A stretch of DNA of 64,000 nt from Candidatus Woesebacteria bacterium GW2011_GWB1_39_10. GTDB taxonomy: Bacteria; Patescibacteriota; Microgenomatia; UBA8517. This document shows positions 1 to 64,000 of the stretch, in pieces. The translations under genes were made by a program, and so were the position numbers. The notes beneath the pieces were generated by a model that ran no database searches, was not told the origin of the DNA, and was given only the letters and a program-made list of their open reading frames with translations. The stretch is from NCBI GenBank assembly GCA_000993205.1, contig LBVU01000004.1:124113-188112 (forward strand). The letters run 5' to 3'. Within the stretch, counting starts at the first letter, position 1, and each line of letters begins with the position of its first letter.

Positions 1-579
1 ATAAATAAAGTACGGGCTGTTAACCTTTGTTTCACCCTGAACTATCCTTTTATCAAACCCTTCATATATTATCTCTATTTTTGAATCTGGGATATTATAA
101 TATTTCTTCAAACCTTCCTTAACTGCATATGACGGTACTATTATTCGGAAAGAAGCAAATACAGCTCTTCTGAAAACAAATTTGTATACGGCCTGTTTAA
201 AAAGATAAAGCGGTCCGGGTAATGTTGAGGCGGAAAGACCGGCAAAATCGTGCATCAACATATCGTGAATAGTAACAATAAATTTCCCCCGATAAAAAAT
301 TGGAACATTAAAGTGGGGGAAATGCACAAGATCAGGATTTTCTTTATTAATTAAACCCGGAAGTTTTACTTGTTCGTACAAACTATAATGACGAAAGTCA
401 GCCAAAACTTTTTTCCAATTTTTCGGAAGTTTCAGAGTATCAAAATATTTTTTCCGGAGAAGCAAAATGTAATCATTTTTGACATCAATTTTGGCCAGTT
501 CCGCGATAAGATTGATTTGGTATCTACCCAACCCTGCATTTTCCAAACCGTAAAGCCGGCCGTCAATCAATATTTTCAT
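1..579 (-). CDS. Glycosyltransferase family 4 (GT-B fold), N-terminal part; gene continues beyond the window start
   Basis: Not in the ORF track because it runs off the edge. The reverse complement from the ATG at 579..577 reads MKILIDGRLYGLENAGLGRYQINLIAELAKIDV..., a typical Glyco_transf_4 N-terminal domain. It shares a TAATG stop/start overlap with the upstream gene. The reading frame stays open to position 1. Confidence 0.7.
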   Translation of the reverse strand, partial: MKILIDGRLYGLENAGLGRYQINLIAELAKIDVKNDYILLLRKKYFDTLKLPKNWKKVLADFRHYSLYEQVKLPGLINKENPDLVHFPHFNVPIFYRGKFIVTIHDMLMHDFAGLSASTLPGPLYLFKQAVYKFVFRRAVFASFRIIVPSYAVKEGLKKYYNIPDSKIEIIYEGFDKRIVQGETKVNSPYFIY

Positions 580-1460
580 TAATACGAAGAAAGGAGAACC
601 ACACGAACATAACGGATAATTTTAAAAATGTTAATTCCAAAGAGCACAAAATAATCAAACCAAACCGGATATTTTCCCCACAAATTTTTTTTGAAAAATC
701 TTTCCATCGAGGCAACTCCTGCAAGTCTGATTTTTTTCCTTTGTATGGGAGTAACTTTGAATTTCCATTTCGCAACCTTTCCTTTTGTAACCCCTTTGAG
801 GTGAGTAATATATGCATCAGGATAATAGATCAACTTGTAACCCAATTTGTGGATCTGATAACAAAGATCCACATCCTCCCCATCAAAAAAATACCCTTCA
901 TCAAACCAGCCGACTTTATCCAATATTTTCTTCCAACTTAGGAAAAAGGCTCCCTGAATCGCTTCCACTTCGTGAGTAGACGTATCCGGGATATCTTCGT
1001 AATAATATTCGCGGGTTTTACCTAAAATTAATCTATTAAAAGAAATCCTGGGGACCGGAAATCTACGCCTTACATCTTTATCCATTGAGCCGTCCGGTAG
1101 AACCAATTTACATGTAACAGCACCAACTTTGGGATGCTCTTTTAGATAGCGCACGGTGAGTGCAAAAACATTCTCATGTACCAAAGTGTCGGGATTTAGA
1201 AAAAGTATCATCTCACCCTTAACAAGCGGTCTCGCACGATTGTTGCCTTTCGAAAATCCTTCATTCGGCCCCTCTATTAATTTTACCCAAGGGAACTTTT
1301 TTTTAATCATATCCGGACTTCCGTCGGTTGAAGCATTATCCGAAACAATAACTTCCATGGGAACTTCTTTTGAATGTAATTCAACCGAATTCAAACAATC
1401 CTCAAGAAGTTCTTTTGTATTGTAATTCAAAATTATTACAGAAAGTAACGGTTTGATCAT
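579..1460 (-). CDS. Glycosyltransferase family 2
   Basis: N-terminal LSVIILNYNTKELLEDCLNSV...VIVSDNASTDGS and a DxD-type region (LFLNPDTLV), which is the canonical GT2 signature. Confidence 0.85.
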   Translation of the reverse strand: MIKPLLSVIILNYNTKELLEDCLNSVELHSKEVPMEVIVSDNASTDGSPDMIKKKFPWVKLIEGPNEGFSKGNNRARPLVKGEMILFLNPDTLVHENVFALTVRYLKEHPKVGAVTCKLVLPDGSMDKDVRRRFPVPRISFNRLILGKTREYYYEDIPDTSTHEVEAIQGAFFLSWKKILDKVGWFDEGYFFDGEDVDLCYQIHKLGYKLIYYPDAYITHLKGVTKGKVAKWKFKVTPIQRKKIRLAGVASMERFFKKNLWGKYPVWFDYFVLFGINIFKIIRYVRVVLLSSY

Positions 1461-1463
1461 GGT

Positions 1464-2654
1464 TTATTCTAACAACTCGGAATAGGCTTTGTCGAGCCTT
1501 GAAACAATGGAATGCCAATCAAAATTGGCAGATACAAAAGATTTGCCTTCCGACGCAAGTTTTTCTGCTAATTTTTTATTACTTAAAACGTTTATTGTCA
1601 TCTCTGCCAAATCTTTTATATTTTGTGACACCAGAGCTTGTTTCCCCTGCGTTATTCCCAAACCCGCCACGCCAACTGGTGTTGAAACAACGGGGAGTCC
1701 CGAAGCCATCGCCTCTAAAACTTTAAGCCGTGTTCCACCGGGGCTCATAATCGGGGTAACAAGAACAGACGCTGCTTTATACGCATCTCTGTTATCCTTA
1801 AGTGACTCACTTATTTCTATATCATTATATTTTTTAGAAAATTCAATTATTTTCTCCGGAACATTTCTCCCTGATATCCAAAGTTTGACACCTTTAACCC
1901 TTGCTCTTACTACCGGCCATATCTCTTTAATTAATATGTTTACAGCTTCAACATTTTGCATCCATTTATAGTCACCGTGATACAAAGCCCTTGGGGGAAA
2001 CTTTCTTAAAACCTTTTTCTCCTCAAAATAATCTACGTCGACTCCGTTTGGAATAACCCCTACTTTTATTCCTGGTATTTCATCTTGCATAATTTTTTTG
2101 TCTTCTACCGACACTGCAAAAAGGCGGCTTGCTCTTTTCCAGTAAAACTTTTCCCAAAATTTCAATTTAATTACATCAAATAGATATATTGGTTTAAAGA
2201 AAAATGATACTTCGTTATCCACATAGTGTTGATAAACCGAAAACTCAATAGTGGGTTCAACCAAAACTATCGGGACAGAAGTCTTGGGAATATGTGGCAT
2301 GACATAAAATGTCTCAGCATGAATTACATCGTATTTATTGTTGGTAAGTTCTTTTTTTATTGCACTTCTCTCGTCCAACGACAGATTGCGGATAACCACC
2401 AATGGGTTAAAACTGATGGCTGTCAAAAATAAATTCCTAAAAGTCCAAGGTGACTTTGGTCTTTTAAAAACCATTACTTTTTCACAATATTTTTCTATTT
2501 CCGGCAAATATTCTTTTTCTTTGTTGTCTTTAATTAGGGACATCAAAGTTATGTTGTGTTTTTTGGAGAGGAGTTTAATCAAATGATACCAACGCGTTTG
2601 TCCTCCGGACATTTGATCGATTGGCAGAAATGGAACGAGCATCAATATCTTCAT
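1464..2654 (-). CDS. Glycosyltransferase family 4 (GT1/GT-B)
   Basis: C-terminal SPGGTRLKVLEAMASGLPVVSTPVG E-x7-E-type GT4 motif, 396 aa. Confidence 0.85.
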   Translation of the reverse strand: MKILMLVPFLPIDQMSGGQTRWYHLIKLLSKKHNITLMSLIKDNKEKEYLPEIEKYCEKVMVFKRPKSPWTFRNLFLTAISFNPLVVIRNLSLDERSAIKKELTNNKYDVIHAETFYVMPHIPKTSVPIVLVEPTIEFSVYQHYVDNEVSFFFKPIYLFDVIKLKFWEKFYWKRASRLFAVSVEDKKIMQDEIPGIKVGVIPNGVDVDYFEEKKVLRKFPPRALYHGDYKWMQNVEAVNILIKEIWPVVRARVKGVKLWISGRNVPEKIIEFSKKYNDIEISESLKDNRDAYKAASVLVTPIMSPGGTRLKVLEAMASGLPVVSTPVGVAGLGITQGKQALVSQNIKDLAEMTINVLSNKKLAEKLASEGKSFVSANFDWHSIVSRLDKAYSELLE

Positions 2655-4147
2655 TTGGTTTTTACAGTTTGATGCAAATCGATAATTATATATTTATTGG
2701 TTTTTTCTATTGTCTTAAACCTTGATACCATCATTTTTGTATCGGCGCTTTCTAAATCAACTGAAACATAATAGTCGGCCCCTTTTTCTATCACACGATC
2801 AATGGAATCGTCTATGGCAGGCCAGCCAGAACGTTTCGTTGCATATAAAAATGCTGTATCACCATTGTAAGGGGCTATAACAATCGCGTCTTTGGGAGTA
2901 ATTTTATCTACTTCAGCGCCCGCAGCAAGAATTTCGGGATGATTAATATTGTAATTTCCTGCAATCTGGTTCCATCCTGTAATGAGCATCACCCAAACAG
3001 AACTAACCAATATAATTCTTACCAACCACTTATTAAAAGTTTGTTGACGCCATAAATAGATAGATCCTGCCGCAAGGGTCAAAGCAATAACTGGAATTGA
3101 AGGAATCTGATAATAATCATGCATGACGTTAGCTGATGCCACAGCTACGACATACATAAATATTCCTGCCAAAAACCAATGAATAAATAAGTTTTTGACC
3201 TTAGTGTTAAAAACACCGAAAACAAATGGAATTAGGCCCATTGAACCAAGTATCAGGTGTCCCAGTCTTTCTCCAAAAATCCAATACCAAAAAGATGGTT
3301 TAAACCTGATTCTATCGCCGTTAAAAGCCCAAAGATAGAAAGGAATTCCTTCAGGAAATCTTGATATCCAAGCTCGCCAAAGTATGAACGGCAAAAATGC
3401 CAATACAAAAAAGGTGATTGCCTTAAAAAGAATTTTCCTGTCATTAAATATTTTCTTTAATTCATATTTTTTTAGCGCCAGGTAACATATCGGAACGATG
3501 TAAAAACCCATATAGGGTTTAATTAAAAGCATTGCTGCAAAAAATATTCCGGAAAGATACAAATAAGTATCCCCCTTATCGTCAAAGAATCTGACAAACA
3601 GCCAAAGTGAAATTATCCCAAAAGTTACACCCATAGGGTCGGGTAATATTACACGGGTAAAATAAATGTTATACGGAATGAATAAATAGAAAAATACACT
3701 CAGAATTCCTCCCCATTTACCGATAAATCTTTTACCAATTAAATATAGAAAAAAACCGGATGTAACGGCGGAAATGATCGAAACAAGTCTGGACAAAATT
3801 TCAAGAGAGATGGATTGAAAATTCACTGCAAGCACGGCCCCTATGGCATTATAAAATGGAAACTCAACCATTCTGTATCCGTTTGGATTAAATATACCGG
3901 TTTGAATGCTTGAAATATCGTGAAATTTGGGGTAAATGAGATTAATTCCATTTTCTACATATATTCGTGTAACAGACGCAGTATCCGCCTGTCTCCAGGA
4001 ATGCCAATCAGCTATAGGGCTTTGGATTTTGTAAAGCCTCACAACGAAGCCCATAATTATAATTATTGACAAAATTAAATACTCAAAATATTCTGACTTG
4101 AAAAACAGGGTACTATTCTTGCTCATATTGTTTATTTCTAACCACAT
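2651..4147 (-). CDS. Polytopic GT-C membrane glycosyltransferase, ArnT/PMT_2-like
   Basis: 498 aa, about 11 predicted TM helices. The first extracytoplasmic loop carries HSWRQADTASVTR, which is comparable to the ArnT PDETRYAEISR acidic motif. The protein has a C-terminal soluble tail. Confidence 0.6.
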   Translation of the reverse strand: MWLEINNMSKNSTLFFKSEYFEYLILSIIIIMGFVVRLYKIQSPIADWHSWRQADTASVTRIYVENGINLIYPKFHDISSIQTGIFNPNGYRMVEFPFYNAIGAVLAVNFQSISLEILSRLVSIISAVTSGFFLYLIGKRFIGKWGGILSVFFYLFIPYNIYFTRVILPDPMGVTFGIISLWLFVRFFDDKGDTYLYLSGIFFAAMLLIKPYMGFYIVPICYLALKKYELKKIFNDRKILFKAITFFVLAFLPFILWRAWISRFPEGIPFYLWAFNGDRIRFKPSFWYWIFGERLGHLILGSMGLIPFVFGVFNTKVKNLFIHWFLAGIFMYVVAVASANVMHDYYQIPSIPVIALTLAAGSIYLWRQQTFNKWLVRIILVSSVWVMLITGWNQIAGNYNINHPEILAAGAEVDKITPKDAIVIAPYNGDTAFLYATKRSGWPAIDDSIDRVIEKGADYYVSVDLESADTKMMVSRFKTIEKTNKYIIIDLHQTVKTK

Positions 4148-5486
4148 AAACAGCTAATCCCAACAATAACCAAAAAAGTGTAGCAAATTTTGAAGCTTCA
4201 AACAAATCTATAAAGAAAATGCTCAGGAATGTACCCAAAATTCCTCCAGAAATACCTACCACAAATCCAAGAGAGGGGGGGTCTAATTTGCGAATTGTTG
4301 GAATAGAACTGGTAAATATCTTTCCTATCCTAAGAAAGACAAGCCAAAAAGCTAAAAAGCCAAACAACCCTGTCTCACCCAAAATTCTCAAATAGTCATT
4401 GTCTGTTGCCAAATCAATCGAGGAATAGCCTGTTCCTAAAATTGGATTAATCATAAAACTCCTTATGGCTCTTGGCCATTCCACGTTTAACCGAATAGAT
4501 GTTGATCTATCTTCGATTACCGGAATTGGTAACGGTGTCTTCACTTGTAAATCAACCCTCCGGACAGGAAGGATTGCTTCGTCTGCATATACAGTAATTG
4601 ATGGACTAGCCATTCCAAAAACTTTTATTAGCTGTCTAAATCTTTGATTAACCCCAGATGACATTAGAATCAGAAATACACTGACAGCAAGAACGATTAT
4701 TAACGCTTTAAATTTTTTGACCAATATCAAAGCAAAAGTAACAGCTCCAAGATACGAAATTTGACCTGTCCTTGAAAGAGAATTGATAAGAAGCCAGAGC
4801 CCGGCTCCAGAAGCTATTATAAATAAGATTTTACTAAATTTCTCTCTCAACAAAAAAATTAGGGTAATAAAAATCGGTAAAACCAGAACAATAAATGCCG
4901 CTAAATCATAGTGTCCGGCAAAAGTTGAATTGATATGACTTCCCGGTGTCCAAAAAAGGGCAACGCCCTTGGAATACTCCATATTCTGAGTAATTATTAC
5001 AGGAAAACGAAAATACATTTCCCCAACCCCGTATATAAATACTGCAACAATCACCACAAACAATACTTTTATGTAATAATCCAGATTTTCGGACACCTTT
5101 TCCTTAGACAAAAGTGTTAGTACCGCAAAAAAAGGAACTGCGTATTCAATTCTTCTGGCCCAGTGAAGAAGACCAAGAGTCAATCCCGCTGTCCGTGTAA
5201 GATACACTCCTGCAAAAACAGACAAAAGTCCCACACCGAAAAATATTAAAAAGGCCTGTACAATTTCGTCTTTAAAAAAAGATTTAAAATTGGGTAGAAT
5301 CTTAATAAAGGTAAAGGCAGCCAAAATTAAAAGAAGCAGATCTTCAAAACGTACCGCGACATAAGTTCCGGGAACATTAATAAGCGGAAATTTGGGAAAT
5401 AGCGGAACTATTATTAAAACAGCTGCAATTAAATATTTTGAAACTGTGTTAAATTGAGACAAAAGCTTTGACATAAATTTTGGCAA
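4113..5486 (-). CDS. O-antigen ligase / polymerase family membrane protein (Wzy_C domain)
   Basis: 457 aa multi-TM protein. A large loop carries RLNVEWPRAIRSFMINPILGTGYSS...ATDNDYLRILGETGLFGFLAF, which matches the Wzy_C/WaaL consensus (R..W..A...F..NP..G.G......NxYL..L.E.G..G). Confidence 0.65.
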   Translation of the reverse strand: MPKFMSKLLSQFNTVSKYLIAAVLIIVPLFPKFPLINVPGTYVAVRFEDLLLLILAAFTFIKILPNFKSFFKDEIVQAFLIFFGVGLLSVFAGVYLTRTAGLTLGLLHWARRIEYAVPFFAVLTLLSKEKVSENLDYYIKVLFVVIVAVFIYGVGEMYFRFPVIITQNMEYSKGVALFWTPGSHINSTFAGHYDLAAFIVLVLPIFITLIFLLREKFSKILFIIASGAGLWLLINSLSRTGQISYLGAVTFALILVKKFKALIIVLAVSVFLILMSSGVNQRFRQLIKVFGMASPSITVYADEAILPVRRVDLQVKTPLPIPVIEDRSTSIRLNVEWPRAIRSFMINPILGTGYSSIDLATDNDYLRILGETGLFGFLAFWLVFLRIGKIFTSSIPTIRKLDPPSLGFVVGISGGILGTFLSIFFIDLFEASKFATLFWLLLGLAVYVVRNKQYEQE

Positions 5487-6378
5487 TTTTAGAATCGACT
5501 AAACCATAAAATAAGATCCTAAGAAAGGCCCCAAGTTTAAGAGTAGACGTTAGTACAGGAAGTTGCCAGCGAGAATAATGCTTTTTATAAAAAAGTTTTA
5601 GGTTCTGCATTTCAAAAATTGTAGCCTTTTCGCTTCCGTTAGTCATTTGTCCATAGTGAACTATTCTCCATTCAGGTAAATACCAGGATTCCCAACCGGT
5701 TTTATAAAATCTATATGCCAATTCAACCTCCTCCACATATAAAAAGAAGTCTTCATCAAAAAGCCCTGCGGAATCCATGGCGTTTTTACGCATTAAAAAA
5801 AATGCTCCTGTAACCCAATCCTGCTTCTGGGTTTTTTTGAAATACGCCTCATTTTTATGAAAAGGAGAACCGGGGTGAAGCGGATGGTAAGGCTTCATCA
5901 ACTTATCAACCCCGGGAATGTCATCAATAAAAGTCATCCAGGCAAAAACTCTTGGAAGTGTGGGGAAATATCCGCCGGAGCCCTGAAAGGTTTTTCTATC
6001 GGAATTAAGAAGGGCACAAGAGGAAAGGCCTACTTTGGGATGCGCATCCATCCAGGCAATCATTTCTTTAAATATTTTTCTATCGATTATCAGAGTATCG
6101 GAATTTAAAAGCAAAACATACCGCCCCCGTGCAATCTTCATTCCATAATTGTTGTTTTCTCCAAATCCGTGATTTTCATATTTTTTTATTAAAGTTACTT
6201 GAGGAAACTCTCTTGCAACCATATTGGGAGTGTTGTCGGTAGAGGCGTTATCTACAACAATGACTTCACCGAATATTCCATCGAGTGCCCTGTAAACGGA
6301 TTCAAGACAATCCCTAAGCATGTCCTCAATATTTGTAGATACTATTACGATTGAAATGTCTATATTTTTTCCTGACAT
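5449..6378 (-). CDS. Glycosyltransferase family 2
   Basis: ISIVIVSTNIEDMLRDCLESV...VIVVDNASTDNT, followed by LLLNSDTLI. Confidence 0.85.
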   Translation of the reverse strand: MSGKNIDISIVIVSTNIEDMLRDCLESVYRALDGIFGEVIVVDNASTDNTPNMVAREFPQVTLIKKYENHGFGENNNYGMKIARGRYVLLLNSDTLIIDRKIFKEMIAWMDAHPKVGLSSCALLNSDRKTFQGSGGYFPTLPRVFAWMTFIDDIPGVDKLMKPYHPLHPGSPFHKNEAYFKKTQKQDWVTGAFFLMRKNAMDSAGLFDEDFFLYVEEVELAYRFYKTGWESWYLPEWRIVHYGQMTNGSEKATIFEMQNLKLFYKKHYSRWQLPVLTSTLKLGAFLRILFYGLVDSKIAKIYVKAFVSI

Positions 6379-6386
6379 ATTTGGAA

Positions 6387-6938
6387 TTATACCTTAATTT
6401 TTTTGCCCCGAATATCAGAGAGCGTCTGTTCCCAGGATACGATAAGCACCCAAGCAAAAAATATTATCCCTGCAAAAACCGCAACACGTACGGGCACTAC
6501 GCTGGGAACATACTTTATAATTATCTTTTGCCTGAATTTTCGACCGTTAATTACTGAATAATTTTCTTCGCTTGCAGGTTCGTATCCGTTAACATAAATG
6601 CTTTCTCTGAACGGATGTGTTATCTGTTCCAAAAAGGTGCTTCTTGTTTGATCACGAATAATTGTTTGGGCGTTTTCCGGAGGATAATTTAAACGATAGG
6701 TAGGAAGCTGAATGTTATAAACTACTGATCTGTCAAACTGGTTTTTGTACCACACCATTACTTGCTCCCGAGTAAAATTTGTAAAATACCCACGTCTCTG
6801 CGGAGTTTCCAGGTCAGCCGGTTCGTCCGATTGTATTGAATCCGACGGAGGAATAGGAAAATCCGGATTCGGAAGCAACAAATAGAATAAAAATACTGCC
6901 GATAATACAACGCTTATCAATATTAAAATTTTCTTCAT
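6387..6938 (-). CDS. Hypothetical protein with N-terminal and C-terminal TM helices
   Basis: 183 aa. Hydrophobic N-terminus (ILILISVVLSAVFLFYLLL) and hydrophobic segment near the C-terminus (VAVFAGIIFFAWVLIV). No recognisable catalytic motif. Tightly packed in the operon. Confidence 0.5.
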   Translation of the reverse strand: MKKILILISVVLSAVFLFYLLLPNPDFPIPPSDSIQSDEPADLETPQRRGYFTNFTREQVMVWYKNQFDRSVVYNIQLPTYRLNYPPENAQTIIRDQTRSTFLEQITHPFRESIYVNGYEPASEENYSVINGRKFRQKIIIKYVPSVVPVRVAVFAGIIFFAWVLIVSWEQTLSDIRGKKIKV

Positions 6939-6948
6939 ACCATTATCA

Positions 6949-6972
6949 CTTAATTACTATATAGTAATTAAG
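6949..6972. repeat. 24-bp perfect palindrome cttaattactat|atagtaattaag between two co-directional genes
   Basis: Read directly: positions 6949-6960 are the exact reverse complement of positions 6961-6972. It lies in the 39-bp gap between the stop of the hydrolase gene and the start of the 6387..6938 gene. Confidence 0.8.
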
Positions 6973-6977
6973 TATTT

Positions 6978-7877
6978 CTATAACCAATCTGAAACTATCT
7001 GTGCTAATTCCTTTTCTTTTCCGTTGAACCCATGGTCGGCGTCTTTGATAATTTCGTATTTGAATTGAGGCTTTAGATCTTTTAATATATTTACTAACTT
7101 AGGTATTTCACCCCAGGCATATTCGTCGTCTTCTCCGTAAACAACGAGTGAGGATTTATTTATCTCTTTAAAATATCTAAACAAAGGCCTTTCGGATATT
7201 TTCGCCAATCCCAACGCTTGAGAAAAAGGAAAACAATTGTAGTCACCGTCAGGATTTGCGACATCAAAAAACCCTTTATTGGAAAGGATTTCATCAAATT
7301 TAATTAATTCTTCAATAATCTGTTCACCTTCCCCTTTTCGTATTTTTTCTTTGCTTTTATTTAAAAGCTTAAAAAACATTTTATCATCTAAAAGATCGTA
7401 ATAAATACCTGTATCATCACCTCCGCAAATCAGCACATATTTTGAAAATTCGTTTTTGGGTTTGTAATGGTTATAAACGCAGATCTTATTAGCTCCCGTT
7501 GACTTTCCCATCAGATAAAACTCTTTATACCCCAAGCTTTTGACAAAATCTAAAGCTCCGTCAATATCTAATACACATTCTTTTATAATCTCGTAAGCAC
7601 ACCCGTAAGATTTTCTATCTTTTTTTATTTTTTTTAAATTAATGTTCAACTTTTTTATAATATGCGCACCTCTATTGTTAAATTTTAGAAGAGATATCCC
7701 ATTGTTTGTGAGTGCCTCGGGAAGCATTCTATGCTCACTCTCGTCGTAAAAGATTGAGGAACTTCCGTTTCCGTGAATATTAATCGCTATTTTTTCGGAA
7801 TTACTAACTTCATAAAGAAGTCCCGGGAGAACTAAATGGTCCTGAGTTTTTAATTCAATAAATTTAGGTTCATTCAT
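6978..7877 (-). CDS. Alpha/beta-hydrolase fold serine hydrolase (putative esterase)
   Basis: HG oxyanion motif (INIHGNGSS), nucleophile elbow G-K-S-T-G (LMGKSTGANK), and a C-terminal DADHGF placing Asp and His as in an S-D-H triad. 299 aa. Confidence 0.6.
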   Translation of the reverse strand: MNEPKFIELKTQDHLVLPGLLYEVSNSEKIAINIHGNGSSSIFYDESEHRMLPEALTNNGISLLKFNNRGAHIIKKLNINLKKIKKDRKSYGCAYEIIKECVLDIDGALDFVKSLGYKEFYLMGKSTGANKICVYNHYKPKNEFSKYVLICGGDDTGIYYDLLDDKMFFKLLNKSKEKIRKGEGEQIIEELIKFDEILSNKGFFDVANPDGDYNCFPFSQALGLAKISERPLFRYFKEINKSSLVVYGEDDEYAWGEIPKLVNILKDLKPQFKYEIIKDADHGFNGKEKELAQIVSDWL

Positions 7878-8474
7878 TTATTGGAAAAGTCTTGCCCTTC
7901 CTAATTTATAATTTGGATTTTTATTTTTGCGTTCTCCAATAACTTTGGCGGGGACTCCGCCAACAATTTCAAAATCCGAAACATCTTTTGTAACGACAGC
8001 TCCGGCAGCAACAACTGCGCCTTTACCGATTTTTACCCCCGGAAGAATAATCACTCTCGGCCCAATAAACACATGGTCTCCAATTGCAACTGGCTCGACT
8101 CTCGCAGAAAAATCTTCACCCTCCAAATCGTGCTCGGAGTTATAAATCATGACGCCCGATGCAATATCAACATGGCTCCCAATTGTCAAACGGTCTCTTC
8201 CGTCTAAAAACGCATGGTCACCGACAATCGTATCATCTCCAATAACAATATTATTCGGATCAAAGAAGTTTGCCCACATGTGGATAACTGAACCTTTTCC
8301 AATCTTCATACCGGACAGAATATAGAAAAGCTTCCTCAAAATATGAGATGGTATATGGCCCGCCCACCTTAATACCATTAACTCAAAATCCAAAAAATAA
8401 TTATACAAACGATTAAATATTTTTGGCAAGGCCTGACTCGGAGTCAAATTTTTTCCGGTTTTATCATTAAACAT
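7878..8474 (-). CDS. Hexapeptide-repeat (LbH) sugar O-/N-acetyltransferase, WbbJ/WcaF-like
   Basis: Repeated [LIV]-G-x-x-x-x hexapeptides (IGDDTIVGDHAFL, IGSHVDIASGVMI, IGDHVFIGPRVII, IGKGAVVAAGAVV). C-terminal GGVPAKVIGER. Confidence 0.85.
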   Translation of the reverse strand: MFNDKTGKNLTPSQALPKIFNRLYNYFLDFELMVLRWAGHIPSHILRKLFYILSGMKIGKGSVIHMWANFFDPNNIVIGDDTIVGDHAFLDGRDRLTIGSHVDIASGVMIYNSEHDLEGEDFSARVEPVAIGDHVFIGPRVIILPGVKIGKGAVVAAGAVVTKDVSDFEIVGGVPAKVIGERKNKNPNYKLGRARLFQ

Positions 8475-8492
8475 AATATTGGTAACTAAATT

Positions 8493-9620
8493 CTAACGAA
8501 CACCCTCAAGAATCCTCAAGGTTTCTCTGGCTGTCTTTTCCCAAGAAAACTTTTTCGCCTGAGCCAAACCACGGGCGATCATACTATTATACTTCGCTGT
8601 AGAAGCATTTATCACCTCTAAAATTCCGCTCGCTATGCTTTCTGCGTCTGTAGGATTAACCAATATTCCGCCATTCCCTACTACTTCCGGAAGGCTACCC
8701 ACACCAGACGCAACCACAGGCACCCCGCAAGCCATAGCGTTAACCGCGTCAAGTCCAAAACCCTCCCAGAAGGATGGCAATACAAATACTTTCGCCCCTT
8801 TTATTAAAGCCGGTTTGTCTTCATCGGAAACAAAATCTGTAAATATAATTTTGTCTTTTAATTTCAACTCGCTTACCTTCTTATATATCGAATCAAAAAG
8901 CCAACCCTTCTTTCCCGCAATAACAAGCTTGATTCCATACCTTGTGTTTCTGATTCGAGAAAAAGCATCTATCAAACCCTCTATATTCTTGCTGGGTTTG
9001 AGGGTTCCAAGATATAACACATAGTCATCAACTATGGAGTACCGATTTTTGACACGTCGCACATCTTTTTCTGAAATGTCAGGATTAAATCGTTTTGGGT
9101 CAAAACCCAAGTAAGTAACGTAAACTTTTTCTTTAGAAAACGGATAGTGTCGTACAATGTCTTTCTTTGTACTATTTGATATCGCAATGACCGACTTTGA
9201 TACTAAAATACTAATAGCACTCCACACCTTTAACTGCCAAAAGTCTTTTTTTTGAAATTGCCCCGTATATTCGAGGTATCCCAGGTCCATAATTGAACAA
9301 ACCTTGGGGATGGGAGCAAACATAGGAACATAATGACTTGGTGAGAAAAAAATGTCCGGTCTAGCCGGATCGAACAATAGATTTGGAATAAGCTTTGTCA
9401 TTACCCAAATCCCAACACTCGGAATAACTTTATATTTAAAGTTTTGCGTTTCCTTCGGCATATCAGATCTTGGGTCGTTTTTAAGATAAACTATAAGTTT
9501 ATGAGGATTTTCTTCTTTTTCCTGTAGTTTCTGCAAATTCCAAAGGATCTGAAAAGCATATTCGTTTATACCAACTCTCTTTTCTATATTAGCTTCATTT
9601 CCATCTATACCGATTATCAT
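8493..9620 (-). CDS. Glycosyltransferase family 4
   Basis: MIIGIDGNEANIEKRVGINEYAF N-terminal domain and FWEGFGLDAVNAMACGVPVVASGVGSLPEVV C-terminal motif. Confidence 0.85.
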   Translation of the reverse strand: MIIGIDGNEANIEKRVGINEYAFQILWNLQKLQEKEENPHKLIVYLKNDPRSDMPKETQNFKYKVIPSVGIWVMTKLIPNLLFDPARPDIFFSPSHYVPMFAPIPKVCSIMDLGYLEYTGQFQKKDFWQLKVWSAISILVSKSVIAISNSTKKDIVRHYPFSKEKVYVTYLGFDPKRFNPDISEKDVRRVKNRYSIVDDYVLYLGTLKPSKNIEGLIDAFSRIRNTRYGIKLVIAGKKGWLFDSIYKKVSELKLKDKIIFTDFVSDEDKPALIKGAKVFVLPSFWEGFGLDAVNAMACGVPVVASGVGSLPEVVGNGGILVNPTDAESIASGILEVINASTAKYNSMIARGLAQAKKFSWEKTARETLRILEGVR

Positions 9621-10714
9621 TTTACTCCTTCATTATATACTTCAAGTGTTTGTTTGGCAGTCGCCTCCCAAGAGAATTGTTTAACTCTCTCAAACCCATC
9701 CGTAATCAATCGTTTAGGTCCACGTAGCGCCTTAGTAATTCCTTCGGCAATAGAGTTGATGTCATATGGGTCCACCAGTACCGCAGCTCCTCCTGCGACC
9801 TCAGGCATCGAAGAAATATCAGACGTAACCACAGGAGTTCCACAGGCAAATGATTCTAGGATCGGCATTCCGTAACCCTCATACAATGATGGATAAACTA
9901 AAACCTCTGCCCCGGAATAAAAAACCGGTAATTCATTAAAAGAGACATGTCCCGCAACCCTTATATTTCTGGTTTCTTCAATTTTAGAGTATTTAGAATG
10001 TCCGACAAAAACGAGCTTCAGATCCATTCCCGCTCCTGCCAAATCAAAGGCTTTAATAATCCTATCGGTGTTTTTCCTTACGTTTATTCCTACCGCCAAA
10101 ACGTATTTACCAGATATTTTGTACCTTTTCTTTAACTTTTCGATTTCGTAATTCGTAGATGGTTTAAAAATGTTTGCCGGGGCTTCCGGAATCACTCTAA
10201 CAATATCACCTGTAAAACCCAAATTAATCAGATCGTTTTTAGTCGCAACCGACGGCACAACTATTCTCTCAGATTCTTTTTTTACCCACGAAAGCCTTAA
10301 TTTGTGTGTTTGAACAATGTCCCGAATTGTATCCCTTGGAAACAAGTTGGGATGCAGAATGGGAGCAAGGTCGTGAATGGTTGTTACTTTAAATGCTCTG
10401 GAAGGAGGCTCTGTCCAATCGGAAGTGTGGAGAACATCAACCGACCCCAACAGCTTTTCGATGGGCATCGTGTGAAGTTTGTTCCAAACCAGATTTGCAA
10501 ATATAGGAGGGTAGGCAAATATTTTAGATTGGACATTGGAAGCCCTAAAGCTCTGTGCTAAATGTTGAAGTTCCTTGTATCTTCTTAAAGACCCTCCAAA
10601 TAAAAGGTAGTCATTATTTTTGTCAAGAGACAAAAGCCCTTGCACTAAACTCTTAGTATAGGTAGAAACTCCGGTTCCAAAGATTGCCTGGGAAATATCA
10701 ATTGCTATTCGCAT
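9617..10714 (-). CDS. Glycosyltransferase family 4
   Basis: MRIAIDISQAIFGTGVSTY...YEGYGMPILESFACGTPVVTSDISSMPEVAGG. 4-bp overlap with the downstream gene. Confidence 0.85.
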   Translation of the reverse strand: MRIAIDISQAIFGTGVSTYTKSLVQGLLSLDKNNDYLLFGGSLRRYKELQHLAQSFRASNVQSKIFAYPPIFANLVWNKLHTMPIEKLLGSVDVLHTSDWTEPPSRAFKVTTIHDLAPILHPNLFPRDTIRDIVQTHKLRLSWVKKESERIVVPSVATKNDLINLGFTGDIVRVIPEAPANIFKPSTNYEIEKLKKRYKISGKYVLAVGINVRKNTDRIIKAFDLAGAGMDLKLVFVGHSKYSKIEETRNIRVAGHVSFNELPVFYSGAEVLVYPSLYEGYGMPILESFACGTPVVTSDISSMPEVAGGAAVLVDPYDINSIAEGITKALRGPKRLITDGFERVKQFSWEATAKQTLEVYNEGVK

Positions 10715-11999
10715 ATTTGTAAAAAACTACTCCGTTAAAGTTGGATTCCTGCGTCCTATTATAACCTAAACTTTCGATTTTCAGTCTCACAGAATCTTTT
10801 GGATCAAATATTTCCCAAACATACCTTGATAGCCAGATTTCAGTGTCACTCTTGCTAAGATCAGAGGTGCTCACAATCTGTCCACTCTTGCCGTAATAGA
10901 TCAATGCTTCTTTCTGTGAATTTGCCGGTAAAATTATCTTTTGATCTCCTATAGCATTTGCCGCACTCCTCCAATCTTCTCTTTGAAATCTGAAATCAGT
11001 TAAATAATAAAAAGTGCTCAGAATATTAACTGAAATTACTAAAACTAATAATATTTTTGAAAATTTTCCGGATTTTTCGACTCCTTTCGAAACCAACAAA
11101 CAAAATGCCGGCAAACAGAAAAGGAACCTGAAATATGCAAGCGTGGGTATTTTAAAACTAATCAAGACTCCGAGTACAATCGGCAACACAAACCAACCAC
11201 AAAGTAATCTGGAGCTTTTTCTAGCCTTGTATAATAGAAAGCCGAACAAACATATTCCAGCCGATGAAATCGCTGCATATAACAATTTATCATCGAAGCT
11301 AATTCTTCCAAAAATAAATTTAATTGGTATCAAGACTGTATTTTTAAAATTAGCTGGACCTAAAATATTCCACCAGGCAGAGTCCTTTAGAGAAATCCCG
11401 GACATGAGCTGTTTTTGAAATATTGGTAACCAAACAGCAAATACCGCAAGCATTGGAATATGACTTAATGCTAATTTTTTCCAATCTTTCAAACTAAAGA
11501 CCCAGAAAACCGGAATTACTAAAAGTGATGCATAATCCGTCATCGAAAGCATTGCCAAAATAATCGAGAAGTAAATCCACCTTTTTTCTAAAAATAAATA
11601 TATCAATACGGAAACCAACAGTGCGGCCAACGAATACATTCTTGCTTCTTGCGAATAATAAATATGCAGTCCCGAAATTGTCAAAAGTACCGAAGCGGTC
11701 AAACCAATATTTTTACTGAAAAGTTTTTTACCGACCAAATAAACTAGATAAACTGTTAAAATTCCAAAGATTATCGAAGGAGTGCGCAACGCAAGCTCCG
11801 AGTATCCAAAAAACCCCGACCAGAATTTTAAAACTAAATAATAAAAAGGGGGGTGGAAATCACCCGGCAAAAATTTAGTGAAAATATCACCTATGGGCAT
11901 TTTTGCAACCAACGCGCTGGTTGCCTCATCAAGCCATAAAGATTGATTCAGAGAAATCAAACGGAGAATCAACCCAAGGATAAGAATCAGGTATATCAT
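10698..11999 (-). CDS. ArnT/PMT_2-family GT-C glycosyltransferase (polyprenyl-phosphate-sugar-dependent)
   Basis: LWLDEATSALVAKMPIGDIF...PPFYYLVLKFWSGFFG aligns with the ArnT N-terminal loop (WQPDETRYAEISREML...KPIAGYWINSIGQWLFG). 433 aa, more than 10 TM helices. Confidence 0.8.
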   Translation of the reverse strand: MIYLILILGLILRLISLNQSLWLDEATSALVAKMPIGDIFTKFLPGDFHPPFYYLVLKFWSGFFGYSELALRTPSIIFGILTVYLVYLVGKKLFSKNIGLTASVLLTISGLHIYYSQEARMYSLAALLVSVLIYLFLEKRWIYFSIILAMLSMTDYASLLVIPVFWVFSLKDWKKLALSHIPMLAVFAVWLPIFQKQLMSGISLKDSAWWNILGPANFKNTVLIPIKFIFGRISFDDKLLYAAISSAGICLFGFLLYKARKSSRLLCGWFVLPIVLGVLISFKIPTLAYFRFLFCLPAFCLLVSKGVEKSGKFSKILLVLVISVNILSTFYYLTDFRFQREDWRSAANAIGDQKIILPANSQKEALIYYGKSGQIVSTSDLSKSDTEIWLSRYVWEIFDPKDSVRLKIESLGYNRTQESNFNGVVFYKYANSN

Positions 12000-12832
12000 T
12001 TGGCACCCTTCTTTGTAAACAAATATTCCAAAATCCCCACAAATATTCCAAAATCATAAACAATTTTGAAAATCGTAAATCGTAAATCATAAATCTTAAA
12101 TCCTTTATACATTCCGATAACCAATGAGGTCGGGAAAAATGCTCTAATTAGTCCTCCCAGATACCCCAAATACCCAAATTTATATTTTCTTTTGCCCGCC
12201 CATTTGGCCTGGTCAAATATCTCAACTAAATCTTCCGGATTTTTGTGATAGAAAATTGCTCCATCCGCACTTACCGCCTCATACCCCAACTTTTTATAAA
12301 GGCTCCAGTCATCATCGTAACCTCCGGGGGTAAACCCCCCTACTCTGTCAAATTCACTTTTTAGAATTGCCCTAAAAACCGGCTGGTGGTTAGAGTAGTT
12401 TTTGGGGTGACGGCGTTTAGGTTCCCAACCTTCGTTAATATTCCAGCACGTGGCCCAAACATTGTCCCAATTGGCAACATATTCCTCCTTGCTAAATGTT
12501 CCCCTCGCCCTTCCTTTTTCGATCGGCGCCGTCAATTTCTTTAAAAAATCCTTATCAAAAGTCATATCAGCATCCACAAAAACCAATATCTTGCCCTTTG
12601 CTTTACTTGCCCCCAAGTTTCTCGCCGCCCCCGCCCCACCATGCTCTGCATGGAATTTTCGAATTTCGAATTTCGAATTTCGAATTTCTGACAACAACTT
12701 CCAGGTGTTGTCAGTCGATCCATCATCCACAACAATCACTTCAAAATCACCATACGTTTGAAGACCCAACGACTCCAAACAGGCTTCCAAGTTTTGTCTT
12801 TCATTGTAGGTTGGAATTATTATCGAGATCAT
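11996..12832 (-). CDS. Glycosyltransferase family 2 containing in-frame heptanucleotide tandem repeats
   Basis: MISIIIPTYNERQNLEACLESL...VIVVDDGSTDNT...ILVFVDADMTF. The coding sequence contains (gaatttc)x4-5 at 12653-12688 and a (aaatcNt)x5 array plus a 20-bp duplication at 12019-12104. Confidence 0.85.
   Translation of the reverse strand: MISIIIPTYNERQNLEACLESLGLQTYGDFEVIVVDDGSTDNTWKLLSEIRNSKFEIRKFHAEHGGAGAARNLGASKAKGKILVFVDADMTFDKDFLKKLTAPIEKGRARGTFSKEEYVANWDNVWATCWNINEGWEPKRRHPKNYSNHQPVFRAILKSEFDRVGGFTPGGYDDDWSLYKKLGYEAVSADGAIFYHKNPEDLVEIFDQAKWAGKRKYKFGYLGYLGGLIRAFFPTSLVIGMYKGFKIYDLRFTIFKIVYDFGIFVGILEYLFTKKGAK
12019..12104. repeat. Direct repeats at the 3' end of the GT2 gene: 20-bp duplication (acaaatattccaaaatc...) and (aaatcgt / aaatcat / aaatctt / aaatcct) x5
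   Basis: Read directly at 12019-12055 and 12070-12104. Encodes the C-terminal KIYDLRFTIFKIVYDFGIFVGILEYLF segment. Confidence 0.85.
12653..12688. repeat. Heptanucleotide tandem repeat (gaatttc) x4 perfect, plus one imperfect unit, inside the GT2 coding sequence
   Basis: Sequence ggaattttc gaatttc gaatttc gaatttc gaatttc tg read directly. It encodes EIRNSKFEIRKFH between the DDGSTD and ARN motifs of the GT2. Confidence 0.9.
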
Positions 12833-12890
12833 CTGAGCTTCAATTATATACTCCTTTGAATAAATACATACAGAGGGTTAAAATGTCAGA

Positions 12891-13544
12891 ATGAGAAAAT
12901 CAAATCAGGTGGGGGCACATTTCGATAAAATTGCAAATTCTTATGATTTATATAAAAAAAATAACCAATACTATTACGACAACCTCAAAATACTTCTTGC
13001 GTCGTTCATTCACTCAAAATCAAAGGTATTAGAGATCGGTTGCGGCACCGGCGACCTGATTGCTTCTCTCAAGCCTGAGTATGGAATGGGCTTTGATATA
13101 AGCAATAAAATGATCGCTATCGCAAAAAGAAAACATAGAAATATTCATTTTTCAACGCATTGGCCAAAACAAAAATTTGATTACATTTTTATGAGTGATG
13201 TAGTAGAACATCTTGAATATCCGGACGAAACATTTCGTAAAATTTCCAAGCTCATGAATTGTAAATCTATATTTATTTGCACCATGGCAAATCCGAAACT
13301 GGAGCCAATTTTGATGATCGCAGAAAAAATGAAATTAAAAATGCCGGAAGGACCACATTATAGAATTAAGTACAAGGATCTAAGATCGATGATTGAAGAT
13401 TCCGGAATGGAAATAAGAGAGCACAATTTTAAACTTTTAATACCAATCAAAATTCCGCTTATTACCTATTTTGCAAATAAATATTTGGAGAGGTTTTTTA
13501 GAAAATACGCATTTATTGAATACTTTACGGCTACCAAGTCTTAA
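12891..13544 (+). CDS. Class I SAM-dependent methyltransferase
   Basis: Motif I VLEIGCGTGDL. Motif II region DYIFMSDVVEHL. 217 aa. Confidence 0.85.
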   Translation: MRKSNQVGAHFDKIANSYDLYKKNNQYYYDNLKILLASFIHSKSKVLEIGCGTGDLIASLKPEYGMGFDISNKMIAIAKRKHRNIHFSTHWPKQKFDYIFMSDVVEHLEYPDETFRKISKLMNCKSIFICTMANPKLEPILMIAEKMKLKMPEGPHYRIKYKDLRSMIEDSGMEIREHNFKLLIPIKIPLITYFANKYLERFFRKYAFIEYFTATKS

Positions 13545-14697
13545 ACTCTTTAAAAGCGGAGGCAGCTGTAGCAAGAAGCATTAATCCGTGTTTAAATCTC
13601 CTAATATTGGTTGCCCCATATACTCTTTCTTTATATCTAACCGGAATTTCCACAACTTTCAGATTATTTCTGACTGCGCCAAATATCAAATCAAAATCTC
13701 CAAAAGGATCAGACTTTGAGTGTTTAAAATTCATATAATCTTTTCGGAAAAAGGCTTTCGTTCCACAAAGAGTATCTTTAAATCTCTGTCCCAAGATCCA
13801 GGAAAATATTAAGCTGAACATTTTGTTACCGATTTTGTTTAATGTCTGCATGGCTTGGGCTTCCATGGGGTAAACCAGCCGGCTGCCGTTGGCAAATTCT
13901 CCGACTCCGTCGGATAGGGCGTTGTAAAATTTATTCAAGTCACTGCCGTCCACAGTCCTGTCCGCGTCATATATCATTAATATTTCATTTGATGCTTTTG
14001 AAAAACCCATTCTTACGGCATCTGCTTTTCCAATTCCCTTCTGTTTAAAAACTTTTACATTTCCATGCTTGGCCGCCACTTTTTTGATTTCGTCCCATGT
14101 TGCGTCATTCGAATGTCCTTCAATAAATATGTACTCTTGAGCTTTCCCAAAAATGGGAATTGAGGGAATAATTTTTGCGATATTCTTTTCTTCGTTCCTT
14201 GCCGGAATGATTATGGAAACTGAATATTTTTTAGCCCCAATTGGCTTGGGCCTGGCAATAACCAGAGTTATTAAACAAAAATTATTTAATATGGGCAAGT
14301 TTGCCAGATATTTATTGAAAAATTCCGTGATCAAGGGAATTATGACGGGTATTAGAACTCTTTTTTGTGTACTAATTACCTCAAATCCGGCGAGGTTTAA
14401 AAGTCCCGCCAAGTCGTATTCGTCTAACCAGTTTTGAGTACCAACAGTTCTTCTTAGCCCCAATTTTGACGCAAAAGATAAGAGCGGTTCCCAAAGATGA
14501 TTGTAATATGTTATTAGGATTCTAGTGTTTTCCGGTTTTGCCTTGTGAAGTTTTTCAAAATATTTTTGCAAATCGGGAGTACTCCCGATCACATTGTCCA
14601 AAACCACAACATTTTTTCCTTTCCGACCACCCAAGAATCTTTTGTGAATTTTTAGAAGTTCTTTTTTATAAAATTTTTGAAAGATATTGTCCGCCAT
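13531..14697 (-). CDS. GT2 glycosyltransferase (DPM1/GtrB-like catalytic domain) fused to an N-terminal methyltransferase-like domain with a degenerate SAM motif
   Basis: The C-terminal half has YSVSIIIPARNEEKNIAKII...MIYDADRT..GTKAF. The N-terminal roughly 150 aa align with the neighbouring methyltransferase: ILITYYNHLWEPLLSFASKLGL versus IFICTMANPKLEPILMIAEKMKL, and KRVLIPVIIPLITEFFNKYL versus FKLLIPIKIPLITYFANKYL. Motif I is replaced by VVVLDNVIGSTPD. Confidence 0.8.
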   Translation of the reverse strand: MADNIFQKFYKKELLKIHKRFLGGRKGKNVVVLDNVIGSTPDLQKYFEKLHKAKPENTRILITYYNHLWEPLLSFASKLGLRRTVGTQNWLDEYDLAGLLNLAGFEVISTQKRVLIPVIIPLITEFFNKYLANLPILNNFCLITLVIARPKPIGAKKYSVSIIIPARNEEKNIAKIIPSIPIFGKAQEYIFIEGHSNDATWDEIKKVAAKHGNVKVFKQKGIGKADAVRMGFSKASNEILMIYDADRTVDGSDLNKFYNALSDGVGEFANGSRLVYPMEAQAMQTLNKIGNKMFSLIFSWILGQRFKDTLCGTKAFFRKDYMNFKHSKSDPFGDFDLIFGAVRNNLKVVEIPVRYKERVYGATNIRRFKHGLMLLATAASAFKEFKTW

Positions 14698-15645
14698 CTA
14701 TTTTCTAAGTAAACCAATGCCTGTTTCTATATCAATTTTGGCTTTCCAGGAAATTATCTTTTGTGCAAGGTGGCTATCGGAATATTTCCTTCTTTCTTCA
14801 TATTCCCCCCGGGGGTTGGGACGGATGTATATCGTCTTCCCTCCAATTATTCCAACCAGATCGTTTACAGAAACTTCTTTACCAAAACCGATATTCAATA
14901 TTATGTTTTTACCTTTTACAAGCGGGTTTTTCATCGCCTTATAATTTGCGGCAACTACATCATCAATATATGTATAATCTCTTGTTTGTTTCCCGTCACC
15001 AAAAACCGTCAGATTTTCATCCCGATCGGAAGACTTAAGAAACTTACCGATTACCAATGAATATTCTCCCGTATCGGGCTGCCTTTTGCCATAAACATTA
15101 AAATATCTAAGGGAGGCAACCCTAAGCCCGAATTTATCTGCATAAAATGTGCAATACATTTCAGACATCAGTTTTTGGATTGCATAATGAGAAATGGGAT
15201 TCGGGATCATCTTTTCATTCATCTTGGCAATTTTTTGCAATCCATAAACGCTTGATGATGATGAAAATATAAATTTTTCCACTTGTGTAACTTTGGCCGC
15301 TTCAAGCATTGAAAGCGTCGCTCTAACGTTCGCCTCGTGAGTGCCGACGGGATCATCTACCGATCTTAATATTCTGGGAAGGGCGGCAACATGATGAATT
15401 GTCGCAGGTTTAATTTTTGCCACCAGTTCAGAAACTTTTTTTGCATTGGTCAAATCAACCAGAACAAAATTAGCTTTTGGATTCACGAATTCCCTTCTTC
15501 CTGAAGAAAGATTGTCAAACACATAAACCTTGTAACCCTTCTCTATGAGAAAGTCTACAAGGTTGCTGCCGATAAAACCTGCGCCGCCTGTCACAAGGAC
15601 ACAAGGATTAGAAACTTTCGAGTAATTTTTCATATTGAAGCGCAA
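14698..15645 (-). CDS. NAD-dependent epimerase/dehydratase (extended SDR, UDP-hexose 4-epimerase-like)
   Basis: VLVTGGAGFIGSNLVDFL Rossmann motif, SSSSVYG, and catalytic YxxxK (YAIQK). The likely start is the internal Met at MKNYS. Confidence 0.85.
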   Translation of the reverse strand: MRFNMKNYSKVSNPCVLVTGGAGFIGSNLVDFLIEKGYKVYVFDNLSSGRREFVNPKANFVLVDLTNAKKVSELVAKIKPATIHHVAALPRILRSVDDPVGTHEANVRATLSMLEAAKVTQVEKFIFSSSSSVYGLQKIAKMNEKMIPNPISHYAIQKLMSEMYCTFYADKFGLRVASLRYFNVYGKRQPDTGEYSLVIGKFLKSSDRDENLTVFGDGKQTRDYTYIDDVVAANYKAMKNPLVKGKNIILNIGFGKEVSVNDLVGIIGGKTIYIRPNPRGEYEERRKYSDSHLAQKIISWKAKIDIETGIGLLRK

Positions 15646-16534
15646 TTATATCCCATTCAAATTTTTTTGCTTGTCGAATTGCTTTTTCAGACCATTTACC
15701 CTCCAAAACTGTTTTAATAGCCTTCGCATAGCCGGCAGTATCGGTGGGGTCAACTAATATCCCAGCATCACCAACAATTTCTTTTCTTATCGAATCATCT
15801 GTAGCTACAACCGGAAGGCCGGACGCCATTGCCTCTACCAATACATTTCCAAACGACTCAGATAATGCCGAGGGAAGGGTAAATACATCTGCCGCCCGGT
15901 AAACTTCAGGCATTTTCTCAAACGGAACACTCATTAATTTGAATCCATCACCCAATAATCGTTTACCTTCCTCACGAAGTTTTTCCTTTAAATCCCCGCC
16001 CCCGCCGACCATTAACAAACTCGCTCCAATCTTGGCCACAGCTTTAATCGCCAGATCCATTCTTTTTTGTTCAGTAAATGCCCCGACTGCTAAAACAATT
16101 GGCTTTTTTAAACTAACATGCAAGGACTGTCCTTGCATGTTAAATTTCTTAAGATCGACACCGTTGGGAATATAAACAGATTTTACAAAGGGATTGACTC
16201 CCTTTGCCCAAATTAACGCTTTAGTAGAAAGAGCGACGAAGATGTCCGGAAAACAGTAGAGATTAACTCTGTCATCCAAACCTTTCCCGGATTGACCCGA
16301 AACAATCATTTTTGCACCTGTCAGCCATGTAATAATTCTTACGATAACTACCTGTAAACGACCGTTTGTAGGAATTATTACATCGTATTTTTTCTTTAAC
16401 ATGTCAAAATAATTTACCTTTGAGATAGTATCAACTTCGTGATTTTTGGACAAACGTTTGGAAAGTTCGTATACAAAAGTTTCAGCCCCCCTATAAACTT
16501 TGTTTTGATAAATATTTATAAATGCTATCTTCAT
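15608..16534 (-). CDS. Glycosyltransferase family 4
   Basis: SESFGNVLVEAMASGLPVVATDDSIRKEIVGDAGILVDP. Confidence 0.85.
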   Translation of the reverse strand: MKIAFINIYQNKVYRGAETFVYELSKRLSKNHEVDTISKVNYFDMLKKKYDVIIPTNGRLQVVIVRIITWLTGAKMIVSGQSGKGLDDRVNLYCFPDIFVALSTKALIWAKGVNPFVKSVYIPNGVDLKKFNMQGQSLHVSLKKPIVLAVGAFTEQKRMDLAIKAVAKIGASLLMVGGGGDLKEKLREEGKRLLGDGFKLMSVPFEKMPEVYRAADVFTLPSALSESFGNVLVEAMASGLPVVATDDSIRKEIVGDAGILVDPTDTAGYAKAIKTVLEGKWSEKAIRQAKKFEWDIIALQYEKLLESF

Positions 16535-17922
16535 ACGTCCCCCTTTTTATACCAAACTTCAACTCCTGATCTTGTATTTTCTTTATGTACGTAATTTTTC
16601 GATATCCACTCAAAGATTATTTTGGGTTGGTAAGTTCCTAAATCAAACCAATTTCCAGGTGTAGGTGGTGTCCAGAAAATAATTTTTGGCGGGTTGGTCT
16701 CCCACCCCGCAATTACTTTTTCTTGCAAACCCGGAACTTCAAAATGCCAAACATAATTTTCAATCCAAGGTTTTGGTGGGATTCTACCGGCGTAAACATA
16801 TATTACAGAGTTTGGTCCTAATAAATAAATTTCATCGTTTGAGGTAGTAACCGAAACTATGTATTGAGCTAGTTGAATTTCGCTGTTTCCATAAAACCTG
16901 ACCACATCATTGAATTCAGGTAATATAAGTCTATATCTGTACAGACCTACATAAAACAAGGCCAATAATGCGAATGTCAAAAACATTTTATTCTTTTGCG
17001 ATATCAAAAATACAACCGCTATAACAAAGAAAGCTAAGAATGGCTGTAGATGAAAAAAGGAAAATCTGGGAAATGCTGATACAAGTAATGTTGACATGAC
17101 ACCGTAAATAAGTATTGTTTTAATATCATAAGTTTTCTTCCGAATACTTGACAATACCGCCGGAAGCGGAGAAATCATCATTAAAATTATTACAAGCAAT
17201 TCTTTTTTACCCGGCAGAATTTTATATCCCGAAAATTCAGGTAGCCAGAAAAGCGGAAATTGAAAGGTCCAGAAAAGATAATCATTAAAATCACCTTTAA
17301 GTACTAAAAGGAAAATCAACCCCAATAATGGAATCGTTCCCCCTGCAGCAAAAATTACAAACTCTTTAAATGAAATCTTTTTAGCCAAAAGGTAAACAAA
17401 AATCGGCAATCCCGCCAGTACCGCCTGTTGCTTTATCAGGCAAGCCAGAGCAAGAAAAAATCCTGAAAGGAAGATATCCTGCCATTTATTTTTGAACGGC
17501 CGTTTGGAAACAAAATAGACTGATAAAAGAAGTGGAATAATCATGGCAATATCGAACCACATCATATTTCCCTCAAATAGAGGCTGGAATACAATATATA
17601 AGCCCAATGGAATTAACGATACCCATTTGTTTTTAAATAACTGTTTTGAAACAACGAAAATCAGCAAATCGATTATTAATATCGATATCCATGTAAATAT
17701 CTTAAGCGATTCCGGAGAAAAACCTGCAAATTTGTAATACATAAGTAAAATAAAAGTCAGTAGCGGTTGGTAAACGTGGTGAAAATCCTTGTATATCAAA
17801 AAACCTTTATCAACCATGTACGGGAACGAGAGCATTTCCGGCCAGGCGGTAAACTGCAGTCTTGAAAGAATAAACAGGTGTATCCCTAAAAGTCCTAATA
17901 ATGTTACGTATATTCTTTTCAT
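16531..17922 (-). CDS. Polytopic membrane protein, probable GT-C-type glycosyltransferase of unassigned family
   Basis: 463 aa, at least 10 hydrophobic helices, with a conserved-looking first loop (PYMVDKGFLIYKDFHHVYQP). No soluble catalytic domain is present. Embedded among glycosyltransferase genes. Confidence 0.4.
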   Translation of the reverse strand: MKRIYVTLLGLLGIHLFILSRLQFTAWPEMLSFPYMVDKGFLIYKDFHHVYQPLLTFILLMYYKFAGFSPESLKIFTWISILIIDLLIFVVSKQLFKNKWVSLIPLGLYIVFQPLFEGNMMWFDIAMIIPLLLSVYFVSKRPFKNKWQDIFLSGFFLALACLIKQQAVLAGLPIFVYLLAKKISFKEFVIFAAGGTIPLLGLIFLLVLKGDFNDYLFWTFQFPLFWLPEFSGYKILPGKKELLVIILMMISPLPAVLSSIRKKTYDIKTILIYGVMSTLLVSAFPRFSFFHLQPFLAFFVIAVVFLISQKNKMFLTFALLALFYVGLYRYRLILPEFNDVVRFYGNSEIQLAQYIVSVTTSNDEIYLLGPNSVIYVYAGRIPPKPWIENYVWHFEVPGLQEKVIAGWETNPPKIIFWTPPTPGNWFDLGTYQPKIIFEWISKNYVHKENTRSGVEVWYKKGDV

Positions 17923-18701
17923 TTATTTTTGGCAATTATACTCATGCTATCACCCATATTTAATAAGGTTGCTAGAAAAGAATAGGGCAAGAATAAAATG
18001 TTAACAAAAAAACGTTTTTTGAAAATAGAAAATGACTGCCACAATTCCGATAGTGGATTGGCGAACTCAAAAAGACCGGATCTGCTTTCAAAATGGATTA
18101 TTTTAAATTTCGCGTTTATAATTTTCTTGGAAAGCGAGTCTTTAGTAAACTGGTAGTTGTGTTCATTGGGCAATTTTAGCGTCCATTTATCCCCCATTAT
18201 TTTTGACCCTAAACCACCAGCGTTGGGAACATCAACGTATAATATTCCGCCTTTTTTCAAAATTCTATGTATTTTTTTTAAAATCAAATCGGCATCATCG
18301 ACATGTTCCAGAGTGTGGTTCATTATCACCAAATCAAAAGAATTATCGGGAAAAGATGATTTTTCAAAATATATTCTCGAAATCTTATGTCCCTTTCTTT
18401 CCGCCGTCATACCCGATTCGGATGGTTCAACACCAAAAGTTTGCCACCCACGTTCTTTGCAAATATCCAGAAAGACTCCATTTGAACAACCAATATCTAA
18501 AACTTTACCCCTCGAAGCCCTGAGCAAAGTCGAATGGGCGAAGTGGGGCCATATTATATTAAAACGCTTTAAAAATATATTTCTAAACAATCTCTCGTTT
18601 TCAATATAGTCCGTATCCCTGTGATAATTATTATAGTTAGTACCCATGTTTTTGAAATCTAAGTAGTGTCCGTCTATATATTTTACGTAACGGGGTTTCA
18701 A
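17919..18701 (-). CDS. Class I SAM-dependent methyltransferase
   Basis: VLDIGCSNGVF motif I, DLVIMNHTLEHV motif II, and GGILYVDVPN. Confidence 0.85.
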   Translation of the reverse strand: MKPRYVKYIDGHYLDFKNMGTNYNNYHRDTDYIENERLFRNIFLKRFNIIWPHFAHSTLLRASRGKVLDIGCSNGVFLDICKERGWQTFGVEPSESGMTAERKGHKISRIYFEKSSFPDNSFDLVIMNHTLEHVDDADLILKKIHRILKKGGILYVDVPNAGGLGSKIMGDKWTLKLPNEHNYQFTKDSLSKKIINAKFKIIHFESRSGLFEFANPLSELWQSFSIFKKRFFVNILFLPYSFLATLLNMGDSMSIIAKNK

Positions 18702-19467
18702 TAAAAGCTCTGAATTTGTACTTCAGGTCGGGAGTATTCCAAACCGATGTGACAATTTTTGGTCTATCCTTAAAAAAAACTTCTGGGAAATAAAAATCTT
18801 TAGGAAATTCGTCACCTATTTCATACTTCAGTTTCTTAGATCTTTTATATACATCTTGATTTTTATCGGACCGGCGCAAGTGAGTTGCATGCAAATAAGG
18901 TGCTTCTACGAAAATCATTTTAGATTGATTCCTTTTTTCGATTCTTTTTCCTTCTGCGTCAAACCAGCCAAAGATTCCATGTTTTCCTTTTGTGGTAAGT
19001 CCCGGAATATGCCTATTAAAGGCTCGCAGAGCATAGTGACCAACCTTGCTCGCAAGATTATATCTGCCAGCTTTTTTTTCCTGATAATGGAATATGTCAC
19101 CAACCAAATTATATGTGGGTACAACGATCGATTCTATGTTGTCGCCACTCGAATTAATCGTATCAACAACTTGCTTTATCGAATCATCCCACCATACTTC
19201 ATCCGCATCTACAATAATTACCCAGTCACAATCATCTTTCTGAAGCATTTCATCTCTAATTTTTGCTTCATCAAACTTATTTACAGACAATTTTTTAAAA
19301 TCAATGTTTTCATTCAATTTCATAATATTCTCTATAATTTCTATTGTGCCATCGGTACTTCCTGTATCCCATATATGGGCCCTATCAACGTATTTAATAA
19401 CAGACATTATTGAATACCAGGCAAATCTATTTTCATTTTTTAATAAAATGTGGGTACTAATTTTCAT
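18637..19467 (-). CDS. GT2-like glycosyltransferase (Glyco_tranf_2_4 type)
   Basis: HILLKNENRFAWYSIMSV...WDTGSTDGTIEII followed by VIIVDADEVW (DxD). Confidence 0.6.
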   Translation of the reverse strand: MKISTHILLKNENRFAWYSIMSVIKYVDRAHIWDTGSTDGTIEIIENIMKLNENIDFKKLSVNKFDEAKIRDEMLQKDDCDWVIIVDADEVWWDDSIKQVVDTINSSGDNIESIVVPTYNLVGDIFHYQEKKAGRYNLASKVGHYALRAFNRHIPGLTTKGKHGIFGWFDAEGKRIEKRNQSKMIFVEAPYLHATHLRRSDKNQDVYKRSKKLKYEIGDEFPKDFYFPEVFFKDRPKIVTSVWNTPDLKYKFRAFIETPLRKIYRRTLLRFQKHGY

Positions 19468-20803
19468 TTTTAGAATGTCTAAATTTAGCCAGAACCCAAA
19501 GGCCGGGAACTATAAAATTAAATATATTTCCTAAAAGTACGGCGTATGCGGCTCCCATAAAACCATAGTTTGATATAAGATACCATCCTGCACCAACGGT
19601 AATTAGAATGTTTCCGAAAGAAATAAAAACAAAAAGTTTCGGGTACTCAAAATAATAGAATATGGATGTATGGGCGGGAACTGATATCAAAAAGATCGCT
19701 TGAGCAAAAAGTAAAACAATAAAAGGACCGATTGCCTGTAAATAACTGCCCCCGTATAAGATCGGTATTATAAATTTTGACAAGGGTATCCCGACAGCGA
19801 TCCCAAAAATTGCCATAAAAATTGTAAAAATCTGAACTTTTTTGAGATACAACTTTGCCTTTAAATCTGAGTCAAATCCCGCAAGCTTGGGGGCTACAAC
19901 GGTACCAATAGCAAAGACGATCTGTGGAATAATACTGGAGAGCTGTAGTGCCGAAGAATAAATCCCGACATCATGCAGTGATAAAAGACTTGTTGAAAGT
20001 AATGTGTCAACCCTGCCTCCGAATGCTGCAACCAGTGTAAACAACGCAATCCAAATGTTATAACGGAAAAATTCACCGGCAACCTCTTTTTCATTTTCAA
20101 CATCAAAGAATTTAGGCAAAAACATGAGTCCCGCCAAAAAACCCAAAAAAGGAACCAAAATATACACGCTCAAAAAAGTGTTTGCACTCAAGAAACCAAA
20201 ATAGATAAGAGCCAAGGTTATCAAAAGGCGTATTAAATTTGTACCAATATTAACGCCATTCCAAATCCAGTATTTTTGAAGAGATTGGAGAGCGTATGTA
20301 GAAAAGGAAAAAAGTAAATAGCTTCCCACACCAATAAGAGCAAGGCGCATAGGAAAAATAAGTTCTGGTTTGGCAAAAAATCCATTTACAATCCCCGGCA
20401 CCAGGAACCAGCCTATGGATAAAACTGCAAGCCAGATCATAATCCGGACCTTCAGTGACAATTTTAGAAACTTGAATGCGCGAATCTTATCGGTATTTAT
20501 GTACTTACCTACAAATCGCACCATTCCGGTATCGCTGCCTACGTTGGCAATATCCCCAATGAGTGTTAGGATGGCAACAGAGACCGAAAAGGTTCCAAAA
20601 GCCGCCGGACCAAGTTGTCTTGCTAAAACAAAATAAAATACTAAGCCAAGAATTCCGTTTACAATAGTTCCGGATGATGTAATTAATGTCTGAGAAATAG
20701 TCTTTGTGGACAGAATTTCCTTTACTTTATCTAGATTTACGGTAAATCGCATATGCCAAGTATGACACAAGAAGCACTGAAATTGAACCCAAACTGATTC
20801 CAT
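19457..20803 (-). CDS. wzx: Wzx-type oligosaccharide flippase (MOP/PST superfamily polysaccharide biosynthesis protein)
   Basis: About 14 TM helices, glycine-rich hydrophobic profile, N-terminal ...TLITSSGTIVNGILGLVFYFVLARQLGPAAFG typical of the PST family. The probable true start is the internal MRFTVNLDKV (about 20752). Confidence 0.8.
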   Translation of the reverse strand: MESVWVQFQCFLCHTWHMRFTVNLDKVKEILSTKTISQTLITSSGTIVNGILGLVFYFVLARQLGPAAFGTFSVSVAILTLIGDIANVGSDTGMVRFVGKYINTDKIRAFKFLKLSLKVRIMIWLAVLSIGWFLVPGIVNGFFAKPELIFPMRLALIGVGSYLLFSFSTYALQSLQKYWIWNGVNIGTNLIRLLITLALIYFGFLSANTFLSVYILVPFLGFLAGLMFLPKFFDVENEKEVAGEFFRYNIWIALFTLVAAFGGRVDTLLSTSLLSLHDVGIYSSALQLSSIIPQIVFAIGTVVAPKLAGFDSDLKAKLYLKKVQIFTIFMAIFGIAVGIPLSKFIIPILYGGSYLQAIGPFIVLLFAQAIFLISVPAHTSIFYYFEYPKLFVFISFGNILITVGAGWYLISNYGFMGAAYAVLLGNIFNFIVPGLWVLAKFRHSKNEN

Positions 20804-23255
20804 TACTCAATTTTAAATTCTTCTCGCCCGTAAATTTAACCGTTACTTGATCAGCGTCTCCCAGATAAAATCCGTTTATCATAGAAAAAACCGGCAAATG
20901 CAGGTTGGATACATCGGATTCCCATCCGCGGTCAAAATTCTGAGTATAAATAAGCCAACTGTCATCGTCGCTTAACTGGTATTCATTTGTTAAACCACCA
21001 TTTTCTTTAATTGAAACGTCGTGCCATTCGGAAAGTGATGGGTTGGAATTATCTGAAATTCCAAAACGAGACATATACGCCTCAGCCTGTTTAATGGAAT
21101 CATTAAATTCACCTTCTGAAACAACAGCAATCGTATTTAAAACTTCCAAGTTCGTATCATTTTCAATCTCATATTCAAACTTGCCGGACTTTAAGGTTCT
21201 TTGTTCGAAATTCCATGTTAGTTTTTGCTGCTTTAAAGTCCCAGATCTTTTGGCTATTACATATTTTCCATCTTTCGGAATTTCAAAAATATAGTTAATT
21301 TTTTCTCCCTTTTTTGTAGAAAATGCCAATCCGCACCCAAAATCAAAATCCCTAAACTTATAACCTCGAATTAAAAGTTCATATTTATACTTAAGGTATT
21401 GATTAGAACTATAAATAGCCCATTCTGATTTTGAAGCATCGCCTACAAATTTGAAGTACCGTTGCAAAAAACTCATAGCAAGGTCTGTGGAATTACCTCC
21501 GTTCAATACTATTTTTAAAGAGTCCGGTCTAATTTTTTCAAATATTTTGGGATCAAATTTACCGCTCTCAGCGTAAACAGCTGTCGGAATTTTACTGGTA
21601 GGGATAATGTCGGACCCGACAATAAGTGCCAGTTTCTTTACCGAATAAACTTCCGGTCTTGGATCTTCAATCCTAAAAACCGGAATCTTTGTTCCCCAAT
21701 CTTCTTTTGTAAGTCCCGGAGTCTGTGAAACCAATTTGTTTATTTCCTCCCAATTTTTTACATCGTTCCTTGTCGGATAAAGATTGCGGGGGTCACCGGA
21801 CAATATAATATATTTAACACCAAATACTCTTAGCCAGTTTACAAAACCCTGATTATTCAAAAAATTGTAAGGGTCTTCACCCTCGTTAATGGAAGCAAAT
21901 GGTCTATACGACACAAGTTGGTTAGCACTAAGGGCTGGTTTAGCTGAAGTTTCGAAAGCAACCTGTGGTTTTTCGTTAAACCATAACGTCTTGAAATTAT
22001 CGTTCACCTGATTCAAATTGTTATATATTATCTGATAATCACTGCTTTCACGCCTTGCAGATAAATTAAAGTTCATTTTTCCGATAATCGCTGGGGAAAT
22101 TAGTAAAATAAGGTATAGGTAGACCGCAACAAATACGAACCGCTTTAAGTGAATATTTCTAAATAAATTACAGGCCAAGTCAACCGTATTCCCAATTAAA
22201 ATTCCCCCCAAAAGGACCATGGGAATAAAAAACTTGCTTGAATCCCTGAAAATAGAACCGAATGGAACCCTGTTTACAAAAAATTCATACCAACTTCCCA
22301 ACGGGGGCGCGCTTCCTTTGGAAACAAAGGCAAAAAATAAAAATATCAGGGAGAAAATATAATATTTTTTATCCACCTTCCTGAACATTAATCCGCCGAA
22401 CGCCAAAGCAGGAATAAGGGAAAAGTAAAAAAACGGCTGAACGACTTTACCAAAAATGTTAGACGGCCAGTGAGGCGCAAATAAAAACAAAGAATTAAGG
22501 AGCGACGAAAGTTGGAGTTCTGTAACTGAAGTACTAAGCCCCCCCACTCCACCTTTCATTATAGGCAAGAGCCAGGAAGCATTCACGGGAATTAAAAGAA
22601 TTCCGGCCAACATTAACCAGAACAAATTTTTAACCCGGACTTCTAAAATTTGCCACAAAAATATTACCAGAAAAGACAAGGTTCCGATGCGGGGATCAAT
22701 ATAACAAAGAGTAACAGTTGCAAAAAGAGCAAGGGCAAATTTATGGATTGAAAAATTATCAAGAAACCTTTTCCAAAAAAGAACCGTAAATGGAAAAACA
22801 CCATAACTAAGAGCTATTCCCACCTGTCCGCCATCTATCAATAAAATAAAATAAGTATTCAAAAGATAAAAGAGTGAAGAAAAGAATTGCACAGTTTTTG
22901 ACAATTTTAGATATCTGGTCAAAAAATAAGGACCAAACCCGGCAAGTATTACAGACGGAAAATAAAAAAGAATTCTGACAATTGCGTCGTTTCCCAATCC
23001 AAGATATTTATTAAGGGCTCCATAAATCACCATCATTGGAGAAAGCCAAAGAGCGAGATTTCTTCCGCCAAAATCCGTACCATTTTGGGACCAAATCGAA
23101 AGCCCCGAAACAAGTTCCTTCAATCCTTCGGGGTAAAAATACGGAGCATCTCCCCAAGCCAAATGCAGATTTCTAAAAAAAGATATAAAAACAAAAAAGG
23201 AAGGGGTCAAAATCAAAAATACATAAAACAAGTTATTTATATGCTTTTTATTCAT
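20727..23255 (-). CDS. Large polytopic membrane protein (842 aa): N-terminal multi-TM domain, large extracytoplasmic domain and C-terminal TM anchor. Candidate GT-C glycosyltransferase (YfhO/AftD-like architecture)
   Basis: Hydrophobic N-terminal roughly 400 aa with acidic loop HLAWGDAPYFYPEG. Roughly 400 aa hydrophilic domain. The C-terminus ends ...INGFYLGD...ISLGSISVLLVSYLAYAIYRK (a TM helix). Confidence 0.45.
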   Translation of the reverse strand: MNKKHINNLFYVFLILTPSFFVFISFFRNLHLAWGDAPYFYPEGLKELVSGLSIWSQNGTDFGGRNLALWLSPMMVIYGALNKYLGLGNDAIVRILFYFPSVILAGFGPYFLTRYLKLSKTVQFFSSLFYLLNTYFILLIDGGQVGIALSYGVFPFTVLFWKRFLDNFSIHKFALALFATVTLCYIDPRIGTLSFLVIFLWQILEVRVKNLFWLMLAGILLIPVNASWLLPIMKGGVGGLSTSVTELQLSSLLNSLFLFAPHWPSNIFGKVVQPFFYFSLIPALAFGGLMFRKVDKKYYIFSLIFLFFAFVSKGSAPPLGSWYEFFVNRVPFGSIFRDSSKFFIPMVLLGGILIGNTVDLACNLFRNIHLKRFVFVAVYLYLILLISPAIIGKMNFNLSARRESSDYQIIYNNLNQVNDNFKTLWFNEKPQVAFETSAKPALSANQLVSYRPFASINEGEDPYNFLNNQGFVNWLRVFGVKYIILSGDPRNLYPTRNDVKNWEEINKLVSQTPGLTKEDWGTKIPVFRIEDPRPEVYSVKKLALIVGSDIIPTSKIPTAVYAESGKFDPKIFEKIRPDSLKIVLNGGNSTDLAMSFLQRYFKFVGDASKSEWAIYSSNQYLKYKYELLIRGYKFRDFDFGCGLAFSTKKGEKINYIFEIPKDGKYVIAKRSGTLKQQKLTWNFEQRTLKSGKFEYEIENDTNLEVLNTIAVVSEGEFNDSIKQAEAYMSRFGISDNSNPSLSEWHDVSIKENGGLTNEYQLSDDDSWLIYTQNFDRGWESDVSNLHLPVFSMINGFYLGDADQVTVKFTGEKNLKLSNGISLGSISVLLVSYLAYAIYRKSR

Positions 23256-23412
23256 TTTTTGAATAATTAATAATTACTCCGATTACCAAAACAAAAAACA
23301 TATAATTCGATATTTTTATTGCCACTCCTGAATGGTTTGTAAAAAGTAAAAAACCTGTTACCAAATAATCTAGTAACACAAAAGCCAAAATATATTTTCC
23401 CATTATTTTCAT
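23248..23412 (-). CDS. Small hypothetical membrane protein (54 aa, 2 TM), not in the ORF track
   Basis: The reverse complement reads MKIMGKYILAFVLLDYLVTGFLLFTNHSGVAIKISNYMFFVLVIGVIINYSKNE*. A TATAAT box lies 10 nt upstream. Its stop overlaps the ATG of the 842-aa gene (ATGAATAA). It fills an otherwise 170-bp gap. Confidence 0.35.
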   Translation of the reverse strand: MKIMGKYILAFVLLDYLVTGFLLFTNHSGVAIKISNYMFFVLVIGVIINYSKNE

Positions 23413-23426
23413 TTTAACAAATTATA

Positions 23427-24230
23427 CTAAACCCCCTCCGTCCAATATCTGCCAGTATAAAAACGAAACACCATAAATGTAAAACCCTTTAACGCCTTGT
23501 AAAGATACCTTAACTTAAGCTTATTGCCTTTTTTTGCGTTTCCATACTTTACAGGAACCATTTTGTATTTCGCTCCAAGTTTTAACGAAAGTACTCTCAA
23601 TTCCGTTTGTACCAAATGCGGAACAATGGTTACAGAAACCCATTTTTCTATGTCTGACTTAGAAAATAGTTGTTTTAAAAATTTTGAAGAGAAGGCTTCA
23701 TAACCACTGGTTAAGTCGGACAGAGGTGGATATATCCCAAAAAAAACATTAGAAAGAGAAGTTCCGATTTTACTAATGATTACTCTTTGTATAGGTAAAT
23801 TTTTAAAACCACCCCCTCTTGAAAATCTCGTGGAAAATACACAATCACATTTTTCTTCGATCAGCCCTTTTAAAAAAATTGGGATCTTATTGGGATCGTG
23901 CATGGCCACGTCCATCTCTATAACATAATCTACTCCATCGGCAACCGCCCTTTCAAAACCTGACAGGTAGGATCTGGCAAACGTCAATTTTTTATTTTTT
24001 ATTAGTTTATGATTGGATATTACCTTTTTATACTTTTTAGAAAGCTTGATGACAAAGTTGTAACTTTCGATGGGTGTGTAATCATCGGTAGTAAAAACAA
24101 TCTCAAATTTACCGAAATATTTGGTTTTTGAAAATACTTTATATATATCTTCAACAGTCTTTTCTAACGATTTAAAGGTTTCTCTACCAACACACAAACA
24201 CACAGCAATTTTGGGTTTATTTTTATACAT
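23427..24230 (-). CDS. GT2 glycosyltransferase, DPM1-like
   Basis: KIAVCLCVGRETFKSL..., EMDVAMHDP (a D-x-D..H motif like the Dpm1 DAD motif), and YGNAKKGNKLKL. Confidence 0.65.
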   Translation of the reverse strand: MYKNKPKIAVCLCVGRETFKSLEKTVEDIYKVFSKTKYFGKFEIVFTTDDYTPIESYNFVIKLSKKYKKVISNHKLIKNKKLTFARSYLSGFERAVADGVDYVIEMDVAMHDPNKIPIFLKGLIEEKCDCVFSTRFSRGGGFKNLPIQRVIISKIGTSLSNVFFGIYPPLSDLTSGYEAFSSKFLKQLFSKSDIEKWVSVTIVPHLVQTELRVLSLKLGAKYKMVPVKYGNAKKGNKLKLRYLYKALKGFTFMVFRFYTGRYWTEGV

Positions 24231-25446
24231 GCAATACTTTCTTTGAAAAAGAGATCGCTTGTTCTACTGCAACATCCGAATTCACATGTTCCCATCTCCC
24301 CCATCTTCCAATTCCAAAAATTTTATTTTTCTCTCCCCATTTTAAAATATCTGCTATTATTTTATTTTTCCCGATAACATTTACTGGGTATGAATATTCA
24401 TTTGTCTGTGAAAAAATTTTACTCTTACCCTTATTCATTCTGGCAGCGTTCGTTTCTGTCCAATGCCCGCGGGATCCTGTGACGAAATTGTGTCTATGTA
24501 AAATTCTGTGAAATGAAACTTTTTCATCGGGAATATATGTCCAATGTGCAGGAGAATCGAAATTGGTATTAAAATAATCAACACGTATTGGTACATGTTT
24601 TAATTTAAGCATCTTTTTATTTATATTGACAGGGAAATTGGAAACCCTAGATAAGGTTGGCCAAGGAATTGTATTTACTACACACTCAGCTTTATATTTC
24701 TTATTTATGATTTTATTTTTAAAATCAAATGACTTTACCGAACAATTATATACGATATGACCTTCCATACTTTTGGCGATTTTTAACCAAACTTCGCCAT
24801 ACCCTCCAATTTTAGGGTAATAAAATTTTTTATGTGCCGGGATTCTACCTTTTGCCATTTTACTTAAACAACTTTCGATTATTTCTTCAAGCGACACGTC
24901 TGGAATTTTATTAAACCACGTAGTACTTAAATTTTTAAAATGGTCTCCCCACAATTTTTTGTTGTAGGGGATCATGTAATTTTTGGCAATTTCATCTCCA
25001 TATTTAAGATAGACCCACTTATGAAACTTTTTTACATTTGTTAATTTATTACGCGATACACTGGAAACTTTAAACAAAGACTTAAGGTAAATTACCTGAA
25101 GATCAATAGGTAAGTGCCATATGTGAGATTCAATCGGATAATCTATAAGTTGTCCGTGAATCGCTATTTTTGAAATTCTTTTATAAATGTTCCAATTTTT
25201 CTTCGGTAAAAAACGAAATATAAATTTTAATACTTCTTTATTCCTAACATCCAAAAAGTGCCCACCACCAATATCAAGTGGCGTATCATCTACAATTTTG
25301 CTTCTACACAGGCCCCCAGCCTCTTTCTCTTTTTCTAAAATAATAAATGACTTTTCTCCTCTATCTAACAACGATCTTCCAAGTGCAAGCCCCGAAGGCC
25401 CCGCACCAAGAATTAAATATTTGTATTCTTTGACTTTATTAACCAT
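24223..25446 (-). CDS. glf: UDP-galactopyranose mutase
   Basis: Alignment blocks against E. coli Glf: YLILGAGPSGL (FAD GxGxxG), YNKKLWG versus YTEKQWG, FYYPKIGGYGEVWLKIAKSM versus YQGIPVGGYTKLIEKM, EYSYPVN versus EPYYPVN, and GIGRWGRWEHVNSDVAVEQAI versus FGGRLAEYKYYDMHQVISAAL. Confidence 0.8.
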   Translation of the reverse strand: MVNKVKEYKYLILGAGPSGLALGRSLLDRGEKSFIILEKEKEAGGLCRSKIVDDTPLDIGGGHFLDVRNKEVLKFIFRFLPKKNWNIYKRISKIAIHGQLIDYPIESHIWHLPIDLQVIYLKSLFKVSSVSRNKLTNVKKFHKWVYLKYGDEIAKNYMIPYNKKLWGDHFKNLSTTWFNKIPDVSLEEIIESCLSKMAKGRIPAHKKFYYPKIGGYGEVWLKIAKSMEGHIVYNCSVKSFDFKNKIINKKYKAECVVNTIPWPTLSRVSNFPVNINKKMLKLKHVPIRVDYFNTNFDSPAHWTYIPDEKVSFHRILHRHNFVTGSRGHWTETNAARMNKGKSKIFSQTNEYSYPVNVIGKNKIIADILKWGEKNKIFGIGRWGRWEHVNSDVAVEQAISFSKKVLHV

Positions 25447-25650
25447 ATAAAATTATTAGGCATAGTATAGCCGACAAATAGTCTTTATGATATATAATAC
25501 GAGGATGACAGAAGATATATCAAATGAACCGCCAGAGCATGGAGGTTAGAAAAGAACACTAGAGGCCGAACAGGGAGGGGTTTTTGCCTTAAAAGCTGGT
25601 TCTTACAATCAAGCGACGGGGGGTAAAGGCAAAACTTAAATTAAATTTTA
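25447..25650. other. GC-rich intergenic island with an internal stem-loop; possible small structured RNA or regulatory leader
   Basis: The local composition (ccgccagagcatggagg...ggccgaacagggaggggtttttgcc...gcgacggggggtaaaggcaaaac) contrasts with its AT-rich surroundings. ttttgcctt at about 25579 pairs with aaggcaaaa at about 25628. No ORF of 60 aa or more. Confidence 0.2.
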
Positions 25651-26019
25651 TTAGGAGCTTATAAACTTAATAATTACTATTACCAAAAAACCATAAATAT
25701 AATTACCGATCAATTCCGATAACGGCAACAGGCCAAGTGAATCAAAAAAATAGGAGATTATAAATAAACCGAAACAAAAATACAAAATCGTTTTCCAACC
25801 AATTTTAAATATCTGGAATAAACTAGTCAAAATTAAAAAAACAACCAATTCCTTCGTAAAAATTAAATTAAAATAAGGTAGCTGCGAAACTAACAGCCAA
25901 AAGGACATCGTAAATATAAAGAGAATTAAGCGAACCCTATTAATGTTTATCCACACAAAAGCTTTACTTAAATAACCATCTAATAAACTATCCAAATAAC
26001 CAGGTTTAATTTTTCTCAT
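25651..26019 (-). CDS. Small hypothetical integral membrane protein (122 aa, 3-4 TM)
   Basis: Hydrophobic segments LILFIFTMSFWLLV, VVFLILTSLFQIF and YFCFGLFIISYFF. 14-bp overlap with the upstream giant gene. Confidence 0.5.
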   Translation of the reverse strand: MRKIKPGYLDSLLDGYLSKAFVWININRVRLILFIFTMSFWLLVSQLPYFNLIFTKELVVFLILTSLFQIFKIGWKTILYFCFGLFIISYFFDSLGLLPLSELIGNYIYGFLVIVIIKFISS

Positions 26020-29000
26020 TTTTTATTGTTCGTACCCAAGCTATTAAATATAATATCGCCAATATTATTATCGAAGAGATCGAAATTTTTAGACCCTTGC
26101 TAAATAATTCTTGTGGCTGGTACACCAACAACAAATCATATTGTCTACCTCCTCCAGACAATAACCACCCATTTTCATAACCATTCACTGAAAAGTGATC
26201 TGTAATCGGAGTACCGTTCGCATCTGTAAGTTTCCACAGACCATTAAATGCTTGATTAAAAATCAAAACCATATCGCCATTAAATTTGTTTGTCGTAATA
26301 TTGTATCTTGTTGGATCTATTTTTTTGTAAGTGAGAGTTGTCGCTTCGACATTAATACTATTATTTTTAACTGCATAAATTTCCGGATTAAAAATCTCAA
26401 GAACATTTAATTTAACATTTTCGGGAATGGATCTGTCGTATCTACAAAGATAAATCAATGGAACGTTCGCTCCCACAGAAGGATCAAAAAAATACTTAAA
26501 CGAGTTGCCATCAGGGTTTAACGAAACATCCATTTCAATATCACCCCTTAAGAATTCATCTGTTGATTGATTTCTCTGGCTATTCTCTTTGATATATAGT
26601 CTCATGTTCGGTAAATAGATATCAGATGATAAGGTCAAAACGTAATTTCTGTATTTATTAAAATTATTGATTTTGCCTATTACGCATCCGCGAGTTCCTA
26701 AAGGAAAGTCCACCTCTTCTTTATTGATAACTTTAAATAGGTCTGGTAAATATTGAAAAATTAAATCTAACTCTCCGGTTTTAGGAAATTCCGCTGGATC
26801 AGTAAACATCCACTTTTTATCCTCAACGTTCTTGAGATTTAAGTTTTGACCGGTGCTCAACGCCATGTCTGACGGAATGACAACTCCACCTTTGTTGTCG
26901 CTGGGCAACGTAGCCTTATCGATAAGAAGACTGTACTGACCGCTGGACGGAAGACTAATATTGTAAATTTTATTCAAATTCCATTTCCCTCCGTCCCCTA
27001 TCAATCCATCATATTGTTTTTTTAACAATGTACTTTGCCAAAGGATTTTAAACATATTATTTTTAATATCCGATTTCTCATAACCAAAATTTGAATTACT
27101 TATATAATCTCTGAAATATCTCTGAATAGGATTCACTGTTTCGTAAATTCTGGAAGCAAAATAGAAATTTGATTTCAGAGAGTTTGACTTGAAAAGTATA
27201 TTATTTATATTTTCCAAATAGTTATTCAAATCATTTAATCCCAGGTTTATATATTTTTTATCGATCTGTAAATCAATCATCGACCTTATCTCGCTCAGTT
27301 TAGTCATCGCTAAACCTATATGCGCGGCAAGTCTTGAATTTTCATCATCGACACTCGACAATATTTTTTCATTTCTTTCTTTCTTGATCGCATAAAAAGG
27401 TGAATTGGGCAACACTCTTACAGGAGGAAGGTCTGCGTGTTTCCCTAAATTTTCGACAAGACATGATTCACAGTTTAGAGGATAATATTCCTGAAGAACC
27501 AACTTATCTAAACCGTTATTTACACTCTCTGAACTCAACCAATCTTTCGTGTTGTCTTTTGAGATTATAGGTTCTTTGGATATATATATATGATCCTTGG
27601 GAACTGAAAAAAAATTATTGACCAGTCTAAACGTATTATTTTCTTCTGTGTTTTTGATACGTAAAAGTGACCATGGTCCGACTGTTTTGACAAGTTTTAA
27701 CTCGTCGTTGTCAATAAAACTTTTTACTGCTGCAAAATATTCTTCGCTTACCTCACTATCCTCAGCCTGAAAATCACTTCTTATAAATAAATAGTTTATT
27801 CCGAGTTTTTTTGAGACATCAAAAAAAACAGGGCTTTTTTGCAATAAAAGCGCAAAGAGTTTGTTTATCTTGTCTGATTCGACGGAATTATTTATTACAT
27901 CGTTGACCATGAACGAACCGTTAGCAAACAATACAGACGGCAACGGGGAAAGGCTCCAATACCCCCAGGTATAATTATCATTACCCGATCCGCCATCAAA
28001 GGCCGGTAACATTAATGCCCTTCCGGTAAAATTTGTATCTTTTAGCCAATTGTTAAACTCAGTCGCATATTCAGGAACCTTTACAAGTGTGCTTTTATCC
28101 GGCTGCCATTTAAACAAAAAGTCCCGGTTAAACATTATAAAGTTATAAAATAACCACCCGACGGCAACCGTCAATACAAAAAGCGGGCCGGAAATGAGCA
28201 TCGTATTCTTTAATCTACGACCAATCAGATTGTTAATCTTTGAAAAAATAAATTCCCCCAGTATCGACAATGAATATGCAAGAAGAATTGAATAGGAAAT
28301 TATGAACGAGGTGGCAAATTTAAAATAAGGAGACCGGAATATCGAAAACCCCGGAATTTTTTCATATAAAGCGGTGTAGACAAATCCCAACGGGGAGTTT
28401 GTCCCGGCTGTAAAAAACATTGAAATAAGTAGTAAAAATAAAAAGAAGAAAATCAGATATTTTTTATCTTTTTCTTTAACAAATAACATACCGGAAAATG
28501 ATAATATCGGAAGCAAAAAACTGACTAATACCAATATGCGATTAGTCAAATATAATCCTGCATAAGAATATTCGGGATTTGGTAAACCGCCAGTCAAATA
28601 CCATTCCGGAACGCCCTGAAATCTAAATAGATTAATAAAAAAGGTCCCTCTGCTTATATAAATAAGCCATTCCTTTCCTGCTGCAATTGTTCCCTGTCCT
28701 ACAACAACTGCGTAATCTGAGCTAATTAATATAGAAATAAAAGGCAAGATCGAATACATATTAAGCAAAACAAAAAAAACAAAACTTAAAAGACAGAAGA
28801 TTAAAGTTCTTCTAAAATAAGAAAGGTCTTTTTCCTTTTTCGCAATTATTATGGCAAATAGCAAATAAACCATTCCTGCAACAAATAAACTGCCATAAAG
28901 AGGTAAACCTAACCAGCTACCGCCATTAAAAATGGAAAAAATAACGGAAAAAATAATCGAACTTCTTAAAACCGGTTTTTTCCTGTCAAACAATATCCCC

Positions 29001-29497
29001 AAGGCAAATGTCAGGAAAAGAAGAATGACACAAACTAGTTCATACTTTGCTCTCTCTAAAATAAATATCGATTGGAATATGAAAAAATTAAAAGTTAAAA
29101 ATAATGGGAAAAAATATGGAACAAGTCTTCCCAATTTTTGTTTCAGCGAATATGAAAAAATAGAAGAAAAAATAAAAAGCATACTTAACCAAAAAAACAC
29201 CGCAACTTGATTTCCGGCGAAAGAACTTGTCCCAAATAGAGACAAAGCGTAATCAATTGAGTGGAGCATTACACTCCCAAAATGCGGTGAGTTGTCAACT
29301 CCAAAATCAATACGGTCATCCCAAGCAAAAAATCTCGTTTTTAAAAAACTTTTCGCGTCTAATGCAAGACCTGAATCGTGTCCCGCAACCACATAACCCG
29401 AGGGAACCCACATCTTGGTCAAAAACCATATTCCGATTAAAGCCACGGCAACATAAACCAGATAATGTACCAGCTCTTTGTTAAAAAGGTTTTTCAT
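26006..29497 (-). CDS. Giant polytopic membrane protein (1163 aa): N-terminal GT-C-like transmembrane domain, roughly 650-aa extracytoplasmic domain and C-terminal TM anchor. Candidate novel GT-C glycosyltransferase (AftD/YfhO-like architecture)
   Basis: The N-terminal roughly 480 aa are highly hydrophobic, with the acidic loop FFAWDDRIDFGVDNSPHFG. The long hydrophilic region is rich in N/K/S. The C-terminus ...VNGYENGWLLSGGGRQYDLLLVYQPQ...ISISSIIILAILYLIAWV is a TM helix. Confidence 0.45.
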   Translation of the reverse strand: MKNLFNKELVHYLVYVAVALIGIWFLTKMWVPSGYVVAGHDSGLALDAKSFLKTRFFAWDDRIDFGVDNSPHFGSVMLHSIDYALSLFGTSSFAGNQVAVFFWLSMLFIFSSIFSYSLKQKLGRLVPYFFPLFLTFNFFIFQSIFILERAKYELVCVILLFLTFALGILFDRKKPVLRSSIIFSVIFSIFNGGSWLGLPLYGSLFVAGMVYLLFAIIIAKKEKDLSYFRRTLIFCLLSFVFFVLLNMYSILPFISILISSDYAVVVGQGTIAAGKEWLIYISRGTFFINLFRFQGVPEWYLTGGLPNPEYSYAGLYLTNRILVLVSFLLPILSFSGMLFVKEKDKKYLIFFFLFLLLISMFFTAGTNSPLGFVYTALYEKIPGFSIFRSPYFKFATSFIISYSILLAYSLSILGEFIFSKINNLIGRRLKNTMLISGPLFVLTVAVGWLFYNFIMFNRDFLFKWQPDKSTLVKVPEYATEFNNWLKDTNFTGRALMLPAFDGGSGNDNYTWGYWSLSPLPSVLFANGSFMVNDVINNSVESDKINKLFALLLQKSPVFFDVSKKLGINYLFIRSDFQAEDSEVSEEYFAAVKSFIDNDELKLVKTVGPWSLLRIKNTEENNTFRLVNNFFSVPKDHIYISKEPIISKDNTKDWLSSESVNNGLDKLVLQEYYPLNCESCLVENLGKHADLPPVRVLPNSPFYAIKKERNEKILSSVDDENSRLAAHIGLAMTKLSEIRSMIDLQIDKKYINLGLNDLNNYLENINNILFKSNSLKSNFYFASRIYETVNPIQRYFRDYISNSNFGYEKSDIKNNMFKILWQSTLLKKQYDGLIGDGGKWNLNKIYNISLPSSGQYSLLIDKATLPSDNKGGVVIPSDMALSTGQNLNLKNVEDKKWMFTDPAEFPKTGELDLIFQYLPDLFKVINKEEVDFPLGTRGCVIGKINNFNKYRNYVLTLSSDIYLPNMRLYIKENSQRNQSTDEFLRGDIEMDVSLNPDGNSFKYFFDPSVGANVPLIYLCRYDRSIPENVKLNVLEIFNPEIYAVKNNSINVEATTLTYKKIDPTRYNITTNKFNGDMVLIFNQAFNGLWKLTDANGTPITDHFSVNGYENGWLLSGGGRQYDLLLVYQPQELFSKGLKISISSIIILAILYLIAWVRTIKNEKN

Positions 29498-30162
29498 TTA
29501 TTTCTAAAAACCAGAAAGCAGGTACTGTTTATATACGGAAGGTTGGTTTTAATAGGAAATCCAAAACTAAAATATTTGCTTATTCTGTACATTAAAGGGA
29601 TAAAAGTCGCATAAACCACTTTTGTTCCGGAAAACCCCGCAGACTTACCCTTTTTTACCCACCAGAAAGCCGGATGGACATTGATATGCGTTGGGTCGGT
29701 AAGTGATCTTTTTGTGGGAAATGGGGTAGAAAAAACAAGGGTTCCGCCTTTTTTTAGCATACTCCTAATGTTTTTCAGAGATTTTTCAGGATTTTTGAGA
29801 TGTTCAAGAACCTCAAACGCGACTACAAAATCATACTTTTTATCTGTACTGTCTTTTTCCACGTCGAATTTGAAAAACTTAATATCTTTTTGGATTTTCC
29901 CAGCTTTACCGACTATAAATGAGGAAATATCGCTCCCGGTAACATCAAACCCTCTGTTTTTAAAAATTCTTGAAAAGTATCCCAATGAAGCCCCCAACTC
30001 ATGAAGACTTCTCCTTTCTCCTCTTTTAATATCCACATATTTATCTAAAAACCGAACCCAGCCGTCAGCCCAGTTGACATACATATCAAATTCAGATTTT
30101 GTATATTTATCAAAAAATCTTTTGTAATATTTCTTGTCGAAATTTGAATTCCCGTGTACCAT
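29494..30162 (-). CDS. Class I SAM-dependent methyltransferase
   Basis: LHELGASLGYFS motif I, DFVVAFEVLEHL motif II, and GGTLVFSTP. Confidence 0.85.
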   Translation of the reverse strand: MVHGNSNFDKKYYKRFFDKYTKSEFDMYVNWADGWVRFLDKYVDIKRGERRSLHELGASLGYFSRIFKNRGFDVTGSDISSFIVGKAGKIQKDIKFFKFDVEKDSTDKKYDFVVAFEVLEHLKNPEKSLKNIRSMLKKGGTLVFSTPFPTKRSLTDPTHINVHPAFWWVKKGKSAGFSGTKVVYATFIPLMYRISKYFSFGFPIKTNLPYINSTCFLVFRNK

Positions 30163-31246
30163 TTTTTACATTGACTCGTTAGACCTATGGGTGCATAATA
30201 TCACCGTGGCCAGGCCTATTCAACCTCAAAAGATATTAATAACCGGATCCGCCGGATTTATCGGCGGTTATCTTGTTCAAGAATTCCTTGATCGGGGACA
30301 CACAGTAATCGGTATTGATAATTACTCCAAGTACGGGAAAGTTAAAAAAAGCTATGACAATCACCCGAATTACAAGCTTTATGTCCACGACGTCAAAGAC
30401 ACTAAATTTTTGACTAAGATCGTAAAAGATTGCGATTATATTGTGGCTCTTGCCGCCATGATTGGAGGAATCACATACTTCCACAAGTTTGCTTATGATC
30501 TATTGGCCGAAAATGAACGAATTATGGCCTCAACCTTTGACGCAGCAATAGAAGCGCACAAAAATGGCAAACTTAAAAAAATAGTAGTTTTAAGCAGTAG
30601 CATGGTTTTTGAATCTACCAATGTTTATCCAACACCTGAAAATGTTCTAAACAATACCCCTTCTCCAAAGTCTACTTATGGTTTTCAAAAACTTGCAACC
30701 GAATATTTTTGCAAAGGGGCCTGGGAACAATATCAACTCCCATATACGATTCTTAGACCATTTAATTGTGTCGGAATCGGAGAAAAACGTGCAAAAAATG
30801 AGGTCGAAATTAAAAGCGGAAATGTCAAACTTGCAATGAGCCACGTAGTCCCCGATCTTGTACAAAAAGTGTTGGCCGGACAAGACCCGTTGCACATTCT
30901 GGGCAAGGGTAATCAAATCCGCTGTTATACATATGGGGCAGATCTAGCAAAAGGAATTGTTACGGCCACTTTCTCACCCAAGGCCAAAAACGAAGATTTC
31001 AACCTTTCAACCAACGAAGCAACCTCGGTTTTACAGCTTGCAAAAGCAATTTGGAAAAAAATCAACGGAAACAAACCTTTCCATTATGTTTCGGGTGAAG
31101 CGTTCACCTACGACGTACAAAAAAGAATCCCAGATACGAGTAAAGCCAAGAAAATGTTGGGTTATGAGGCAAAAACAACTTTAGACCAGATGCTAGACGA
31201 AGCAATCCCCTGGATAAAAGAACAGGTTAAATTAGGAGGTATTTAA
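30134..31246 (+). CDS. NAD-dependent epimerase/dehydratase family protein (extended SDR)
   Basis: ILITGSAGFIGGYLVQEFL Rossmann motif and YGFQK catalytic YxxxK. The true start is probably GTG at 30191 or 30206, to avoid a 29-bp overlap with the divergent gene. Confidence 0.8.
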   Translation: MSKFEFPCTIFYIDSLDLWVHNITVARPIQPQKILITGSAGFIGGYLVQEFLDRGHTVIGIDNYSKYGKVKKSYDNHPNYKLYVHDVKDTKFLTKIVKDCDYIVALAAMIGGITYFHKFAYDLLAENERIMASTFDAAIEAHKNGKLKKIVVLSSSMVFESTNVYPTPENVLNNTPSPKSTYGFQKLATEYFCKGAWEQYQLPYTILRPFNCVGIGEKRAKNEVEIKSGNVKLAMSHVVPDLVQKVLAGQDPLHILGKGNQIRCYTYGADLAKGIVTATFSPKAKNEDFNLSTNEATSVLQLAKAIWKKINGNKPFHYVSGEAFTYDVQKRIPDTSKAKKMLGYEAKTTLDQMLDEAIPWIKEQVKLGGI

Positions 31247-31253
31247 AAACCGT

Positions 31254-32567
31254 TTATTTTTTGGGCTCTTTGTTCAACTTCGGAACAAAATCGTGAATCC
31301 TGAAGACTATCTTGCCCGTACCAAACATATTCCAAATATCACAAATCAGACAGCCCTTTGATACGACTTTACTGATATCACCCAACGACAGATCTTTATA
31401 AGCATCGTGGTTGGTGCCTACCATTACTATATCCGCATCTTTTAGCGTTTCATCCAGCGGCTCCGAATACATAAGAGGGTCTGTTATGGAAACCTTTCCG
31501 CCTTCTGCTGCAAAATACTTGGCCAGTTTCGGCACAAGTGAAAATCTGGAGTCATCAATATTCTTCTTGAATGCTAAACCTAATATTGCAACCTTCTTCT
31601 CGTTAACATTCCCGACTTCGGCTTTAACCCTCTTAAAAAGATAGCCCGGAATGTTTTCATTAAGTCTCCAGGAAGCCATAACAAGCTCCATAAAAGGACT
31701 TTTATCAATCAGGAAAAAACCATCCTTTACCAAACATGGCCCCGCAGTAAGCCCGGGCGACTTGAGTCCGGCACGTTTGTAACCATTGTTCACCAGATTT
31801 AATACTTCGTAAATATCGCATCCATAATCTTCCGCAATCATCATGAACTCGTTGCCGATTGCAAAATCGATATAACGGTACATATTGCAAAAAAGTTTTG
31901 AAAGCTCGGCCGCTTCCGGTTTTGAATAATGAATAATCTTTGTAATTTTTGAAAAGATTTTCGTTGCCTGCTTGGCGCTTTCGGGCTCGGTTGTTCCAAT
32001 TATTTGTGGTATTTGAACCAATTCTTCGACTGACTTGCCCTCTGCAATACGTTCCGGGCAATAAGCCATATAAATGTCCTTCCCAACTTTAAGTTTTGTA
32101 CGTTCCTCGACGAATCTGACGAGTTGTCTTAAACTTCCCGGGGAAATTGTACTTCGCAGAATTATTACATGCTCCTTTTGTATAAATGGGGTGAGCTCTG
32201 AAAAAAGTTTCTCTATCTGACTGTGGTCGGGGCTATAAGTTGAGTCGATTGGGGTTCCTAACGTAAGAATTATGTATTTATTCTCAGAAAGCGATTCTTT
32301 AATATGATCCGAAGAATAAATTCTAAATTTATTACCGATATATTTTTGAAGCAGCTCATCGGCCCCCTCTTCCAAAAAAGGCATTTTTTTACTTTGAAGA
32401 AAAGCAACTCTTGCCGGGTCTACATCAATTCCCGAGACATTAAAGCCTTTATCAGCAAGGACAAGAGCTAATGGTAACCCAACTCTTCCGATCCCAAAAA
32501 CCACTATGTTATTTTCCTTAAGCACACGGCTATGGTACATAAAGATCATTTGTTTATCAAGAAGCAA
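31254..32567 (-). CDS. Nucleotide-sugar dehydrogenase (UDP-glucose/GDP-mannose dehydrogenase family; WecC/WbpA/Cap5O-like UDP-N-acetylhexosamine 6-dehydrogenase)
   Basis: IVVFGIGRVGLPLALVLA Rossmann motif, catalytic region MAYCPERIAEGKSVEEL, and C-terminal UDPG_MGDP_dh_C-like domain (KVAILGLAFKKNIDDSR). The likely start is the internal MYHSRV. Confidence 0.8.
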   Translation of the reverse strand: MLLDKQMIFMYHSRVLKENNIVVFGIGRVGLPLALVLADKGFNVSGIDVDPARVAFLQSKKMPFLEEGADELLQKYIGNKFRIYSSDHIKESLSENKYIILTLGTPIDSTYSPDHSQIEKLFSELTPFIQKEHVIILRSTISPGSLRQLVRFVEERTKLKVGKDIYMAYCPERIAEGKSVEELVQIPQIIGTTEPESAKQATKIFSKITKIIHYSKPEAAELSKLFCNMYRYIDFAIGNEFMMIAEDYGCDIYEVLNLVNNGYKRAGLKSPGLTAGPCLVKDGFFLIDKSPFMELVMASWRLNENIPGYLFKRVKAEVGNVNEKKVAILGLAFKKNIDDSRFSLVPKLAKYFAAEGGKVSITDPLMYSEPLDETLKDADIVMVGTNHDAYKDLSLGDISKVVSKGCLICDIWNMFGTGKIVFRIHDFVPKLNKEPKK

Positions 32568-32578
32568 TCCGATATTAT

Positions 32579-33820
32579 ATGAAGGTTAATTTGATTATGC
32601 TAACCTACGACAGCCGAATATTAATAGCCACCTTCTCACCTTGGAAAAACGGCAAAAGACTGCCTACAAACGGAATGGTCGAACCATTGGTTGATTATTT
32701 TTCCGGCAGGTATACAGATGTCTATCTTTTAGATCAGCCGCACCCCGGTTCCGATATTCTTGTTCCAAGGATTGAAGTTTACAAAAACGGTAAATTTAGT
32801 AAGATTAAAAGCTCCTCTTTTTTTGTTTCGGCACTCTCCCCTCTCCTTGCTGCCCAAAACGTTTCGGCAACACAGATCTCATTTAAACTCAGGGATTTTT
32901 TGTCTGTAATCGATCTGGTGATCGGACAAAAGCTAAAAATCGACTTATTTATCGGATTCGAATCAGTTAACGCGATAGCGGGAATTTTTCTTAAAAAGGT
33001 TGGCTTTATAAAAAAAGTTGTTTATTATGTTTCCGACTTTTCTCCAAAGAGGTATAAATCTAAGTGGTTTAATAAATTTTATCTATTTCTTGATAAAACG
33101 GCTGTCAGGTATTCCGATGCAACATGGAACGTTTCGGATGCAATGACTGTGGCCAGAAAAGAACTTGGTTATAATATGGAAAAATTTTCCCCTCAAATAC
33201 TGGCACCCAATGCTTTTTTTAAAAAGGAAATCAAATTCTTGCCGTTCGAGAAAACAAAACCTTACAGCATTATTTATGCCGGAACTTTAGGTCTGGAAAA
33301 CGGCCCAGACCTGGCAATACAAATGATGCCGCAAATAATTAAAAAATTTCCGTCAGCTTCTTTAACAATAGCAGGTGGAGGAAGGCCGGAAGATGAAAGT
33401 CTACTCAAGAGCTTAATTCAAAAACTAAATCTTGAAAAGAATGTTAATTTCGTAGGGTTCGTTCCTACCAATAGGGAACTATATGAACTTGTTCGAAAAC
33501 ACAGGCTTCTGATTGCACCATACAAAGCCATACGTGAATCCGTCAGATGGTATGCCGACGCAGTAAAAATAAGAATGGCTCTGGCATGTGGTTTGCCTGT
33601 AGTCACAACCCAAGTCCCACCCAATGGAAAGTTGGCTGAAAAAGCAGGGGCCGGAATAATCACCAAGGACAACCCCAAAGATTTGGCAAAAACTGTAATA
33701 GATATTTTTTCCAACAAAAAACAATATTTAAAAATGATGAACGCGGCAAGAGTGGCGGCAAAAGAAAATACCTGGGAAAATTCATATACAAACGCACTGA
33801 AGAAAATGGGGTTAATATGA
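32579..33820 (+). CDS. Atypical GT4-family glycosyltransferase (paralog group A, member 1)
   Basis: C-terminal GT-B motif RESVRWYADAVKIRMALACGLPVVTTQVPPNG. The N-terminal domain (YYVSDFSPKRY...YSDATWNVSDAM) is shared with 42843..43976 and 49789..50856. Confidence 0.7.
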   Translation: MKVNLIMLTYDSRILIATFSPWKNGKRLPTNGMVEPLVDYFSGRYTDVYLLDQPHPGSDILVPRIEVYKNGKFSKIKSSSFFVSALSPLLAAQNVSATQISFKLRDFLSVIDLVIGQKLKIDLFIGFESVNAIAGIFLKKVGFIKKVVYYVSDFSPKRYKSKWFNKFYLFLDKTAVRYSDATWNVSDAMTVARKELGYNMEKFSPQILAPNAFFKKEIKFLPFEKTKPYSIIYAGTLGLENGPDLAIQMMPQIIKKFPSASLTIAGGGRPEDESLLKSLIQKLNLEKNVNFVGFVPTNRELYELVRKHRLLIAPYKAIRESVRWYADAVKIRMALACGLPVVTTQVPPNGKLAEKAGAGIITKDNPKDLAKTVIDIFSNKKQYLKMMNAARVAAKENTWENSYTNALKKMGLI

Positions 33821-33834
33821 AGTCTTATTGATTA

Positions 33835-35808
33835 TTAATAGTAATAAGGAATGTCCTTGCCCTGAATTTCTGTGAACGTAAGATTTCTAATCACTGAATT
33901 TAAAATTCGTATCTTTGCTCCTGTCGGATAACCGTCAATCATAATTTTTTGAATCGCTAGCCCACCAGGAGGTAAATATAAATTGTATGTATGGGGATAG
34001 CCATCAGCTAAAATATCAATATCTTTTGCATAAAAATTTTGATAAGTATTTCTCCTCTCCGTCATCCACCAAATTTTTATACTAACGGTGTTACCAATCA
34101 TATTTTTAGATGTTTTCTGATCGAGCAGCAATGTCAAATTTAAAACTGTCGGAACAAGGCTTGGATAACCAACTTCAGATTCCACAAAGTGATTTTTAGA
34201 ATAATCCCACCTATCAATGACTAACGGTTTTAATCTTTGTGTTAATTCTTTTCTGAAATCTTCAGTCGTCGGAACAAAGCCCAATTTTTCTGAAGCAAAA
34301 AAAGTATAAACATTTTCTAATTTATATTTACCACTTATTATAAGGTCATAAACCTCAGGAAATGTATCGACCATTTTAGTAATTCCCTCGTAATTATAAA
34401 AAATTGAAATTCCAGTCTCCCCCATACCTGCCAAAACATTATTCTTCACACGAGGCTCATCCTCAGTATCAATAAAGAAAACGGTATCTTTATCAACCTT
34501 TGGAACATTGGCCATAATTATTTTGTAAGCATTTTGTGTTGGAAAACTTACATAGTTAACAATTTCGTCCTGAACCTTTTGTGATTGAAAAATCAAATAT
34601 ACACAAAACACACCAATAAATAGATAGGCAAGAAATCTTCCATATCTTTTAGAGAAAAATAAATGGTCTTTGATAATTAAAAATAATCCTGAATAAATAA
34701 AGGTTGTTCCCACAAAAGATGGCAGCGCATAGCGGCTAATTGAATCTAAACTGTTTGTAGGATTGTAAACAAAATAACTTACGATATTACCAACAACAAC
34801 AACCAGTCCCAACAAAAGAATATTCGAAATTGTTTTGGCCTTTTTCCTAATAAAAAGACCGACTGATACAATAAACAGTGTAATCAATAATCCGTTCAGG
34901 TGAGAAAGGCTTTCCAAGGAAATTTTAATCTTAAACAAAAGCTGTAGAAAATCAGAAAAATTCTTTACCAATAAATCTGGGACAATAATATGAGAAATCA
35001 TACCAAATAAATTACCTATTGAAATCACAAATTGACCTCCCAAAAAATTTTTCAGTAGTGTCCCCATGAAGCCGGATGACTGTGCGCCTGAGGATTCCGA
35101 AGGATTTGTGTATATATGTATATACATAAATAAATAAATTACTAGAAATGGCAGAAACTTAATAATGAGGTTGATAACGTTCTTAAGACCCTTCCTAAAA
35201 CCCAGGAGAAAAATTAAGGCAAACATTATAATAACCACTCCGTGCGAACGAAGAAACAGGAATTGAATAGTTATAATGTAGAAAATCAAGGAAATGGCAT
35301 AAAATTTAGTTCCTCTTCCCAAAAGATATTTAACCAAGAGTAGAGCGGTAAGATTGATGAAAATTGCCGTTAGACTAAATTGGTAGGACTCATTAACCCT
35401 ATAAAGAGCAAAAGAAGCAATATATCCACTGGCATAAATGGTTGATGCTATAAAACCAGCCAGTTTATTTCTAGTAATTTCTTTTGCCAAAAGGTAGACG
35501 GTAAAAGCTGCAAGAAAATACAGGAAAAGGCCAATCGCAAAGTACGGCATGGCGTTAGTACCAAACAACGGATAAAGAAGGATGAACGGAGTTGCAGTGT
35601 ATTTATACGCACCCTGACCTAAAATTCCAGCTCCAATGTAGCCCACGGAAGACCCCGGGTGAACCATTTTATAAAGAAGTGTCCAATCATCAACCCACCA
35701 GTACATCAGTAACGTCTTACCGTAGGAAATGTAACTAACTAATAATAACCAGAGAAAAATCAAGTATTCGGAATATTTTTGAAAAATATGATCAAACTTT
35801 TTCAACAT
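33835..35808 (-). CDS. Large polytopic membrane protein (657 aa), candidate GT-C glycosyltransferase; member of the W-x-D-D/E-W loop paralog trio
   Basis: About 13 TM helices, then a roughly 250-aa C-terminal soluble domain. The first loop is LLMYWWVDDWTLLYKMVHPGSS. Confidence 0.45.
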   Translation of the reverse strand: MLKKFDHIFQKYSEYLIFLWLLLVSYISYGKTLLMYWWVDDWTLLYKMVHPGSSVGYIGAGILGQGAYKYTATPFILLYPLFGTNAMPYFAIGLFLYFLAAFTVYLLAKEITRNKLAGFIASTIYASGYIASFALYRVNESYQFSLTAIFINLTALLLVKYLLGRGTKFYAISLIFYIITIQFLFLRSHGVVIIMFALIFLLGFRKGLKNVINLIIKFLPFLVIYLFMYIHIYTNPSESSGAQSSGFMGTLLKNFLGGQFVISIGNLFGMISHIIVPDLLVKNFSDFLQLLFKIKISLESLSHLNGLLITLFIVSVGLFIRKKAKTISNILLLGLVVVVGNIVSYFVYNPTNSLDSISRYALPSFVGTTFIYSGLFLIIKDHLFFSKRYGRFLAYLFIGVFCVYLIFQSQKVQDEIVNYVSFPTQNAYKIIMANVPKVDKDTVFFIDTEDEPRVKNNVLAGMGETGISIFYNYEGITKMVDTFPEVYDLIISGKYKLENVYTFFASEKLGFVPTTEDFRKELTQRLKPLVIDRWDYSKNHFVESEVGYPSLVPTVLNLTLLLDQKTSKNMIGNTVSIKIWWMTERRNTYQNFYAKDIDILADGYPHTYNLYLPPGGLAIQKIMIDGYPTGAKIRILNSVIRNLTFTEIQGKDIPYYY

Positions 35809-35848
35809 AACTACTTCAAAATCTTGGGAGTTTCCAGATAAGAATCTA

Positions 35849-36010
35849 TTAAGTATAATTAACAGGCCCCCGTGTTAATGGAACAACAACCAATTCTCTT
35901 ATTATACTACCAGTATTCGATAAATCTATATTTATTTTTTGACTCCCTGAACTTGAGAAAAATAACAACCATATCACAAGAAAAGCGATAATGGAGTTCT
36001 TGTTTTGAAA
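35849..36010 (-). pseudogene. Decayed duplicate of the 3' end of a paralog of the 37004..39475 membrane-protein gene
   Basis: About 80 percent nucleotide identity between 35880-36000 and 37061-37190. One frame reads FSSSGSQKINIDLSNTGSIIRELVVVPLTRGPVNYT*, versus the C-terminus FSQVQGIKNISLDLANTGSMIRGLVVVPLSLVPVN of the 823-aa protein. The frame is lost upstream. Confidence 0.6.
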
Positions 36011-36078
36011 CAGGCTCAAAGACTATATTCTTCAAGACCTTCTTTATTCTTCGATGTATTATATACTCTGAAACAGAG

Positions 36079-36981
36079 ATGATAATTATAACGGGAGGAA
36101 ACGGGTTTGTCGGAAGTGTTTTGACTCCTCTTCTCCGGAAAAAATACAGAGGAGAAAAAATATTTATTTTGGATAAACCGAGATACGACTTGGTTACAGG
36201 CAAAAACCTGGACAAAATCCCCAAAAATCCAAGACTGGTCATTCATTTGGCGGCAGCAACCGATACCGCAAAACCCGATCACAGAACAAATGACTTGGGA
36301 ACAATAAATTTATTTCAGCATTTGAAAATCGGGCCCGGAACTCATTTTATTTTTACAAGTTCCCTGGCAGTATATTCGGGGAGAACGGGATGCGATAAAG
36401 CGATCGGCCCAAAGACTTCACCCGCAGTAAATAACAGATACGGTGCAACGAAACTCAAAGCCGAAAAAATATTGGTAAACGCAGCCAAAGAAAATGGCTT
36501 CAAACTAACGATTCTTAGGCTTCCGACAGTTTGGGGAAATAATCCCCGAAAGAATAGTTTTCTGAATTTTTTAAAGAATTTGGTTAAAAACAATTCTATT
36601 TTTGCCAGACTGAATTGGCCCGGAAAAACGGCCCTTATAAACGTAAGTGATATTGCAAAACATATTTCGGAAATATCAAAAAAGTCTCCCAAAAATACGC
36701 AAATTATTCCGCTTGCCGTGGAAAACATGACACTTGCCGCAATTTTCAAGACTTTATATTTGCAGGCGGAAAAAGATTATGGTGAAATAAAGGTTCCGAA
36801 ATTTGTTTGGAGTTTTGCAAGATTTTTAAGGCCATTCCTGGGCTATTTTGAACCTATTTTACCATCTTCTTTCTACAACTACTTTTGGCGCGCATCAATT
36901 GTTGTGGACAGCCCCCTTTGGTGTAAAGTGAACTTGAAGGGAAGAAAATTTGCAAACGCCAATCAAAGAAGAATGAAATAA
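36079..36981 (+). CDS. NAD-dependent epimerase/dehydratase-like SDR
   Basis: MIIITGGNGFVGSVL glycine-rich motif and YGATK (YxxxK). 300 aa. Confidence 0.8.
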   Translation: MIIITGGNGFVGSVLTPLLRKKYRGEKIFILDKPRYDLVTGKNLDKIPKNPRLVIHLAAATDTAKPDHRTNDLGTINLFQHLKIGPGTHFIFTSSLAVYSGRTGCDKAIGPKTSPAVNNRYGATKLKAEKILVNAAKENGFKLTILRLPTVWGNNPRKNSFLNFLKNLVKNNSIFARLNWPGKTALINVSDIAKHISEISKKSPKNTQIIPLAVENMTLAAIFKTLYLQAEKDYGEIKVPKFVWSFARFLRPFLGYFEPILPSSFYNYFWRASIVVDSPLWCKVNLKGRKFANANQRRMK

Positions 36982-37003
36982 TTGTAAAATTTTTTCCACA
37001 TAA

Positions 37004-39475
37004 CTACTTGAGTATTTTAGGACTTTGTAAGTACGAATCGAGAACTTCTATATTTACCGGAACCAAAGACAAGGGAACAACAACCAACCCTCTTATCATA
37101 CTACCGGTATTTGCCAAATCCAAACTAATATTTTTAATTCCCTGAACCTGAGAAAAATGACAAATAGAATAAAAGCGCTGATTATGTTTGGTAGAGAAAA
37201 AATCTTTTTTATCTATTGGGGACAATTTTGAATAAAAAGAATCCGGCTCACCAATCCAGATAATAAAAAGGGAAATACCATTATTCGTTAGTTGTTTTTC
37301 GCATACCATTTTTTCATTTACATTTGCGTTAGATAAAATATTTGAGAGATCAGAGAAACTTTTTGAAGATACAACTGAATAGTACTGCGCCAACGAGTCT
37401 AATCCGCTAGCGTCTGGAAGATCCCAATGGGTCAGAATATTCGAAAGTATTCCCGCTCTCAAATCGATAAAGTTCATTTGACCTTTGTTAATAGTTGTAT
37501 TTAATTTTATGTTTAACCTGGGTGTGAATACTGCGGGAAAATTAAGATCAGTTAACGTCAGGGTCGGGTTTTTGAAATATGTTAATTTGTTTATATCGTC
37601 AGTTATAATTTCCGGTACAAATAAATTGTCGATGGTTTTCCCCCAATACAAACCCCAATCTTTCAAAAATATTGCCTGAGTTTTTGGATTGCGAATTTGC
37701 TCTTTTAATACAGCAGAAAGATCCTGCTCTATTGCTCCATCATCGTAGTCTGTAAAAATAGCATAAAGATTGTCCATAAAATCATTTTTTTGGGAATCAG
37801 CTAACCCGTCCAAATACAGCTTAAGTTCATTATCGCCCCAAAAGATTCTAATTTTTGAAAAATTCCAAAACGCGGCAAAATAATATTCTGAAGGCCTATA
37901 ATTATCTTTTCGTTTGGAATAGCCGTCATCATAGAAGATATTTATGTTATTAGCGTTTACAGGAATGTGTTTTCTATAAGAATCAAAAAAGAATTGTTGC
38001 CTTGTGACAGAAACTCCTTTGGCAAAATCTAAAAAAAATGTATACCTGTCATTAATCAATTTATAACTAAGTGTAATTGACCCTAATATTATTAGCCCGA
38101 TAACAATTCGTCCAAAAGGCCTTTTTATTTTATCTACAAAAGCAATGATTTGATAAAAAATATATGACCAAATCATAATAGCTCCAGCGCACGCAACATA
38201 TGAAAGGTGATGGGTGCGTGTCGCAATATCTATCTCACGGTCCGTTGATGGAAGATGGGGAGCAAATAGAACATAGAATAAAATCGATGTTGTAAGCCAA
38301 AAAAAACCGATAGATAAGGTTAGTGGAATTTTTTTTCTACGAAGTTTTGTGAATAAACAATAAAACAAGAAAAGAGCCAAAAAAAGAAATCCCATATAGA
38401 CAGTTAATGTTCCTGGATTAATCGTTGAATTTGTCCACCTACTTAAAGATATATAAAATTCAACCGGTACTGAGGAAATACCAATCATGTACAAATATAT
38501 CCTGTAAAAGGAGGCTGTGGTTACTTCGGTCTTGATATTTCTAATTTGCCATAGACCTCTGATAGTAAGGAAGAGAACAATCGGTAAATAGTAAGGAATC
38601 TGATTTAATAACAAGTTTTTTAACCATATAAATATTTTTTTTGGATTAAAAAATTCTACCGATACTAAAAATATTACAATTGACATAAACGGCAAAATAA
38701 AACCGACCCGCGCGATACCAGACATGAATGCAGGCAAAATCAAAAAAGCTGAAAGGTAGGGAATATTCGTACCCCCTTTTTTCCTAATTTCCCAAACGCA
38801 AGCAACTACTGAGAGACAAACCAAAAACGCCTGCCAAGCTATATTTATGGGGTTCATATAATATTCAAAAGCTTCAAATGATATTGTAGTAGTCGAAACA
38901 AAAAAGGCCGCCATCAATCCAATATAATTATTTTTTGAAATATATTTTGTCAATAGAAAAACCCCAACGGCAAAAAGAAAATGTAGAAGCAGTATTGAGA
39001 ACTGGTATGGAATTATCGAATAATCAAAAAAATGCCTAATCACCTCCCATGTCCACGCCGGAAAAGATGACAGCCAGGGCCCCCAAGTAAAAAAACTATA
39101 ACCACCCCCGATACGATTTAAAAATAAATAGAAATCATCTTTCCAAAAATATGTAGAAAATTGCTTAAAACGAAAAACAAATATCGTGATAAATAAAAAA
39201 ATAATTCCGTACCAATCTTGTTTAGAGATCTTAATTCTAAAATTCTTATAAAAATTTCTTATATACAGCACGGATAGCAATGCAAAAAAAAATATTCCAA
39301 TTATCTCGGGCATGATTTTTGCAGCAGGTAATCCACCATATTTATTGAAAAATTTCCAAGATGATTGTGAATAATTTATTGCAACGAAAACCATTGAAAT
39401 AATCCCATAGAATAATTTATTTGATATTCCACAACATCTCTTGATTTCTTTAAAGACGGTTAGAAATTTGATCAT
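37004..39475 (-). CDS. Large polytopic membrane protein (823 aa), candidate GT-C glycosyltransferase; paralog trio member
   Basis: About 14 TM helices in the N-terminal 480 aa, then a roughly 330-aa soluble domain. The first loop is FSTYFWKDDFYLFLNRIGGGY. Confidence 0.45.
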   Translation of the reverse strand: MIKFLTVFKEIKRCCGISNKLFYGIISMVFVAINYSQSSWKFFNKYGGLPAAKIMPEIIGIFFFALLSVLYIRNFYKNFRIKISKQDWYGIIFLFITIFVFRFKQFSTYFWKDDFYLFLNRIGGGYSFFTWGPWLSSFPAWTWEVIRHFFDYSIIPYQFSILLLHFLFAVGVFLLTKYISKNNYIGLMAAFFVSTTTISFEAFEYYMNPINIAWQAFLVCLSVVACVWEIRKKGGTNIPYLSAFLILPAFMSGIARVGFILPFMSIVIFLVSVEFFNPKKIFIWLKNLLLNQIPYYLPIVLFLTIRGLWQIRNIKTEVTTASFYRIYLYMIGISSVPVEFYISLSRWTNSTINPGTLTVYMGFLFLALFLFYCLFTKLRRKKIPLTLSIGFFWLTTSILFYVLFAPHLPSTDREIDIATRTHHLSYVACAGAIMIWSYIFYQIIAFVDKIKRPFGRIVIGLIILGSITLSYKLINDRYTFFLDFAKGVSVTRQQFFFDSYRKHIPVNANNINIFYDDGYSKRKDNYRPSEYYFAAFWNFSKIRIFWGDNELKLYLDGLADSQKNDFMDNLYAIFTDYDDGAIEQDLSAVLKEQIRNPKTQAIFLKDWGLYWGKTIDNLFVPEIITDDINKLTYFKNPTLTLTDLNFPAVFTPRLNIKLNTTINKGQMNFIDLRAGILSNILTHWDLPDASGLDSLAQYYSVVSSKSFSDLSNILSNANVNEKMVCEKQLTNNGISLFIIWIGEPDSFYSKLSPIDKKDFFSTKHNQRFYSICHFSQVQGIKNISLDLANTGSMIRGLVVVPLSLVPVNIEVLDSYLQSPKILK

Positions 39476-41160
39476 AAGCCTATTATTATTTGTGACGTTA
39501 TATCCTCTATCGTATTCGCTTTGGAATTGTAATAAAAAGCCTTAACAGCAGTCTTCTCAATTTTTTTCTCTTTAAATACACTCCTCAAACTGTCCAGATC
39601 AGAAAAATATCCAAACCCATACTCGCTTGATTCTTTATATCCCTTACTTCCTATCTCAAACAAATAACTTTGATCGAGAAACTCTGTGGGGATTTTGCCA
39701 GAATTATAATACAAAGACATCAAATTGTACCCCATTCCCGTTTGAAACGGTACTTTATTTCCAACTAAATAAAAATCAGAGTCCCCTGTTATGTAAAATA
39801 TATTTTTATTATTTTCCAAGGTTGGTTTGATTCTCTTTATTTGATCAATAATTCCAATTCTGACCTGGGAATCTTTAACTAGTTGATTTAAATTTTTTTG
39901 AGCAGCGTTTATGTGAGCAAAAAGGAAGAATAAAAATGCTATGAGTATTAAAAATTGCAATAATCTTATTTTAATTTTTTCCTCACAAACCTTTAATACC
40001 CAAGCAAAAATAACAGCCCAAGCGACACTCGCCACATAATAATATCTGGATTCTAGATATGAATAGCTTTTAGAAATTATTATATATGGAAGGAAACTCG
40101 CTAATAAAAAAATAAACCAAAAGATTACATGCTTTCTTATCTTTATCTCCGTTAGTTTCAATATAATAAATGAAATAACACCGATGACAGCTGACAAAAC
40201 AATCGCCAGAAGATCCAAAACTGCTGTTTGAGCAATTAAGATAAATTGTCCCTCAGGAACAAATGGGTAGTAAACGTTTGTTATATATCTTGCAAAATTT
40301 AGGAAGATGTCGGGGGGAACGATCGAGAGAGAAAGCGAAGTTAATGGATACAAAACCGATCTGACAACTAGAGAGTCTAAAAAGTATTTTGATGAACCCG
40401 TGAGAAAGAGAACCTCTTCATGAGGAACAGATTTAAACTCATATAATCTAAATACTACGATGAGACCCATTGTTAAAAAGAAATACCAATACTTTTTGAT
40501 AAACTCAATAATGGAATATTTTTTATAGACAAATGAAAAAAGAGGCAATAGTAAAAATAAAAATAATCCGGTTTCTTTAAAAAACAAGGATAAATAAATA
40601 GAAATAAAACTACAAAATAACCATTTATTTTCAAAAAGATCGACAAACTTAAAATAAAATAAGACGGCTAAAAGAATTAATGTTGTGGAAGGTAGTGTAT
40701 TAACCGATGCAGCAATCCAGGTTATCGAACTTTGAGAAACACTATTTACAGCGAAGAAAAGGCTGCCAAAAAAAGCATGTAAATCTTTCCTGAATATTTT
40801 TTTTGCGAGTAGAAAAACTAAAATTGTATTTGTTGCATGTAAAATAATGGAAAACCACGCAACGGGGGTAACATCCAGCGGAAACTCTTTGTAAAACTCA
40901 TATTGAAGAAAGCGAGTAAAAATTCTTCCTTCTCCTAAAAATATATTAATTAACCCATTGGTATCTAAAAATATTGATCCTAAATTTTTAGACAAGTACG
41001 TTGCGCTTGAAAAAATCATTGCCGGCCCATTTGCTAAATACATTCCATAACCATGCCATTCATCCTGCTGATAAAAAGTTTTTGTTAATGGAAAATAAAT
41101 AACTAAAACTACAATAACTAAAATCAAACAAGGAAGCATGATTTTAGAAAAAAATTTCAT
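39472..41160 (-). CDS. Large polytopic membrane protein (562 aa from MKFFSKIM), candidate GT-C glycosyltransferase; paralog trio member
   Basis: The ORF track extends to 41235, but the ATG at 41160 forms an ATGA overlap with the stop of the upstream methyltransferase gene. The first loop is FYQQDEWHGYGMYLANGP. About 13 TM helices plus a C-terminal soluble domain. Confidence 0.45.
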   Translation of the reverse strand: MKFFSKIMLPCLILVIVVLVIYFPLTKTFYQQDEWHGYGMYLANGPAMIFSSATYLSKNLGSIFLDTNGLINIFLGEGRIFTRFLQYEFYKEFPLDVTPVAWFSIILHATNTILVFLLAKKIFRKDLHAFFGSLFFAVNSVSQSSITWIAASVNTLPSTTLILLAVLFYFKFVDLFENKWLFCSFISIYLSLFFKETGLFLFLLLPLFSFVYKKYSIIEFIKKYWYFFLTMGLIVVFRLYEFKSVPHEEVLFLTGSSKYFLDSLVVRSVLYPLTSLSLSIVPPDIFLNFARYITNVYYPFVPEGQFILIAQTAVLDLLAIVLSAVIGVISFIILKLTEIKIRKHVIFWFIFLLASFLPYIIISKSYSYLESRYYYVASVAWAVIFAWVLKVCEEKIKIRLLQFLILIAFLFFLFAHINAAQKNLNQLVKDSQVRIGIIDQIKRIKPTLENNKNIFYITGDSDFYLVGNKVPFQTGMGYNLMSLYYNSGKIPTEFLDQSYLFEIGSKGYKESSEYGFGYFSDLDSLRSVFKEKKIEKTAVKAFYYNSKANTIEDITSQIIIGL

Positions 41161-41882
41161 ATTTTTGTTGCTAAAACAAAATAACCAAAACAAAGTTGTT
41201 TTTCTGACCCAGTAGAGAATTTTGATACAAACCAAACCATCATTACAACTGGTATTATAATAAAGTAAAGAAGGTAAGGTAAATAACCCAAACTGCTATA
41301 TTTCTTCAAGGTAATTGGTAGCCTGCTCAACTCTTGATTGATATAATCGAAAAAATTGCCGTTCGATTGTATTTTTAATATTTTTAATCCATTATCAACC
41401 AAGAGCCTCTTGTACCAATTTATGCTAAACCCTGTAGAAAAAAAATATGGTGAAAAGTGTGTTTGAGATGCAAATGGAGCAGTCAAGATAAGCTTTCCTT
41501 TTTTCTTCAATATTCTTGATATTTCTTTTACTGCTAAATCAGGGTATGGAACGTGTTCTAAAACTTCTGTACACAATATATTGTCAAACGAAAAATTTTT
41601 GACAGGTATTTTTGTTATATCTGAAACGATATCAATCTTTGACATATCCCATTCCCCCATTTGCAAACCAATCATATCTCCATCTCCCTTATATTGCCCA
41701 AGATCCTGGCTCGTGTATTTCAAATGTTTAGAATATTTTCTAAATCTCCCTTCCCCCGCTCCAACGTCAATGATACTCTTACCACCCGGTATCTTGCCTA
41801 TTTCTTTTATAACCCACCTAACCCTATTTTGTTCATTCAATAGAAATGGAAAAAGGAAAAATTTAATATTTTCTAAATTCAT
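41157..41882 (-). CDS. Class I SAM-dependent methyltransferase
   Basis: IIDVGAGEGRF motif I and NILCTEVLEHV motif II. Hydrophobic C-terminal tail. Confidence 0.85.
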   Translation of the reverse strand: MNLENIKFFLFPFLLNEQNRVRWVIKEIGKIPGGKSIIDVGAGEGRFRKYSKHLKYTSQDLGQYKGDGDMIGLQMGEWDMSKIDIVSDITKIPVKNFSFDNILCTEVLEHVPYPDLAVKEISRILKKKGKLILTAPFASQTHFSPYFFSTGFSINWYKRLLVDNGLKILKIQSNGNFFDYINQELSRLPITLKKYSSLGYLPYLLYFIIIPVVMMVWFVSKFSTGSEKQLCFGYFVLATKI

Positions 41883-41892
41883 TTATAACATT

Positions 41893-42840
41893 TTATTTTT
41901 TATTTAAAAGCATCGCATATTTTGATCTTTTAACTATATTTAAACAAGGTGCTGCCAGAATATCCTTCAATTCTCCTTCAGAATAAAATTTTTGATATTT
42001 ATGAGAACCTAAAATATCATAAATATCGAGCCAGGTTTCTTTAAATCCATGGTTAAGAGGAAGAGACTTTCTAAGCCAAGTGCTTAAATAGGGTGTGTGT
42101 GATAAAAGAAAAGAAAATATAGTAATAATAAACGATAAATTTTTTAGCAAAACGGGTGGAATCAATTTTGTGACCTTTCTTACAAGATCCAAAAACTTTA
42201 TAAAATTTTCCCTCCCTTTCTTTAAGTAAATATTAAAAATAAAATCTGTTTTCTTATTCATCAGTTTCGAAATCCCCATAACTGCCAATTTAGCATCTTT
42301 TGTGTGTTGAATAACATTTATACAATAAATCAAACCAATCTTTATATTTTTAGTATCTATTGGTGGATTAGATATATCACATTGGATAACAAAAATTTTG
42401 TGGTTTGTTATATCCGCAACCTTTTTTGTTATCATTCTAGAGGCATCAGAGAGCTCTAAAGCAAAAACAAACTTGGCCCCCGCCTGAACCATCCACAAAC
42501 TTTGCCGACCCGAACCAGCTCCACAATCTACAATTATTTTGTCCTTAAAATACTCCAAGCTTTCAACTGTTGGTTTTACTATATCTGATAACCAACCCTT
42601 TTTACCATAATCAAAGTCAAACTCATTCCATTCATACGCGAAGCTTACAACAGTGGAAATCGCCTGAGAACTCTTGGTTAACAATATTGGTACACCATTT
42701 TTGATTTTGTAATAATTGCCAGATTTGCTCTTTAACACGCCAGACACAACATCGTCTCCATGTTTTTTTGTGATTTTGCAAAAATCTAATTTAGATTTAT
42801 CTAGAGGATCACAAATATATTCTACCCATTGAATTTTCAT
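41893..42840 (-). CDS. SAM-dependent methyltransferase with N-terminal Trm112-like zinc-ribbon domain
   Basis: The N-terminus YICDPLDKSKLDF...GVLKSKSGNYYKIKNGVPILL resembles the Trm112/DUF343 fold. This is followed by IVDCGAGSGRQSL motif I. Confidence 0.75.
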   Translation of the reverse strand: MKIQWVEYICDPLDKSKLDFCKITKKHGDDVVSGVLKSKSGNYYKIKNGVPILLTKSSQAISTVVSFAYEWNEFDFDYGKKGWLSDIVKPTVESLEYFKDKIIVDCGAGSGRQSLWMVQAGAKFVFALELSDASRMITKKVADITNHKIFVIQCDISNPPIDTKNIKIGLIYCINVIQHTKDAKLAVMGISKLMNKKTDFIFNIYLKKGRENFIKFLDLVRKVTKLIPPVLLKNLSFIITIFSFLLSHTPYLSTWLRKSLPLNHGFKETWLDIYDILGSHKYQKFYSEGELKDILAAPCLNIVKRSKYAMLLNKK

Positions 42841-42842
42841 AC

Positions 42843-43976
42843 CTAGATTTTCAAATCAGAAAATATATTTTCATAATCAAATCTTTCTGAATAGCTAATA
42901 GCATTTTTCCTAAATTTATCATTTATACTCGATTTCATGAGAAATGATAACTTTTTTATCAGATCTTTACCATCGTCGCGAATTATTAGACCGCATTTGT
43001 TTTTTTCAATTTCTTTTGCATTCCATGGTAGATCGGTTAGAAGAATCGGAATACCACAGGCTAGATAAGTTTTTATTTTTCCAGGATCTGAATAATGAGT
43101 GTATGAGTCTTTTGTTTTTAAATAAGGCGCAATCGCCACTGCCGACTTGGCAATTTCATTTTCCAATTTAAGAGTATCTATTTTGCCAAGAAACTTGCAA
43201 TATTTACCTACTGAAATTTTGTTGGCCAATTTAACAAGTTGACCTTTATAATTTCCGTCTCCGATTATTTTAAATATAAAATTTGGATTCTTTTTTATTA
43301 TTTCAGGTATTTTTTTGATAACCATACCAACCCCTTGTTTTGCCAGTAAATGACCCATAAATACTAAGGTACTTTTTTGACATGATTTATATGGCAACCT
43401 TTTAATACGATCCGTCCAAACCCCATATGGCACAACTCTGTGAAATTTATAATCACGCTCATTGACTCTAAAAAATATTTTCCTACCCTTAATCATTTTT
43501 GGTGAAAGGTCCCAGACTTCGTCAGCATTTTTACAAGCGAAGATATTTATTCTATGATAAATTGAGTTCTTCCATTCGCTTTCAAATCGGCCCAAAGGAA
43601 CAAAGTCCATATTCCAATACACAACCTTCTTGCAAACACCAAAAGCTTTTAAAATTATCCCAAAAAAGGAACATAGTCCGTCCATTCCAACAAACAAGTC
43701 AACTTTTCTTTTTGCAGATAATAGCCACTTTGCCGTAAAAAAGAACTCCTTAAAATAAATTAGCGACTCGGGAAGAAATGTGTAGTCCAATGACTTCTCT
43801 CTTTTGGTTTTTTTCCAATTCGGATATAGATCAAGAGCACTTCTTCGATCTTTTGTATCCGAAAAACTATGCTTGATATGGAAAATGTTATATCCGTTCT
43901 TCCTATGAAGGAAGTAAACCAAATCATCGTCTGGCTGGGGGAGGTGTTTGTGAGCAACAATTGCGATATTTTTCAT
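42843..43976 (-). CDS. Atypical GT4-family glycosyltransferase (paralog group A, member 2)
   Basis: VYWNMDFVPLGRFESEWKNSIYHRINIFACKNADEVWDLSPKM and the C-terminal YLACGIPILLTDLPWN motif. Confidence 0.7.
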   Translation of the reverse strand: MKNIAIVAHKHLPQPDDDLVYFLHRKNGYNIFHIKHSFSDTKDRRSALDLYPNWKKTKREKSLDYTFLPESLIYFKEFFFTAKWLLSAKRKVDLFVGMDGLCSFFGIILKAFGVCKKVVYWNMDFVPLGRFESEWKNSIYHRINIFACKNADEVWDLSPKMIKGRKIFFRVNERDYKFHRVVPYGVWTDRIKRLPYKSCQKSTLVFMGHLLAKQGVGMVIKKIPEIIKKNPNFIFKIIGDGNYKGQLVKLANKISVGKYCKFLGKIDTLKLENEIAKSAVAIAPYLKTKDSYTHYSDPGKIKTYLACGIPILLTDLPWNAKEIEKNKCGLIIRDDGKDLIKKLSFLMKSSINDKFRKNAISYSERFDYENIFSDLKI

Positions 43977-43978
43977 TT

Positions 43979-45826
43979 TTAAAAAAATTTATTAATCCAA
44001 TTAGACAAAGTCAGAAGGGCAAAAATATTGTTGTGATAACCCAAATCACTTGAATAATATTCGTTTATGTAGCTATCAAGTTTGCTGTCGTCAAATATTC
44101 CGGATTGTCTAAACTTTTTGGAATTTAATTGGCTCAACGTATATTCCTTCAAATCAGTTTGCAACCAATCTCCAATCGGGGCATTAAACCCCATCTTGGG
44201 ACGATTAACAATATTTTCCGGTAGTATATTTTTTTCTAGTAACATTCTTTTGAAAATATACTTTTTATTGAAATTCCGAATCTTTAAGTAGGATGGTATT
44301 TTCGCAGTCAATTCCATTAGTTGGTAATCCAAAAGTGGAGCTCTTACCTCAAGACTTGCGCTCATTGACGCTATATCCATTTTGTAAAGCAAATCCTCGG
44401 GTAAATACGAATTTATATCAGCTTTTAAGGCATTGTCAATATCGGTTAACTTGTTATCAAATTGTTCTTTATCAATCAAAAACGTATCTTTTCCCGAGTT
44501 AGAAAGTATAAAGTCCTTATCGTCATTATTAAAGAAACTTTTATAATTCATATATCTCTTATAAAACGGTTCTTCAAAAGTGTCTGAAAATGTTTTAAGC
44601 CTGGAGGTTAAAAGATTTGGAGAAAGATTAAAAAGCGAGCTAATAACCGGCTTAACTAGATAATTTCTCAACTTTCTCGGTAATAAACGAAAGTATTCGC
44701 CAAAGGCAACAACACTGTATCTATCATAACCGGCAAAATTTTCATCCCCCCCATCTCCGCTGAGCGCAACGGTTACGTCTTTTCTGACAAATCTTGAAAG
44801 AAAAAGTGTCGGAATTAGGGAATTGTCTGCAAACGGTTCATCATAATAATCAGAAATCTTCGGAAGTTCTTCTTTGAATGTTTTTGCATCAATCTTGATG
44901 AACGAATGATCGGTGCAATACAGTTCCGCAATCTGTTTTGAATATTTAGTTTCGTCAAATTTCGGGTCAGTAAACCCTACACTGAAAGTTTTGATGCGTT
45001 TTGTAGAATTCATTGCCATAAAAGCGGTTGTTGCGCTAGAATCAACCCCACCGCTTAAAAATGCTCCAACAGGAACATCGGATATCATCCGGTCCTTGAC
45101 CGACTTGTTAACTTTTTCTTCCAATATCTCAACCCACTCGTTCTCGTTCAAATTAAGTTTTTTAGAAAAATCCAAACTCCAATATTTATTAATTTTTAAT
45201 TTTCTCTCTTTAAAGACAAAATAACTTGCAGAGGGCAATTTATATATGTTCTGAAAACCGGTCTTTGGTGCCGGTATATACTGGAGTGTTAGATAATCAC
45301 CTATTGCTTCAATGTCCATCTTCGGTTTATCTTTAAGAACTGACAAAATCCCTTTTATCTCTGAAGCAAAAACAAATGTTTTACCGTCAAAAAAATATTT
45401 TAAGGGTTTTTCACCTCGTCTATCTCTTGCACCAAAAAGTAAGTTATTCTTGATATCATAAATCACAAAGGCAAACATGCCGTTTAATCGTTTTAAACAG
45501 TTAATACCCCATTTTTTATATGCGTAAATAATTACTTCGGTGTCAGAATTGCTCTTAAACTTATACTCTTTTCCCAACTGATTTCTGACTTCCATGAAGT
45601 TGTATATCTCGCCGTTATAGACGATGCAAATACTTTTTTCATTGTCGAACATCGGTTGATGGCCCTTTGGAGAAACATCTATAATAGCGAGTCTACTATT
45701 ACCCAAACCTATATTTCCTTTTATAAAAATCCCACTATCATCCGGACCACGGTGATGAGTTGCTTGAAGCATTTTCTCCAACTTATTTCTATCAACATCC
45801 CCCACGTAACCCACAATTCCACACAT
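43979..45826 (-). CDS. asnB: Asparagine synthase (glutamine-hydrolysing) family amidotransferase, likely sugar-acid amidating (WbpS-like context)
   Basis: N-terminal MCGIVGY (Ntn Cys2), the GATase-2 domain, and the PP-loop SGGVDSS. 615 aa. Confidence 0.8.
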   Translation of the reverse strand: MCGIVGYVGDVDRNKLEKMLQATHHRGPDDSGIFIKGNIGLGNSRLAIIDVSPKGHQPMFDNEKSICIVYNGEIYNFMEVRNQLGKEYKFKSNSDTEVIIYAYKKWGINCLKRLNGMFAFVIYDIKNNLLFGARDRRGEKPLKYFFDGKTFVFASEIKGILSVLKDKPKMDIEAIGDYLTLQYIPAPKTGFQNIYKLPSASYFVFKERKLKINKYWSLDFSKKLNLNENEWVEILEEKVNKSVKDRMISDVPVGAFLSGGVDSSATTAFMAMNSTKRIKTFSVGFTDPKFDETKYSKQIAELYCTDHSFIKIDAKTFKEELPKISDYYDEPFADNSLIPTLFLSRFVRKDVTVALSGDGGDENFAGYDRYSVVAFGEYFRLLPRKLRNYLVKPVISSLFNLSPNLLTSRLKTFSDTFEEPFYKRYMNYKSFFNNDDKDFILSNSGKDTFLIDKEQFDNKLTDIDNALKADINSYLPEDLLYKMDIASMSASLEVRAPLLDYQLMELTAKIPSYLKIRNFNKKYIFKRMLLEKNILPENIVNRPKMGFNAPIGDWLQTDLKEYTLSQLNSKKFRQSGIFDDSKLDSYINEYYSSDLGYHNNIFALLTLSNWINKFF

Positions 45827-46644
45827 TATTTTTTCCTCCTTAAAAGATTAAACAGCCAAAATTTCATTTTTGCGGGCACTATAAACATTACTATTATGCG
45901 TAAGATTATATATAACCAATCTACCAAACGCGCAGAATATCCATATTCAAAAATGCCTTTAATTCTCGCATATATTGCATATTTTTCCTGGATAATATTT
46001 CTTGAGCTTGAACTGGAATCTGTGTGCATCCTCAATTTAACCAGTTTATCTTTAATGTTTGCAAATTTAGATATTGAACCCAATCTAAAATACAGCTCGG
46101 CGTCCTGACTTAAGGGAATATTTTCGTTATAACCTCTCAAATTAACTAAAAGTTCTCTATTCCAAATAGTAGCAGGATGAGCAAAAGGGCTATATAAAAA
46201 AATTATTTTTCTTAAATCACCATCTGTCTGTGGATATTCCCTGACATTTAATACCTGTAAATTTTTGTCACAAACCTCAATTGTCCCACCGCTTACTCCA
46301 ACTTTGGGACGAGCCTCCATATAATCATATTGTGTTTGAAGTCTATTCGGGTAGCTCCAGTCATCTACGTCCATACGAACAATATATTTGCCACAGGCTT
46401 TTGACAAACCGACATTAAGTGTTTTTGAAGTTTTGAGATTAATTTTATTTTGTAATGCAACTATTCTTTTGTCTTTTTTCTTATAATCGTTAATAATCTT
46501 CCACGAGTCATCGGTTGAATCATCATCAACAATAATAAATTCAAAATCCTGGAATGTTTGATCTAGAATACTTTCGATGGAGGTCATTAAATATTTCTCA
46601 CCATTATAAACCGGCATTAATACAGAAATTTTAGGATTATTCAT
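45826..46644 (-). CDS. Glycosyltransferase family 2
   Basis: ISVLMPVYNGEKYLMTSIESIL...FEFIIVDDDSTDDS and RMDVDDWS (DxD). Confidence 0.85.
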   Translation of the reverse strand: MNNPKISVLMPVYNGEKYLMTSIESILDQTFQDFEFIIVDDDSTDDSWKIINDYKKKDKRIVALQNKINLKTSKTLNVGLSKACGKYIVRMDVDDWSYPNRLQTQYDYMEARPKVGVSGGTIEVCDKNLQVLNVREYPQTDGDLRKIIFLYSPFAHPATIWNRELLVNLRGYNENIPLSQDAELYFRLGSISKFANIKDKLVKLRMHTDSSSSSRNIIQEKYAIYARIKGIFEYGYSARLVDWLYIILRIIVMFIVPAKMKFWLFNLLRRKK

Positions 46645-46668
46645 GATATTCTAACAAGCTATTGCTTA

Positions 46669-47223
46669 TTATTCTTTAGTTCTTCTGAGAATCTTTGCTG
46701 GCACACCACCGACAACACTGTTAGAAGGAACATCTTTCACAACAACAGCATTGGCTCCAATCTGAACATTATTTCCTATCGTAACCCGCCCAACGATACG
46801 AGCTCCTATAAAAACAGTAACACCATTACCCAATTTAGGTACTTCAAGATTTCTACTATGTCCTTTTGTTCCCAATGTTAGCGGTCCAATGAGCGTCAAG
46901 TTGTTACCAGCAACCGACCCATCCGCAACAATCACTCCCCGATTATGAATATATAGACTTTTGTCTATTTTGACCAACGGAGAGATGTTAATATCTAAAA
47001 CATAATATGTAACGATAAAATAAAACGGATATAAAACTGCTCCAATGATTTTCCAGACAACAAAAGTGTTTGATAGTAGATAATTTTCTATACGATAAAT
47101 AACAGAAAAAAACATACCTGGGTTGTGAAATAAAACGGCCAAGAACAATAGTGGATTCATCTTTTTATGAAGTTTTAAATATCTTCTCCAGTCGGACCAA
47201 ATAAGTTGTATTGTTTTAACCAC
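46669..47223 (-). CDS. Serine-acetyltransferase-like (CysE/WcaB family) hexapeptide O-acetyltransferase
   Basis: N-terminal SAT-like helix (IQLIWSDWRRYLK), then LbH repeats IGARIVGRVTIGNNVQIGANAVV and GGVPAKILR. Confidence 0.75.
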   Translation of the reverse strand: MVKTIQLIWSDWRRYLKLHKKMNPLLFLAVLFHNPGMFFSVIYRIENYLLSNTFVVWKIIGAVLYPFYFIVTYYVLDINISPLVKIDKSLYIHNRGVIVADGSVAGNNLTLIGPLTLGTKGHSRNLEVPKLGNGVTVFIGARIVGRVTIGNNVQIGANAVVVKDVPSNSVVGGVPAKILRRTKE

Positions 47224-47289
47224 GTGGATTCAAAGCATTATATCAAAACGTAGACAAACAACTGAGCAAAGTATAGACTATAGCCACAA

Positions 47290-48240
47290 ATGACAAAAAA
47301 ACAACTTATTTCAATAGTCTCTCCAGCTTTTAACGAGGCAAAAAACATATCCAAGATAGCCAAAGAGGTTGATGGGGTAATGGTTAAACTCAAAAAATTT
47401 GATTATGAATATCTTTTTGTAGATGATGGAAGTAGCGACGATACCTGGAATGAAATTATAAAAACATCTCACCAAAACAAAAAGGTCAGAGGAATCAGGT
47501 TTACAAGAAATTTCGGCCAACAAATTGCAATAACTGCTGGTATTGATATGGCAAAGGGCGAAGCTGTAATTTATTGTGATTCGGATTTGCAACACCCCCC
47601 TACATTATTCCCAAAATTAATTAACAAATGGATAAAGGGCGCAAAAGTAGTGCATACAAGGCGCGTGGAAACAGAAGGAATCGGACTATTTAAAAAAATA
47701 ATGTCCAAATTTTTCTATATTTCAGCAAATGCTCTATCCGATATTCAAATGGAAAATGGTATAGCAGATTTTAAATTATTGGATAAAGAGGTTTATTCCA
47801 AACTAAAATCAATGAAGGAAAAGAACAGATTTTTACGGGGCATGGTTTCTTGGATGGGCTATCCATCAACTACCATCAACTATCAAGCAAGAAAAAGAAT
47901 GGCGGGGAGGCCCTGGTATAATTTTTCAAGAAATTTGGAATTTGCAAAAACTGGCATAGTATCCCTTTCAACTAAACCTTTAAAGTATATTTTAAATTTT
48001 GGACTTTTTCTAATTGCAATTTCGTCGATAAGCCTAGTTACCGTTATTGCTACAATACTTTATCAAAGAAATTTAAGATTCTTTTCACCAACGATTATTC
48101 TTGCAATATTCAACACTCTCCTCATTGGTTTTGTCATAGCGTCCTTGGGAATAGTAGCTATTTATATTAGTTACCTTTACAAAGAAATCATAAAAAGACC
48201 GACATATCTTGTCTCTGAGAGAGTAAACCTCAAAAAATGA
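47290..48240 (+). CDS. Polyprenyl-phosphate glycosyltransferase (GT2, GtrB/ArnC/DPM1-like) with two C-terminal TM helices
   Basis: ISIVSPAFNEAKNI...YLFVDDGSSDDT...IYCDSDLQHPP. The C-terminus has two hydrophobic helices (FGLFLIAISSISLVTVIA and ILAIFNTLLIGFVIASLGIVAIYI). Confidence 0.8.
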   Translation: MTKKQLISIVSPAFNEAKNISKIAKEVDGVMVKLKKFDYEYLFVDDGSSDDTWNEIIKTSHQNKKVRGIRFTRNFGQQIAITAGIDMAKGEAVIYCDSDLQHPPTLFPKLINKWIKGAKVVHTRRVETEGIGLFKKIMSKFFYISANALSDIQMENGIADFKLLDKEVYSKLKSMKEKNRFLRGMVSWMGYPSTTINYQARKRMAGRPWYNFSRNLEFAKTGIVSLSTKPLKYILNFGLFLIAISSISLVTVIATILYQRNLRFFSPTIILAIFNTLLIGFVIASLGIVAIYISYLYKEIIKRPTYLVSERVNLKK

Positions 48241-48253
48241 CATATAATAAGCC

Positions 48254-48907
48254 ATGAACTTGAAACTTTTTATTTGTGGTTTACCCGAAAATTTAAGATA
48301 TCCATCGGCGAAAGTTATTTCAAATATGGAAGTCTTATTGTGGAATATTAAAAATAATCCTGTTCCGGTTCCTCACAAAATAAAGGTCAGGATAATTTCC
48401 GGTTATGCACAAAAGTTCCATACTCAAATATTAATCGAGACTGGAACATACTTAGGCCAAACTGTTGACGATCTAAAAAATGAATTTAATAAAATTTATT
48501 CAATTGAATTAGATAAAACTCTCTACAGGAATGCAAGGAAAATGTTTTCCAAAAACAGAAATATAAAAATCATTCAGGGCGATAGCACCACCATTCTTCC
48601 CAATTTAATTAGAGAGGCAAAAAAACCCACCCTATTTTGGTTAGATGCGCACTATTCCGGTGGAATTACTGCAAAAGGGAAAAAAGAAACTCCAATACTT
48701 AACGAGCTTAAATCGATTTCAAAAAGTAAAATTAAAAATCATGTAATCTTAATTGATGATGCTCGTAACTTTACAGGATTGTGTGATTATCCCACAATTA
48801 AGGAAATAAAATTATTTGTTTCTAGATATTTCCCCCATTACAAAATTGAAATAAAAGACGATATAATCCGAATCTATCCTTATGAGAAAAACATTCTGGA
48901 AAAATAA
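48254..48907 (+). CDS. Class I SAM-dependent O-methyltransferase, TylF/CmcI (Methyltransf_24)-like
   Basis: ILIETGTYLGQT glycine motif and FWLDAHYSGG, comparable to the Methyltransf_24 D-x-D-H-s-y-e block. Immediately upstream of fcl. Confidence 0.6.
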   Translation: MNLKLFICGLPENLRYPSAKVISNMEVLLWNIKNNPVPVPHKIKVRIISGYAQKFHTQILIETGTYLGQTVDDLKNEFNKIYSIELDKTLYRNARKMFSKNRNIKIIQGDSTTILPNLIREAKKPTLFWLDAHYSGGITAKGKKETPILNELKSISKSKIKNHVILIDDARNFTGLCDYPTIKEIKLFVSRYFPHYKIEIKDDIIRIYPYEKNILEK

Positions 48908-49841
48908 AGTTGTGGTTGTAACCGGCGGAAATGGTTTTTTGGGAAGCCATTTGGTCAAAAAACTTTTGAAGTTAGAGCCGAAGAAAATATTTGTTCCTGA
49001 AAGAAATAAATTTGATTTGAGAGATTATGAATCTTGCCTTAAGGCATTTAAAAATGCAGATATTGTTATTCATTTGGCTGGAAACGTGGGTGGAATCGGA
49101 TACAACCAAGACAGACCCGCAGAACTTTTCGATGACAATATTTTAATGGGAGTAAATACAATGCGTGCCGCAAGGGCCTGCAATGTGAAAAAAGTCGTTA
49201 TAATCGGCACCATTTGTGCTTATCCAAAATTTACTCCGATTCCCTTTAAAGAAAAAGATCTTTGGAACGGGTATCCTGAGGAGACGAATGCTCCTTATGG
49301 ACTTGCAAAAAAAATGTTACTAGTTCAATCGCAAGCATACAGACAACAATATGGCTTTAATTCTATTTATCTCCTGCCCGTAAATTTATACGGTCCTGAA
49401 GACAATTTTAACCCAAATTCATCTCATGTTATTCCGGCTCTTATCAAAAAATTCGTTGAAGCTAAAGATAAAAAGTCAAAAGAAGTTGTTATTTGGGGGT
49501 CTGGTAAACCAACTAGAGAGTTCCTTTACGTGGGGAATGCAGCAGAGGGGATATTAATGGCAACTGAAAAATACGACAAACCCAATCCTGTCAATCTTGG
49601 CTCCGGCTTTGAGATCTCTATTAAAAACCTTGCCAAAACAATTTCAGAGATTGTCGGATTTGAGGGAAAAATTGTTTTTGACAAAACAAAACCTGATGGC
49701 CAACCAAGAAGAAGGCTGGATGTAGGCAGGGCCAAAAAAGAATTCGGATTTAAAGCAAAAACAAATTTTAAAACAGGACTAAGCAATACTATAGATTGGT
49801 ACTTAAAATCGAATCTATATCAAAATCCCGACCTAGCTTAA
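48882..49841 (+). CDS. fcl: GDP-L-fucose synthase (GDP-4-keto-6-deoxy-D-mannose 3,5-epimerase/4-reductase)
   Basis: Blockwise match to E. coli Fcl: [24 protein letters not shown] versus [39 protein letters not shown] versus VVWGSGTPMREFLHV, and [16 protein letters not shown] versus FDASKPDGTPRKLLDV. Confidence 0.9.
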   Translation: [319 protein letters not shown]

Positions 49842-50856
49842 TTGCGTTTTCTCTATATTTTAACCATAGTTTGTTATCCCTTATAATTTTCTCAATTGCC
49901 TGGGTCAATTCTTCGACGCTCAATTTAATGACCAGGCCGGCGTCATATTTTCTAACATCCTCAGATGTCCCAACCACATCAGTAATCACAATCGGCACTC
50001 CACAAGCCAAATATTCTCTGGCCTTTTTTGAGTCACCATAATAAACCCAAGAATAATTTTTTGAAAAAGTATAAATAGCCAAAGCAAGACTTGATTTAGA
50101 CACCTCCTCCAAGAGATCTTTATTGGATAGCTGACCTAGCAATTTTACATTTTTTGACAACCTCATCTTGCTAACTTTAGCAGCAAGTTTTCCCTGATAC
50201 ACCCCCGTTCCAATTAGGGAGAGATTTAAATTAGGTAATTCTTTTGATACTTTTTTAAAAGATTTAAGAACTAAGTCAAATATCGGACTATGTGTAAGGC
50301 CCATCACCATGACAATCTTATTTCTATCAATTTTATTTATTGGTAGTCTGGGACATTTATCAAAACTTGGTGAATTTGGAATAAATTTAATTTTCTCATT
50401 GGCTACACCTTGTTTTTTTCTAACCTCAATAATTCTGGTTGAAACGTTCCACACTTCATCTGAATTTTTTGCACAAAATTCATCTATTTTCAAATAACAA
50501 ATATTTAAGAATTTATTTTCAAATCTGGTGGGGGTATAATCTACACAATAAAAAATAGTCTTGTTTACCAAATCTAGTTTCTTAAGAACAATGCCGGCAA
50601 AGGCGTTTAGAGGGTCTATACCAATAAAGATATCTGGTTTATATGAAATACTTTTAAAAATCGTGTTTATTGTTTCAAAAAATGATTTAATTATTAATGG
50701 CAATTTTGAGACAAGTGGATATCCAATTAGTAAATATTTTCTTTTTTTGTTCTCCAGATAATCTTTTATGACATTTACCGGTCCATAAACCGGACCAGAG
50801 TCTGTGTAATAAATATGGCTAACCAGAAGAATTTTAGTGTCTCTCATACCATTCAA
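49789..50856 (-). CDS. Atypical GT4-family glycosyltransferase (paralog group A, member 3)
   Basis: IFYCVDYTPTRFENKFLNICYLKIDEFCAKNSDEVWNVSTRI and the C-terminal YLACGVPIVITDVVGTSE motif. Confidence 0.7.
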   Translation of the reverse strand: MNGMRDTKILLVSHIYYTDSGPVYGPVNVIKDYLENKKRKYLLIGYPLVSKLPLIIKSFFETINTIFKSISYKPDIFIGIDPLNAFAGIVLKKLDLVNKTIFYCVDYTPTRFENKFLNICYLKIDEFCAKNSDEVWNVSTRIIEVRKKQGVANEKIKFIPNSPSFDKCPRLPINKIDRNKIVMVMGLTHSPIFDLVLKSFKKVSKELPNLNLSLIGTGVYQGKLAAKVSKMRLSKNVKLLGQLSNKDLLEEVSKSSLALAIYTFSKNYSWVYYGDSKKAREYLACGVPIVITDVVGTSEDVRKYDAGLVIKLSVEELTQAIEKIIRDNKLWLKYRENAIKLGRDFDIDSILSTNL

Positions 50857-51721
50857 TTGTCTTTTTCAGACCATCTTCAAATGAAGTTTTCGCTTCCCAG
50901 TTGAGCTCTTTTCTCGCAAGAGATAAGGCCTGATTTATGTTAAAAACCTTTCCTTCCTCGTTTGAACTAAAATCAACTTTAATACCTTTACCCAATACCT
51001 TTTTAAAAACTTCGAGAACTTCTAAAACCGAATATTTTTTAGTCGCTCCCAAATTAAAAATTCCCGCTTTCTTTATTCGTATTACCGTTGAAAATGCTTC
51101 TACAATGTCACCTACATACAAATAATCTCTCTCCTGCTTCCCATCGCCATAAATAACCACTTTACCATCGTCTTTAATATTTGAATAAAATGTATATATA
51201 ATCCCTTTAAAATTTCCCGGACCATAAATATTAAAGGGGCGAAAAATAGTTGCGGGTTCACCGATTTTTGTAGACCAATATTGGACTATTTTTTCGGCAA
51301 GATATTTAGTCAACCCATATTCGGTATTCGGAAAACATTCATCAGTTTCCTTAAATTTATTTTTTTTATCCTTTCCATAAACAGCGACTGATGAAGTAAA
51401 TATGAATTGTTTTATGGGATGTTTTAGCGCCTCCATTATTAGGTTGCGGGTAGCCATAACGTTATCTTTAATTAGTTCTTCTTCCGGAGGTAAATTCCTC
51501 CCAGCCAGATGGATAACTACATCAACATCTTTCAAAAATTCCGAGATACCCTCTCCACTAACCAAATTTCCACGTACCCACTCTATACCTCTAGGAAGTG
51601 GGGGGTTTTCTTCAATCACAAACGCTTTTATTGAATAACCATCAGAAAGAAGTTTACTTATAAGGTGTCCTCCTAAAAAGCCAGTCGCTCCGGTTATTCC
51701 AATTTTCATTTCTAAACCCAA
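50834..51721 (-). CDS. NAD-dependent epimerase/dehydratase (SDR)
   Basis: KIGITGATGFLGGHLISKL and YGLTK (YxxxK). The likely start is the MKIGITG Met at about 51709. Confidence 0.8.
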   Translation of the reverse strand: MGLEMKIGITGATGFLGGHLISKLLSDGYSIKAFVIEENPPLPRGIEWVRGNLVSGEGISEFLKDVDVVIHLAGRNLPPEEELIKDNVMATRNLIMEALKHPIKQFIFTSSVAVYGKDKKNKFKETDECFPNTEYGLTKYLAEKIVQYWSTKIGEPATIFRPFNIYGPGNFKGIIYTFYSNIKDDGKVVIYGDGKQERDYLYVGDIVEAFSTVIRIKKAGIFNLGATKKYSVLEVLEVFKKVLGKGIKVDFSSNEEGKVFNINQALSLARKELNWEAKTSFEDGLKKTIEWYERH

Positions 51722-52710
51722 CCCTCTTTTTCCAATAAAGAGCGGAGTTCTTTTTTACCGATCTGCTCGGTGGTGTCTGAAGCATATCTAAATTCCTTTA
51801 GTGTTTTTTTACCTGCGTATTTTTTTTCTACTGCAGGGATAGATATTTGAGGTAAAATTACATAATAATCTCCGAACTCTACTGTTCTCACGCTTTCTGC
51901 GGGACTAATAAGTGTTTCGTGAATTTTCTCACCGGGACGGATTCCCATTTTAACTATACTTTCAGTATTTTTACCATTGGCCTCTAAAAGAACTTCTGCA
52001 AGGTCAACTATGGAATGACCCGGCATCTTTCTTACAAACACCTCACCACCAACACCTTCTGTCATTGCTGTTAATACCAACTCAACGCTTTTTTGGAGAG
52101 TTAGAATAAAACGGGTCATTCGGGAATCTGTAATGGTCAAGGGTTTGCCTTCTTGAATCAACTTTTTAAAGTGTGGTACAACCGACCCCCTTGAACCAAG
52201 AACATTTCCGTATCTGGTAGAAACAAATACAGTATTGCCTACATCATAGAGATTTGCAGTTGTAATGAGCCGTTCCTGAAGAGCTTTGGCCATTCCGTAG
52301 GCATTTATCGGCTCAACAGCTTTATCTGTAGAAAGCGCAACAACTTTTTCTACTCCTTCATCCCTAGCCGCTTCAATTATATTTTCAGCGCCAATAACGT
52401 TAGTCTTGATCCCCTCCCAAACATTATATTCAACCTCGGTGATCCATTTTAGGGCAGCAGCATGGACTACAATATCTACACCGCGCATGGCCTCACGAAC
52501 ACTTCTAAAATCTCTGATGTCCCCCAATACAAAACGAGTACTTTGCTCATTGTTGTATTCCAACCGCATAGCACCCTGCTTGTCTTCGTCCCTGCTAAAA
52601 ACGATTATTTCCTTTGGCCTATACTTTAGAATTTCTCCAATAAACATACGTCCAAAAGATCCGGTCCCACCGGTAACTAATATTCTCTTACCGCTAAGTA
52701 TTTTTGTCAT
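51712..52710 (-). CDS. UDP-N-acetylglucosamine 4,6-dehydratase, short PseB/FlaA1/CapE-like (Polysacc_synt_2)
   Basis: Matches H. pylori PseB blocks: ILVTGGTGSFG, IVVHAAALKWI, LSTDKAVEPINAYGMAKA, TRYGNVLGSRGSVVPHF, and KPLTITDSRMTRF. Confidence 0.8.
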   Translation of the reverse strand: MTKILSGKRILVTGGTGSFGRMFIGEILKYRPKEIIVFSRDEDKQGAMRLEYNNEQSTRFVLGDIRDFRSVREAMRGVDIVVHAAALKWITEVEYNVWEGIKTNVIGAENIIEAARDEGVEKVVALSTDKAVEPINAYGMAKALQERLITTANLYDVGNTVFVSTRYGNVLGSRGSVVPHFKKLIQEGKPLTITDSRMTRFILTLQKSVELVLTAMTEGVGGEVFVRKMPGHSIVDLAEVLLEANGKNTESIVKMGIRPGEKIHETLISPAESVRTVEFGDYYVILPQISIPAVEKKYAGKKTLKEFRYASDTTEQIGKKELRSLLEKEGWV

Positions 52711-53575
52711 GTTTGGCTGTCACGATTATACCAGAATTAATTGCACCTAGGAATGCGCCCGTTCCTTCAAAAATCTTTACTATTAGCATGCCTAACGTTA
52801 ACCCGGGGTGAGAAATCATTTTTTTCCATTTTTTAAAAAAAATCGGCCTCAAAATTAGGTTGCCAAGACTTAAAACTTGTTCCGGATGTCTTTTCAAAAA
52901 CGTACCGGAATGGGAAGCGTAATAGTATTTCTTTTTGGCTGATTTAAACGGAGAGAACCTACCTTCGTCGTGATATATATAACTTTTAATACGACCAATT
53001 TTAACTCCGGCCTTTCGCATTCTGAGTGGTAAATCATAATCTTCGGGACCGGTTATGCCCGTATCATAGCCATTAAACTTTTTAAAAGTAGTTTTTTTGA
53101 AAAATCTTGGGGCTTCAATTGTCTTATCGCCAACATAAAACTCCCTTTCGAAAACCTTATACTTTGTCCAAAAACCAATACCGAACGATTTCTCGGGGAT
53201 GATGAGTGCCCCCACTTTGGGGTCATTTGTAACAACACCGATACAATCTGCCAATACCCCCGGAGCTAAAGTCATATCTGCATCCAAGACAAGTATATAT
53301 TGACCCCGTGATACTTGCACACCATAGTTTCTCTGAGCAGACCTCTCCGGTCCTTTATCAAAAACCCGTGCCCCAAATTTTCTGGCTATATCTTTAGTGC
53401 CATCGGTTGAGGCATTATCAACCACAATCGTTTCGAAATCTTTGAATGTTTGCAACTTTAGACTCTTGAGAAGTCTTGGTAAATGGAGGGACTCATTCTT
53501 TGAAGTTATTGTAATTGAAATCATATTTTTCTCCATACTCTTGTAAAATGATACCATACTGGAATATAATCCCAT
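52694..53575 (-). CDS. Glycosyltransferase family 2
   Basis: MISITITSKNESLHLPRLLKSL...IVVDNASTDGT...ILVLDADMTL. The likely start is the internal MISITI. Confidence 0.85.
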   Translation of the reverse strand: MGLYSSMVSFYKSMEKNMISITITSKNESLHLPRLLKSLKLQTFKDFETIVVDNASTDGTKDIARKFGARVFDKGPERSAQRNYGVQVSRGQYILVLDADMTLAPGVLADCIGVVTNDPKVGALIIPEKSFGIGFWTKYKVFEREFYVGDKTIEAPRFFKKTTFKKFNGYDTGITGPEDYDLPLRMRKAGVKIGRIKSYIYHDEGRFSPFKSAKKKYYYASHSGTFLKRHPEQVLSLGNLILRPIFFKKWKKMISHPGLTLGMLIVKIFEGTGAFLGAINSGIIVTAKHDKNT

Positions 53576-53578
53576 TGT

Positions 53579-54079
53579 ATGACATTTTTTAAATTACGTC
53601 TTTTGGCAGCATTTTCAGTCTTTGCCCTCTTCCTGTCAATTACCCCCACTGTTTTTGCCCAATCTCCGGAATCTTTCGGACTCACACCTCAAAAAACTCT
53701 TCCTGGTAGTTCCGGATATTTGTTCAAAAGGGTAAAGGAAAAAGTAACAAAAGTGTTTAAGTTTTCTAAAAACTCTAAATACCAATTCCAAAAAGGATTG
53801 CTTGAAAGAAGAGTTTCCGAATATGTCAGCCTTGTTGAAAAAAATGAACAATCACAAATTTCAGATGCTTCGCAAAGGTTGGCTTTCGAGGCAGGAATTC
53901 TTGCTGAAAGTTCGGTTGAAGAGTCCAAAGAAAAGAAAACTGAAATCATTAGCTTGTTTGAAAAATACAAACCAATTCTTGGAAAAATGAGGGACAACTT
54001 CCCTGCCAACACCCCTTTCTGGCTCTTGTCCCAACAAGACATTGATACAATGAATATCTTAACCGAAAAACTCAAGTAA
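53579..54079 (+). CDS. Secreted hypothetical protein with cleavable signal peptide
   Basis: MTFFKLRLLAAFSVFALFLSITPTVFA|QSP shows an n-h-c signal peptide with an AxA-like cleavage site. The mature part is predicted helical and K/E-rich. The overlapping minus-strand ORF 53689..54096 is rejected. Confidence 0.6.
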   Translation: MTFFKLRLLAAFSVFALFLSITPTVFAQSPESFGLTPQKTLPGSSGYLFKRVKEKVTKVFKFSKNSKYQFQKGLLERRVSEYVSLVEKNEQSQISDASQRLAFEAGILAESSVEESKEKKTEIISLFEKYKPILGKMRDNFPANTPFWLLSQQDIDTMNILTEKLK

Positions 54080-55023
54080 TGGCTAAAGTTCCACAAATAT
54101 CGTTTGTTATCCCTGCCAAGGATGAAGAAAAGACAATTTTATTGCTTCACGATCAGATCGTTGATGAAATGAAGAAAATTCATAAATCATTCGAGGTTAT
54201 TTTTGTCGACGACGGCTCTACAGACTCCACCCTTGAAATCGCAAAAAAACTTAACCGCAAAAATAAAAATGTAAAAATCGTAAAACACCGAGGAAATTTT
54301 GGTAAATCGATCGCACTACAAAGCGGTTTTGAAGCGAGTCAGGGTGAAATAATAATCACAATGGATGCAGATCTTCAGGACAATCCCAAGGAAATACCAA
54401 AATTTATTAAAAAAATCGAAGAAGGTCACGACCTGGTCTCAGGTTGGAAAAAGAAAAGATTCGACCCACTAAGCAAAACCATTCCCTCAAAAATGGGTAA
54501 TTGGCTAACTAGAAAACTAACGGGGGTCAAAATCCACGACTTAAATTGCGGTTTTAAAGCCTACAGAAAAAATGTCCTAGCAAATATTCATCTTTATGGG
54601 GAACTCTACAAATTCATTCCCGTACTTGTTACTCATCAAAATTTTAAAGTTACGGAGATTGTGGTATCCCATAAGCCAAGAAAATACGGTAAAAGCAAAT
54701 TTGGAATGGAAAGAAATATCAAAGGAGTACTTGATTTGATAACAGTAGTTTTCCTTACCGGTTACATTCGACGCCCCGGACATTTTTTTGGTTTTTGGGG
54801 AATGGTTTCGTTTTTTGTTGGATTTGTAATTGGCATTTACATAACATATTTGCGAGTCGTCACAGGAACAATCCAGGACAGACAACCATTACTCATTCTT
54901 GGAATGCTTCTTATGATTATTGGTATTCAATTAATTTCGACCGGTTTAGTATCGGAGATGATAGTTAGTCTTAATCAAAAAGATTCCTCTACGGAAAAAT
55001 ATATCGAAGAGAAAATTATTTAA
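54079..55023 (+). CDS. Polyprenyl-phosphate glycosyltransferase (GT2; dolichyl/undecaprenyl-phosphate mannose or glucose synthase, GtrB/DPM1-like) with two C-terminal TM helices
   Basis: ISFVIPAKDEEKTI...VIFVDDGSTDST...IITMDADLQDNP (DxD..Q). C-terminal TM helices FGFWGMVSFFVGFVIGIYITYL and LLILGMLLMIIGIQLISTGLV. TAATG overlap with the preceding gene. Confidence 0.85.
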   Translation: MAKVPQISFVIPAKDEEKTILLLHDQIVDEMKKIHKSFEVIFVDDGSTDSTLEIAKKLNRKNKNVKIVKHRGNFGKSIALQSGFEASQGEIIITMDADLQDNPKEIPKFIKKIEEGHDLVSGWKKKRFDPLSKTIPSKMGNWLTRKLTGVKIHDLNCGFKAYRKNVLANIHLYGELYKFIPVLVTHQNFKVTEIVVSHKPRKYGKSKFGMERNIKGVLDLITVVFLTGYIRRPGHFFGFWGMVSFFVGFVIGIYITYLRVVTGTIQDRQPLLILGMLLMIIGIQLISTGLVSEMIVSLNQKDSSTEKYIEEKII

Positions 55024-57131
55024 GGAAGCGTTTTTAATCCATACACATTTACCTCAAAATTCTTGAGCAAACATGAATTTTCAATCTGTGGGTCCAGCAT
55101 TATATAACGCGTATTTTTTCCGGCAAAAAGATAGACAAAATTTGTGTCATTCCACCCAATTATCTTTTCATCAACATTCGGTGCTACTTGCGGTGAGGTA
55201 ATGGGGTCAATTTGTTGTTGCCAGACCTTCTTGTCGCTTGATAAAGCGATATATCCCAAAGATCCGTTTTGACAACCATTTTTCGCATGATGGACAACTA
55301 ACTTTGTAATAAACACATTCTTACCCAAATCAATGTTTAGGGCCGACCCCAATATATTTTTATCAATAGACGTAAACTTTGGCAAATACGAAATTTCTTC
55401 CTTAAAAATGCTTTTTGTATGTTCCATATCATTTTTCCAAACCTTCAAAATTGGTACGCCATCAACAGAATAAACATAAACAGGCTCAAGATATTTATCA
55501 TAATACTGGAAACTATACCAGTATTTCATTGGCCATTCAAAATACATTTCAATACCATACTCTCCCTCCCGATTTGGGCCAGACCAGTTCGGTTTAGAAT
55601 AGTGCAAGTCGCTTCTAAACATTGTTCTTGAGATATTCGACATGACCCCAAGGGGAAGAGCAATTTTAGCTTCTATTTCGGAATTTTCATTTATCCATTT
55701 AACGCCTTGCAAATAAACTGATCCGTAAGTGTTGCCCCAATACGGAATATTTTTTAATTGGGCACCTTTTAATCCTCCCACCAGTTGATTAAAATATATA
55801 TTTTCATTAGGATGAATTTTCACCATTTCAAAAATAGAAAAAAACAGTCCTACTACAATCAAAGCAAGTGAAACTTTTCTGAAACGAAATCTAAGCAAAG
55901 TATACGTACCAACCCCTGAGAGAATAGCCAAAGCGGGCACATATTCCATAATTTGCCTCACACCGCCGTAAATATCAGCGTTTGGCCACGAAACCCTGAC
56001 AATTGAAACAAATAGCCAAAGTATTGCGAATAAATAGAACTCCATTTTTCTTAATCTAGCAAACAACCAGAAAGACAATATCCCAACTACCGAAAGAACC
56101 AAAACAGGGAGCGTTGTTGTTACGGATATCCAATAGGCAGGGTAAATATTCCAACCATAAAGAATATATTTAGACATTTCAGCAGGAGTTCCAATTCCTA
56201 TCTGGGTGTAATATCCCAAAATATTGAAGGTATTTCGTGCCGGATCTTGCCATAAATACGGCCAAAAAATATACACGATACCCAAAGAAATTGGCAAATA
56301 GACAACGAATGACAACAAGAGCATCCTTCTATCATTTAAAAATTGGGCTACCTTTGTAATCGAAAAATTTGGGGAAAACTTATTTATTAAATAAAAAACA
56401 ATCCATGGCACAACAATAACTGCGGCAAAAATAATATTTAATTTAGTTCCTAATGCCAAACCAGCCGCGATCGATGAAATTAAAATAAACTTCCATTTAT
56501 TTTTTACCACACCCAAATAAAAAAACATTATAGCTAGTCCGAAAAAAGACGCCTCCGGGGGATCCTTTATATTGAAATGGGATTCTGAAAAGAATAATGG
56601 ATAGCTGGCCAGAACAATTGAGCTAACAATTGCTGGAAACGTGCCGAGCTCTTGGCACACAAAATATGCAATTCCAATTATTAGCAAAAAGCTCGTAAAT
56701 AGAATAAACAAATGATGAGAGACGTTATCGCCCAATATTCCCAATTTTTGATAAAATAAATAGTTTGATAAAGCTGCCAAAATGTCATTTACAGGAGGGT
56801 GACCGCTATCGTTGACTACCCAAAATTCGTAATTATAATAATCATTTTGATAATAACTCCGCCTGAAACCGCCACCGGGGCACGAAGGCAACAAGAGCCC
56901 CAGATTTCCGGAGTTGCAGTTTGAATAAACCAGAGGCGGAAAATCATTGTAATTTTTCTTTCCCGTCAAAAAGAAATTAAGATAAGATTGGCCCCTGCTG
57001 AAATGTACAAAGCTGTCCCAATTGATTCCATAATCTGGTATTGTAGCTATTCCAATTATTAAAAACAAAACAGGAACAATTAGTATCAAAAAATGTGGTG
57101 AAATTAATATTTGTCTAAACTTTCTAAACAT
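55020..57131 (-). CDS. PMT/ArnT-family GT-C glycosyltransferase (protein O-mannosyltransferase-like), paralog 1
   Basis: The first loop DYGINWDSFVHFSRGQSYL is comparable to the PMT DE-VHFG and ArnT DETRYAEISR motifs. 703 aa, about 12 TM helices. A SESHFNIKDPPE block is shared with the paralog at 60760..62739. Confidence 0.8.
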   Translation of the reverse strand: MFRKFRQILISPHFLILIVPVLFLIIGIATIPDYGINWDSFVHFSRGQSYLNFFLTGKKNYNDFPPLVYSNCNSGNLGLLLPSCPGGGFRRSYYQNDYYNYEFWVVNDSGHPPVNDILAALSNYLFYQKLGILGDNVSHHLFILFTSFLLIIGIAYFVCQELGTFPAIVSSIVLASYPLFFSESHFNIKDPPEASFFGLAIMFFYLGVVKNKWKFILISSIAAGLALGTKLNIIFAAVIVVPWIVFYLINKFSPNFSITKVAQFLNDRRMLLLSFVVYLPISLGIVYIFWPYLWQDPARNTFNILGYYTQIGIGTPAEMSKYILYGWNIYPAYWISVTTTLPVLVLSVVGILSFWLFARLRKMEFYLFAILWLFVSIVRVSWPNADIYGGVRQIMEYVPALAILSGVGTYTLLRFRFRKVSLALIVVGLFFSIFEMVKIHPNENIYFNQLVGGLKGAQLKNIPYWGNTYGSVYLQGVKWINENSEIEAKIALPLGVMSNISRTMFRSDLHYSKPNWSGPNREGEYGIEMYFEWPMKYWYSFQYYDKYLEPVYVYSVDGVPILKVWKNDMEHTKSIFKEEISYLPKFTSIDKNILGSALNIDLGKNVFITKLVVHHAKNGCQNGSLGYIALSSDKKVWQQQIDPITSPQVAPNVDEKIIGWNDTNFVYLFAGKNTRYIMLDPQIENSCLLKNFEVNVYGLKTLP

Positions 57132-58190
57132 TTAGACCGAGGTTTTCCGATAATTATATTTATTAATCAGTTTAGCTATCTTTTCTACTTCTTTATCCGT
57201 CACAACAGCATCAAGCGGTATGGTTGCAACTCTTGGCCCAACGTATTCTGTAATCGGTAGTTTTTTATTCTTATAACCTTTAAAGGCCGGTTGTTGATGG
57301 AGAGGAGTAAAATTAAAGGAACAGCCAATTCCATTTTCTTTCATGAAATTGAAAAAATCATCTCTATTTTCGACCAAAATTGGGTATAGATGAGTTCCTT
57401 TGTTTTTCAATCCCAAAAGTTTATTATATAAATCCACAACATGGCGCCTTCTCTTTTCAAAACTTGGGAGTCTTTTCAATTGAACTCTGCCAATTGACGA
57501 ATTTAGATCAGTTGTATTAAATTTCCAACCGGAAAATTCAACCGTATAAACCCACTTAGATTGCAGACCATATCTTTTCCAAGCATCGCGTGACAGTCCA
57601 TGGAGTCTGGCCATCCTTAGCCAGTCTGCTACCTTACTATCCGACGTGGTAATCATTCCACCTTCGCCCGTCGTCATATTCTTGGTGGCATAAAAAGAAT
57701 AACAGGAAGCGAAAGCTTTTATATTTTCTCCATCTTTTTCTATTAGATGCGCACTGTCTTCGATTACAGGAATAGATGTTTTGATATGCGCTCTATTCGC
57801 AGCATAATGAACAGGGATAATAGCTTTAGTTTTTTTTGTAATGGCTGCGTCGAGCGACTTCTGGTCCATTGTAAAATCGTCTTCACGGATATCTACAAAA
57901 ACAGGGGTGGCACCACAGTGCACAACCACATTCGCAGTTGCAGCAAAAGTAAAAGAGGGAACAATGACTTCATCGCCATTTTTAATCCCAAGAGCTTTGA
58001 GTGCCAAAAACAACCCTGACGTTGCGCTATTAACCGCTATTGCATGTTTAGCGCCAACATATTTTGCAAATTCTTCCTCAAAAGCTTGCGTTTCGGGACC
58101 CATGGTAAGCCACCCACTTTTTAATACTTTTGTTACTGCTTTTATCTCTTCTTTACCTATACTTGGTCTTTCGAATGGTATTTGTTTCAT
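57132..58190 (-). CDS. DegT/DnrJ/EryC1/StrS-family PLP-dependent sugar aminotransferase (PglE/PseC/ArnB-like)
   Basis: The N-terminus IPFERPSIGKEEIKAVTKVLKSGWLTMGPETQAFEEEFAKYVGAKHAIAVNSATSGL is typical, and the lysine region FYATKNMTTGEGGM is present. Confidence 0.85.
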   Translation of the reverse strand: MKQIPFERPSIGKEEIKAVTKVLKSGWLTMGPETQAFEEEFAKYVGAKHAIAVNSATSGLFLALKALGIKNGDEVIVPSFTFAATANVVVHCGATPVFVDIREDDFTMDQKSLDAAITKKTKAIIPVHYAANRAHIKTSIPVIEDSAHLIEKDGENIKAFASCYSFYATKNMTTGEGGMITTSDSKVADWLRMARLHGLSRDAWKRYGLQSKWVYTVEFSGWKFNTTDLNSSIGRVQLKRLPSFEKRRRHVVDLYNKLLGLKNKGTHLYPILVENRDDFFNFMKENGIGCSFNFTPLHQQPAFKGYKNKKLPITEYVGPRVATIPLDAVVTDKEVEKIAKLINKYNYRKTSV

Positions 58191-58210
58191 ATAGCCATAT
58201 TAAAATAGTA

Positions 58211-59626
58211 TTATCTCACTATATTTATCCCGGGTGCAACACTTCTCAGAATATTGACCACTTCTTTCTTATCGTCCATTTTACGGAGTAGTTTACCTAC
58301 TACATTGACTATATTCACAGCTTCTTTTTTTCCTTTGATTAAAAATATCCGCTCACTAATTGTTTTTTGCTTATCTTCTGTATCATTGATCAGTTTTTCA
58401 TGCAATTTTTCTCCACGCCTAATACCGGAGTACTTTATTTTAATATCAGTTTCTGGGCTCAGACCGGAAAGTTTTATCATAAGCCTGGCCAAGTCGTCAA
58501 TCTTAATCGATTCGCCCATATCAAGCATAAACACTTCTCCCCCATCTTTGATTAAAAAACCTGCATATAAAACCAGCTGAACTGCTTCAGGAATTGTCAT
58601 AAAGTACCTGGTCATTTGTTTGTCTGTCACGATAACCGGACCGCCTTTAGCAATCTGTTTCTTGAACGTAGGGATAACACTTCCTTGGCTTCCTAAGACA
58701 TTTCCAAATCTAACCGAGCAAAATTTTGTCTTCCCTTTCGAATTGTAAAATGTCACTAGTTTCTCTGACAACAATTTAGTTGCGCCCATTATGCTCGACG
58801 GCTCAACTGCTTTATCGGTTGAAATATTAACAAATTTTTTTACTCCGAATTTTATTGCCGACAATATAATATTTTTTGTACCAAACACGTTGTTTTTAAT
58901 TGCTTCTTGCGGAAATTCTTCCATTAAAGGAACGTGCTTATATGCAGCGGCATGAAAAATTATCTCAGGTTTAGTACTATTGAAAATTTCTTCGATTCTT
59001 TTTTTGTCTTGAATATTGGCAACTATGCATTCAAAATCATTTTTGCCTCCGATATCAGATAACTCCAAGCCAAGTTCGTAAAGACCACTCTCCCAAAAAT
59101 CTAAAGCTATCAATTTTTTTGGGTTAAATGACAATATTTGCCTACATATCTCAGAACCAATTGACCCGGCTGCGCCGGTTATTAAAACAGTTTTATTTTT
59201 AAACTCATTCTTAAATAAAGATTGTTCCGATTGAACAATGGCCCTACCAAGTAAATCGCTTATCTCAATTTCCCTGACTTTGGAAAGTTTTACCTTCCCT
59301 TCTACGATTTCTAAAAGTCTGGGAACTATTTTAAAAATGACTTTGTGCTCTTCACAGTTTTTAATAACCTCTCTAATTAAAGAGCCGTTAGCTGATGGTA
59401 TCGCTATAAAAACTTCAGAAATTTTAAATTTTTTGATTAACCTTGAAAGTTCGCTGATTCTACCTATGATTTTAATACCATTTACTTTCTTAAAATTCAA
59501 ATCTTCTTTATCGTCTAGAAAACCTGCAATTTTATACCGATTTCTGAAATGTTTTTGAATTTCCTCCGAAAGTTCTTCGCCGGCAACTCCGGCACCAACA
59601 ATTATTATATTTTCTTTCTTATTCAT
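58211..59626 (-). CDS. UDP-N-acetylglucosamine 4,6-dehydratase, long soluble CapD/PglF/WbpM-like (Polysacc_synt_2 with N-terminal CoA-binding-like domain)
   Basis: IIIVGAGVAGEEL N-terminal domain. The dehydratase domain has VLITGAAGSIGSE, IFHAAAYKHVPLME, ISTDKAVEPSSIMGATK, VRFGNVLGSQGSVIPTF and MTRYFM. 471 aa, with no TM segments. Confidence 0.8.
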   Translation of the reverse strand: MNKKENIIIVGAGVAGEELSEEIQKHFRNRYKIAGFLDDKEDLNFKKVNGIKIIGRISELSRLIKKFKISEVFIAIPSANGSLIREVIKNCEEHKVIFKIVPRLLEIVEGKVKLSKVREIEISDLLGRAIVQSEQSLFKNEFKNKTVLITGAAGSIGSEICRQILSFNPKKLIALDFWESGLYELGLELSDIGGKNDFECIVANIQDKKRIEEIFNSTKPEIIFHAAAYKHVPLMEEFPQEAIKNNVFGTKNIILSAIKFGVKKFVNISTDKAVEPSSIMGATKLLSEKLVTFYNSKGKTKFCSVRFGNVLGSQGSVIPTFKKQIAKGGPVIVTDKQMTRYFMTIPEAVQLVLYAGFLIKDGGEVFMLDMGESIKIDDLARLMIKLSGLSPETDIKIKYSGIRRGEKLHEKLINDTEDKQKTISERIFLIKGKKEAVNIVNVVGKLLRKMDDKKEVVNILRSVAPGINIVR

Positions 59627-60759
59627 ATCTTATTAATAAAATCCATTATTTTTCGCGCCGATTCATTGATGTTGAAATCTCCAGCTGCAACAATGGTATT
59701 TTTTGAAAACCTATTCCTTTTTTTCTTTTGATTTGGCAATTGTACTATTAAATTGGCTAACTGTCTAAAATTCTCTTTTTCAAATGTTACACCTACTTTG
59801 TATTTATTAACCAGATATTTAAGATCCGGTAAATTTGATGCAATTATCGGAGTTCCGACTTTCATTGCCTCAGAAAAAACAAGCGGAATACTATCGCTTC
59901 TGGAAGGAATTACCAACCAATCTGACCCCGCAATGACATTACTTATTTTTTGAAAATCGTTTACATTCCCATAAAAATTTATTTGTTTACCTAAACCATA
60001 TTTCTCGGCTTTTTGTCTAAGCATGACTTGAAGCGACCCCCCCCCAATAAAATTAATTTTGTATTTAGATAAATCATTTCTAACCAGAAACAATGCCTCT
60101 AACAATATATCGGGACCTTTAACAGATTCCATCCGTCCAACAAAAGTTAAAACTATTTTGTTTATTTTTTCCTTGACCATATTGATCTTGAAACTTGCCT
60201 TTGTTGCCGAAGGTATAAAAATACATTTTTTACCCGACAATTCAGTCGTTTTTTCTGCCAAATCAATACCGTCAGCAAAAACAAAATCCGCATTACTCAA
60301 CACACGCTCAATGATCTGTTTAAGGATAGGTTTTTTGCTATAAACATAAATATCAGATCCAAGGCACCATACAACGTATGGTATTCCGAAAATTTTTTTG
60401 GCAATATAAGCAAACACACCCGATGGAAATGCCCACATAACTATGTTTATTGAAATTTTATTTTTCTTGATAAATAGAGGTAGATAATACATTCCTCCAA
60501 TAAAAAAAGCGGTAAATTTTAAAATATCTATCGGGTTCCAAAATCTTAAGCTTCCCAACTTATTACCCTTAGTGACTACAAAGTTAGTTATTTTAACTTT
60601 TCCAATTTTATCGGCGCGGTTATTTTCAATGGGGGTAAGTACGAATACCTTTTCGCTTTCTGCTAATTCCTGGGCAATGTCATTAACAAATATTCCGGCA
60701 TTTTGCCTATCTTTCAAACTTGTTGGAAAATTATGTGTAATAATGCCAATATTTTTCAT
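59623..60759 (-). CDS. Glycosyltransferase family 4
   Basis: SDSIPLVFSEAMKVGTPIIASNLPDLKYLV. The start ATG abuts the TAA of the upstream PMT-like gene. Confidence 0.85.
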   Translation of the reverse strand: MKNIGIITHNFPTSLKDRQNAGIFVNDIAQELAESEKVFVLTPIENNRADKIGKVKITNFVVTKGNKLGSLRFWNPIDILKFTAFFIGGMYYLPLFIKKNKISINIVMWAFPSGVFAYIAKKIFGIPYVVWCLGSDIYVYSKKPILKQIIERVLSNADFVFADGIDLAEKTTELSGKKCIFIPSATKASFKINMVKEKINKIVLTFVGRMESVKGPDILLEALFLVRNDLSKYKINFIGGGSLQVMLRQKAEKYGLGKQINFYGNVNDFQKISNVIAGSDWLVIPSRSDSIPLVFSEAMKVGTPIIASNLPDLKYLVNKYKVGVTFEKENFRQLANLIVQLPNQKKKRNRFSKNTIVAAGDFNINESARKIMDFINKI

Positions 60760-62739
60760 TTATTTAAGTCCCCAAAATTCAATATTTGGCGATTTGAGAA
60801 AGCAGGAATCTGAATCTGGAAACAAAATGCGAAGATATTTTAAATCTCTCGCTGCGAAAAAAAATGGAGATGTGTCTTTGGGCAAATTACCAACACTAAC
60901 CTGGATTGCTGGAATTGATTCCAGCTCGGTTGTCCATTTTACACGATCGAGGGATGTTTCAATATGTGCCGTTGCACTTGTACATTTATTATCTGGTATG
61001 TAATGCAAAAAAAATCGCGTGATCGTTTCTGATTGATTAAATATTATATTTAATTCTTTTTCGCCACTTTCCAAACGATAATCCCAAAGTTTTACCTCAA
61101 GTTTTTGATATTTAGAGTTTGTGTGGGCCAAATCGTTCTTCCAAATTTTAGCAATCGCTACTCCGTCAACTTTGACCTCGTAAACAGGAATCAACACCTT
61201 ATCGACATATTCCCAAACATACGGATAAGCATTATTTTGGCCGCCGTAAATCATCTCAAATAGATACTCCCCACCTCTATTCATACCAGTCCAGTTCATA
61301 TTCCCAAAATCAAGATCCGACCTCAACTGCGGCAACGCAACATTTGAACCCGTGCCTTGTACCAATCCAAGCTTTGCTCCTGGTTCGACGTTTATATTAA
61401 GCCATCTAATTGCTTGCCAATAAGAATTACCAAAACTATTCCCCCAATATGGTATCTTTTTCTGCGAAGCACCTTTTAAACCACCAACCAAAAAGTTGAA
61501 ATACACATTTTCATTTGGATGCAATCTAATCAAAACAACTACTTGGGGTATAAATAAAATAAGCAAAATGCCGAAAATTGTATATTTAGAAAAACTTGTA
61601 TTTTTAATAATCCAGTCAAAAATAACTTTTGCCCCCAATCCAGACAAAAGCGCCATCGCAGGAACATATTCCATTATCTGGCGTATTCCACCATAAATTG
61701 TCGTATTGGGCAACATAACTCTAGAAATAGGAACTAAAAACCACAACAGCCAAAGCCATTCTGTCTTTCTTTTAGACAACTTCCCAAAAAGAATACGCGT
61801 CGTGCCGACTAGCGTCAAGAATAAAGAAAATGGTTGGGTTGTAATTGCGACCCAATAGATCGGAAACAGATTTATTTTCTTAAACAAAAAATATCTAGGA
61901 TCATTGATACCCCCAATGCCGATTCCTTTATAATAACCAAACGCATCAATAAAATTTTTAAGAGGATCTCTCCATAAATAAGGCCAAAGAACTAGAAAAA
62001 TTAAAAATACAATAGCGGGAGAGAAAATAAGCATAAATTTGTAACATTTGGGAATCCCCCTAATCCAAACTCCCGGTTTCCTGAACTTTTCCCGATATCT
62101 AATTAAAAGATATGGAACCAGAATGAAGGGCAAAAAAACAATATTAAACTTCGTACCCAATCCAAAAGCACAAAAAACAAGCGATGTAAGAAGCCAAATC
62201 CAATTACCTTTCTGCAACGATTTCCAAAAAGAAAAAACAGTAATTGTAAAAAATGCAGTTTCTACTGGATCTTTTATGTTGAAATGTGATTCACTAAAAA
62301 AGATTGGATATGTAGCTAGAGTCAGACCACAAACCAAGGCCCCCACAAGGCCGATCTCTTCATAAGCAAAGAGAGTGACAGAAAGCACTGTCAGGGTTGA
62401 AACAAAAATAATGAATAAATGATAACTATCGAGATCTCCTAAAATATTCAACTTTTGATAAAAAATGTAATTAAAAAAAGCTGAAAAAATATCACCCGTC
62501 GGTGGATGAGCACTGTCATTTTTAAGAAAATATGTTCCATTATACGAGTCATTTTGATAATAACTTCTTCGACTTTGATCTTTCGCGTATGTTTTTCGGC
62601 CAGATATTAAATACTGCAAAAACGCCTGCCCGCGCGAATAGTGGATCGAGTCATCCCAGTTAATACCATAATCTTTGAGCGTAACGAAAGAAACAATAAA
62701 AAAAAGAATGGAAACGCCTACGATTATATTTTTTTTCAT
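60760..62739 (-). CDS. PMT/ArnT-family GT-C glycosyltransferase (protein O-mannosyltransferase-like), paralog 2
   Basis: LKDYGINWDDSIHYSRGQAFLQY and YPIFFSESHFNIKDPVE closely parallel 55020..57131. 659 aa. Confidence 0.8.
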   Translation of the reverse strand: MKKNIIVGVSILFFIVSFVTLKDYGINWDDSIHYSRGQAFLQYLISGRKTYAKDQSRRSYYQNDSYNGTYFLKNDSAHPPTGDIFSAFFNYIFYQKLNILGDLDSYHLFIIFVSTLTVLSVTLFAYEEIGLVGALVCGLTLATYPIFFSESHFNIKDPVETAFFTITVFSFWKSLQKGNWIWLLTSLVFCAFGLGTKFNIVFLPFILVPYLLIRYREKFRKPGVWIRGIPKCYKFMLIFSPAIVFLIFLVLWPYLWRDPLKNFIDAFGYYKGIGIGGINDPRYFLFKKINLFPIYWVAITTQPFSLFLTLVGTTRILFGKLSKRKTEWLWLLWFLVPISRVMLPNTTIYGGIRQIMEYVPAMALLSGLGAKVIFDWIIKNTSFSKYTIFGILLILFIPQVVVLIRLHPNENVYFNFLVGGLKGASQKKIPYWGNSFGNSYWQAIRWLNINVEPGAKLGLVQGTGSNVALPQLRSDLDFGNMNWTGMNRGGEYLFEMIYGGQNNAYPYVWEYVDKVLIPVYEVKVDGVAIAKIWKNDLAHTNSKYQKLEVKLWDYRLESGEKELNIIFNQSETITRFFLHYIPDNKCTSATAHIETSLDRVKWTTELESIPAIQVSVGNLPKDTSPFFFAARDLKYLRILFPDSDSCFLKSPNIEFWGLK

Positions 62740-62876
62740 ATGATCAATTTTTTGAAATTATATAAGCTACGTATGTCGTCGGATAAAGTATCTTTTAGGT
62801 TAGTCTTTCAACAACACCCACAAGCTTCAGGTAGCCAGTTAAGATATTTTTGTACTTAAGGGGGAGTTCTCTCATA

Positions 62877-63644
62877 TCACCGGCGATGGCTTCTCTGTTT
62901 TCGAAGCACAAATAAATAATTGGGAATCATTGGATAAAGTATTCTTAGTGCAAAACCTGGGATTTTGAATACGAAAGAATTTTTTTTGATAAGGTCATCC
63001 ACATAATACCTAAACGGGGACCTGATAACTTTCAATGTGAAATCTTCAACTATAAAATTTCCCATCAATTTTTTAATCCCTATTATTGTCCTTAAACGAG
63101 GCTCGTAATATTCACCAGACTTTGTCCATCGTACATAAAAATCGGCAAGCCAAATGGGAAGCCATGAAACAAATGGAAGATTTGGATAGTGCGCATCTCT
63201 AATAACTAATCTGTTGCCGGCACCCAAAAAACAGATTCCATCCTGTTTTAACACGCGATATATTTCATCCATTAATAATTTTGGGTTTTCTGCGTGTTCA
63301 TATATCTGATTTGCTACAATAATATCAAATGAGTTATCTCCGAAAGGGAAGCTACCATCCGGCTTTAATAATTTGAAACTAAGATTTTTCTTTTTATGTT
63401 TGCTCGCCCTGCGAATAGCGACCCTATCAACATCAACCCCAACGACATATCTAAAATATGGCGATAAATATGATGAAATTATTCCTTCCGCACAACCAAC
63501 ATCAAGAAGTTTCGCTTTTTTTATTTGAGGACCAAAAGCATCTTTTAAAATTCTAATGATCTTTTTAGTTTTCCTGAGTCTGCTCTTTTTCTCGTAAACT
63601 AAATCTGCACCATATACCTGACTGTGAAATTGTTTTGTTATCAT
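62877..63644 (-). CDS. Class I SAM-dependent methyltransferase
   Basis: LLDVGCAEGIISSYL motif I and DIIVANQIYEHA motif II. Confidence 0.85.
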   Translation of the reverse strand: MITKQFHSQVYGADLVYEKKSRLRKTKKIIRILKDAFGPQIKKAKLLDVGCAEGIISSYLSPYFRYVVGVDVDRVAIRRASKHKKKNLSFKLLKPDGSFPFGDNSFDIIVANQIYEHAENPKLLMDEIYRVLKQDGICFLGAGNRLVIRDAHYPNLPFVSWLPIWLADFYVRWTKSGEYYEPRLRTIIGIKKLMGNFIVEDFTLKVIRSPFRYYVDDLIKKNSFVFKIPGFALRILYPMIPNYLFVLRKQRSHRR

Positions 63645-63697
63645 ATAGTTAATTCTAACTCAATCGCTTATTTAATTAAAGGAGTGATCTAAGTTGT

Positions 63698-64000
63698 TTA
63701 GCCGATATTTTGATTTCGCCCCTCGACAACCTTTAAACTCAATTTGCGTGAAATTCTCCATTCAAAATTTTTAACCCATTTTTTTGATGTGTTACATAAA
63801 CGCCGATATCTAGAGTCAGATTTTAATATTTCATTAACTGAATTAAATAATCCCAAGGGGGTATTGTCTCTTACAAAAATTCCGCTTTCACCATGCTTTA
63901 CAGAATCTACCAAGCCTGAAGATTTGTACGCTACAACGGGGGTTCCAACGGCATTGGCTTCAATATTCACAAGGCCCCAACCTTCATGAGCAGATGGATT
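63698..64000 (-). CDS. Glycosyltransferase family 4, C-terminal part; gene continues beyond the window end
   Basis: The reverse complement through the window end reads ...NPSAHEGWGLVNIEANAVGTPVVAYKSSGLVDSV (the GT4 EX7E region). The listed 90-aa ORF is an internal-Met truncation. Confidence 0.7.
   Translation of the reverse strand, partial: NPSAHEGWGLVNIEANAVGTPVVAYKSSGLVDSVKHGESGIFVRDNTPLGLFNSVNEILKSDSRYRRLCNTSKKWVKNFEWRISRKLSLKVVEGRNQNIG

What the first reader, a model, noticed from the sequence alone, without database searches (positions are those of the whole stretch)
20727..23255. Second large (842 aa) membrane protein with the same three-part architecture and a related C-terminal signature
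Like the 1163-aa protein it has a hydrophobic N-terminal half (acidic loop HLAWGDAPYFYPEG), a large soluble domain and a C-terminal TM anchor preceded by an aromatic/Gly-rich segment (...MINGFYLGDAD..., versus ...VNGYENGWLLSGG... in the 1163-aa protein). The two flank the glf gene on either side. They may be a paired polymerase/transferase set for a furanose-containing glycan.
Basis: inference. Interest (0 to 1): 0.6.

Follow-up and report, generated by a model that had tools for sequence, protein, structure and literature searches.

The report
AftD-like membrane glycosyltransferase in Woesebacteria
The 842-residue protein is very probably a membrane-embedded sugar-transferring enzyme (GT-C fold, closest to mycobacterial AftD) that decorates a cell-surface glycan of an uncultivated Woesebacteria-type bacterium; it is a distant paralog of the neighbouring 1163-residue protein and belongs to a large, uncharacterised family.

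Summary
ORF 20727-23255 (-) encodes 842 aa with 11 N-terminal TM helices, a ~420-aa external domain and one C-terminal TM helix.

The 842 family has more than 1000 clusters at 50% identity. All informatively named genomes are Microgenomates/Patescibacteria. It sits in a conserved cassette: 54-aa membrane protein, GT-C, Wzx-type flippase, GT2, methyltransferase, PMT_2, GT4.

The "glf" gene is a UDP-galactopyranose-mutase-superfamily flavoprotein, not a canonical Glf. With a Dol-P-Man-synthase-like GT2 it forms an accessory pair, absent from 35/35 species-representative loci but present in the same slot in one distant relative.

Most likely the protein transfers sugar outside the membrane from a polyprenyl-phosphate donor. 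A furanose donor is possible here but unproven. It is a new variant of a known kind, of moderate interest.

The parts
20727..23255 (-). 842-aa GT-C-fold (AftD-like) membrane glycosyltransferase; the finding itself
22083..23255 (-). Residues 1-391: 11-TM GT-C core. Conserved residues at the predicted outer face are D36 (GDAP, >=90%) and the invariant D141 (DGGQ), D187/R189 and R337-D338-x2-K341. The first external loop carries the motif W-x6-FG-x2-N.
   Evidence: Topology, conservation, alignment to the 1163 family and to AftD.
21351..22082 (-). Residues ~392-635: external mixed alpha/beta domain, equivalent to the soluble part of the GT-C super-domain
20829..21350 (-). Residues ~636-809: beta-sandwich region that resembles CBM6/CBM35. 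Its last part (745-809) is the shared C-terminal signature, including MINGFY.
20730..20828 (-). Residues 810-842: C-terminal TM anchor with a basic cytoplasmic tail (RKSR)
23248..23412 (-). sm54: conserved 54-aa two-TM protein. Its stop codon overlaps the start of the 842-aa gene (ATGAATAA).
   Evidence: Sequence. Homologs sit directly upstream of 842-family genes: 21 distinct homolog sequences were recovered from related loci, with core motif TNHxGxAIK..NY. No Pfam hit.
19457..20803 (-). Wzx-type (MOP, Polysacc_synt) flippase, overlapping the end of the 842-aa gene
   Evidence: Pfam PF01943/PF13440. It is the next gene in 29/35 loci and lies within ~6 kb in 34/35.
18637..19467 (-). GT2 (276 aa, no TM helix), conserved cassette member
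   Evidence: Pfam GT2. Present in 31/31 loci. Nearest PDB entry is GmaR.
17919..18701 (-). SAM methyltransferase, conserved cassette member
   Evidence: present in 31/31 loci.
16531..17922 (-). PMT_2-type GT-C (463 aa), conserved cassette member
   Evidence: present in 30/31 loci.
15608..16534 (-). GT4 glycosyltransferase, conserved cassette member
   Evidence: present in 28/31 loci.
13531..14697 (-). GT2 with an AglJ / dolichyl-phosphate-hexose-transferase-like domain; a candidate polyprenyl-P-sugar synthase of the cassette
   Evidence: NCBIfam TIGR04182 at 118 bits and NF041391 at 69 bits, both below cut-off. Syntenic genes occur in L001, L005 and L006.
23427..24230 (-). GT2_267: small soluble GT2, accessory; a candidate polyprenyl-P-sugar synthase. 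It ends 14 nt before sm54.
   Evidence: Its only PDB hit is P. furiosus Dol-P-Man synthase 5mlz, E 4e-7. Weak AglJ hit. A 56%-identical homolog is fused to a multi-TM domain in L048.
24223..25446 (-). glf-like flavoprotein of the UDP-galactopyranose mutase superfamily; accessory
   Evidence: It occupies the same slot in L046 at 70.5% identity.
25651..26019 (-). tm122: 122-aa protein with four predicted TM helices. Its start overlaps the end of the 1163-aa gene.
   Evidence: It follows 1163-family genes in related loci: 10 distinct homolog sequences were recovered. No Pfam hit.
26006..29497 (-). 1163-aa AftD-like GT-C, distant paralog of the 842-aa protein
   Evidence: PF11847 at 27.1 bits. PDB profile and sequence hits to AftD. 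AlphaFold model matches AftD with Foldseek E 3.6e-15.
29494..30162 (-). SAM methyltransferase immediately upstream of the 1163-aa gene; conserved with it
   Evidence: synteny.

Best explanation
Shown: the 842-aa protein has a GT-C fold with a reduced AftD-type architecture. An 11-helix membrane core carries the predicted active site at the outer membrane face (Asp36 in the first external loop, plus invariant D141, D187/R189 and R337/D338/K341). An external alpha/beta domain and one CBM6/35-like beta-sandwich follow, and a single C-terminal helix anchors the protein. It is a distant paralog of the 1163-aa AftD-like protein. It belongs to a cassette conserved across Microgenomates: 54-aa membrane protein, GT-C, Wzx-type flippase, soluble GT2, methyltransferase, PMT_2 GT-C, GT4. 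Inferred: a cytoplasmic GT2 loads a sugar, or a short glycan, onto polyprenyl phosphate. The adjacent Wzx-type flippase moves it across the membrane. The 842-aa enzyme then transfers it to a cell-surface glycan or glycoconjugate that its beta-sandwich domain helps to hold. This is the logic of the streptococcal GacI/J/K/L multi-component system and of mycobacterial arabinan assembly. More speculative: in this genome, and in at least one other lineage, a mutase-like flavoprotein and a Dol-P-Man-synthase-like GT2 are inserted directly upstream of sm54-842. The donor here may therefore be a polyprenyl-phosphate hexofuranose.
Against: No biochemistry exists; activity, donor and acceptor are all inferred. 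The protein reaches no curated family threshold (PF10131 18.1 bits against 26.4). AftD's D474/E475 have no acidic counterpart in the aligned 1163 family, and the 842 family lacks that motif altogether. The cassette GT2 next to the flippase resembles GmaR, not a Dol-P-sugar synthase. sm54 is not detectably related to GacJ. Wzx-type flippases more commonly move diphosphate-linked repeat units, which would fit an en-bloc transfer role instead. The glf-like pair is missing from most loci (0/35).
Confidence: 0.65

Rival explanations
1. The protein is an en-bloc transferase or polymerase. It would take a whole oligosaccharide, flipped by the adjacent Wzx-type flippase on polyprenyl phosphate or diphosphate, and either polymerise it or ligate it to another polymer or protein. 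Models are the lactococcal GT-C enzymes WpsH and WpsJ, or an oligosaccharyltransferase. With the 1163-aa paralog it would form the 'polymerase/transferase pair' the first reader proposed.
For: The Wzx-type flippase is the next gene in 29/35 loci. After AftD, the next structural neighbours are oligosaccharyltransferases AglB, STT3 and PglB. GT-C enzymes are proposed as polymerase (WpsH) and ligase (WpsJ) in the lactococcal pellicle pathway (PMC10821137).
Confidence: 0.2
2. The protein is a true functional ortholog of AftD: an arabinofuranosyltransferase that uses decaprenyl-phosphate-arabinofuranose.
For: AftD is the best structural match for both proteins. The 1163-aa paralog passes PF11847.
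Against: Aligned identity to AftD is only ~12%. PF11847 does not hit the 842 family (0/31 members). The protein has no TM13-16 module and one CBM-like domain instead of three. No UbiA-type phosphoribosyltransferase or DprE1/E2-like gene was found among the 56 window ORFs scanned.
Confidence: 0.03
3. The protein is a YfhO/PTPS_related-type enzyme that decorates a teichoic-acid-like polymer, so it is an ordinary member of an existing family rather than AftD-like.
For: PF10131 hits 14/31 family members at E<=0.01, best 4e-8. One database entry is named PTPS-related. PF10131 lies in the GT-C/PMT clan (PMC7801869).
Against: The window protein scores below the PF10131 cut-off, and only over residues 96-309. 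PF09586 (YfhO) gives no hit at E<=1 for this protein or at E<=0.01 for any of the 31 members. PF10131 itself has no known function.
Confidence: 0.07
4. The protein is non-catalytic: a membrane-anchored glycan-binding or scaffold protein that has kept the GT-C fold.
For: No activity data exist. The external domain lacks AftD's D474/E475 equivalents.
Against: Acidic and basic residues at the predicted outer-face active site are invariant across a family that diverges to 28-40% identity.
Confidence: 0.05

Closest known systems
AftD (mycobacterial alpha-1,3-arabinofuranosyltransferase; PF11847 GT-C_AftD / DUF3367; PDB 6w98, 6wbx)
   Different: Aligned identity is ~12% and PF11847 does not hit. The protein has one CBM-like domain, not three. 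It lacks the TM13-16 module and therefore the acyl-carrier-protein-binding region. D474/E475 have no equivalent. No DPA-pathway genes lie nearby. The host is Patescibacteria, not Actinobacteria.
The neighbouring 1163-aa protein (window 26006-29497) and its family
   Same: It is homologous across the TM core, the first soluble domain and the C-terminal beta-sandwich plus TM anchor (hhalign E 3e-27 and 1e-20). The two gene families are usually close together on the same strand.
   Different: The 1163-aa protein has ~400 extra residues: a helical bundle with a sub-threshold DUF5667 match (15 bits, cut-off 27), extra beta-sandwiches and four invariant Cys. It has a WGYWSLS motif and reaches the PF11847 cut-off. 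It is followed by tm122 rather than preceded by sm54.
Gac-type multi-component transmembrane glycosylation system (GacI GT-A, GacJ small TM protein, GacK Wzx-type flippase, GacL GT-C) of Streptococcus pyogenes
   Same: The parts list matches and is encoded contiguously: a soluble GT2, a small membrane protein, a Wzx-type flippase and a GT-C enzyme (PMC8035078).
   Different: GacL is a PMT_2-type GT-C, not AftD-like. sm54 (54 aa, 2 TM) is not detectably related to GacJ (3 TM). The function of the cassette GT2 is untested.
Gtr-type and pentofuranose three-component systems (GtrA/GtrB/Gtr*; GT136 ORF12 of Citrobacter youngae)
   Same: A lipid-phosphate sugar donor is made inside, flipped, and used outside by a GT-C that carries a CBM-like beta domain (PMC11127046).
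   Different: Those systems use GtrA-type or small flippases, and PRPP-derived pentofuranoses. Here the candidate upstream enzyme is a UGM-like mutase, which implies a hexofuranose route not described in that paper.
PTPS_related (PF10131) and YfhO (PF09586) GT-C families
   Same: All have an N-terminal GT-C membrane domain. About half of the 842-family members give sub- to near-threshold PF10131 hits.
   Different: The window protein is below the PF10131 cut-off. YfhO gives no hit at all.

Membership tests
GT-C fold glycosyltransferase superfamily | Polytopic N-terminal membrane domain whose first external loop carries a conserved acidic residue | tested here: met
   The protein has 11 TM helices. 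Loop 28-90 carries G35-D36 (>=90% conserved). Other invariant charged residues lie at the outer face.
GT-C fold glycosyltransferase superfamily | Structural similarity to solved GT-C enzymes | tested here: met
GT-C fold glycosyltransferase superfamily | Uses a polyprenyl-phosphate-linked sugar donor at the outer face of the membrane | not testable with these tools
   Context only: polyprenyl-P-sugar-synthase-like GT2s and a flippase lie in the island.
AftD / PF11847 (GT-C_AftD, DUF3367) | Scores at or above the Pfam gathering threshold for PF11847 | tested here: not met
   No PF11847 hit at E<=1 for the 842-aa protein. No hit at E<=0.01 for any of 31 family members. The 1163-aa paralog passes at 27.1 bits against 26.
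AftD / PF11847 (GT-C_AftD, DUF3367) | 11-TM GT-C super-domain, then external domains, then a helix that returns to the membrane | tested here: met
   compared with the description in bioRxiv 10.1101/2019.12.22.885152.
AftD / PF11847 (GT-C_AftD, DUF3367) | Three CBMs plus a structural beta-sandwich, and the C-terminal TM13-16 module that binds acyl carrier protein | tested here: not met
   There is one CBM6/35-like beta-sandwich region and a single C-terminal TM helix.
AftD / PF11847 (GT-C_AftD, DUF3367) | Equivalents of the essential residues K39, D41, E251, K361 and D474 | tested here: inconclusive
   The Asp of the first external loop and the FR-x3/4-K-F motif are conserved. The D474/E475 position aligns to non-acidic residues in the 1163 family and to a gap in the 842 family. 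An exact residue-by-residue mapping onto AftD was not possible without its full sequence.
AftD / PF11847 (GT-C_AftD, DUF3367) | Decaprenyl-phosphate-arabinose donor pathway (UbiA-type DPPR synthase, DprE1/E2) present | tested here: not met
   None was found among the 56 window ORFs scanned against Pfam. Six ORFs of at least 150 aa between 53.5 and 63.7 kb and the rest of the genome were not examined.
YfhO (PF09586) | Match to the PF09586 profile | tested here: not met
   No hit at E<=1. No hit at E<=0.01 for any of 31 members.
PTPS_related (PF10131) | Score at or above the gathering threshold (26.4 bits) | tested here: not met
   18.1 bits, over residues 96-309 only. 14/31 relatives hit at E<=0.01, best 4e-8.
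Oligosaccharyltransferase (STT3/AglB/PglB) | WWDYG-type motif in the external domain | tested here: not met
   0 of 62 sequences from both families match W[WYF]D[YWFN]G. There is no STT3 Pfam hit.
Wzy / O-antigen ligase (Wzy_C, PF04932) | Match to the Wzy_C profile | tested here: not met
   No hit. A separate Wzy_C protein is encoded at 4113-5486.
UDP-galactopyranose mutase Glf (for the neighbouring 'glf' ORF 24223-25446) | TIGR00031 equivalog cut-off or the Pfam GLF domain (PF03275) | tested here: not met
   47.8 bits against a cut-off of 303.75. No PF03275 hit. It is related to eukaryote-type UGMs at E 3e-23 over residues 10-227, so superfamily membership is supported.

The most novel reading that the evidence does not exclude
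In this genome and in L046, four translationally coupled or adjacent genes would form an extracytoplasmic hexofuranosylation pathway: a UGM-like flavoprotein, a Dol-P-Man-synthase-like GT2, the 54-aa membrane protein and the 842-aa GT-C. The route would be UDP-hexopyranose to UDP-hexofuranose to polyprenyl-phosphate-hexofuranose, then flipping by the adjacent Wzx-type flippase, then transfer by the AftD-like GT-C. The lipid-linked furanose donors in the papers I read are pentofuranoses made from PRPP (PMC11127046). To my knowledge, galactofuranose is otherwise added in the cytoplasm from UDP-Galf. A polyprenyl-P-hexofuranose donor used by a reduced AftD-like enzyme in CPR bacteria would therefore be a new route.
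Probability: 0.2. Interest if true: 0.7.

Novelty: new variant of a known kind. Interest (0 to 1): 0.4.

Why it matters
Patescibacteria (CPR) are mostly uncultivated and depend on contact with other cells, and the chemistry of their cell surface is almost unknown. This protein belongs to a large family (more than 1000 clusters at 50% identity) that has no curated family model and no functional annotation. It can now be read as a reduced AftD-type glycosyltransferase inside a strongly conserved seven-gene cassette, which gives a concrete starting point for working out how these bacteria build surface glycans outside the membrane. It also shows that the AftD architecture, known from the mycobacterial cell wall, is not confined to Actinobacteria. 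The variable mutase + GT2 insert yields a testable hypothesis about a lipid-linked hexofuranose donor.

Tried and rejected
- Direct sequence searches of the 842-aa protein found nothing. phmmer against PDB gave no hit. The family profile against PDB gave only chance-level S-layer matches.
- Pfam and NCBIfam gave only sub-threshold hits (PF10131; MmpA at 24 bits against 210), which I do not use as assignments.
- I first concluded that the glf-like + GT2 pair was unique to this window, because none of 35 species-representative loci has it. I withdrew that after finding the same pair in the same slot in L046/L047.
- I tested whether the cassette GT2 (18637-19467) is a Dol-P-sugar synthase, which would give a neat three-component reading. 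It is not supported: the nearest PDB entry is GmaR and there is no NCBIfam hit.
- I tested whether sm54 or tm122 are GacJ/DUF2304-like. Neither has any Pfam hit at E<=5.
- I tested whether the 823-aa ORF (37004-39475), which has a similar layout, is a third paralog. hhalign gave probability 0.6%, and no other window ORF is hit by either family profile.
- The large membrane proteins that follow the glf-like gene in Wolfebacteria-type loci are not related to either family by hmmsearch.
- A metagenome scan with GT2_267 returned one weak locus.
- The promoter and terminator scan did not differ from shuffled sequence.
- No Rfam family and no tRNA gene was found in the window.
- The literature library holds nothing on this family or on GT-C enzymes in Patescibacteria.


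Full report
**1. The observation**

The ORF at 20727-23255 on the minus strand runs from ATG to a stop codon and encodes 842 residues. The larger protein is encoded at 26006-29497 (-) and has 1163 residues.

A hydropathy scan read with the positive-inside rule gives both proteins the same plan:
- 11 TM helices (842: residues ~9-391; 1163: ~9-450);
- a large external domain;
- one C-terminal TM helix followed by a short basic tail.

Every short loop rich in Lys/Arg falls on the cytoplasmic side. The AlphaFold secondary structures agree.

**2. Are the two proteins related?**

Yes, but only profile methods show it clearly.
- BLASTP finds one 61-residue match (39% identity, E 7e-4).
- I aligned 31 members of each family (A1 and A2). 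hhalign then gives probability 99.7% and E 3.4e-27 over 531 columns, covering residues 1-549 of the 842-aa protein and 1-636 of the 1163-aa protein.
- The C-terminal modules, compared separately, give E 4e-15 and 1e-20.
- Among 77 window ORFs of at least 100 aa, each profile hits only its own protein and the other large protein.

The 1163-aa protein carries about 400 extra residues between the two shared parts: a helical bundle, further beta-sandwiches and four invariant cysteines.

**3. What the protein is**

Curated family libraries say little about the 842-aa protein.
- Pfam gives PF10131 (PTPS_related) at 18.1 bits against a cut-off of 26.4.
- There is no YfhO (PF09586) and no PF11847 hit, either for this protein at E<=1 or for any of 31 relatives at E<=0.01.
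- 14 of the 31 relatives touch PF10131 at E<=0.01. That family has unknown function and lies in the GT-C/PMT clan (PMC7801869).

The 1163-aa protein just passes PF11847, the AftD GT-C domain formerly called DUF3367 (27.1 bits against 26). Its family profile matches three separate parts of the AftD chain in PDB:
- the first external loop;
- the soluble GT-C domain;
- the last beta-sandwich plus return helix.

Structure prediction settles the fold.
- The 1163-aa model (pLDDT 85.7) also matches AftD first (E 3.6e-15).

The published AftD description (bioRxiv 10.1101/2019.12.22.885152) lists an 11-TM GT-C super-domain, two fewer helices than other GT-Cs. It also lists juxtamembrane helices after TM1, a soluble alpha/beta domain, CBMs, and then a single helix returning to the membrane. 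The 842-aa protein has all of these. It has only one CBM-like domain and lacks AftD's extra TM13-16 module.

**4. The predicted active site**

Conserved residues in the 842 family, placed on the topology, all lie at the outer face:
- G35-D36 in the first external loop (>=90% conserved);
- invariant D141 in DGGQ, between TM3 and TM4;
- invariant D187 and R189;
- W263-P264 in the long loop after TM7;
- invariant R337-D338-x2-K341 before TM10.

The hhalign alignment pairs these with invariant residues of the 1163 family: G39-H40-D41, E148/K151, W299 and R388/K393. The first-loop motif W-x5/6-FG-x2-N is also visible in AftD itself.

AftD residues K39, D41, E251, K361 and D474 are essential, and W272 is fully conserved. 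The D474/E475 position has no acidic counterpart in the aligned 1163 family and falls in a gap in the 842 family.

**5. Organism, family size and gene context**

The closest relatives come from *Candidatus* Woesebacteria. One, on the 1.08-Mb chromosome CP066686.1, is 81% identical. A scan of one genome per species found 38 loci. Nearly all informatively named ones are Woesebacteria, Blackburnbacteria, Daviesbacteria, Microgenomates or "Patescibacteria group"; one contig is labelled Woesearchaeota. Many MAGs titled "uncultured Gammaproteobacteria" carry the same cassette, so those titles look like placeholder labels.

A profile search of 1.84 billion cluster representatives found 4004 relatives at E<=1e-3 and 1120 at E<=1e-30. 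This is a large family that has not been annotated.

Gene order is strongly conserved. In the 35 species-representative loci with a hit (raw maps):

| Neighbour of the 842-family gene | Loci |
|---|---|
| Wzx-type flippase as the very next gene | 29/35 |
| Wzx-type flippase within ~6 kb | 34/35 |
| GT2 (276-aa type) | 31/31 |
| Methyltransferase | 31/31 |
| PMT_2 GT-C | 30/31 |
| GT4 | 28/31 |
| 1163-like gene within 10 kb upstream (strong orthologs: 7/24) | 18/24 |

A 54-aa two-TM ORF (sm54, 23248-23412) has its stop codon overlapping the start of the 842-aa gene. It recurs directly upstream of family members and has a conserved TNHxGxAIK..NY core. A 122-aa four-TM ORF (25651-26019) follows the 1163-family gene in the same way.

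The whole 64-kb window is a glycan island:
- five PMT_2-type GT-Cs and a Wzy_C protein;
- many GT2 and GT4 enzymes, epimerases and methyltransferases;
- at least three ArnC/PgfS/AglJ-like GT2s of the polyprenyl-phosphate-sugar-synthase type.

**6. The 'glf' gene**

ORF 24223-25446 is a flavoprotein of the UDP-galactopyranose mutase superfamily, but it is not a canonical Glf.
- It has no Pfam GLF domain.
- TIGR00031 scores 47.8 bits against a cut-off of 303.75.
- Its best solved relatives are eukaryote-type mutases from *Aspergillus* and *Trypanosoma* (E 3e-23 and 2e-17). Bacterial mutases score only E 4e-7.
- Sources annotate its homologs as FAD or NAD(P)-binding oxidoreductases.

The gene overlaps a 267-aa GT2 (23427-24230). 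That GT2's only PDB match is the *Pyrococcus* dolichol-phosphate-mannose synthase (E 4e-7), and it ends 14 nt before sm54.

None of the 35 species-representative loci has either gene within 10 kb. This includes relatives at 87% (L009) and 81% (L001) identity, where tm122 runs straight into sm54. The pair is therefore an accessory insert, and the 842 family does not depend on it.

It is not unique to this window, however. Contig Ga0172379_10000703 (L046) has the same pair in the same slot: 1153-aa gene, 119-aa gene, one reverse-strand gene, glf-like, GT2, sm54, 820-aa gene. There the flanking GT-Cs are only 48% and 42% identical to the window's proteins, while the inserted genes are 70.5% and 59% identical.

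Two other contexts point the same way:
- In L048/L049 the glf-like gene is followed by a 56%-identical homolog of GT2_267 fused to a multi-TM domain. That domain is cut off by the contig end and has no Pfam hit.
- In Wolfebacteria-type loci the order is small EamA protein, glf-like gene, GT2, then a 664-702-aa polytopic membrane protein.

The recurring pattern "mutase-like, GT2, large membrane protein" suggests that the 842-aa enzyme fills the GT-C position in this window. This is an inference from gene order, not a demonstration.

**7. Mechanism**

Shown:
- GT-C fold with AftD as the nearest structure;
- paralogy with the 1163-aa protein;
- outside-facing conserved charged residues;
- a CBM-like domain;
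- the conserved cassette with a Wzx-type flippase.

Inferred: the enzyme transfers sugar at the outer face from a polyprenyl-phosphate-linked donor to a surface glycan held by its beta-sandwich domain.

The closest described system logic is the streptococcal GacI/GacJ/GacK/GacL arrangement: a soluble GT-A, a small membrane protein, a Wzx-type flippase and a GT-C (PMC8035078). The parts list matches that of the cassette. However, sm54 is not detectably GacJ-like, and the cassette GT2 resembles GmaR rather than a Dol-P-sugar synthase.

The main rival is en-bloc transfer or polymerisation of a flipped oligosaccharide, as proposed for the lactococcal GT-C enzymes WpsH and WpsJ (PMC10821137). The flippase adjacency fits that rival. 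Against it:
- neither family has an oligosaccharyltransferase WWDYG motif;
- a separate Wzy_C protein is present in the window;
- AftD is clearly closer than the oligosaccharyltransferases.

True AftD orthology, meaning arabinofuranose transferred from DPA, is unlikely. Identity is ~12%, PF11847 does not hit, modules are missing, and no DPA-pathway genes were found among the window ORFs scanned.

**8. Novelty and verdict**

The protein is a divergent, reduced AftD-type member of the GT-C superfamily. Its family has no curated model and no literature in the library searched. I rate it a new variant of a known kind, of moderate interest.

The most novel reading that the evidence still allows is an extracytoplasmic hexofuranosylation route through a polyprenyl-phosphate-hexofuranose donor. 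The lipid-linked furanose donors described in PMC11127046 are pentofuranoses derived from PRPP. I give this reading a probability of about 0.2.

Noticed in passing
window 23248-23412 (-): Unannotated 54-aa ORF (sm54) with two predicted TM helices. Its stop overlaps the ATG of the 842-aa gene. It is conserved directly upstream of 842-family genes in many Microgenomates loci, with core motif LLxTNHxGxAIK..NY, and has no Pfam hit. It could be a subunit or activator.
   Followed up: partly
window 25651-26019 (-): 122-aa protein with four predicted TM helices (tm122). Its start overlaps the end of the 1163-aa gene. It is conserved after 1163-family genes (PYFNL motif) and has no Pfam or NCBIfam hit.
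   Followed up: partly
window 23413-25650; L046 10001-12010; L048 6925-9679: The glf-like + GT2_267 pair behaves as a mobile accessory module. It is absent from the closest relatives yet sits in the same slot in a more distant lineage, where it is more conserved (70.5% and 59% identity) than the flanking GT-C genes (42-48%). In L048 the GT2 is fused to a multi-TM domain.
   Followed up: partly
window 24223-25446 (-): The mutase-like flavoprotein is much closer to eukaryote-type UDP-galactopyranose mutases (Aspergillus, Trypanosoma; E 1e-17 to 1e-23) than to bacterial Glf (E 4e-7). Its ~400-aa family is widespread in bacteria and is annotated only as an oxidoreductase or 'protoporphyrinogen oxidase'.
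   Followed up: partly
window 33835-35808, 37004-39475, 39472-41235 (all -): Three further large ORFs (657, 823 and 587 aa) have no Pfam hit. Each is polytopic (8-10 predicted TM helices) and has an acidic motif soon after TM1 (VDDW, KDDF, QDEW). The 823-aa protein also has a C-terminal TM anchor. They may be additional GT-C-like enzymes. hhalign of the 823-aa protein against the 842 family shows no relationship.
   Followed up: partly
whole window 1-64000: Every ORF scanned (56, spanning 0.6-62.7 kb) fits a surface-glycan biosynthesis island. It holds five PMT_2 GT-Cs (2651-4147, 10698-11999, 16531-17922, 55020-57131, 60760-62739) and a Wzy_C protein (4113-5486). It also holds three ArnC/PgfS/AglJ-like GT2s (13531-14697, 47290-48240, 54079-55023) and an asparagine-synthase-like gene (43979-45826). 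There are no tRNA genes and no Rfam matches.
   Followed up: partly
L009, L012-L014, L019, L020, L023-L026, L033-L038, L040, L043 (record titles): Many MAG records titled 'uncultured Gammaproteobacteria bacterium', and one titled 'Woesearchaeota archaeon', carry the same cassette as named Microgenomates genomes. These titles look like placeholder or wrong taxonomic labels.
   Followed up: no
window 25447-25650: This ~200-bp non-coding gap between tm122 and the glf-like gene looks locally more G+C-rich than its surroundings on reading the sequence; GC was not computed for it. It marks the upstream edge of the accessory insert. A sigma-70-like match lies at 25523-25494 (-), but promoter-like matches in the region are no more frequent than in shuffled sequence.
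   Followed up: no

What the first reader, a model, noticed from the sequence alone, without database searches (positions are those of the whole stretch)
24223..25446. UDP-galactopyranose mutase: galactofuranose in the product glycan
The Glf assignment is strong from several conserved blocks. Galf is absent from the host and is a hallmark of mycobacterial arabinogalactan, some O-antigens and S-layer glycans. Here glf is sandwiched between the two giant GT-C-like membrane proteins, and it sits near GtrB/DPM1-like synthases that could generate lipid-linked furanose donors.
Basis: established knowledge. Interest (0 to 1): 0.5.

Follow-up and report, generated by a model that had tools for sequence, protein, structure and literature searches.

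The report
UGM-like mutase in lipid-sugar cassette
The gene encodes a flavoenzyme with the fold and catalytic residues of UDP-galactopyranose mutase, but every substrate-contacting residue differs, and it belongs to a widespread uncharacterised clade wired to a lipid-phosphate-sugar synthase and a membrane glycosyltransferase, so it probably makes a lipid-linked furanose sugar that need not be galactofuranose.

Summary
The ORF at 24223-25446 (-), 407 aa, is real and is the only UGM-like gene in the window. Its AlphaFold model (pLDDT 92.8) matches eukaryotic-type UDP-galactopyranose mutases (TM 0.86-0.88, 18-21% identity). The catalytic set (His loop GGH63, Y161, R314, E331, Y353, R381) is invariant in 193 relatives.

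It is not a UGM orthologue. It scores 47.8 bits against TIGR00031 (cut-off 303.75) and has no Pfam GLF domain. Six substrate-contact positions read D/E/Y/K/H/H, where characterised eukaryotic UGM and some bacterial cousins read F/Q/F/R/N/Y. Both uracil contacts are switched.

In 49 of 77 loci from many phyla the gene lies within two genes of a TM-less GT2 resembling Dol-P-Man synthase or ArnC, and 42 of these also have a large multi-TM protein nearby. In the window the GT2 start overlaps the flavoprotein stop, and both flanking giants are AftD-like GT-C enzymes.

GDP-L-fucose genes (Gmd+Fcl) accompany the family in about 14 of 77 loci, and no neighbour scores like a genuine GalE.

Best reading: a pyranose/furanose mutase feeding a polyprenyl-phosphate-furanose donor for extracytoplasmic glycosylation. 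The sugar is unresolved, and Galf is possible but not favoured.

The parts
24223..25446 (-). UGM-superfamily flavoenzyme (407 aa), a predicted NDP-sugar pyranose/furanose mutase of unknown specificity. Its signature at positions 66/106/157/180/205/387 is D-E-Y-K-H-H.
   Evidence: ORF. Pfam gives only NAD_binding_8 and Amino_oxidase at the N-terminus. TIGR00031 scores 47.8 bits against a cut-off of 303.75. AF2 model pLDDT 92.8. Foldseek top hits are eukaryotic UGMs, TM 0.86-0.88. Residue conservation in 193 relatives. Signature comparison.
23427..24230 (-). TM-less GT2 (267 aa) of the polyprenyl-monophosphate-sugar synthase type (Dol-P-Man synthase / ArnC / AglJ-like). It is the conserved partner of the flavoprotein, and its ATG overlaps the flavoprotein stop (ATGTATAA).
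   Evidence: Junction sequence. Partner-family profile against PDB: P. furiosus DPMS 5mlz 1.1e-38 over 2-223 of 238 positions, ArnC 1e-22. NCBIfam: AglJ in 37/38 members, Dol-P-hexose transferase in 33/38. Highest score among window ORFs with the partner profile, which it seeded. Directly adjacent in 42 of 77 loci.
23248..23412 (-). Conserved 54-aa mini-protein with two hydrophobic helices, between the GT2 and the GT-C. Role unknown; a membrane tether for the TM-less GT2 is only a guess.
   Evidence: Called as a gene on the source contigs. Translations from the window and from the 71%-relative locus L091 are alike.
20727..23255 (-). GT-C-fold membrane glycosyltransferase (842 aa) in the canonical cassette slot. 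It has an N-terminal multi-TM domain, an outer beta-sandwich domain resembling CBM6/35, and a C-terminal TM helix.
   Evidence: AF2 model pLDDT 86.2. Foldseek PDB: AftD 6wby E 1.2e-8, then AglB, STT3, PglB, ArnT, DPY19 and PMT. Weak Pfam PTPS_related hit. Syntenic orthologue in L091 (696 bits).
25651..26019 (-). 122-aa multi-TM protein immediately upstream of the flavoprotein, in the position where Wolfebacteria carry an EamA/SMR-like 115-aa protein. Candidate flippase, with no detectable homology.
   Evidence: No Pfam hit at E<=1. Only 12-23% identity to the EamA proteins of L005 and L007. Orthologue in L091. EamA protein at the same position in L005.
26006..29497 (-). AftD-like GT-C membrane protein (1163 aa) upstream of the module, syntenic in the closest relative. 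It may be a second user of the lipid-linked donor.
   Evidence: Pfam GT-C_AftD 27.1 bits (cut-off 26), residues 315-611. Orthologue of 1153 aa in L091 at the same place (1184 bits).
48882..49841 (+). Fcl-like SDR (GDP-4-keto-6-deoxyhexose 3,5-epimerase/4-reductase family). It may supply the 6-deoxy-sugar substrate. The link is tentative.
   Evidence: NF047922 GDP-L-fucose synthase 293.5 bits, full length, below the cut-off of 500. Its orthologue (447 bits) lies three genes upstream of the flavoprotein homologue in L092.

Best explanation
The gene encodes a soluble FAD enzyme of the UGM superfamily that most likely contracts the pyranose ring of a nucleotide-sugar to the furanose by the UGM mechanism: reduced flavin N5 attacks C1, the nucleotide leaves, the ring opens and recloses, and the nucleotide returns. 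It belongs to a distinct, highly conserved bacterial clade related to eukaryotic-type UGMs. In this clade the catalytic residues are kept but all substrate-contact residues are changed, so its substrate is probably not UDP-Galp. The NDP-furanose is then handed to the translationally coupled, TM-less Dol-P-Man-synthase-like GT2, which loads it on a polyprenyl phosphate. The lipid-linked furanose is flipped and used outside the membrane by the adjacent AftD-like GT-C enzyme(s).

Shown here: the fold, residue conservation and residue switches, conserved synteny, and the family identity of the GT2 and the GT-C. Inferred: mutase activity, the order of steps, flipping, the acceptor, and the sugar. 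The sugar is unresolved for this window. At family level GDP-L-fucose (giving L-fucofuranose) is the leading candidate. UDP-Gal, UDP-L-Ara or a 6-deoxy-HexNAc remain possible.
For: Fold. AF2 pLDDT 92.8. The best PDB matches are T. cruzi and A. fumigatus UGM (E 6e-32, TM 0.86-0.88), ahead of bacterial UGM (0.70), protoporphyrinogen oxidase (0.73) and an Arthrobacter oxidoreductase listed elsewhere as putrescine oxidase (0.63). The family profile against PDB gives UGM at 1.4e-44.

Catalytic residues. H63, Y161, R314 (=AfR327), E331, Y353 (=Y419) and R381 (=R447) are each present in 193 of 193 relatives (residue roles from PMC3322874).

Specificity switch. K180 is 193/193, H387 191/193, H205 193/193, E106 193/193 and D66 191/193. 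Cousins found by the deep search carry F-Q-F-R-N-Y, identical to AfUGM. The two uracil-contact positions co-vary: Q/F 59, E/Y 52, Q/Y 0.

Cassette. The GT2 partner is directly adjacent in 42 of 77 non-redundant loci and within two genes in 49. A protein of at least 470 aa with at least 6 TM lies within three genes in 54, and both features occur in 42. These loci span Patescibacteria, Bacillota, Pseudomonadota, Desulfobacterota, Bacteroidota, Verrucomicrobiota, Nitrospirota and Chloroflexota. The GT2 family resembles DPMS and ArnC. The window's stop and start codons overlap. The 842-aa protein has a GT-C fold closest to AftD, and the 1163-aa protein hits GT-C_AftD. EamA (ArnE/F-like) genes sit inside the cassette in Wolfebacteria and Paenibacillus.

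NDP-sugar rather than lipid substrate. 28 of 77 loci have the flavoprotein without the GT2.

GDP-Fuc clue. Gmd and/or Fcl lie within 10 kb in about 14 of 77 loci from at least 5 phyla, with compact operons (ManC)-Gmd-Fcl-[EamA]-FLAV-GT2-GT-C. By contrast RmlB occurs in 4 loci and a full Rml set in 2-3.

Precedent. Flavin mutases of this superfamily accept other nucleotide-sugars: CDP-D-Fuc (PMC12369002) and UDP-L-Ara (PMC10615251).
Against: No activity data exist for any member of this clade. The residue map rests on HMMER alignments, not on a superposed complex. Lys for Arg182 and His for Tyr453 are conservative and could still bind a diphosphate; AfUGM R182K keeps about 10% of kcat/Km, so UDP-Galp cannot be excluded. 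The window has no Gmd, only an Fcl-like SDR 23 kb away, plus GalE-like and NDP-sugar dehydrogenase genes that would also fit UDP-Gal or UDP-L-Ara. Gmd/Fcl are absent from the fetched flanks of about 80% of loci. No flippase could be identified in the window. The membrane partners of different loci are not detectably homologous to each other or to the window's. The co-variation statistic ignores phylogenetic non-independence.
Confidence: 0.55

Rival explanations
1. One reading: a genuine UDP-galactopyranose mutase (Glf) that makes UDP-Galf, so that the glycan built by this locus contains galactofuranose.
For: It has the UGM fold and a complete catalytic apparatus. Eukaryote-type residues R91, N163, W315 and Y317 are kept. 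K180 is a conservative change, and AfUGM R182K is still active. A GalE-like epimerase lies at 14698-15645 (180 bits, cut-off 262). Many loci carry no dedicated sugar-nucleotide genes near the gene, as expected for a housekeeping precursor such as UDP-Gal or UDP-Glc.
Against: It fails TIGR00031 (47.8 vs 303.75 bits) and has no PF03275. All six substrate-contact positions differ from characterised eukaryotic UGM, including both uracil contacts and the Tyr and Arg that are invariant in the five UGMs tabulated in PMC3322874, and these differences are fixed in 191-193 of 193 relatives. Relatives with the exact UGM signature form separate groups. No neighbour scored like a genuine GalE in 49 cassette loci (best hit E 1e-48), whereas Gmd/Fcl recur. 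No GlfT-named GT2 is present.
Confidence: 0.17
2. The enzyme acts after the GT2. It contracts the ring of a polyprenyl-phosphate-linked pyranose, with the lipid phosphate as leaving group, analogous in position to DprE1/DprE2 acting on decaprenyl-P-ribose.
For: It is tightly and translationally coupled to the polyprenyl-P-sugar synthase. The two altered residues (R182 to K, Y453 to H) are diphosphate contacts in UGM, which could reflect a monophosphate substrate.
Against: 28 of 77 loci have the flavoprotein without the GT2. The residues lining the nucleoside pocket (E106, Y157, M158, Y161, N162, K164) are invariant and polar or aromatic rather than forming a lipid groove. The protein has no hydrophobic segment. 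No flavin mutase acting on a lipid-linked sugar was found in the literature searched.
Confidence: 0.1
3. It is not a mutase but an FAD-dependent oxidoreductase of the amine-oxidase / protoporphyrinogen-oxidase type that modifies a sugar or lipid in the pathway, as database names suggest.
For: The only Pfam hits are NAD_binding_8 and Amino_oxidase. Sources name relatives 'protoporphyrinogen oxidase', 'amine oxidoreductase' or 'FAD-dependent oxidoreductase'. PPO and amine oxidases appear lower in the fold search.
Against: The Pfam hits cover only the Rossmann N-terminus (residues 12-76). Whole-fold similarity is clearly best to UGM (TM 0.86-0.88 against 0.63-0.73). The UGM-specific His loop and the R327, Y419, R447 and E373 equivalents are all invariant.
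Confidence: 0.08

Closest known systems
Eukaryotic-type UDP-galactopyranose mutase (A. fumigatus UgmA, PDB 3UTE/3UKH; T. cruzi UGM, 4DSG/4DSH)
   Same: Same three-domain fold (TM 0.86-0.88). Shares the FAD Rossmann motif, the GGH63 histidine loop, R91, M159, Y162, N163, W315, Y317, R327, E373, Y419, R447 and N457.
   Different: Only 18-21% identity. It is about 100 residues shorter, lacking the eukaryotic inserts. F66 is Asp, Q107 is Glu, F158 is Tyr, R182 is Lys, N207 is His and Y453 is His, all fixed in the clade. It is bacterial and embedded in a GT2 plus GT-C cassette.
Classical bacterial Glf family and its specificity variants (E. coli and K. pneumoniae Glf; C. jejuni UDP-L-Arap mutase HS15.16; CDP-D-Fucp mutase HS41.17)
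   Same: The presumed chemistry is the same: a reduced-flavin pyranose/furanose mutase. This family shows that the superfamily accepts nucleotides and sugars other than UDP-Gal (PMC12369002, PMC10615251).
   Different: Much more distant: E 4e-7, N-terminal 175 residues only, and 22% identity over 181 aa to HS41.17. These enzymes hand NDP-furanoses to cytoplasmic glycosyltransferases, not to a polyprenyl-P synthase.
Three-component extracytoplasmic glycosylation systems (GtrA/GtrB/GtrX; ArnC/ArnE-F/ArnT; CsbB/GtcA/YfhO; S. mutans PgfS/PgfM)
   Same: A GT2 polyprenyl-P-sugar synthase plus a GT-C transferase, with a small EamA/SMR-type protein in Wolfebacteria and Paenibacillus relatives.
   Different: These systems transfer pyranoses and have no mutase. 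Here a UGM-like flavoenzyme is a fixed fourth component upstream of the GT2. The GT2 lacks the C-terminal TM helices of GtrB and ArnC. No flippase is recognisable in the window.
Decaprenyl-phospho-arabinofuranose pathway with Aft/Emb GT-C transferases (Corynebacteriales); related polyprenyl-P-D-Araf route for P. aeruginosa pilin (the latter from my own knowledge)
   Same: The logic is a polyprenyl-monophosphate furanose donor used by GT-C enzymes. The window's two GT-Cs are closest to AftD.
   Different: In that pathway the furanose comes from PRPP via a UbiA-type transferase and DprE1/DprE2 epimerisation, not from an NDP-sugar by ring contraction. None of those genes were seen next to the flavoprotein.
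GT75 NDP-pyranose mutases MtdL and Hyg20 (GDP-L-Fucp to GDP-L-Fucf, GDP-L-Galp to GDP-L-Galf)
   Same: They would share a substrate and product if the GDP-L-fucose hypothesis is right (PMC9937993).
   Different: Unrelated fold and mechanism: Mn2+-dependent with no flavin. They are found in actinomycete antibiotic clusters.

Membership tests
UDP-galactopyranose mutase (Glf/UGM; TIGR00031, Pfam PF03275, EC 5.4.99.9) | Reaches the curated family models (TIGR00031 cut-off 303.75 bits; Pfam GLF domain) | tested here: not met
   TIGR00031 scores 47.8 bits, residues 8-182 only. PF03275 is not among the Pfam hits at E<=1.
UDP-galactopyranose mutase (Glf/UGM; TIGR00031, Pfam PF03275, EC 5.4.99.9) | Three-domain UGM fold with an N-terminal FAD Rossmann motif (GxGxxG plus an acidic residue) | tested here: met
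   Foldseek TM 0.86-0.88 to 4DSH and 3UKK. G14/G16/G19 and E38 are conserved in 190-193 of 193 relatives.
UDP-galactopyranose mutase (Glf/UGM; TIGR00031, Pfam PF03275, EC 5.4.99.9) | Histidine loop over flavin N5 (AfUGM G61-G62-H63) | tested here: met
   G61, G62 and H63 are each 193/193. Residue role from PMC3322874.
UDP-galactopyranose mutase (Glf/UGM; TIGR00031, Pfam PF03275, EC 5.4.99.9) | Two invariant arginines that hold the diphosphate and sugar (AfUGM R182 and R327; KpUGM R174 and R280) | tested here: not met
   R314 (=R327) is 193/193, but the R182 position is Lys in 193/193.
UDP-galactopyranose mutase (Glf/UGM; TIGR00031, Pfam PF03275, EC 5.4.99.9) | Invariant tyrosines on the diphosphate (AfUGM Y419 and Y453) | tested here: not met
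   Y353 (=Y419) is 193/193. The Y453 position is His in 191/193.
UDP-galactopyranose mutase (Glf/UGM; TIGR00031, Pfam PF03275, EC 5.4.99.9) | Uracil and galactose contacts of eukaryotic-type UGM (Q107, F158, F66, N207) | tested here: not met
   E106, Y157, D66 and H205 are fixed in the clade. Cousins with F-Q-F-R-N-Y exist as separate groups. Positions 106 and 157 co-vary.
UDP-galactopyranose mutase (Glf/UGM; TIGR00031, Pfam PF03275, EC 5.4.99.9) | Interconverts UDP-Galp and UDP-Galf with reduced FAD | not testable with these tools
   Requires an enzyme assay.
Polyprenyl-monophosphate-sugar synthases (GT2: DPMS/DPM1, ArnC, GtrB, AglJ, PpgS), for ORF 23427-24230 | GT-A catalytic domain most similar to Dol-P/Und-P sugar synthases | tested here: met
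   The partner-family profile matches P. furiosus DPMS at 1.1e-38 over 2-223 of 238 positions, and ArnC at 1e-22. AglJ matches 37/38 members, Dol-P-hexose transferase 33/38 and PpgS 19/38. The window member alone is weak: AglJ 21.9 bits and PF00535 20.9 bits.
Polyprenyl-monophosphate-sugar synthases (GT2: DPMS/DPM1, ArnC, GtrB, AglJ, PpgS), for ORF 23427-24230 | Membrane anchoring by C-terminal TM helices (GtrB, ArnC, archaeal DPMS) or by partner subunits (human DPM1 with DPM2/3) | tested here: inconclusive
   No TM segment is found in the 228-270-aa partners. A conserved 54-aa two-helix ORF follows the gene in the window and in L091, but its role is untested.
GT-C glycosyltransferases (AftD/Emb, ArnT, PglB/STT3, PMT), for ORFs 20727-23255 and 26006-29497 | GT-C multi-TM fold with an extracytoplasmic domain | tested here: met
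   842-aa model pLDDT 86.2; top PDB hits are AftD (E 1.2e-8), then AglB, STT3, PglB and ArnT. The 1163-aa protein hits Pfam GT-C_AftD at 27.1 bits, cut-off 26.
GT-C glycosyltransferases (AftD/Emb, ArnT, PglB/STT3, PMT), for ORFs 20727-23255 and 26006-29497 | Catalytic acidic residue in the first extracytoplasmic loop | tested here: inconclusive
   A nearly invariant G35-D36 follows the first helix of the 842-aa family. It was not mapped onto a solved GT-C active site.
Three-component extracytoplasmic glycosylation system (synthase, flippase, GT-C) | A dedicated small flippase (GtrA, or EamA/SMR-type ArnE/F) | tested here: inconclusive
   EamA proteins sit inside the cassette in L005 and L007. 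The window's 122-aa TM protein at the same position has no Pfam hit and is 12-23% identical to them.

The most novel reading that the evidence does not exclude
This clade is a flavin-dependent GDP-L-fucopyranose (or GDP-6-deoxy-L-galacto-sugar) mutase. If so, it is a second, evolutionarily independent route to GDP-L-fucofuranose besides the Mn-dependent GT75 enzymes. Together with its partner GT2 it would make a polyprenyl-phosphate-L-fucofuranose donor for GT-C enzymes. That would be a new class of lipid-linked furanose donor, widespread from CPR bacteria to gut Lachnospiraceae, and the first produced by ring contraction rather than from PRPP.
Probability: 0.25. Interest if true: 0.75.

Novelty: new variant of a known kind. 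Interest (0 to 1): 0.6.

Why it matters
Furanose sugars are absent from animals and mark microbial surfaces. The two routes considered here are NDP-furanoses used inside the cell (UGM family, GT75) and polyprenyl-P-arabino- or ribofuranose built from PRPP. A conserved cassette that couples a UGM-like mutase directly to a polyprenyl-phosphate-sugar synthase and a GT-C enzyme would join these two worlds: ring contraction followed by lipid loading for use outside the membrane. The clade holds thousands of sequences, is 45-50% identical across distant phyla including abundant gut Firmicutes, and is misnamed 'protoporphyrinogen oxidase' or 'amine oxidase' in databases. Assigning it would therefore correct many annotations. 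The six-residue signature gives a testable code for substrate specificity within the UGM superfamily. It also shows that bacterial relatives of the 'eukaryotic-type' UGM are numerous, which bears on the origin of the fungal and trypanosomatid enzymes that are drug targets.

Tried and rejected
1. Membrane partners. Sequence-profile links between the window's large membrane proteins and the partners in other loci (phmmer clustering, hmmsearch, hhalign) found nothing above noise. Pfam sees none of them. I therefore relied on a fold prediction for the 842-aa protein.

2. The 122-aa TM protein. No support was found for assigning it as an EamA or GtrA flippase.

3. tblastn against annotated plasmids gave one distant Streptomyces hit at 24% identity, which was uninformative.

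5. Literature searches for a lipid-linked Galf donor, for this clade, or for UGM in CPR bacteria found nothing. The library is incomplete, so this is absence of evidence only.

6. C. jejuni comparators. I could not obtain sequences of the predicted GDP-6-deoxy-heptopyranose mutases HS10.16 and HS41.15. Only UniProt ids F2X785 and Q5M6T6 are in the supplement.

7. A first residue tabulation of the distant cousins was wrong because hmmalign --trim shifted the numbering. It was redone and verified on the window's own row.

8. The promoter/terminator scan was not above shuffled expectation, so no claim is made.

9. The mafft --auto profile iteration timed out once and was rerun with faster settings.

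10. Sister-group contexts (L089, L090) showed ordinary polysaccharide loci and added little.
Full report
**What is in the sequence.** A 407-aa ORF occupies exactly 24223..25446 on the minus strand. It is the only ORF in the window that matches a profile of its own family. All neighbours on that strand belong to a very large glycan-assembly locus, listed here from upstream to downstream:
- a methyltransferase;
- a 1163-aa membrane protein that passes the Pfam GT-C_AftD threshold (27.1 bits, cut-off 26);
- a 122-aa multi-TM protein;
- the flavoprotein;
- a 267-aa GT2;
- a 54-aa two-helix mini-ORF;
- an 842-aa membrane protein;
- a Wzx-type flippase;
- further GTs and methyltransferases.

The exact protein occurs on groundwater-metagenome contigs (PRJNA268031). 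The closest named relative of the neighbouring 842-aa gene is Candidatus Woesebacteria at 81% identity.

**Is it a UGM? Family-level tests.**
- Pfam sees only the N-terminal Rossmann part (NAD_binding_8, Amino_oxidase; residues 12-76) and no GLF domain.
- NCBIfam's UGM equivalog TIGR00031 scores 47.8 bits against a cut-off of 303.75, and only over residues 8-182. The best hits are the 'hypothetical protein' models PRK07208.1-x, also far below their cut-offs.
- Against PDB sequences the best matches are eukaryotic-type UGMs: A. fumigatus at 2.6e-23 and T. cruzi at 1.8e-17. Classical bacterial UGMs reach only about 4e-7. A family profile raises the A. fumigatus match to 1.4e-44.
- An AlphaFold2 model built on 40 homologues is confident (pLDDT 92.8, pTM 0.90). 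It superposes best on T. cruzi and A. fumigatus UGM (E 6e-32, TM 0.86-0.88, 18-21% identity). This is clearly better than on bacterial UGM (0.70), protoporphyrinogen oxidase (0.73) or the Arthrobacter oxidoreductase 3rha, listed as putrescine oxidase (0.63).

The protein is thus a member of the UGM structural superfamily but not of the curated UGM family.

I used the active-site table of van Straaten et al. (PMC3322874), the contact table in PMC3624792 and the HMMER alignments to map the window protein onto AfUGM. I then tabulated each position in 193 distinct relatives.

The residues that perform or support flavin-N5 chemistry are all present in 193 of 193 relatives:
- G61-G62-H63 (the histidine loop);
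- Y161 (=Y162);
- R314 (=R327, whose Ala mutant is inactive);
- E331 (probably =E373);
- Y353 (=Y419);
- R381 (=R447);
- N389 (=N457).

Eukaryote-type residues R91, M159, N163, W315 and Y317 are also kept.

The substrate-contact residues are replaced, and the replacements are fixed:

| AfUGM residue | Role in AfUGM | Window clade | Frequency |
|---|---|---|---|
| R182 | invariant in the five UGMs tabulated in PMC3322874 | Lys180 | 193/193 |
| Y453 | invariant in the same five UGMs; diphosphate contact | His387 | 191/193 |
| N207 | galactose H-bond | His205 | 193/193 |
| F66 | redox switch next to the sugar | Asp66 | 191/193 |
| Q107 | uracil H-bond | Glu106 | 193/193 |
| F158 | uracil stacking | Tyr157 | 192/193 |

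The catalytic machinery is intact, but the substrate-recognition set is different.

**The wider superfamily.** An exhaustive profile search of 1.84 billion representatives found 8445 proteins at E<=1e-3 and 890 at E<=1e-30. I aligned 117 full-length representatives to the family HMM. A first attempt was mis-numbered and was then corrected. Discrete signatures appear at the six positions 66/106/157/180/205/387:
- D-E-Y-K-H-H, the window's clade;
- N-E-Y-K-H-Y (21 representatives);
- F-E-Y-R-Q-Y (10);
- F-Q-F-R-N-Y (9), identical to A. fumigatus UGM;
- H-Q-F-R-N-Y (9).

The catalytic quintet is intact in nearly all of them. The two uracil-contact positions co-vary without exception in one direction: Q/F 59, E/Y 52, E/F 6, Q/Y 0. 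The Fisher test is nominally 7e-27, but the sequences are related, so this is not a true probability. I read this as a nucleobase-specificity switch separating a UDP-type group from an 'E/Y' group that includes the window protein. That reading is an inference.

There is precedent for other nucleotides and sugars in flavin mutases. The C. jejuni CDP-D-fucopyranose mutase HS41.17 (PMC12369002) and the UDP-L-arabinopyranose mutase (PMC10615251) are both of the classical Glf type. HS41.17 is only 22% identical to the window protein over 181 residues.

**Genomic context: a conserved cassette.** The family is about 400 aa long and 45-53% identical between Patescibacteria, Geobacter, Paenibacillus and Eubacteriales. 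Sources call it 'NAD(P)-binding protein', 'protoporphyrinogen oxidase' or 'amine oxidoreductase', never UGM. I fetched 80 loci from named genomes plus four from protein look-ups, called ORFs, and built a profile of the GT2 partner. Among 77 non-redundant loci:
- a soluble GT2 of at most 300 aa matching that profile (at least 100 bits) is directly adjacent in 42, mostly at +1 on the same strand (41 hits at +1);
- the partner lies within two genes in 49;
- a protein of at least 470 aa with at least 6 TM segments lies within three genes in 54;
- both features are present in 42.

These counts are conservative, because several 'negative' Lachnospiraceae loci show what look like split GT2 ORFs. The carriers span at least eight phyla.

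The partner family's best solved relative is Pyrococcus Dol-P-Man synthase (1.1e-38, covering positions 2-223 of 238), followed by ArnC. NCBIfam hits are AglJ (37/38 members), Dol-P-hexose transferase (33/38), PpgS and ArnC. The partner is therefore a polyprenyl-monophosphate-sugar synthase, here without TM helices.

In the window its ATG overlaps the flavoprotein's stop codon (ATGTATAA). The 842-aa protein in the canonical downstream slot was modelled (pLDDT 86.2). It is a GT-C enzyme whose best solved match is the arabinofuranosyltransferase AftD (E 1.2e-8), followed by AglB, STT3, PglB and ArnT. It also has a CBM6/35-like outer domain. Wolfebacteria and Paenibacillus cassettes also contain 115-aa EamA/SMR-type proteins resembling ArnE/F.

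The 71%-identical relative (L091) keeps the entire window arrangement: GT-C 1153 aa, small TM protein, flavoprotein, GT2, 54-aa ORF, GT-C 820 aa.

The membrane partners of different lineages are not detectably homologous to one another. That is what one expects if the donor module is shared and the transferases differ with the acceptor.

**Which sugar?** Among flanking soluble proteins of the 49 cassette loci, the most frequent specific pathway is GDP-L-fucose. Across all 77 loci:
- true Gmd (at least 420 bits to a verified Gmd) occurs in 13, and Fcl in 13, about 14 loci in all;
- ManC occurs in 6;
- RmlB occurs in 4, and a full dTDP-rhamnose set in 2-3.

Ten Fcl neighbours were checked. All are full-length matches to GDP-L-fucose synthase at 458-532 bits (cut-off 500).

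The operon orders are telling:
- Wolfebacteria: Gmd-Fcl-EamA-FLAV-GT2-GT-C;
- Saccharibacteria: Gmd-Fcl-FLAV-GT2-GT-C;
- Paenibacillus: ManC-Gmd-Fcl-GT-C-FLAV-GT2-EamA, with a second EamA gene next in the source gene calls;
- several Bacillota: FLAV, a 12-TM protein, then Gmd-Fcl-ManC.

No neighbour scored like a genuine GalE (best hit E 1e-48). L-Fucose is 6-deoxy-L-galactose, so ring contraction is chemically natural. GDP-L-fucofuranose is known, but it is made by unrelated Mn-dependent GT75 enzymes (PMC9937993). FADH2-type GDP-6-deoxy-L-galacto-heptopyranose mutases have been predicted in C. jejuni but had not been characterised as of that 2023 paper (PMC10680097). I could not obtain their sequences.

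For the window itself the evidence is thin:
- There is no Gmd.
- An Fcl-like SDR lies at 48882-49841 (293 bits, below cut-off). Its orthologue lies three genes upstream of the flavoprotein in the 59% relative L092.
- There is a GalE-like SDR, a generic NDP-sugar dehydrogenase, and a PseB/FnlA-like dehydratase.

The sugar in this organism is therefore unresolved.

**Mechanism and rivals.**

*Best model (confidence 0.55).* An NDP-sugar pyranose/furanose mutase supplies the coupled synthase, which makes a polyprenyl-P-furanose for the AftD-like GT-C enzymes.

*Why an NDP-sugar rather than a lipid substrate.* 28 of 77 loci have the flavoprotein without the GT2, and the nucleoside-pocket residues are invariant and polar or aromatic. 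This argues that the substrate is a soluble nucleotide-sugar rather than the lipid-linked sugar (rival, 0.10).

However, it requires that six fixed substitutions, including both uracil contacts, are neutral.

*A non-mutase oxidoreductase (0.08).* This is disfavoured by the fold ranking and the conserved UGM-specific residues.

**Comparison with what is known, and novelty.** In function the module resembles the three-component extracytoplasmic glycosylation systems (Gtr, Arn, CsbB/GtcA/YfhO). In donor type it resembles the decaprenyl-P-arabinofuranose/Aft system. It differs from the first by a dedicated mutase and a TM-less synthase, and from the second by deriving the furanose from an NDP-sugar rather than from PRPP. 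I found no description of the clade, of the cassette, or of a lipid-linked Galf or Fucf donor in the searchable library. That library is incomplete. I therefore rate it a new variant of a known kind, interest 0.6.

The window has ten GT2-type ORFs, and none matches a family named as a galactofuranosyltransferase. Four of them are polyprenyl-P-sugar-synthase types: 23427-24230; 13531-14697 (AglJ-like); 47290-48240 (PgfS/GtrB-like); 54079-55023 (ArnC-like). This fits a cell that does much of its glycosylation outside the membrane.

**Limits.** No member of the clade has been assayed. The residue correspondences come from sequence-profile alignments, not from a ligand complex. The locus sample is the best 80 tblastn hits and is rich in Lachnospiraceae. 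TM counts come from a simple hydropathy window. The Gmd/Fcl enrichment is judged against one internal control pathway only.

Noticed in passing
window 23248-23412 (-); L091 12007-12171: A 54-aa ORF with two hydrophobic helices lies between the TM-less GT2 and the GT-C gene and overlaps the GT-C start. It is called as a gene on the source contigs and is conserved in the 71% relative. It could be a membrane tether for the synthase, as DPM2/DPM3 are for DPM1, but this is speculation.
   Followed up: partly
window 13531-14697 (-), 47290-48240 (+), 54079-55023 (+), plus 23427-24230 (-): There are four separate polyprenyl-phosphate-sugar-synthase-type GT2 genes (AglJ-like, PgfS/GtrB-like, ArnC-like, DPMS-like) in one 64-kb stretch. 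The same stretch holds at least six large multi-TM proteins, most of them Pfam orphans (1163, 842, 823, 657, 587 and 463 aa). This is an unusually heavy investment in extracytoplasmic glycosylation for a small CPR genome.
   Followed up: partly
window 48882-49841 (+); L092 3903-4853: An Fcl-like SDR scores 293 bits to GDP-L-fucose synthase (cut-off 500), next to the PgfS-like GT2. Its orthologue (447 bits) lies three genes upstream of the flavoprotein homologue in a related CPR contig, beside a DegT aminotransferase and a carbamoyltransferase.
   Followed up: partly
window 50834-52710 (-): A PseB/FnlA-like UDP-GlcNAc 4,6-dehydratase (364 bits, cut-off 407) sits next to a 295-aa SDR. This suggests a 6-deoxy-HexNAc pathway in the same locus.
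   Followed up: no
window 20727-23255 (-), model residues ~420-810: The 842-aa GT-C has a large outer beta-sandwich region whose pieces resemble CBM6/CBM35 carbohydrate-binding modules. It ends in a long C-terminal TM helix (residues 810-841).
   Followed up: no
L014, L029, L031, L035, L039, L040, L049, L061, L063 (gene at +2 from the flavoprotein): In Betaproteobacteria, Desulfobacterota and Herpetosiphon the cassette is followed by a 325-365-aa protein with about 7 TM segments. In the Geobacter locus L006 a 365-aa Acyl_transf_3 protein lies one gene further on, after the GT-C. This suggests that the furanose-containing glycan is O-acylated in those lineages.
   Followed up: no
superfamily sample (proteins P0241-P0390): Bacterial or metagenomic proteins of 430-463 aa carry the exact A. 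fumigatus UGM six-residue signature (F-Q-F-R-N-Y). Relatives of the 'eukaryotic-type' UGM are thus numerous outside eukaryotes, if these representatives are prokaryotic. One of them, P0275, is on an NCBI genome-assembly contig (GCA_003554345.1) next to radical-SAM, malic-enzyme and Lon-protease genes.
   Followed up: partly
L015, L017, L022 (Lachnospiraceae MAGs), genes at +1 to +2 from the flavoprotein: Where the GT2 partner is expected, these loci show two or three short ORFs (92-168 aa). These may be frameshifted or split GT2 genes, or assembly errors. If so, the cassette frequency is underestimated.
   Followed up: no

Follow-up and report, generated by a model that had tools for sequence, protein, structure and literature searches.

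A giant GT-C membrane protein of Candidatus Woesebacteria predicted to be a distant relative of mycobacterial AftD

Introduction

What is the function of a 1163-residue membrane protein encoded beside a mutase-like gene in an uncultivated groundwater bacterium of the Candidate Phyla Radiation (CPR)? The protein lies in a contig of Candidatus Woesebacteria, in a stretch of 64,000 nucleotides (64 kb) that we refer to as the window and whose positions are used throughout. An earlier note, made from the letters of the window, described a GT-C-like membrane protein that recalls both AftD and YfhO-family proteins, could not be placed in a known family by any motif, and sits next to a galactofuranose-supplying Glf.

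AftD is the alpha-(1->3)-arabinofuranosyltransferase of the Mycobacteriales (Pfam PF11847, formerly DUF3367; structures 6W98, 6WBX and 6WBY). It is an essential mycobacterial cell-wall enzyme that uses decaprenyl-phospho-arabinofuranose, and its homologs have been reported only in Actinobacteria. A complex of AftD with TmaT was recently reported, and the catalytic residues of AftD are required for the function of this complex.

Results

A genuine gene with a layered architecture

An open reading frame does run from ATG to stop at 26006 to 29497, as claimed, and it lies on the minus strand; the plus-strand frame is interrupted by many stops. With 120 homologs of similar length found (1100-1190 aa, 70-24% identity, mostly E=0 to 1e-70), it is a genuine gene. 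The superfamily as a whole comprises 11,159 representatives at E<=1e-3. The gene and the regions of its product are as follows.

26006..29497, minus strand: gene of the predicted AftD-family GT-C glycosyltransferase, 1163 aa, stop codon included (ORF, ATG to stop)
28112..29497, minus strand: membrane GT-C module, residues 1-462, with 11 TM and juxtamembrane helices (model helices, invariant columns, match to AftD columns)
27455..28111, minus strand: extracytoplasmic outer alpha/beta domain of the GT-C module, residues 463-681 (AftD alignment, secondary structure, invariant residues)
26975..27394, minus strand: all-helical bundle, a DUF5667-like insert, residues 702-841 (model helices 701-840)
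26120..26974, minus strand: beta-sandwich region, residues 842-1126, about 285 residues (model strands)
26009..26119, minus strand: single C-terminal TM anchor, residues 1127-1163 (hydropathy, model helix 1126-1161, alignment to AftD TM12)

A hydropathy scan finds 12-13 hydrophobic segments within residues 1-450 and one more at 1135-1153. The AlphaFold model (pLDDT 87.2, pTM 0.78) resolves the N-terminal part, in the manner of AftD, into 11 TM helices accompanied by juxtamembrane ones; a soluble region (463-1126) and a single C-terminal TM helix follow. The N-terminal multi-TM part proposed earlier is thus real, and its count of about 13 TM helices was a slight overcount. The middle region is indeed rich in N, K and S (10.8%, 7.6% and 8.1%), and the protein ends, as had been described, with ...VNGYENGWLLSGG... 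and a TM helix.

Assignment to the AftD family

PF11847 (GT-C_AftD) is the sole Pfam match of the protein. It scores 27.1 bits, narrowly above the gathering score of 26 (E 1.3e-6), and spans residues 315-611 against profile positions 264-544. Eight other family members were compared with Pfam; five matched PF11847 at E<=0.01, four of them above the gathering score, and relatives score 24-32 bits, some below threshold. The NCBIfam search gave no match for the 1163-aa protein. Its only sequence match in the PDB is AftD, in three colinear stretches. In a Foldseek search of solved structures AftD ranked top (E 1.2e-16), followed by STT3, ArnT and AftA, and the 11-TM GT-C fold with its outer alpha/beta domain superimposes on AftD. 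Aligned by hhalign to 13 mycobacterial AftD sequences, the family reached 91.4% (E 9.3e-7) over 521 columns covering the whole GT-C module; residues 463-681 align to AftD 438-570 with phmmer, hmmsearch and hhalign alike.

By sequence, then, the 1163-aa protein is a distant relative of AftD, a GT-C protein of the AftD family, where AftD as closest relative is judged against solved structures and Pfam, with no YfhO structure among the PDB matches. The GT-C character put forward in the earlier note is borne out by these comparisons, and the resemblance to AftD goes beyond architecture to true homology. The view that no motif assigns the protein to a known family was mistaken, given the above-threshold PF11847 match and given that NCBI names one member 'alpha-(1->3)-arabinofuranosyltransferase family protein'. 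Neither a peptidase nor an adhesin, either of which would have spoken for another family, was among the matches.

Conserved residues and the putative active site

The membrane module carries G39-H40-D41, R55, W59, G66 and H79 in loop 1, a further loop motif R292..G295..W299, and R388/K393, while the outer domain carries W511-G512-Y513-W-S515, D575 and a C676-x-x-C679 pair. Among 48 homologs, the loop-1 residues just listed, K393 and four outer-domain cysteines are invariant, and R388 is nearly so (at least 90%). The sequence FFAWDDRIDFGVDNS is indeed part of the first extracytoplasmic loop, as had been noted; its DD is only moderately conserved (D60 in 29/48; D61 in 17/48, with E in a further 10/48). 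The loop does have an invariant acidic residue, D41, present in 48/48, whereas a lack of conserved acids there would have spoken against the earlier reading; D68 is found in 41/48.

Positions common to the family and AftD in the hhalign comparison are, in AftD numbering, W57, F63-G64, H77, P244, R267, G268, W272, R357, K361, W469-G470 and D535. They make up the shared motifs W..FG..H in loop 1, SL.E/N.LR..G...W, R357/K361, WG and RND/RSD. Against this stands an overall identity of just 11-14%. Of the residues essential in AftD (K39, D41, E251, K361 and D474), one in five is identical in the query alignment, namely K361 (K393 here); R357 corresponds to R388, and this Arg/Lys pair precedes TM10 in its loop. 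AftD K39 and D41 open loop 1. The query D41 aligns with AftD K39, in the same strand, with AftD D41 opposite G43 and D37 opposite G39, a two-position offset of the loop-1 Asp; this loop-1 alignment has 18% identity and may itself be off by two positions. No Lys equivalent of AftD K39 appears in the alignment. AftD E251 aligns with S259, the nearest acid (D261) lying outside the conserved columns, and D474/E475 fall opposite L516/S517 in WGYWSLSP. Because most of the essential AftD residues are unmatched, the catalytic geometry may differ, or the loop alignment may be off.

Ectodomain and anchor

The ectodomain of AftD is described as three CBMs and a structural beta-sandwich only. This arrangement is not matched in the 1163-aa protein, where homology to it is confined to the last beta segment. 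The place of CBM1/CBM2 is taken by the 140-residue helical bundle, which is absent from AftD; homologs match Pfam PF18915 at about residues 685-765. The following beta-sandwich region, in which C938, C1018, W1088 and W1111 are invariant, resembles CBM22 and glycan-binding proteins weakly in fold and probably forms two CBM-like domains. Residues 1061-1152 align with AftD 1192-1281, the final beta segment (VNGYENGW) being homologous to the segment that precedes AftD TM12. In both proteins the large outer domain is thus closed by a homologous beta segment, after which a TM helix re-enters the membrane. The C-terminal anchor (1135-1153) is the equivalent of TM12 and is followed by a short basic cytoplasmic tail. 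In AftD a four-helix bundle, TM13-16, follows and binds acyl carrier protein. The 1163-aa protein stops about 10 residues past its TM12 equivalent and lacks this bundle, and hence has no acyl carrier protein site.

A small membrane partner and a conserved module

The genes that surround the GT-C gene are listed below.

29494..30162, minus strand: SAM-dependent methyltransferase, 222 aa (Pfam Methyltransf_23/11/12)
25651..26019, minus strand: membrane partner ORF, 122 aa (start overlaps the GT-C stop by 14 nt)
24223..25446, minus strand: UDP-galactopyranose-mutase-like flavoenzyme, 407 aa (PDB matches, GGH loop)
23427..24230, minus strand: Dpm1-like GT2, 267 aa (start overlaps the mutase-like stop by 8 nt)
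23248..23412, minus strand: conserved membrane mini-ORF, 54 aa (just upstream of the 842-aa paralog)
20727..23255, minus strand: GT-C paralog, 842 aa (hhalign against the AftD-like family)
19457..20803, minus strand: Wzx-type flippase, Polysacc_synt (Pfam; conserved after the paralog)

In 65 of 68 homolog loci the next gene after the GT-C gene is a four-helix membrane ORF of about 120 aa, and 61 of these 65 carry the motif P[YF]x[NS]. The 122-aa protein encoded here is modelled with four TM helices and an N-terminal amphipathic helix (pLDDT 85). It has no Pfam match even at E<=10 and no fold match in the PDB, and does not detectably resemble flippases of the GtrA, SMR or MATE families. It may be a subunit of the enzyme or a carrier-lipid flippase.

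Upstream, the methyltransferase stop overlaps the GT-C start (ATGA), and in 28 of 65 homolog loci a methyltransferase of this type immediately precedes the GT-C gene in the same orientation. Downstream, the 842-aa paralog has the same N-terminal module together with a C-terminal beta segment and a TM anchor, and aligns with the AftD-like family at 95% (hhalign, E 3.9e-8, 486 columns); an ortholog is found downstream in 20/39 homolog loci. Homologs of the 54-aa mini-ORF occur in L001, L002 and L086, with phmmer matches in 7/39 loci, and the Wzx flippase recurs in 16/39, among them L001, L002, L003, L085 and L086. The window holds seven GT-C genes, as well as a GT2 at 13531-14697 that resembles AglJ and Dol-P-hexose transferases (model scores of 118 bits for AglJ, below the cut-off of 325, and 69 bits for the Dol-P-hexose transferase).

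The mutase-like gene is part of a local cassette

All PDB matches of the mutase-like protein below E 1e-6 are UDP-galactopyranose mutases (UGMs), the best being the eukaryotic-type enzyme of A. fumigatus (2.6e-23), with that of T. cruzi at 1.8e-17, and its flavin-loop GGH aligns with theirs. It falls far under the NCBIfam Glf cut-off (TIGR00031, 47.8 vs 303.75 bits), and has K at the position of A. fumigatus R182 and H at that of Y453, the Tyr of 'WRY'. The only PDB match of the coupled Dpm1-like GT2 is the P. furiosus dolichol-phosphate mannose synthase (5mlz, E 4.1e-7); together with weak Pfam GT2 and AglJ matches, this makes it a candidate polyprenyl-phosphate sugar synthase. The proximity to Glf that had been reported is nearly right, in that the 122-aa ORF and a 205-nt gap separate the GT-C gene from the mutase-like gene.

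The pair is located between two AftD-type GT-C genes. Of 39 homolog loci whose downstream flank spans 4.5 kb or more, one (L096) has it, in the same place, and in other genomes the slot holds unrelated genes. Its presence in 1/39 loci marks it as a local cassette. For the same reason the mutase-like gene is unable to define the sugar of the AftD-like family, and a general link to galactofuranose does not hold.

Discussion

We consider it probable that this locus encodes a GT-C enzyme of the AftD family that works at the outer face of the membrane, transfers sugar from a lipid carrier to a surface glycan, and belongs to a module with its small partner, a paralog and Wzx. By analogy with characterised GT-C enzymes, its function is most likely the addition of lipid-carried sugars to an extracellular surface glycan, assisted by the small membrane partner. 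The sugar would be taken from a polyprenyl-phosphate carrier on the outside of the membrane, the donor phosphate being bound by R388 and K393, and passed to the growing glycan, which the beta-sandwich domains would hold. The loop-1 residue D41 would act on or position the acceptor, or a metal ion. Gene order suggests that the enzyme works with the translationally coupled 122-aa protein, and that both belong to a conserved module with the 842-aa paralog and Wzx, set in a 60-kb glycan island. More speculatively, one of the lipid-linked donors in this genome, perhaps a hexofuranose, may come from the mutase-like and Dpm1-like pair that is inserted in the module.

Beyond the domains discussed above, the system differs from that of AftD in its host, a CPR bacterium, in its partner, a 122-aa protein rather than TmaT, and in the lack of decaprenyl-phospho-arabinose pathway genes within the 64 kb; no UbiA-type phosphoribosyltransferase and no DprE1/DprE2-type gene was found among the Pfam-scanned ORFs. 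A scheme of GT-C, lipid-linked donor and flippase is known from GtrA/GtrB/Gtr*, ArnC/ArnEF/ArnT and GT136 of Citrobacter (PMC11127046). The present locus shares with these three-component systems a GT-C whose C-terminal domain is CBM-like, a GT2 of the Dpm1/GtrB kind that could make a polyprenyl-phosphate sugar and, next to the GT-C gene, an ORF for a small multi-TM protein, all within a Wzx/Wzy-type glycan locus. However, the small protein does not detectably resemble their flippases, the GT2 is not conserved beside the GT-C, and Gtr*/ArnT are half the size of the GT-C, which also has a paralog.

The enzyme could also be a furanosyl, specifically galactofuranosyl, transferase or polymerase, with the mutase making UDP-Galf, the Dpm1-like GT2 loading Galf onto polyprenyl phosphate, and the GT-C using the lipid-linked product. 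The exclusively UGM matches with their aligned GGH, the translational coupling to a Dol-P-Man-synthase-like GT2, the placement of the pair between two AftD-type genes here and in L096, and the precedent of AftD, a furanosyltransferase with a lipid-linked donor, all speak for it. We nevertheless regard it as unlikely, as the pair is missing from 38/39 homolog loci, where unrelated genes fill the slot; the mutase-like protein is well under the Glf cut-off and has both substitutions (R182 to K, Y453 to H); any of the seven GT-C genes could use the donor; and we found no polyprenyl-phosphate-Galf donor described in the literature. A broader form of this idea seems to us unlikely too: the GT-C, its partner, the 54-aa mini-protein and the paralog would constitute a machine common to these CPR lineages that assembles a core envelope polymer on the cell exterior. 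Donor cassettes would be swapped in between the two GT-C genes, here the mutase-like and Dpm1-like pair for a polyprenyl-phosphate hexofuranose such as C55-P-Galf. If true, a C55-P-Galf-type donor would be an undescribed hexose counterpart of decaprenyl-phospho-arabinose.

CPR bacteria are monoderm-like, which would suit an enzyme that is functionally a YfhO/PTPS_related GT-C, a type that draws on C55-P-sugar to add single sugars to teichoic-acid-like polymers; the AftD match would then reflect no more than a bias towards solved structures. The YfhO (PF09586)/PTPS_related proteins of Firmicutes have the same order of N-terminal multi-TM module, outer domain and C-terminal TM, and PTPS_related is matched weakly by the 842-aa paralog (E 1e-3). 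Yet the likeness to YfhO found no support in Pfam: neither the 1163-aa protein nor any of eight relatives matches YfhO/PTPS_related at E<=0.01, whereas PF11847 is matched repeatedly; and the colinear AftD matches extend to the C-terminal beta segment and TM12. We hold this reading to be very unlikely. Least probable of all, to the point of being remote, is a scaffold or regulator that has no catalytic activity and serves to organise other enzymes of the envelope, akin to the role of AftD in its complex with TmaT. The unmatched E251 and D474/E475, the obligate small membrane partner and the functional complex of AftD with another membrane enzyme would fit such a role. But the catalytic residues of AftD are still needed for the function of that complex, and the conservation of D41, R55, H79 and K393 (invariant) and R388 (nearly so) across 24-70% identity argues for a preserved active site.

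For the predicted AftD-like transferase and its relatives, annotation is at present uneven. Members score close to the Pfam threshold, and their labels vary between 'hypothetical' and 'arabinofuranosyltransferase family'; the latter label claims more about the sugar than is known. The AftD family now has a very large, deeply diverged branch in ultrasmall CPR bacteria. Comparison of the branches separates an AftD core (TM module, outer alpha/beta domain, R357/K361, last beta segment and TM12) from the CBMs and the ACP-binding bundle, which are peculiar to Actinobacteria. The CPR module of methyltransferase, GT-C, small partner, paralog and Wzx is conserved, and probably builds part of a little-known cell envelope.

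A distant AftD relative in Patescibacteria

The C-type glycosyltransferase (GT-C) gene is an ATG-to-stop open reading frame of 1163 codons at 26006-29497. The earlier note had its position and length right, but the gene is encoded by the minus strand; on the plus strand the frame is broken by many stops. A word-indexed search returned 120 homologs, from 70% down to 24% identity and nearly all 1100-1190 aa long, and the gene is therefore real. The identical protein is present on 17 public contigs, the Rifle groundwater metagenome among them, and relatives with names belong to Woesebacteria, Levybacteria and the 'Patescibacteria group'. When 1.84 billion representative proteins were scanned with the family profile in a full HMMER search, 11,159 matched at E<=1e-3, 7,030 at E<=1e-10 and 2,013 at E<=1e-30. 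The top 150 matches (E<1e-211) are nearly all full-length, at ~1,070-1,190 aa; the weaker tiers must include paralog families. A promoter and terminator scan found nothing better than in shuffled sequence.

The gene product had been described as a GT-C enzyme resembling mycobacterial AftD but assignable to no known family. The resemblance reflects homology: the protein is genuinely, though very distantly, related to AftD and can be assigned to PF11847 (GT-C_AftD, formerly DUF3367). Four independent lines back this relationship. PF11847 is the sole Pfam match, at 27.1 bits over residues 315-611 (gathering score 26); in a scan of eight relatives, scores of 24-32 bits placed some above the threshold and some below, and an NCBIfam search with the protein gave no match. 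Among solved structures, sequence search matched only Mycobacterium abscessus AftD (6W98, 6WBX and 6WBY), with an E-value of 6e-4 for the single sequence and 7.8e-7 for a 48-sequence profile. The profile match runs colinearly through three regions, namely loop 1, the alpha/beta domain on the outside, and the final beta segment with its transmembrane (TM) helix. A confident AlphaFold2 model built from the same 48-sequence alignment (pLDDT 87.2, pTM 0.78) was compared by Foldseek with PDB structures. Among these solved structures AftD ranked first (E 1.2e-16), followed by STT3 (1.9e-6), ArnT (7.8e-4) and AftA (1.7e-2). Finally, the profile of this Candidate Phyla Radiation (CPR) family aligned with that of AftD at 91.4% probability (E 9.3e-7, 521 columns), query residues 38-636 pairing with AftD 30-630, a span that covers the entire GT-C module.

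The rival identity weighed against this assignment is a peptidase or adhesin. Pfam, NCBIfam, PDB sequence and fold searches contained no such match. The fold search did return weak matches to Cry-toxin and helical-bundle structures, which reflect only the succession of a helical insert and beta domains in this protein.

The AftD profile was assembled from 13 full-length genes cut from a genome scan, in which an M. abscessus-like copy confirmed K39, D41, E251, K361, D474 and E475 at their published positions. A 131-aa AftD fragment used as query had yielded short fragments only, and the aftD gene of one locus found with it (L004) is frameshifted. Contig JBLNEK010000314.1 (L025), binned as 'Candidatus Sericytochromatia bacterium', contains part of an aftD gene that shares 74% identity with the M. 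abscessus query, a value typical of Mycobacteriaceae, and is thus probably mis-binned. A 146-aa protein from a 439-nt contig (P0126), named 'alpha-(1->3)-arabinofuranosyltransferase domain-containing protein, partial [Escherichia coli]', shares 75% identity with M. abscessus AftD and so probably represents mycobacterial contamination of an E. coli assembly.

Domain layout and conserved residues

By a Kyte-Doolittle scan, residues 1-450 contain 12-13 hydrophobic segments; a further one, at 1135-1153, is the C-terminal TM helix that the earlier note had described. The hydrophilic stretch in between is rich in N, K and S, as had also been noted (10.8%, 7.6% and 8.1%). The proposed count of about 13 TM helices falls to 11 in the AlphaFold2 model, which is laid out as follows.

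Domain layout in the AlphaFold2 model
To ~residue 462: TM and juxtamembrane helices
Residues 463-681: alpha/beta domain
Residues 702-841: all-helical bundle of 140 residues
Residues 842-1126: beta structure of ~285 residues
After 1126: single C-terminal TM helix, the chain stopping ~10 residues beyond

This layout departs from that of AftD, in which three carbohydrate-binding modules and a beta-sandwich take the place of the helical bundle and the beta structure that follows it. Whereas AftD continues through TM12 into an acyl-carrier-protein-binding bundle, TM13-16, the CPR protein has one TM helix and then ends. Beyond the GT-C module, homology to AftD is confined to the last beta segment and its TM helix (VNGYENGW versus VNGWQQGW in AftD). 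In several relatives the helical insert is recognized as Pfam DUF5667 at ~residues 685-765. The same domain occurs as stand-alone proteins of 166-177 aa in glycan islands, at 53579-54079 (+) in the window and at 15785-16318 in locus L109.

Residues invariant in both families (AftD; window protein)
W57; W59
F63-G64; F65-G66
H77; H79
P244; P252
R267; R292
G268; G295
W272; W299
R357; R388
K361; K393
W469-G470; W511-G512
D535; D575

Of the five residues essential in AftD according to the AftD paper, and since re-tested in M. smegmatis, only K361 has an identical match. In the profile-profile alignment E251 falls on S259, and D474/E475 on L516/S517, with no match at either. The 'WDD' acidic pair in the first loop, to which the earlier note had pointed, shows moderate conservation: D60 is present in 29 of 48 sequences and D61 in 17, with Glu in another 10. 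The conserved acid is instead D41 in the loop 1 motif G39-H40-D41, invariant in 48/48; D68 is kept in 41/48. D41 aligns with AftD K39, two positions from AftD D41/D37 on the same strand, and at 18% identity the loop alignment may slip by two residues. Four cysteines of the outer part (C676-x-x-C679, C938 and C1018) are invariant, which fits an extracytoplasmic location.

Gene neighborhood

The gene is the second to be transcribed in a series of overlapping minus-strand genes.

Genes of the run, in transcription order
29494-30162 (-): SAM methyltransferase, ATGA overlap with the GT-C start
26006-29497 (-): GT-C
25651-26019 (-): membrane ORF, 122 aa, 14-nt overlap
25447-25650: non-coding gap, 205 nt, start of the variable slot in the window
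24223-25446 (-): flavoenzyme, 407 aa
23427-24230 (-): GT2, 267 aa, 8-nt overlap
23248-23412 (-): conserved membrane mini-ORF, 54 aa
20727-23255 (-): membrane protein, 842 aa, GT-C paralog
19457-20803 (-): Wzx, ninth in transcription order

Phmmer and an ORF/TM script were applied to 87 homolog loci, of which a metagenome scan supplied 80 and exact look-ups seven. In 65 of the 68 loci whose downstream sequence is long enough, a small ORF (100-166 aa, three or more TM segments) has its start at the GT-C stop codon or overlapping it. A P[YF]x[NS] motif ('LPYFNL') follows the first TM helix in 61 of these 65. The small partner is an obligate coupled membrane protein; the NCBI name of the window's copy gives its source as Candidatus Woesebacteria bacterium GW2011_GWB1_39_10. 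It had six close homologs in the word-indexed search, and six members gave no Pfam match even at E<=10. Its model, an N-terminal amphipathic helix with four TM helices (pLDDT 85), has no fold match in PDB; it may be a subunit or, by analogy only, a flippase.

A methyltransferase lies directly upstream in 28/65 loci. Of the 39 loci that extend 4.5 kb or more downstream, 20 have an ortholog of the 842-aa protein on the same strand and 16 have Wzx. By its alignment to the GT-C protein (hhalign 95%, E 3.9e-8, 486 columns), the 842-aa protein is a paralog. The 54-aa mini-ORF directly before it recurs in L001, L002 and L086, so that both GT-C genes have their own tiny membrane-protein neighbor.

The region separating the small ORF from the paralog, a variable slot (23427-25650 in the window), was compared with L001, L002, L085, L086, L094, L100, L108, L109 and L003. 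Its length ranges from 0.3 kb in some genomes to 2.5-4.6 kb elsewhere. Other genomes hold PMT_2 or DUF6541 genes, 650-aa membrane proteins without assignment, a methyltransferase, other GT2s or stand-alone DUF5667 genes, one of them in L109 beside the GT-C gene.

In the window the slot holds the flavoenzyme and GT2. In PDB the flavoenzyme has matches to UDP-galactopyranose mutases only, the eukaryotic type scoring best (Aspergillus fumigatus E 2.6e-23, T. cruzi 1.8e-17), and the flavin-loop GGH aligns. Its 47.8 bits nevertheless fall far short of the NCBIfam Glf cut-off of 303.75, and two substrate-binding positions are changed. Since its sole PDB match is the Pyrococcus dolichol-phosphate mannose synthase (E 4.1e-7), the GT2 is a candidate polyprenyl-phosphate sugar synthase. 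A second such enzyme, AglJ-like, lies at 13531-14697 (-): its 388 aa join a partial methyltransferase-like N-terminus (Methyltransf_23, 29-109) to an AglJ/Dol-P-hexose-transferase-like GT2 (160-378), and it has a close ortholog in the related Woesebacteria genome L001 (phmmer E 6e-190).

Nearly all of the 64 kb (579-63644) is one glycan-biosynthesis island, which takes up a large share of a CPR genome of ~1 Mb. Alongside Wzx it holds more than 12 GT2/GT4 genes, ~9 SAM methyltransferases, many NDP-sugar epimerases and dehydratases, and seven GT-C genes (two AftD-type and the five PMT_2-type listed here).

Further genes of the island
2651-4147, 10698-11999, 16531-17922, 55020-57131 and 60760-62739: PMT_2-type GT-C genes
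4113-5486: Wzy_C
43979-45826: AsnB-like amidotransferase
57132-58190: DegT aminotransferase

No decaprenyl-phospho-arabinose pathway genes were seen in the 64-kb window. Three large ORFs match nothing in Pfam or NCBIfam: 33835-35808 (-), 657 aa; 37004-39475 (-), 823 aa; and 39472-41235 (-), 587 aa. The 823-aa ORF was considered as an AftD-like family member and is unrelated.

Discussion

The AftD paper reported AftD homologs from twelve orders of Actinobacteria and from nowhere else. Our literature search found nothing linking arabinofuranosyltransferases to CPR or Patescibacteria, and a search for DUF3367 returned a single unrelated paper. In the NCBI pipeline one CPR member already carries the name 'alpha-(1->3)-arabinofuranosyltransferase family protein', while others are 'hypothetical'.

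A mutase-like gene beside the GT-C gene had suggested a link to galactofuranose, for which the earlier note proposed co-occurrence with glf among homologs as a test. Among the 39 loci, the mutase-like gene and GT2 recur only in L096, positioned as in the window. The pair is thus a local cassette, any galactofuranose link is local, and co-occurrence with glf is negative for the family. A 423-aa flavoprotein two genes downstream of a distant homolog (L088) was rejected as an ortholog because only its Rossmann motif matches. The base composition of the cassette shows no anomaly, and hence no compositional evidence of recent transfer. That the cassette supplies this enzyme with lipid-linked galactofuranose appears very improbable.

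We propose a more general function, inferred from what AftD, ArnT, PglB and Gtr-type three-component systems show of GT-C chemistry. The protein has an AftD-type GT-C fold, and its N-in topology leaves loop 1 and the 660-residue domain on the outside; D41, R55, H79, R388 and K393 are invariant across the family, and candidate polyprenyl-phosphate sugar synthases are present in the locus. The active site would include the loop-1 Asp and the basic pair, and the acceptor would be bound by the beta-sandwich domains. The enzyme probably takes its sugar from a polyprenyl-phosphate donor and adds it to a surface glycan on the outer face of the membrane.
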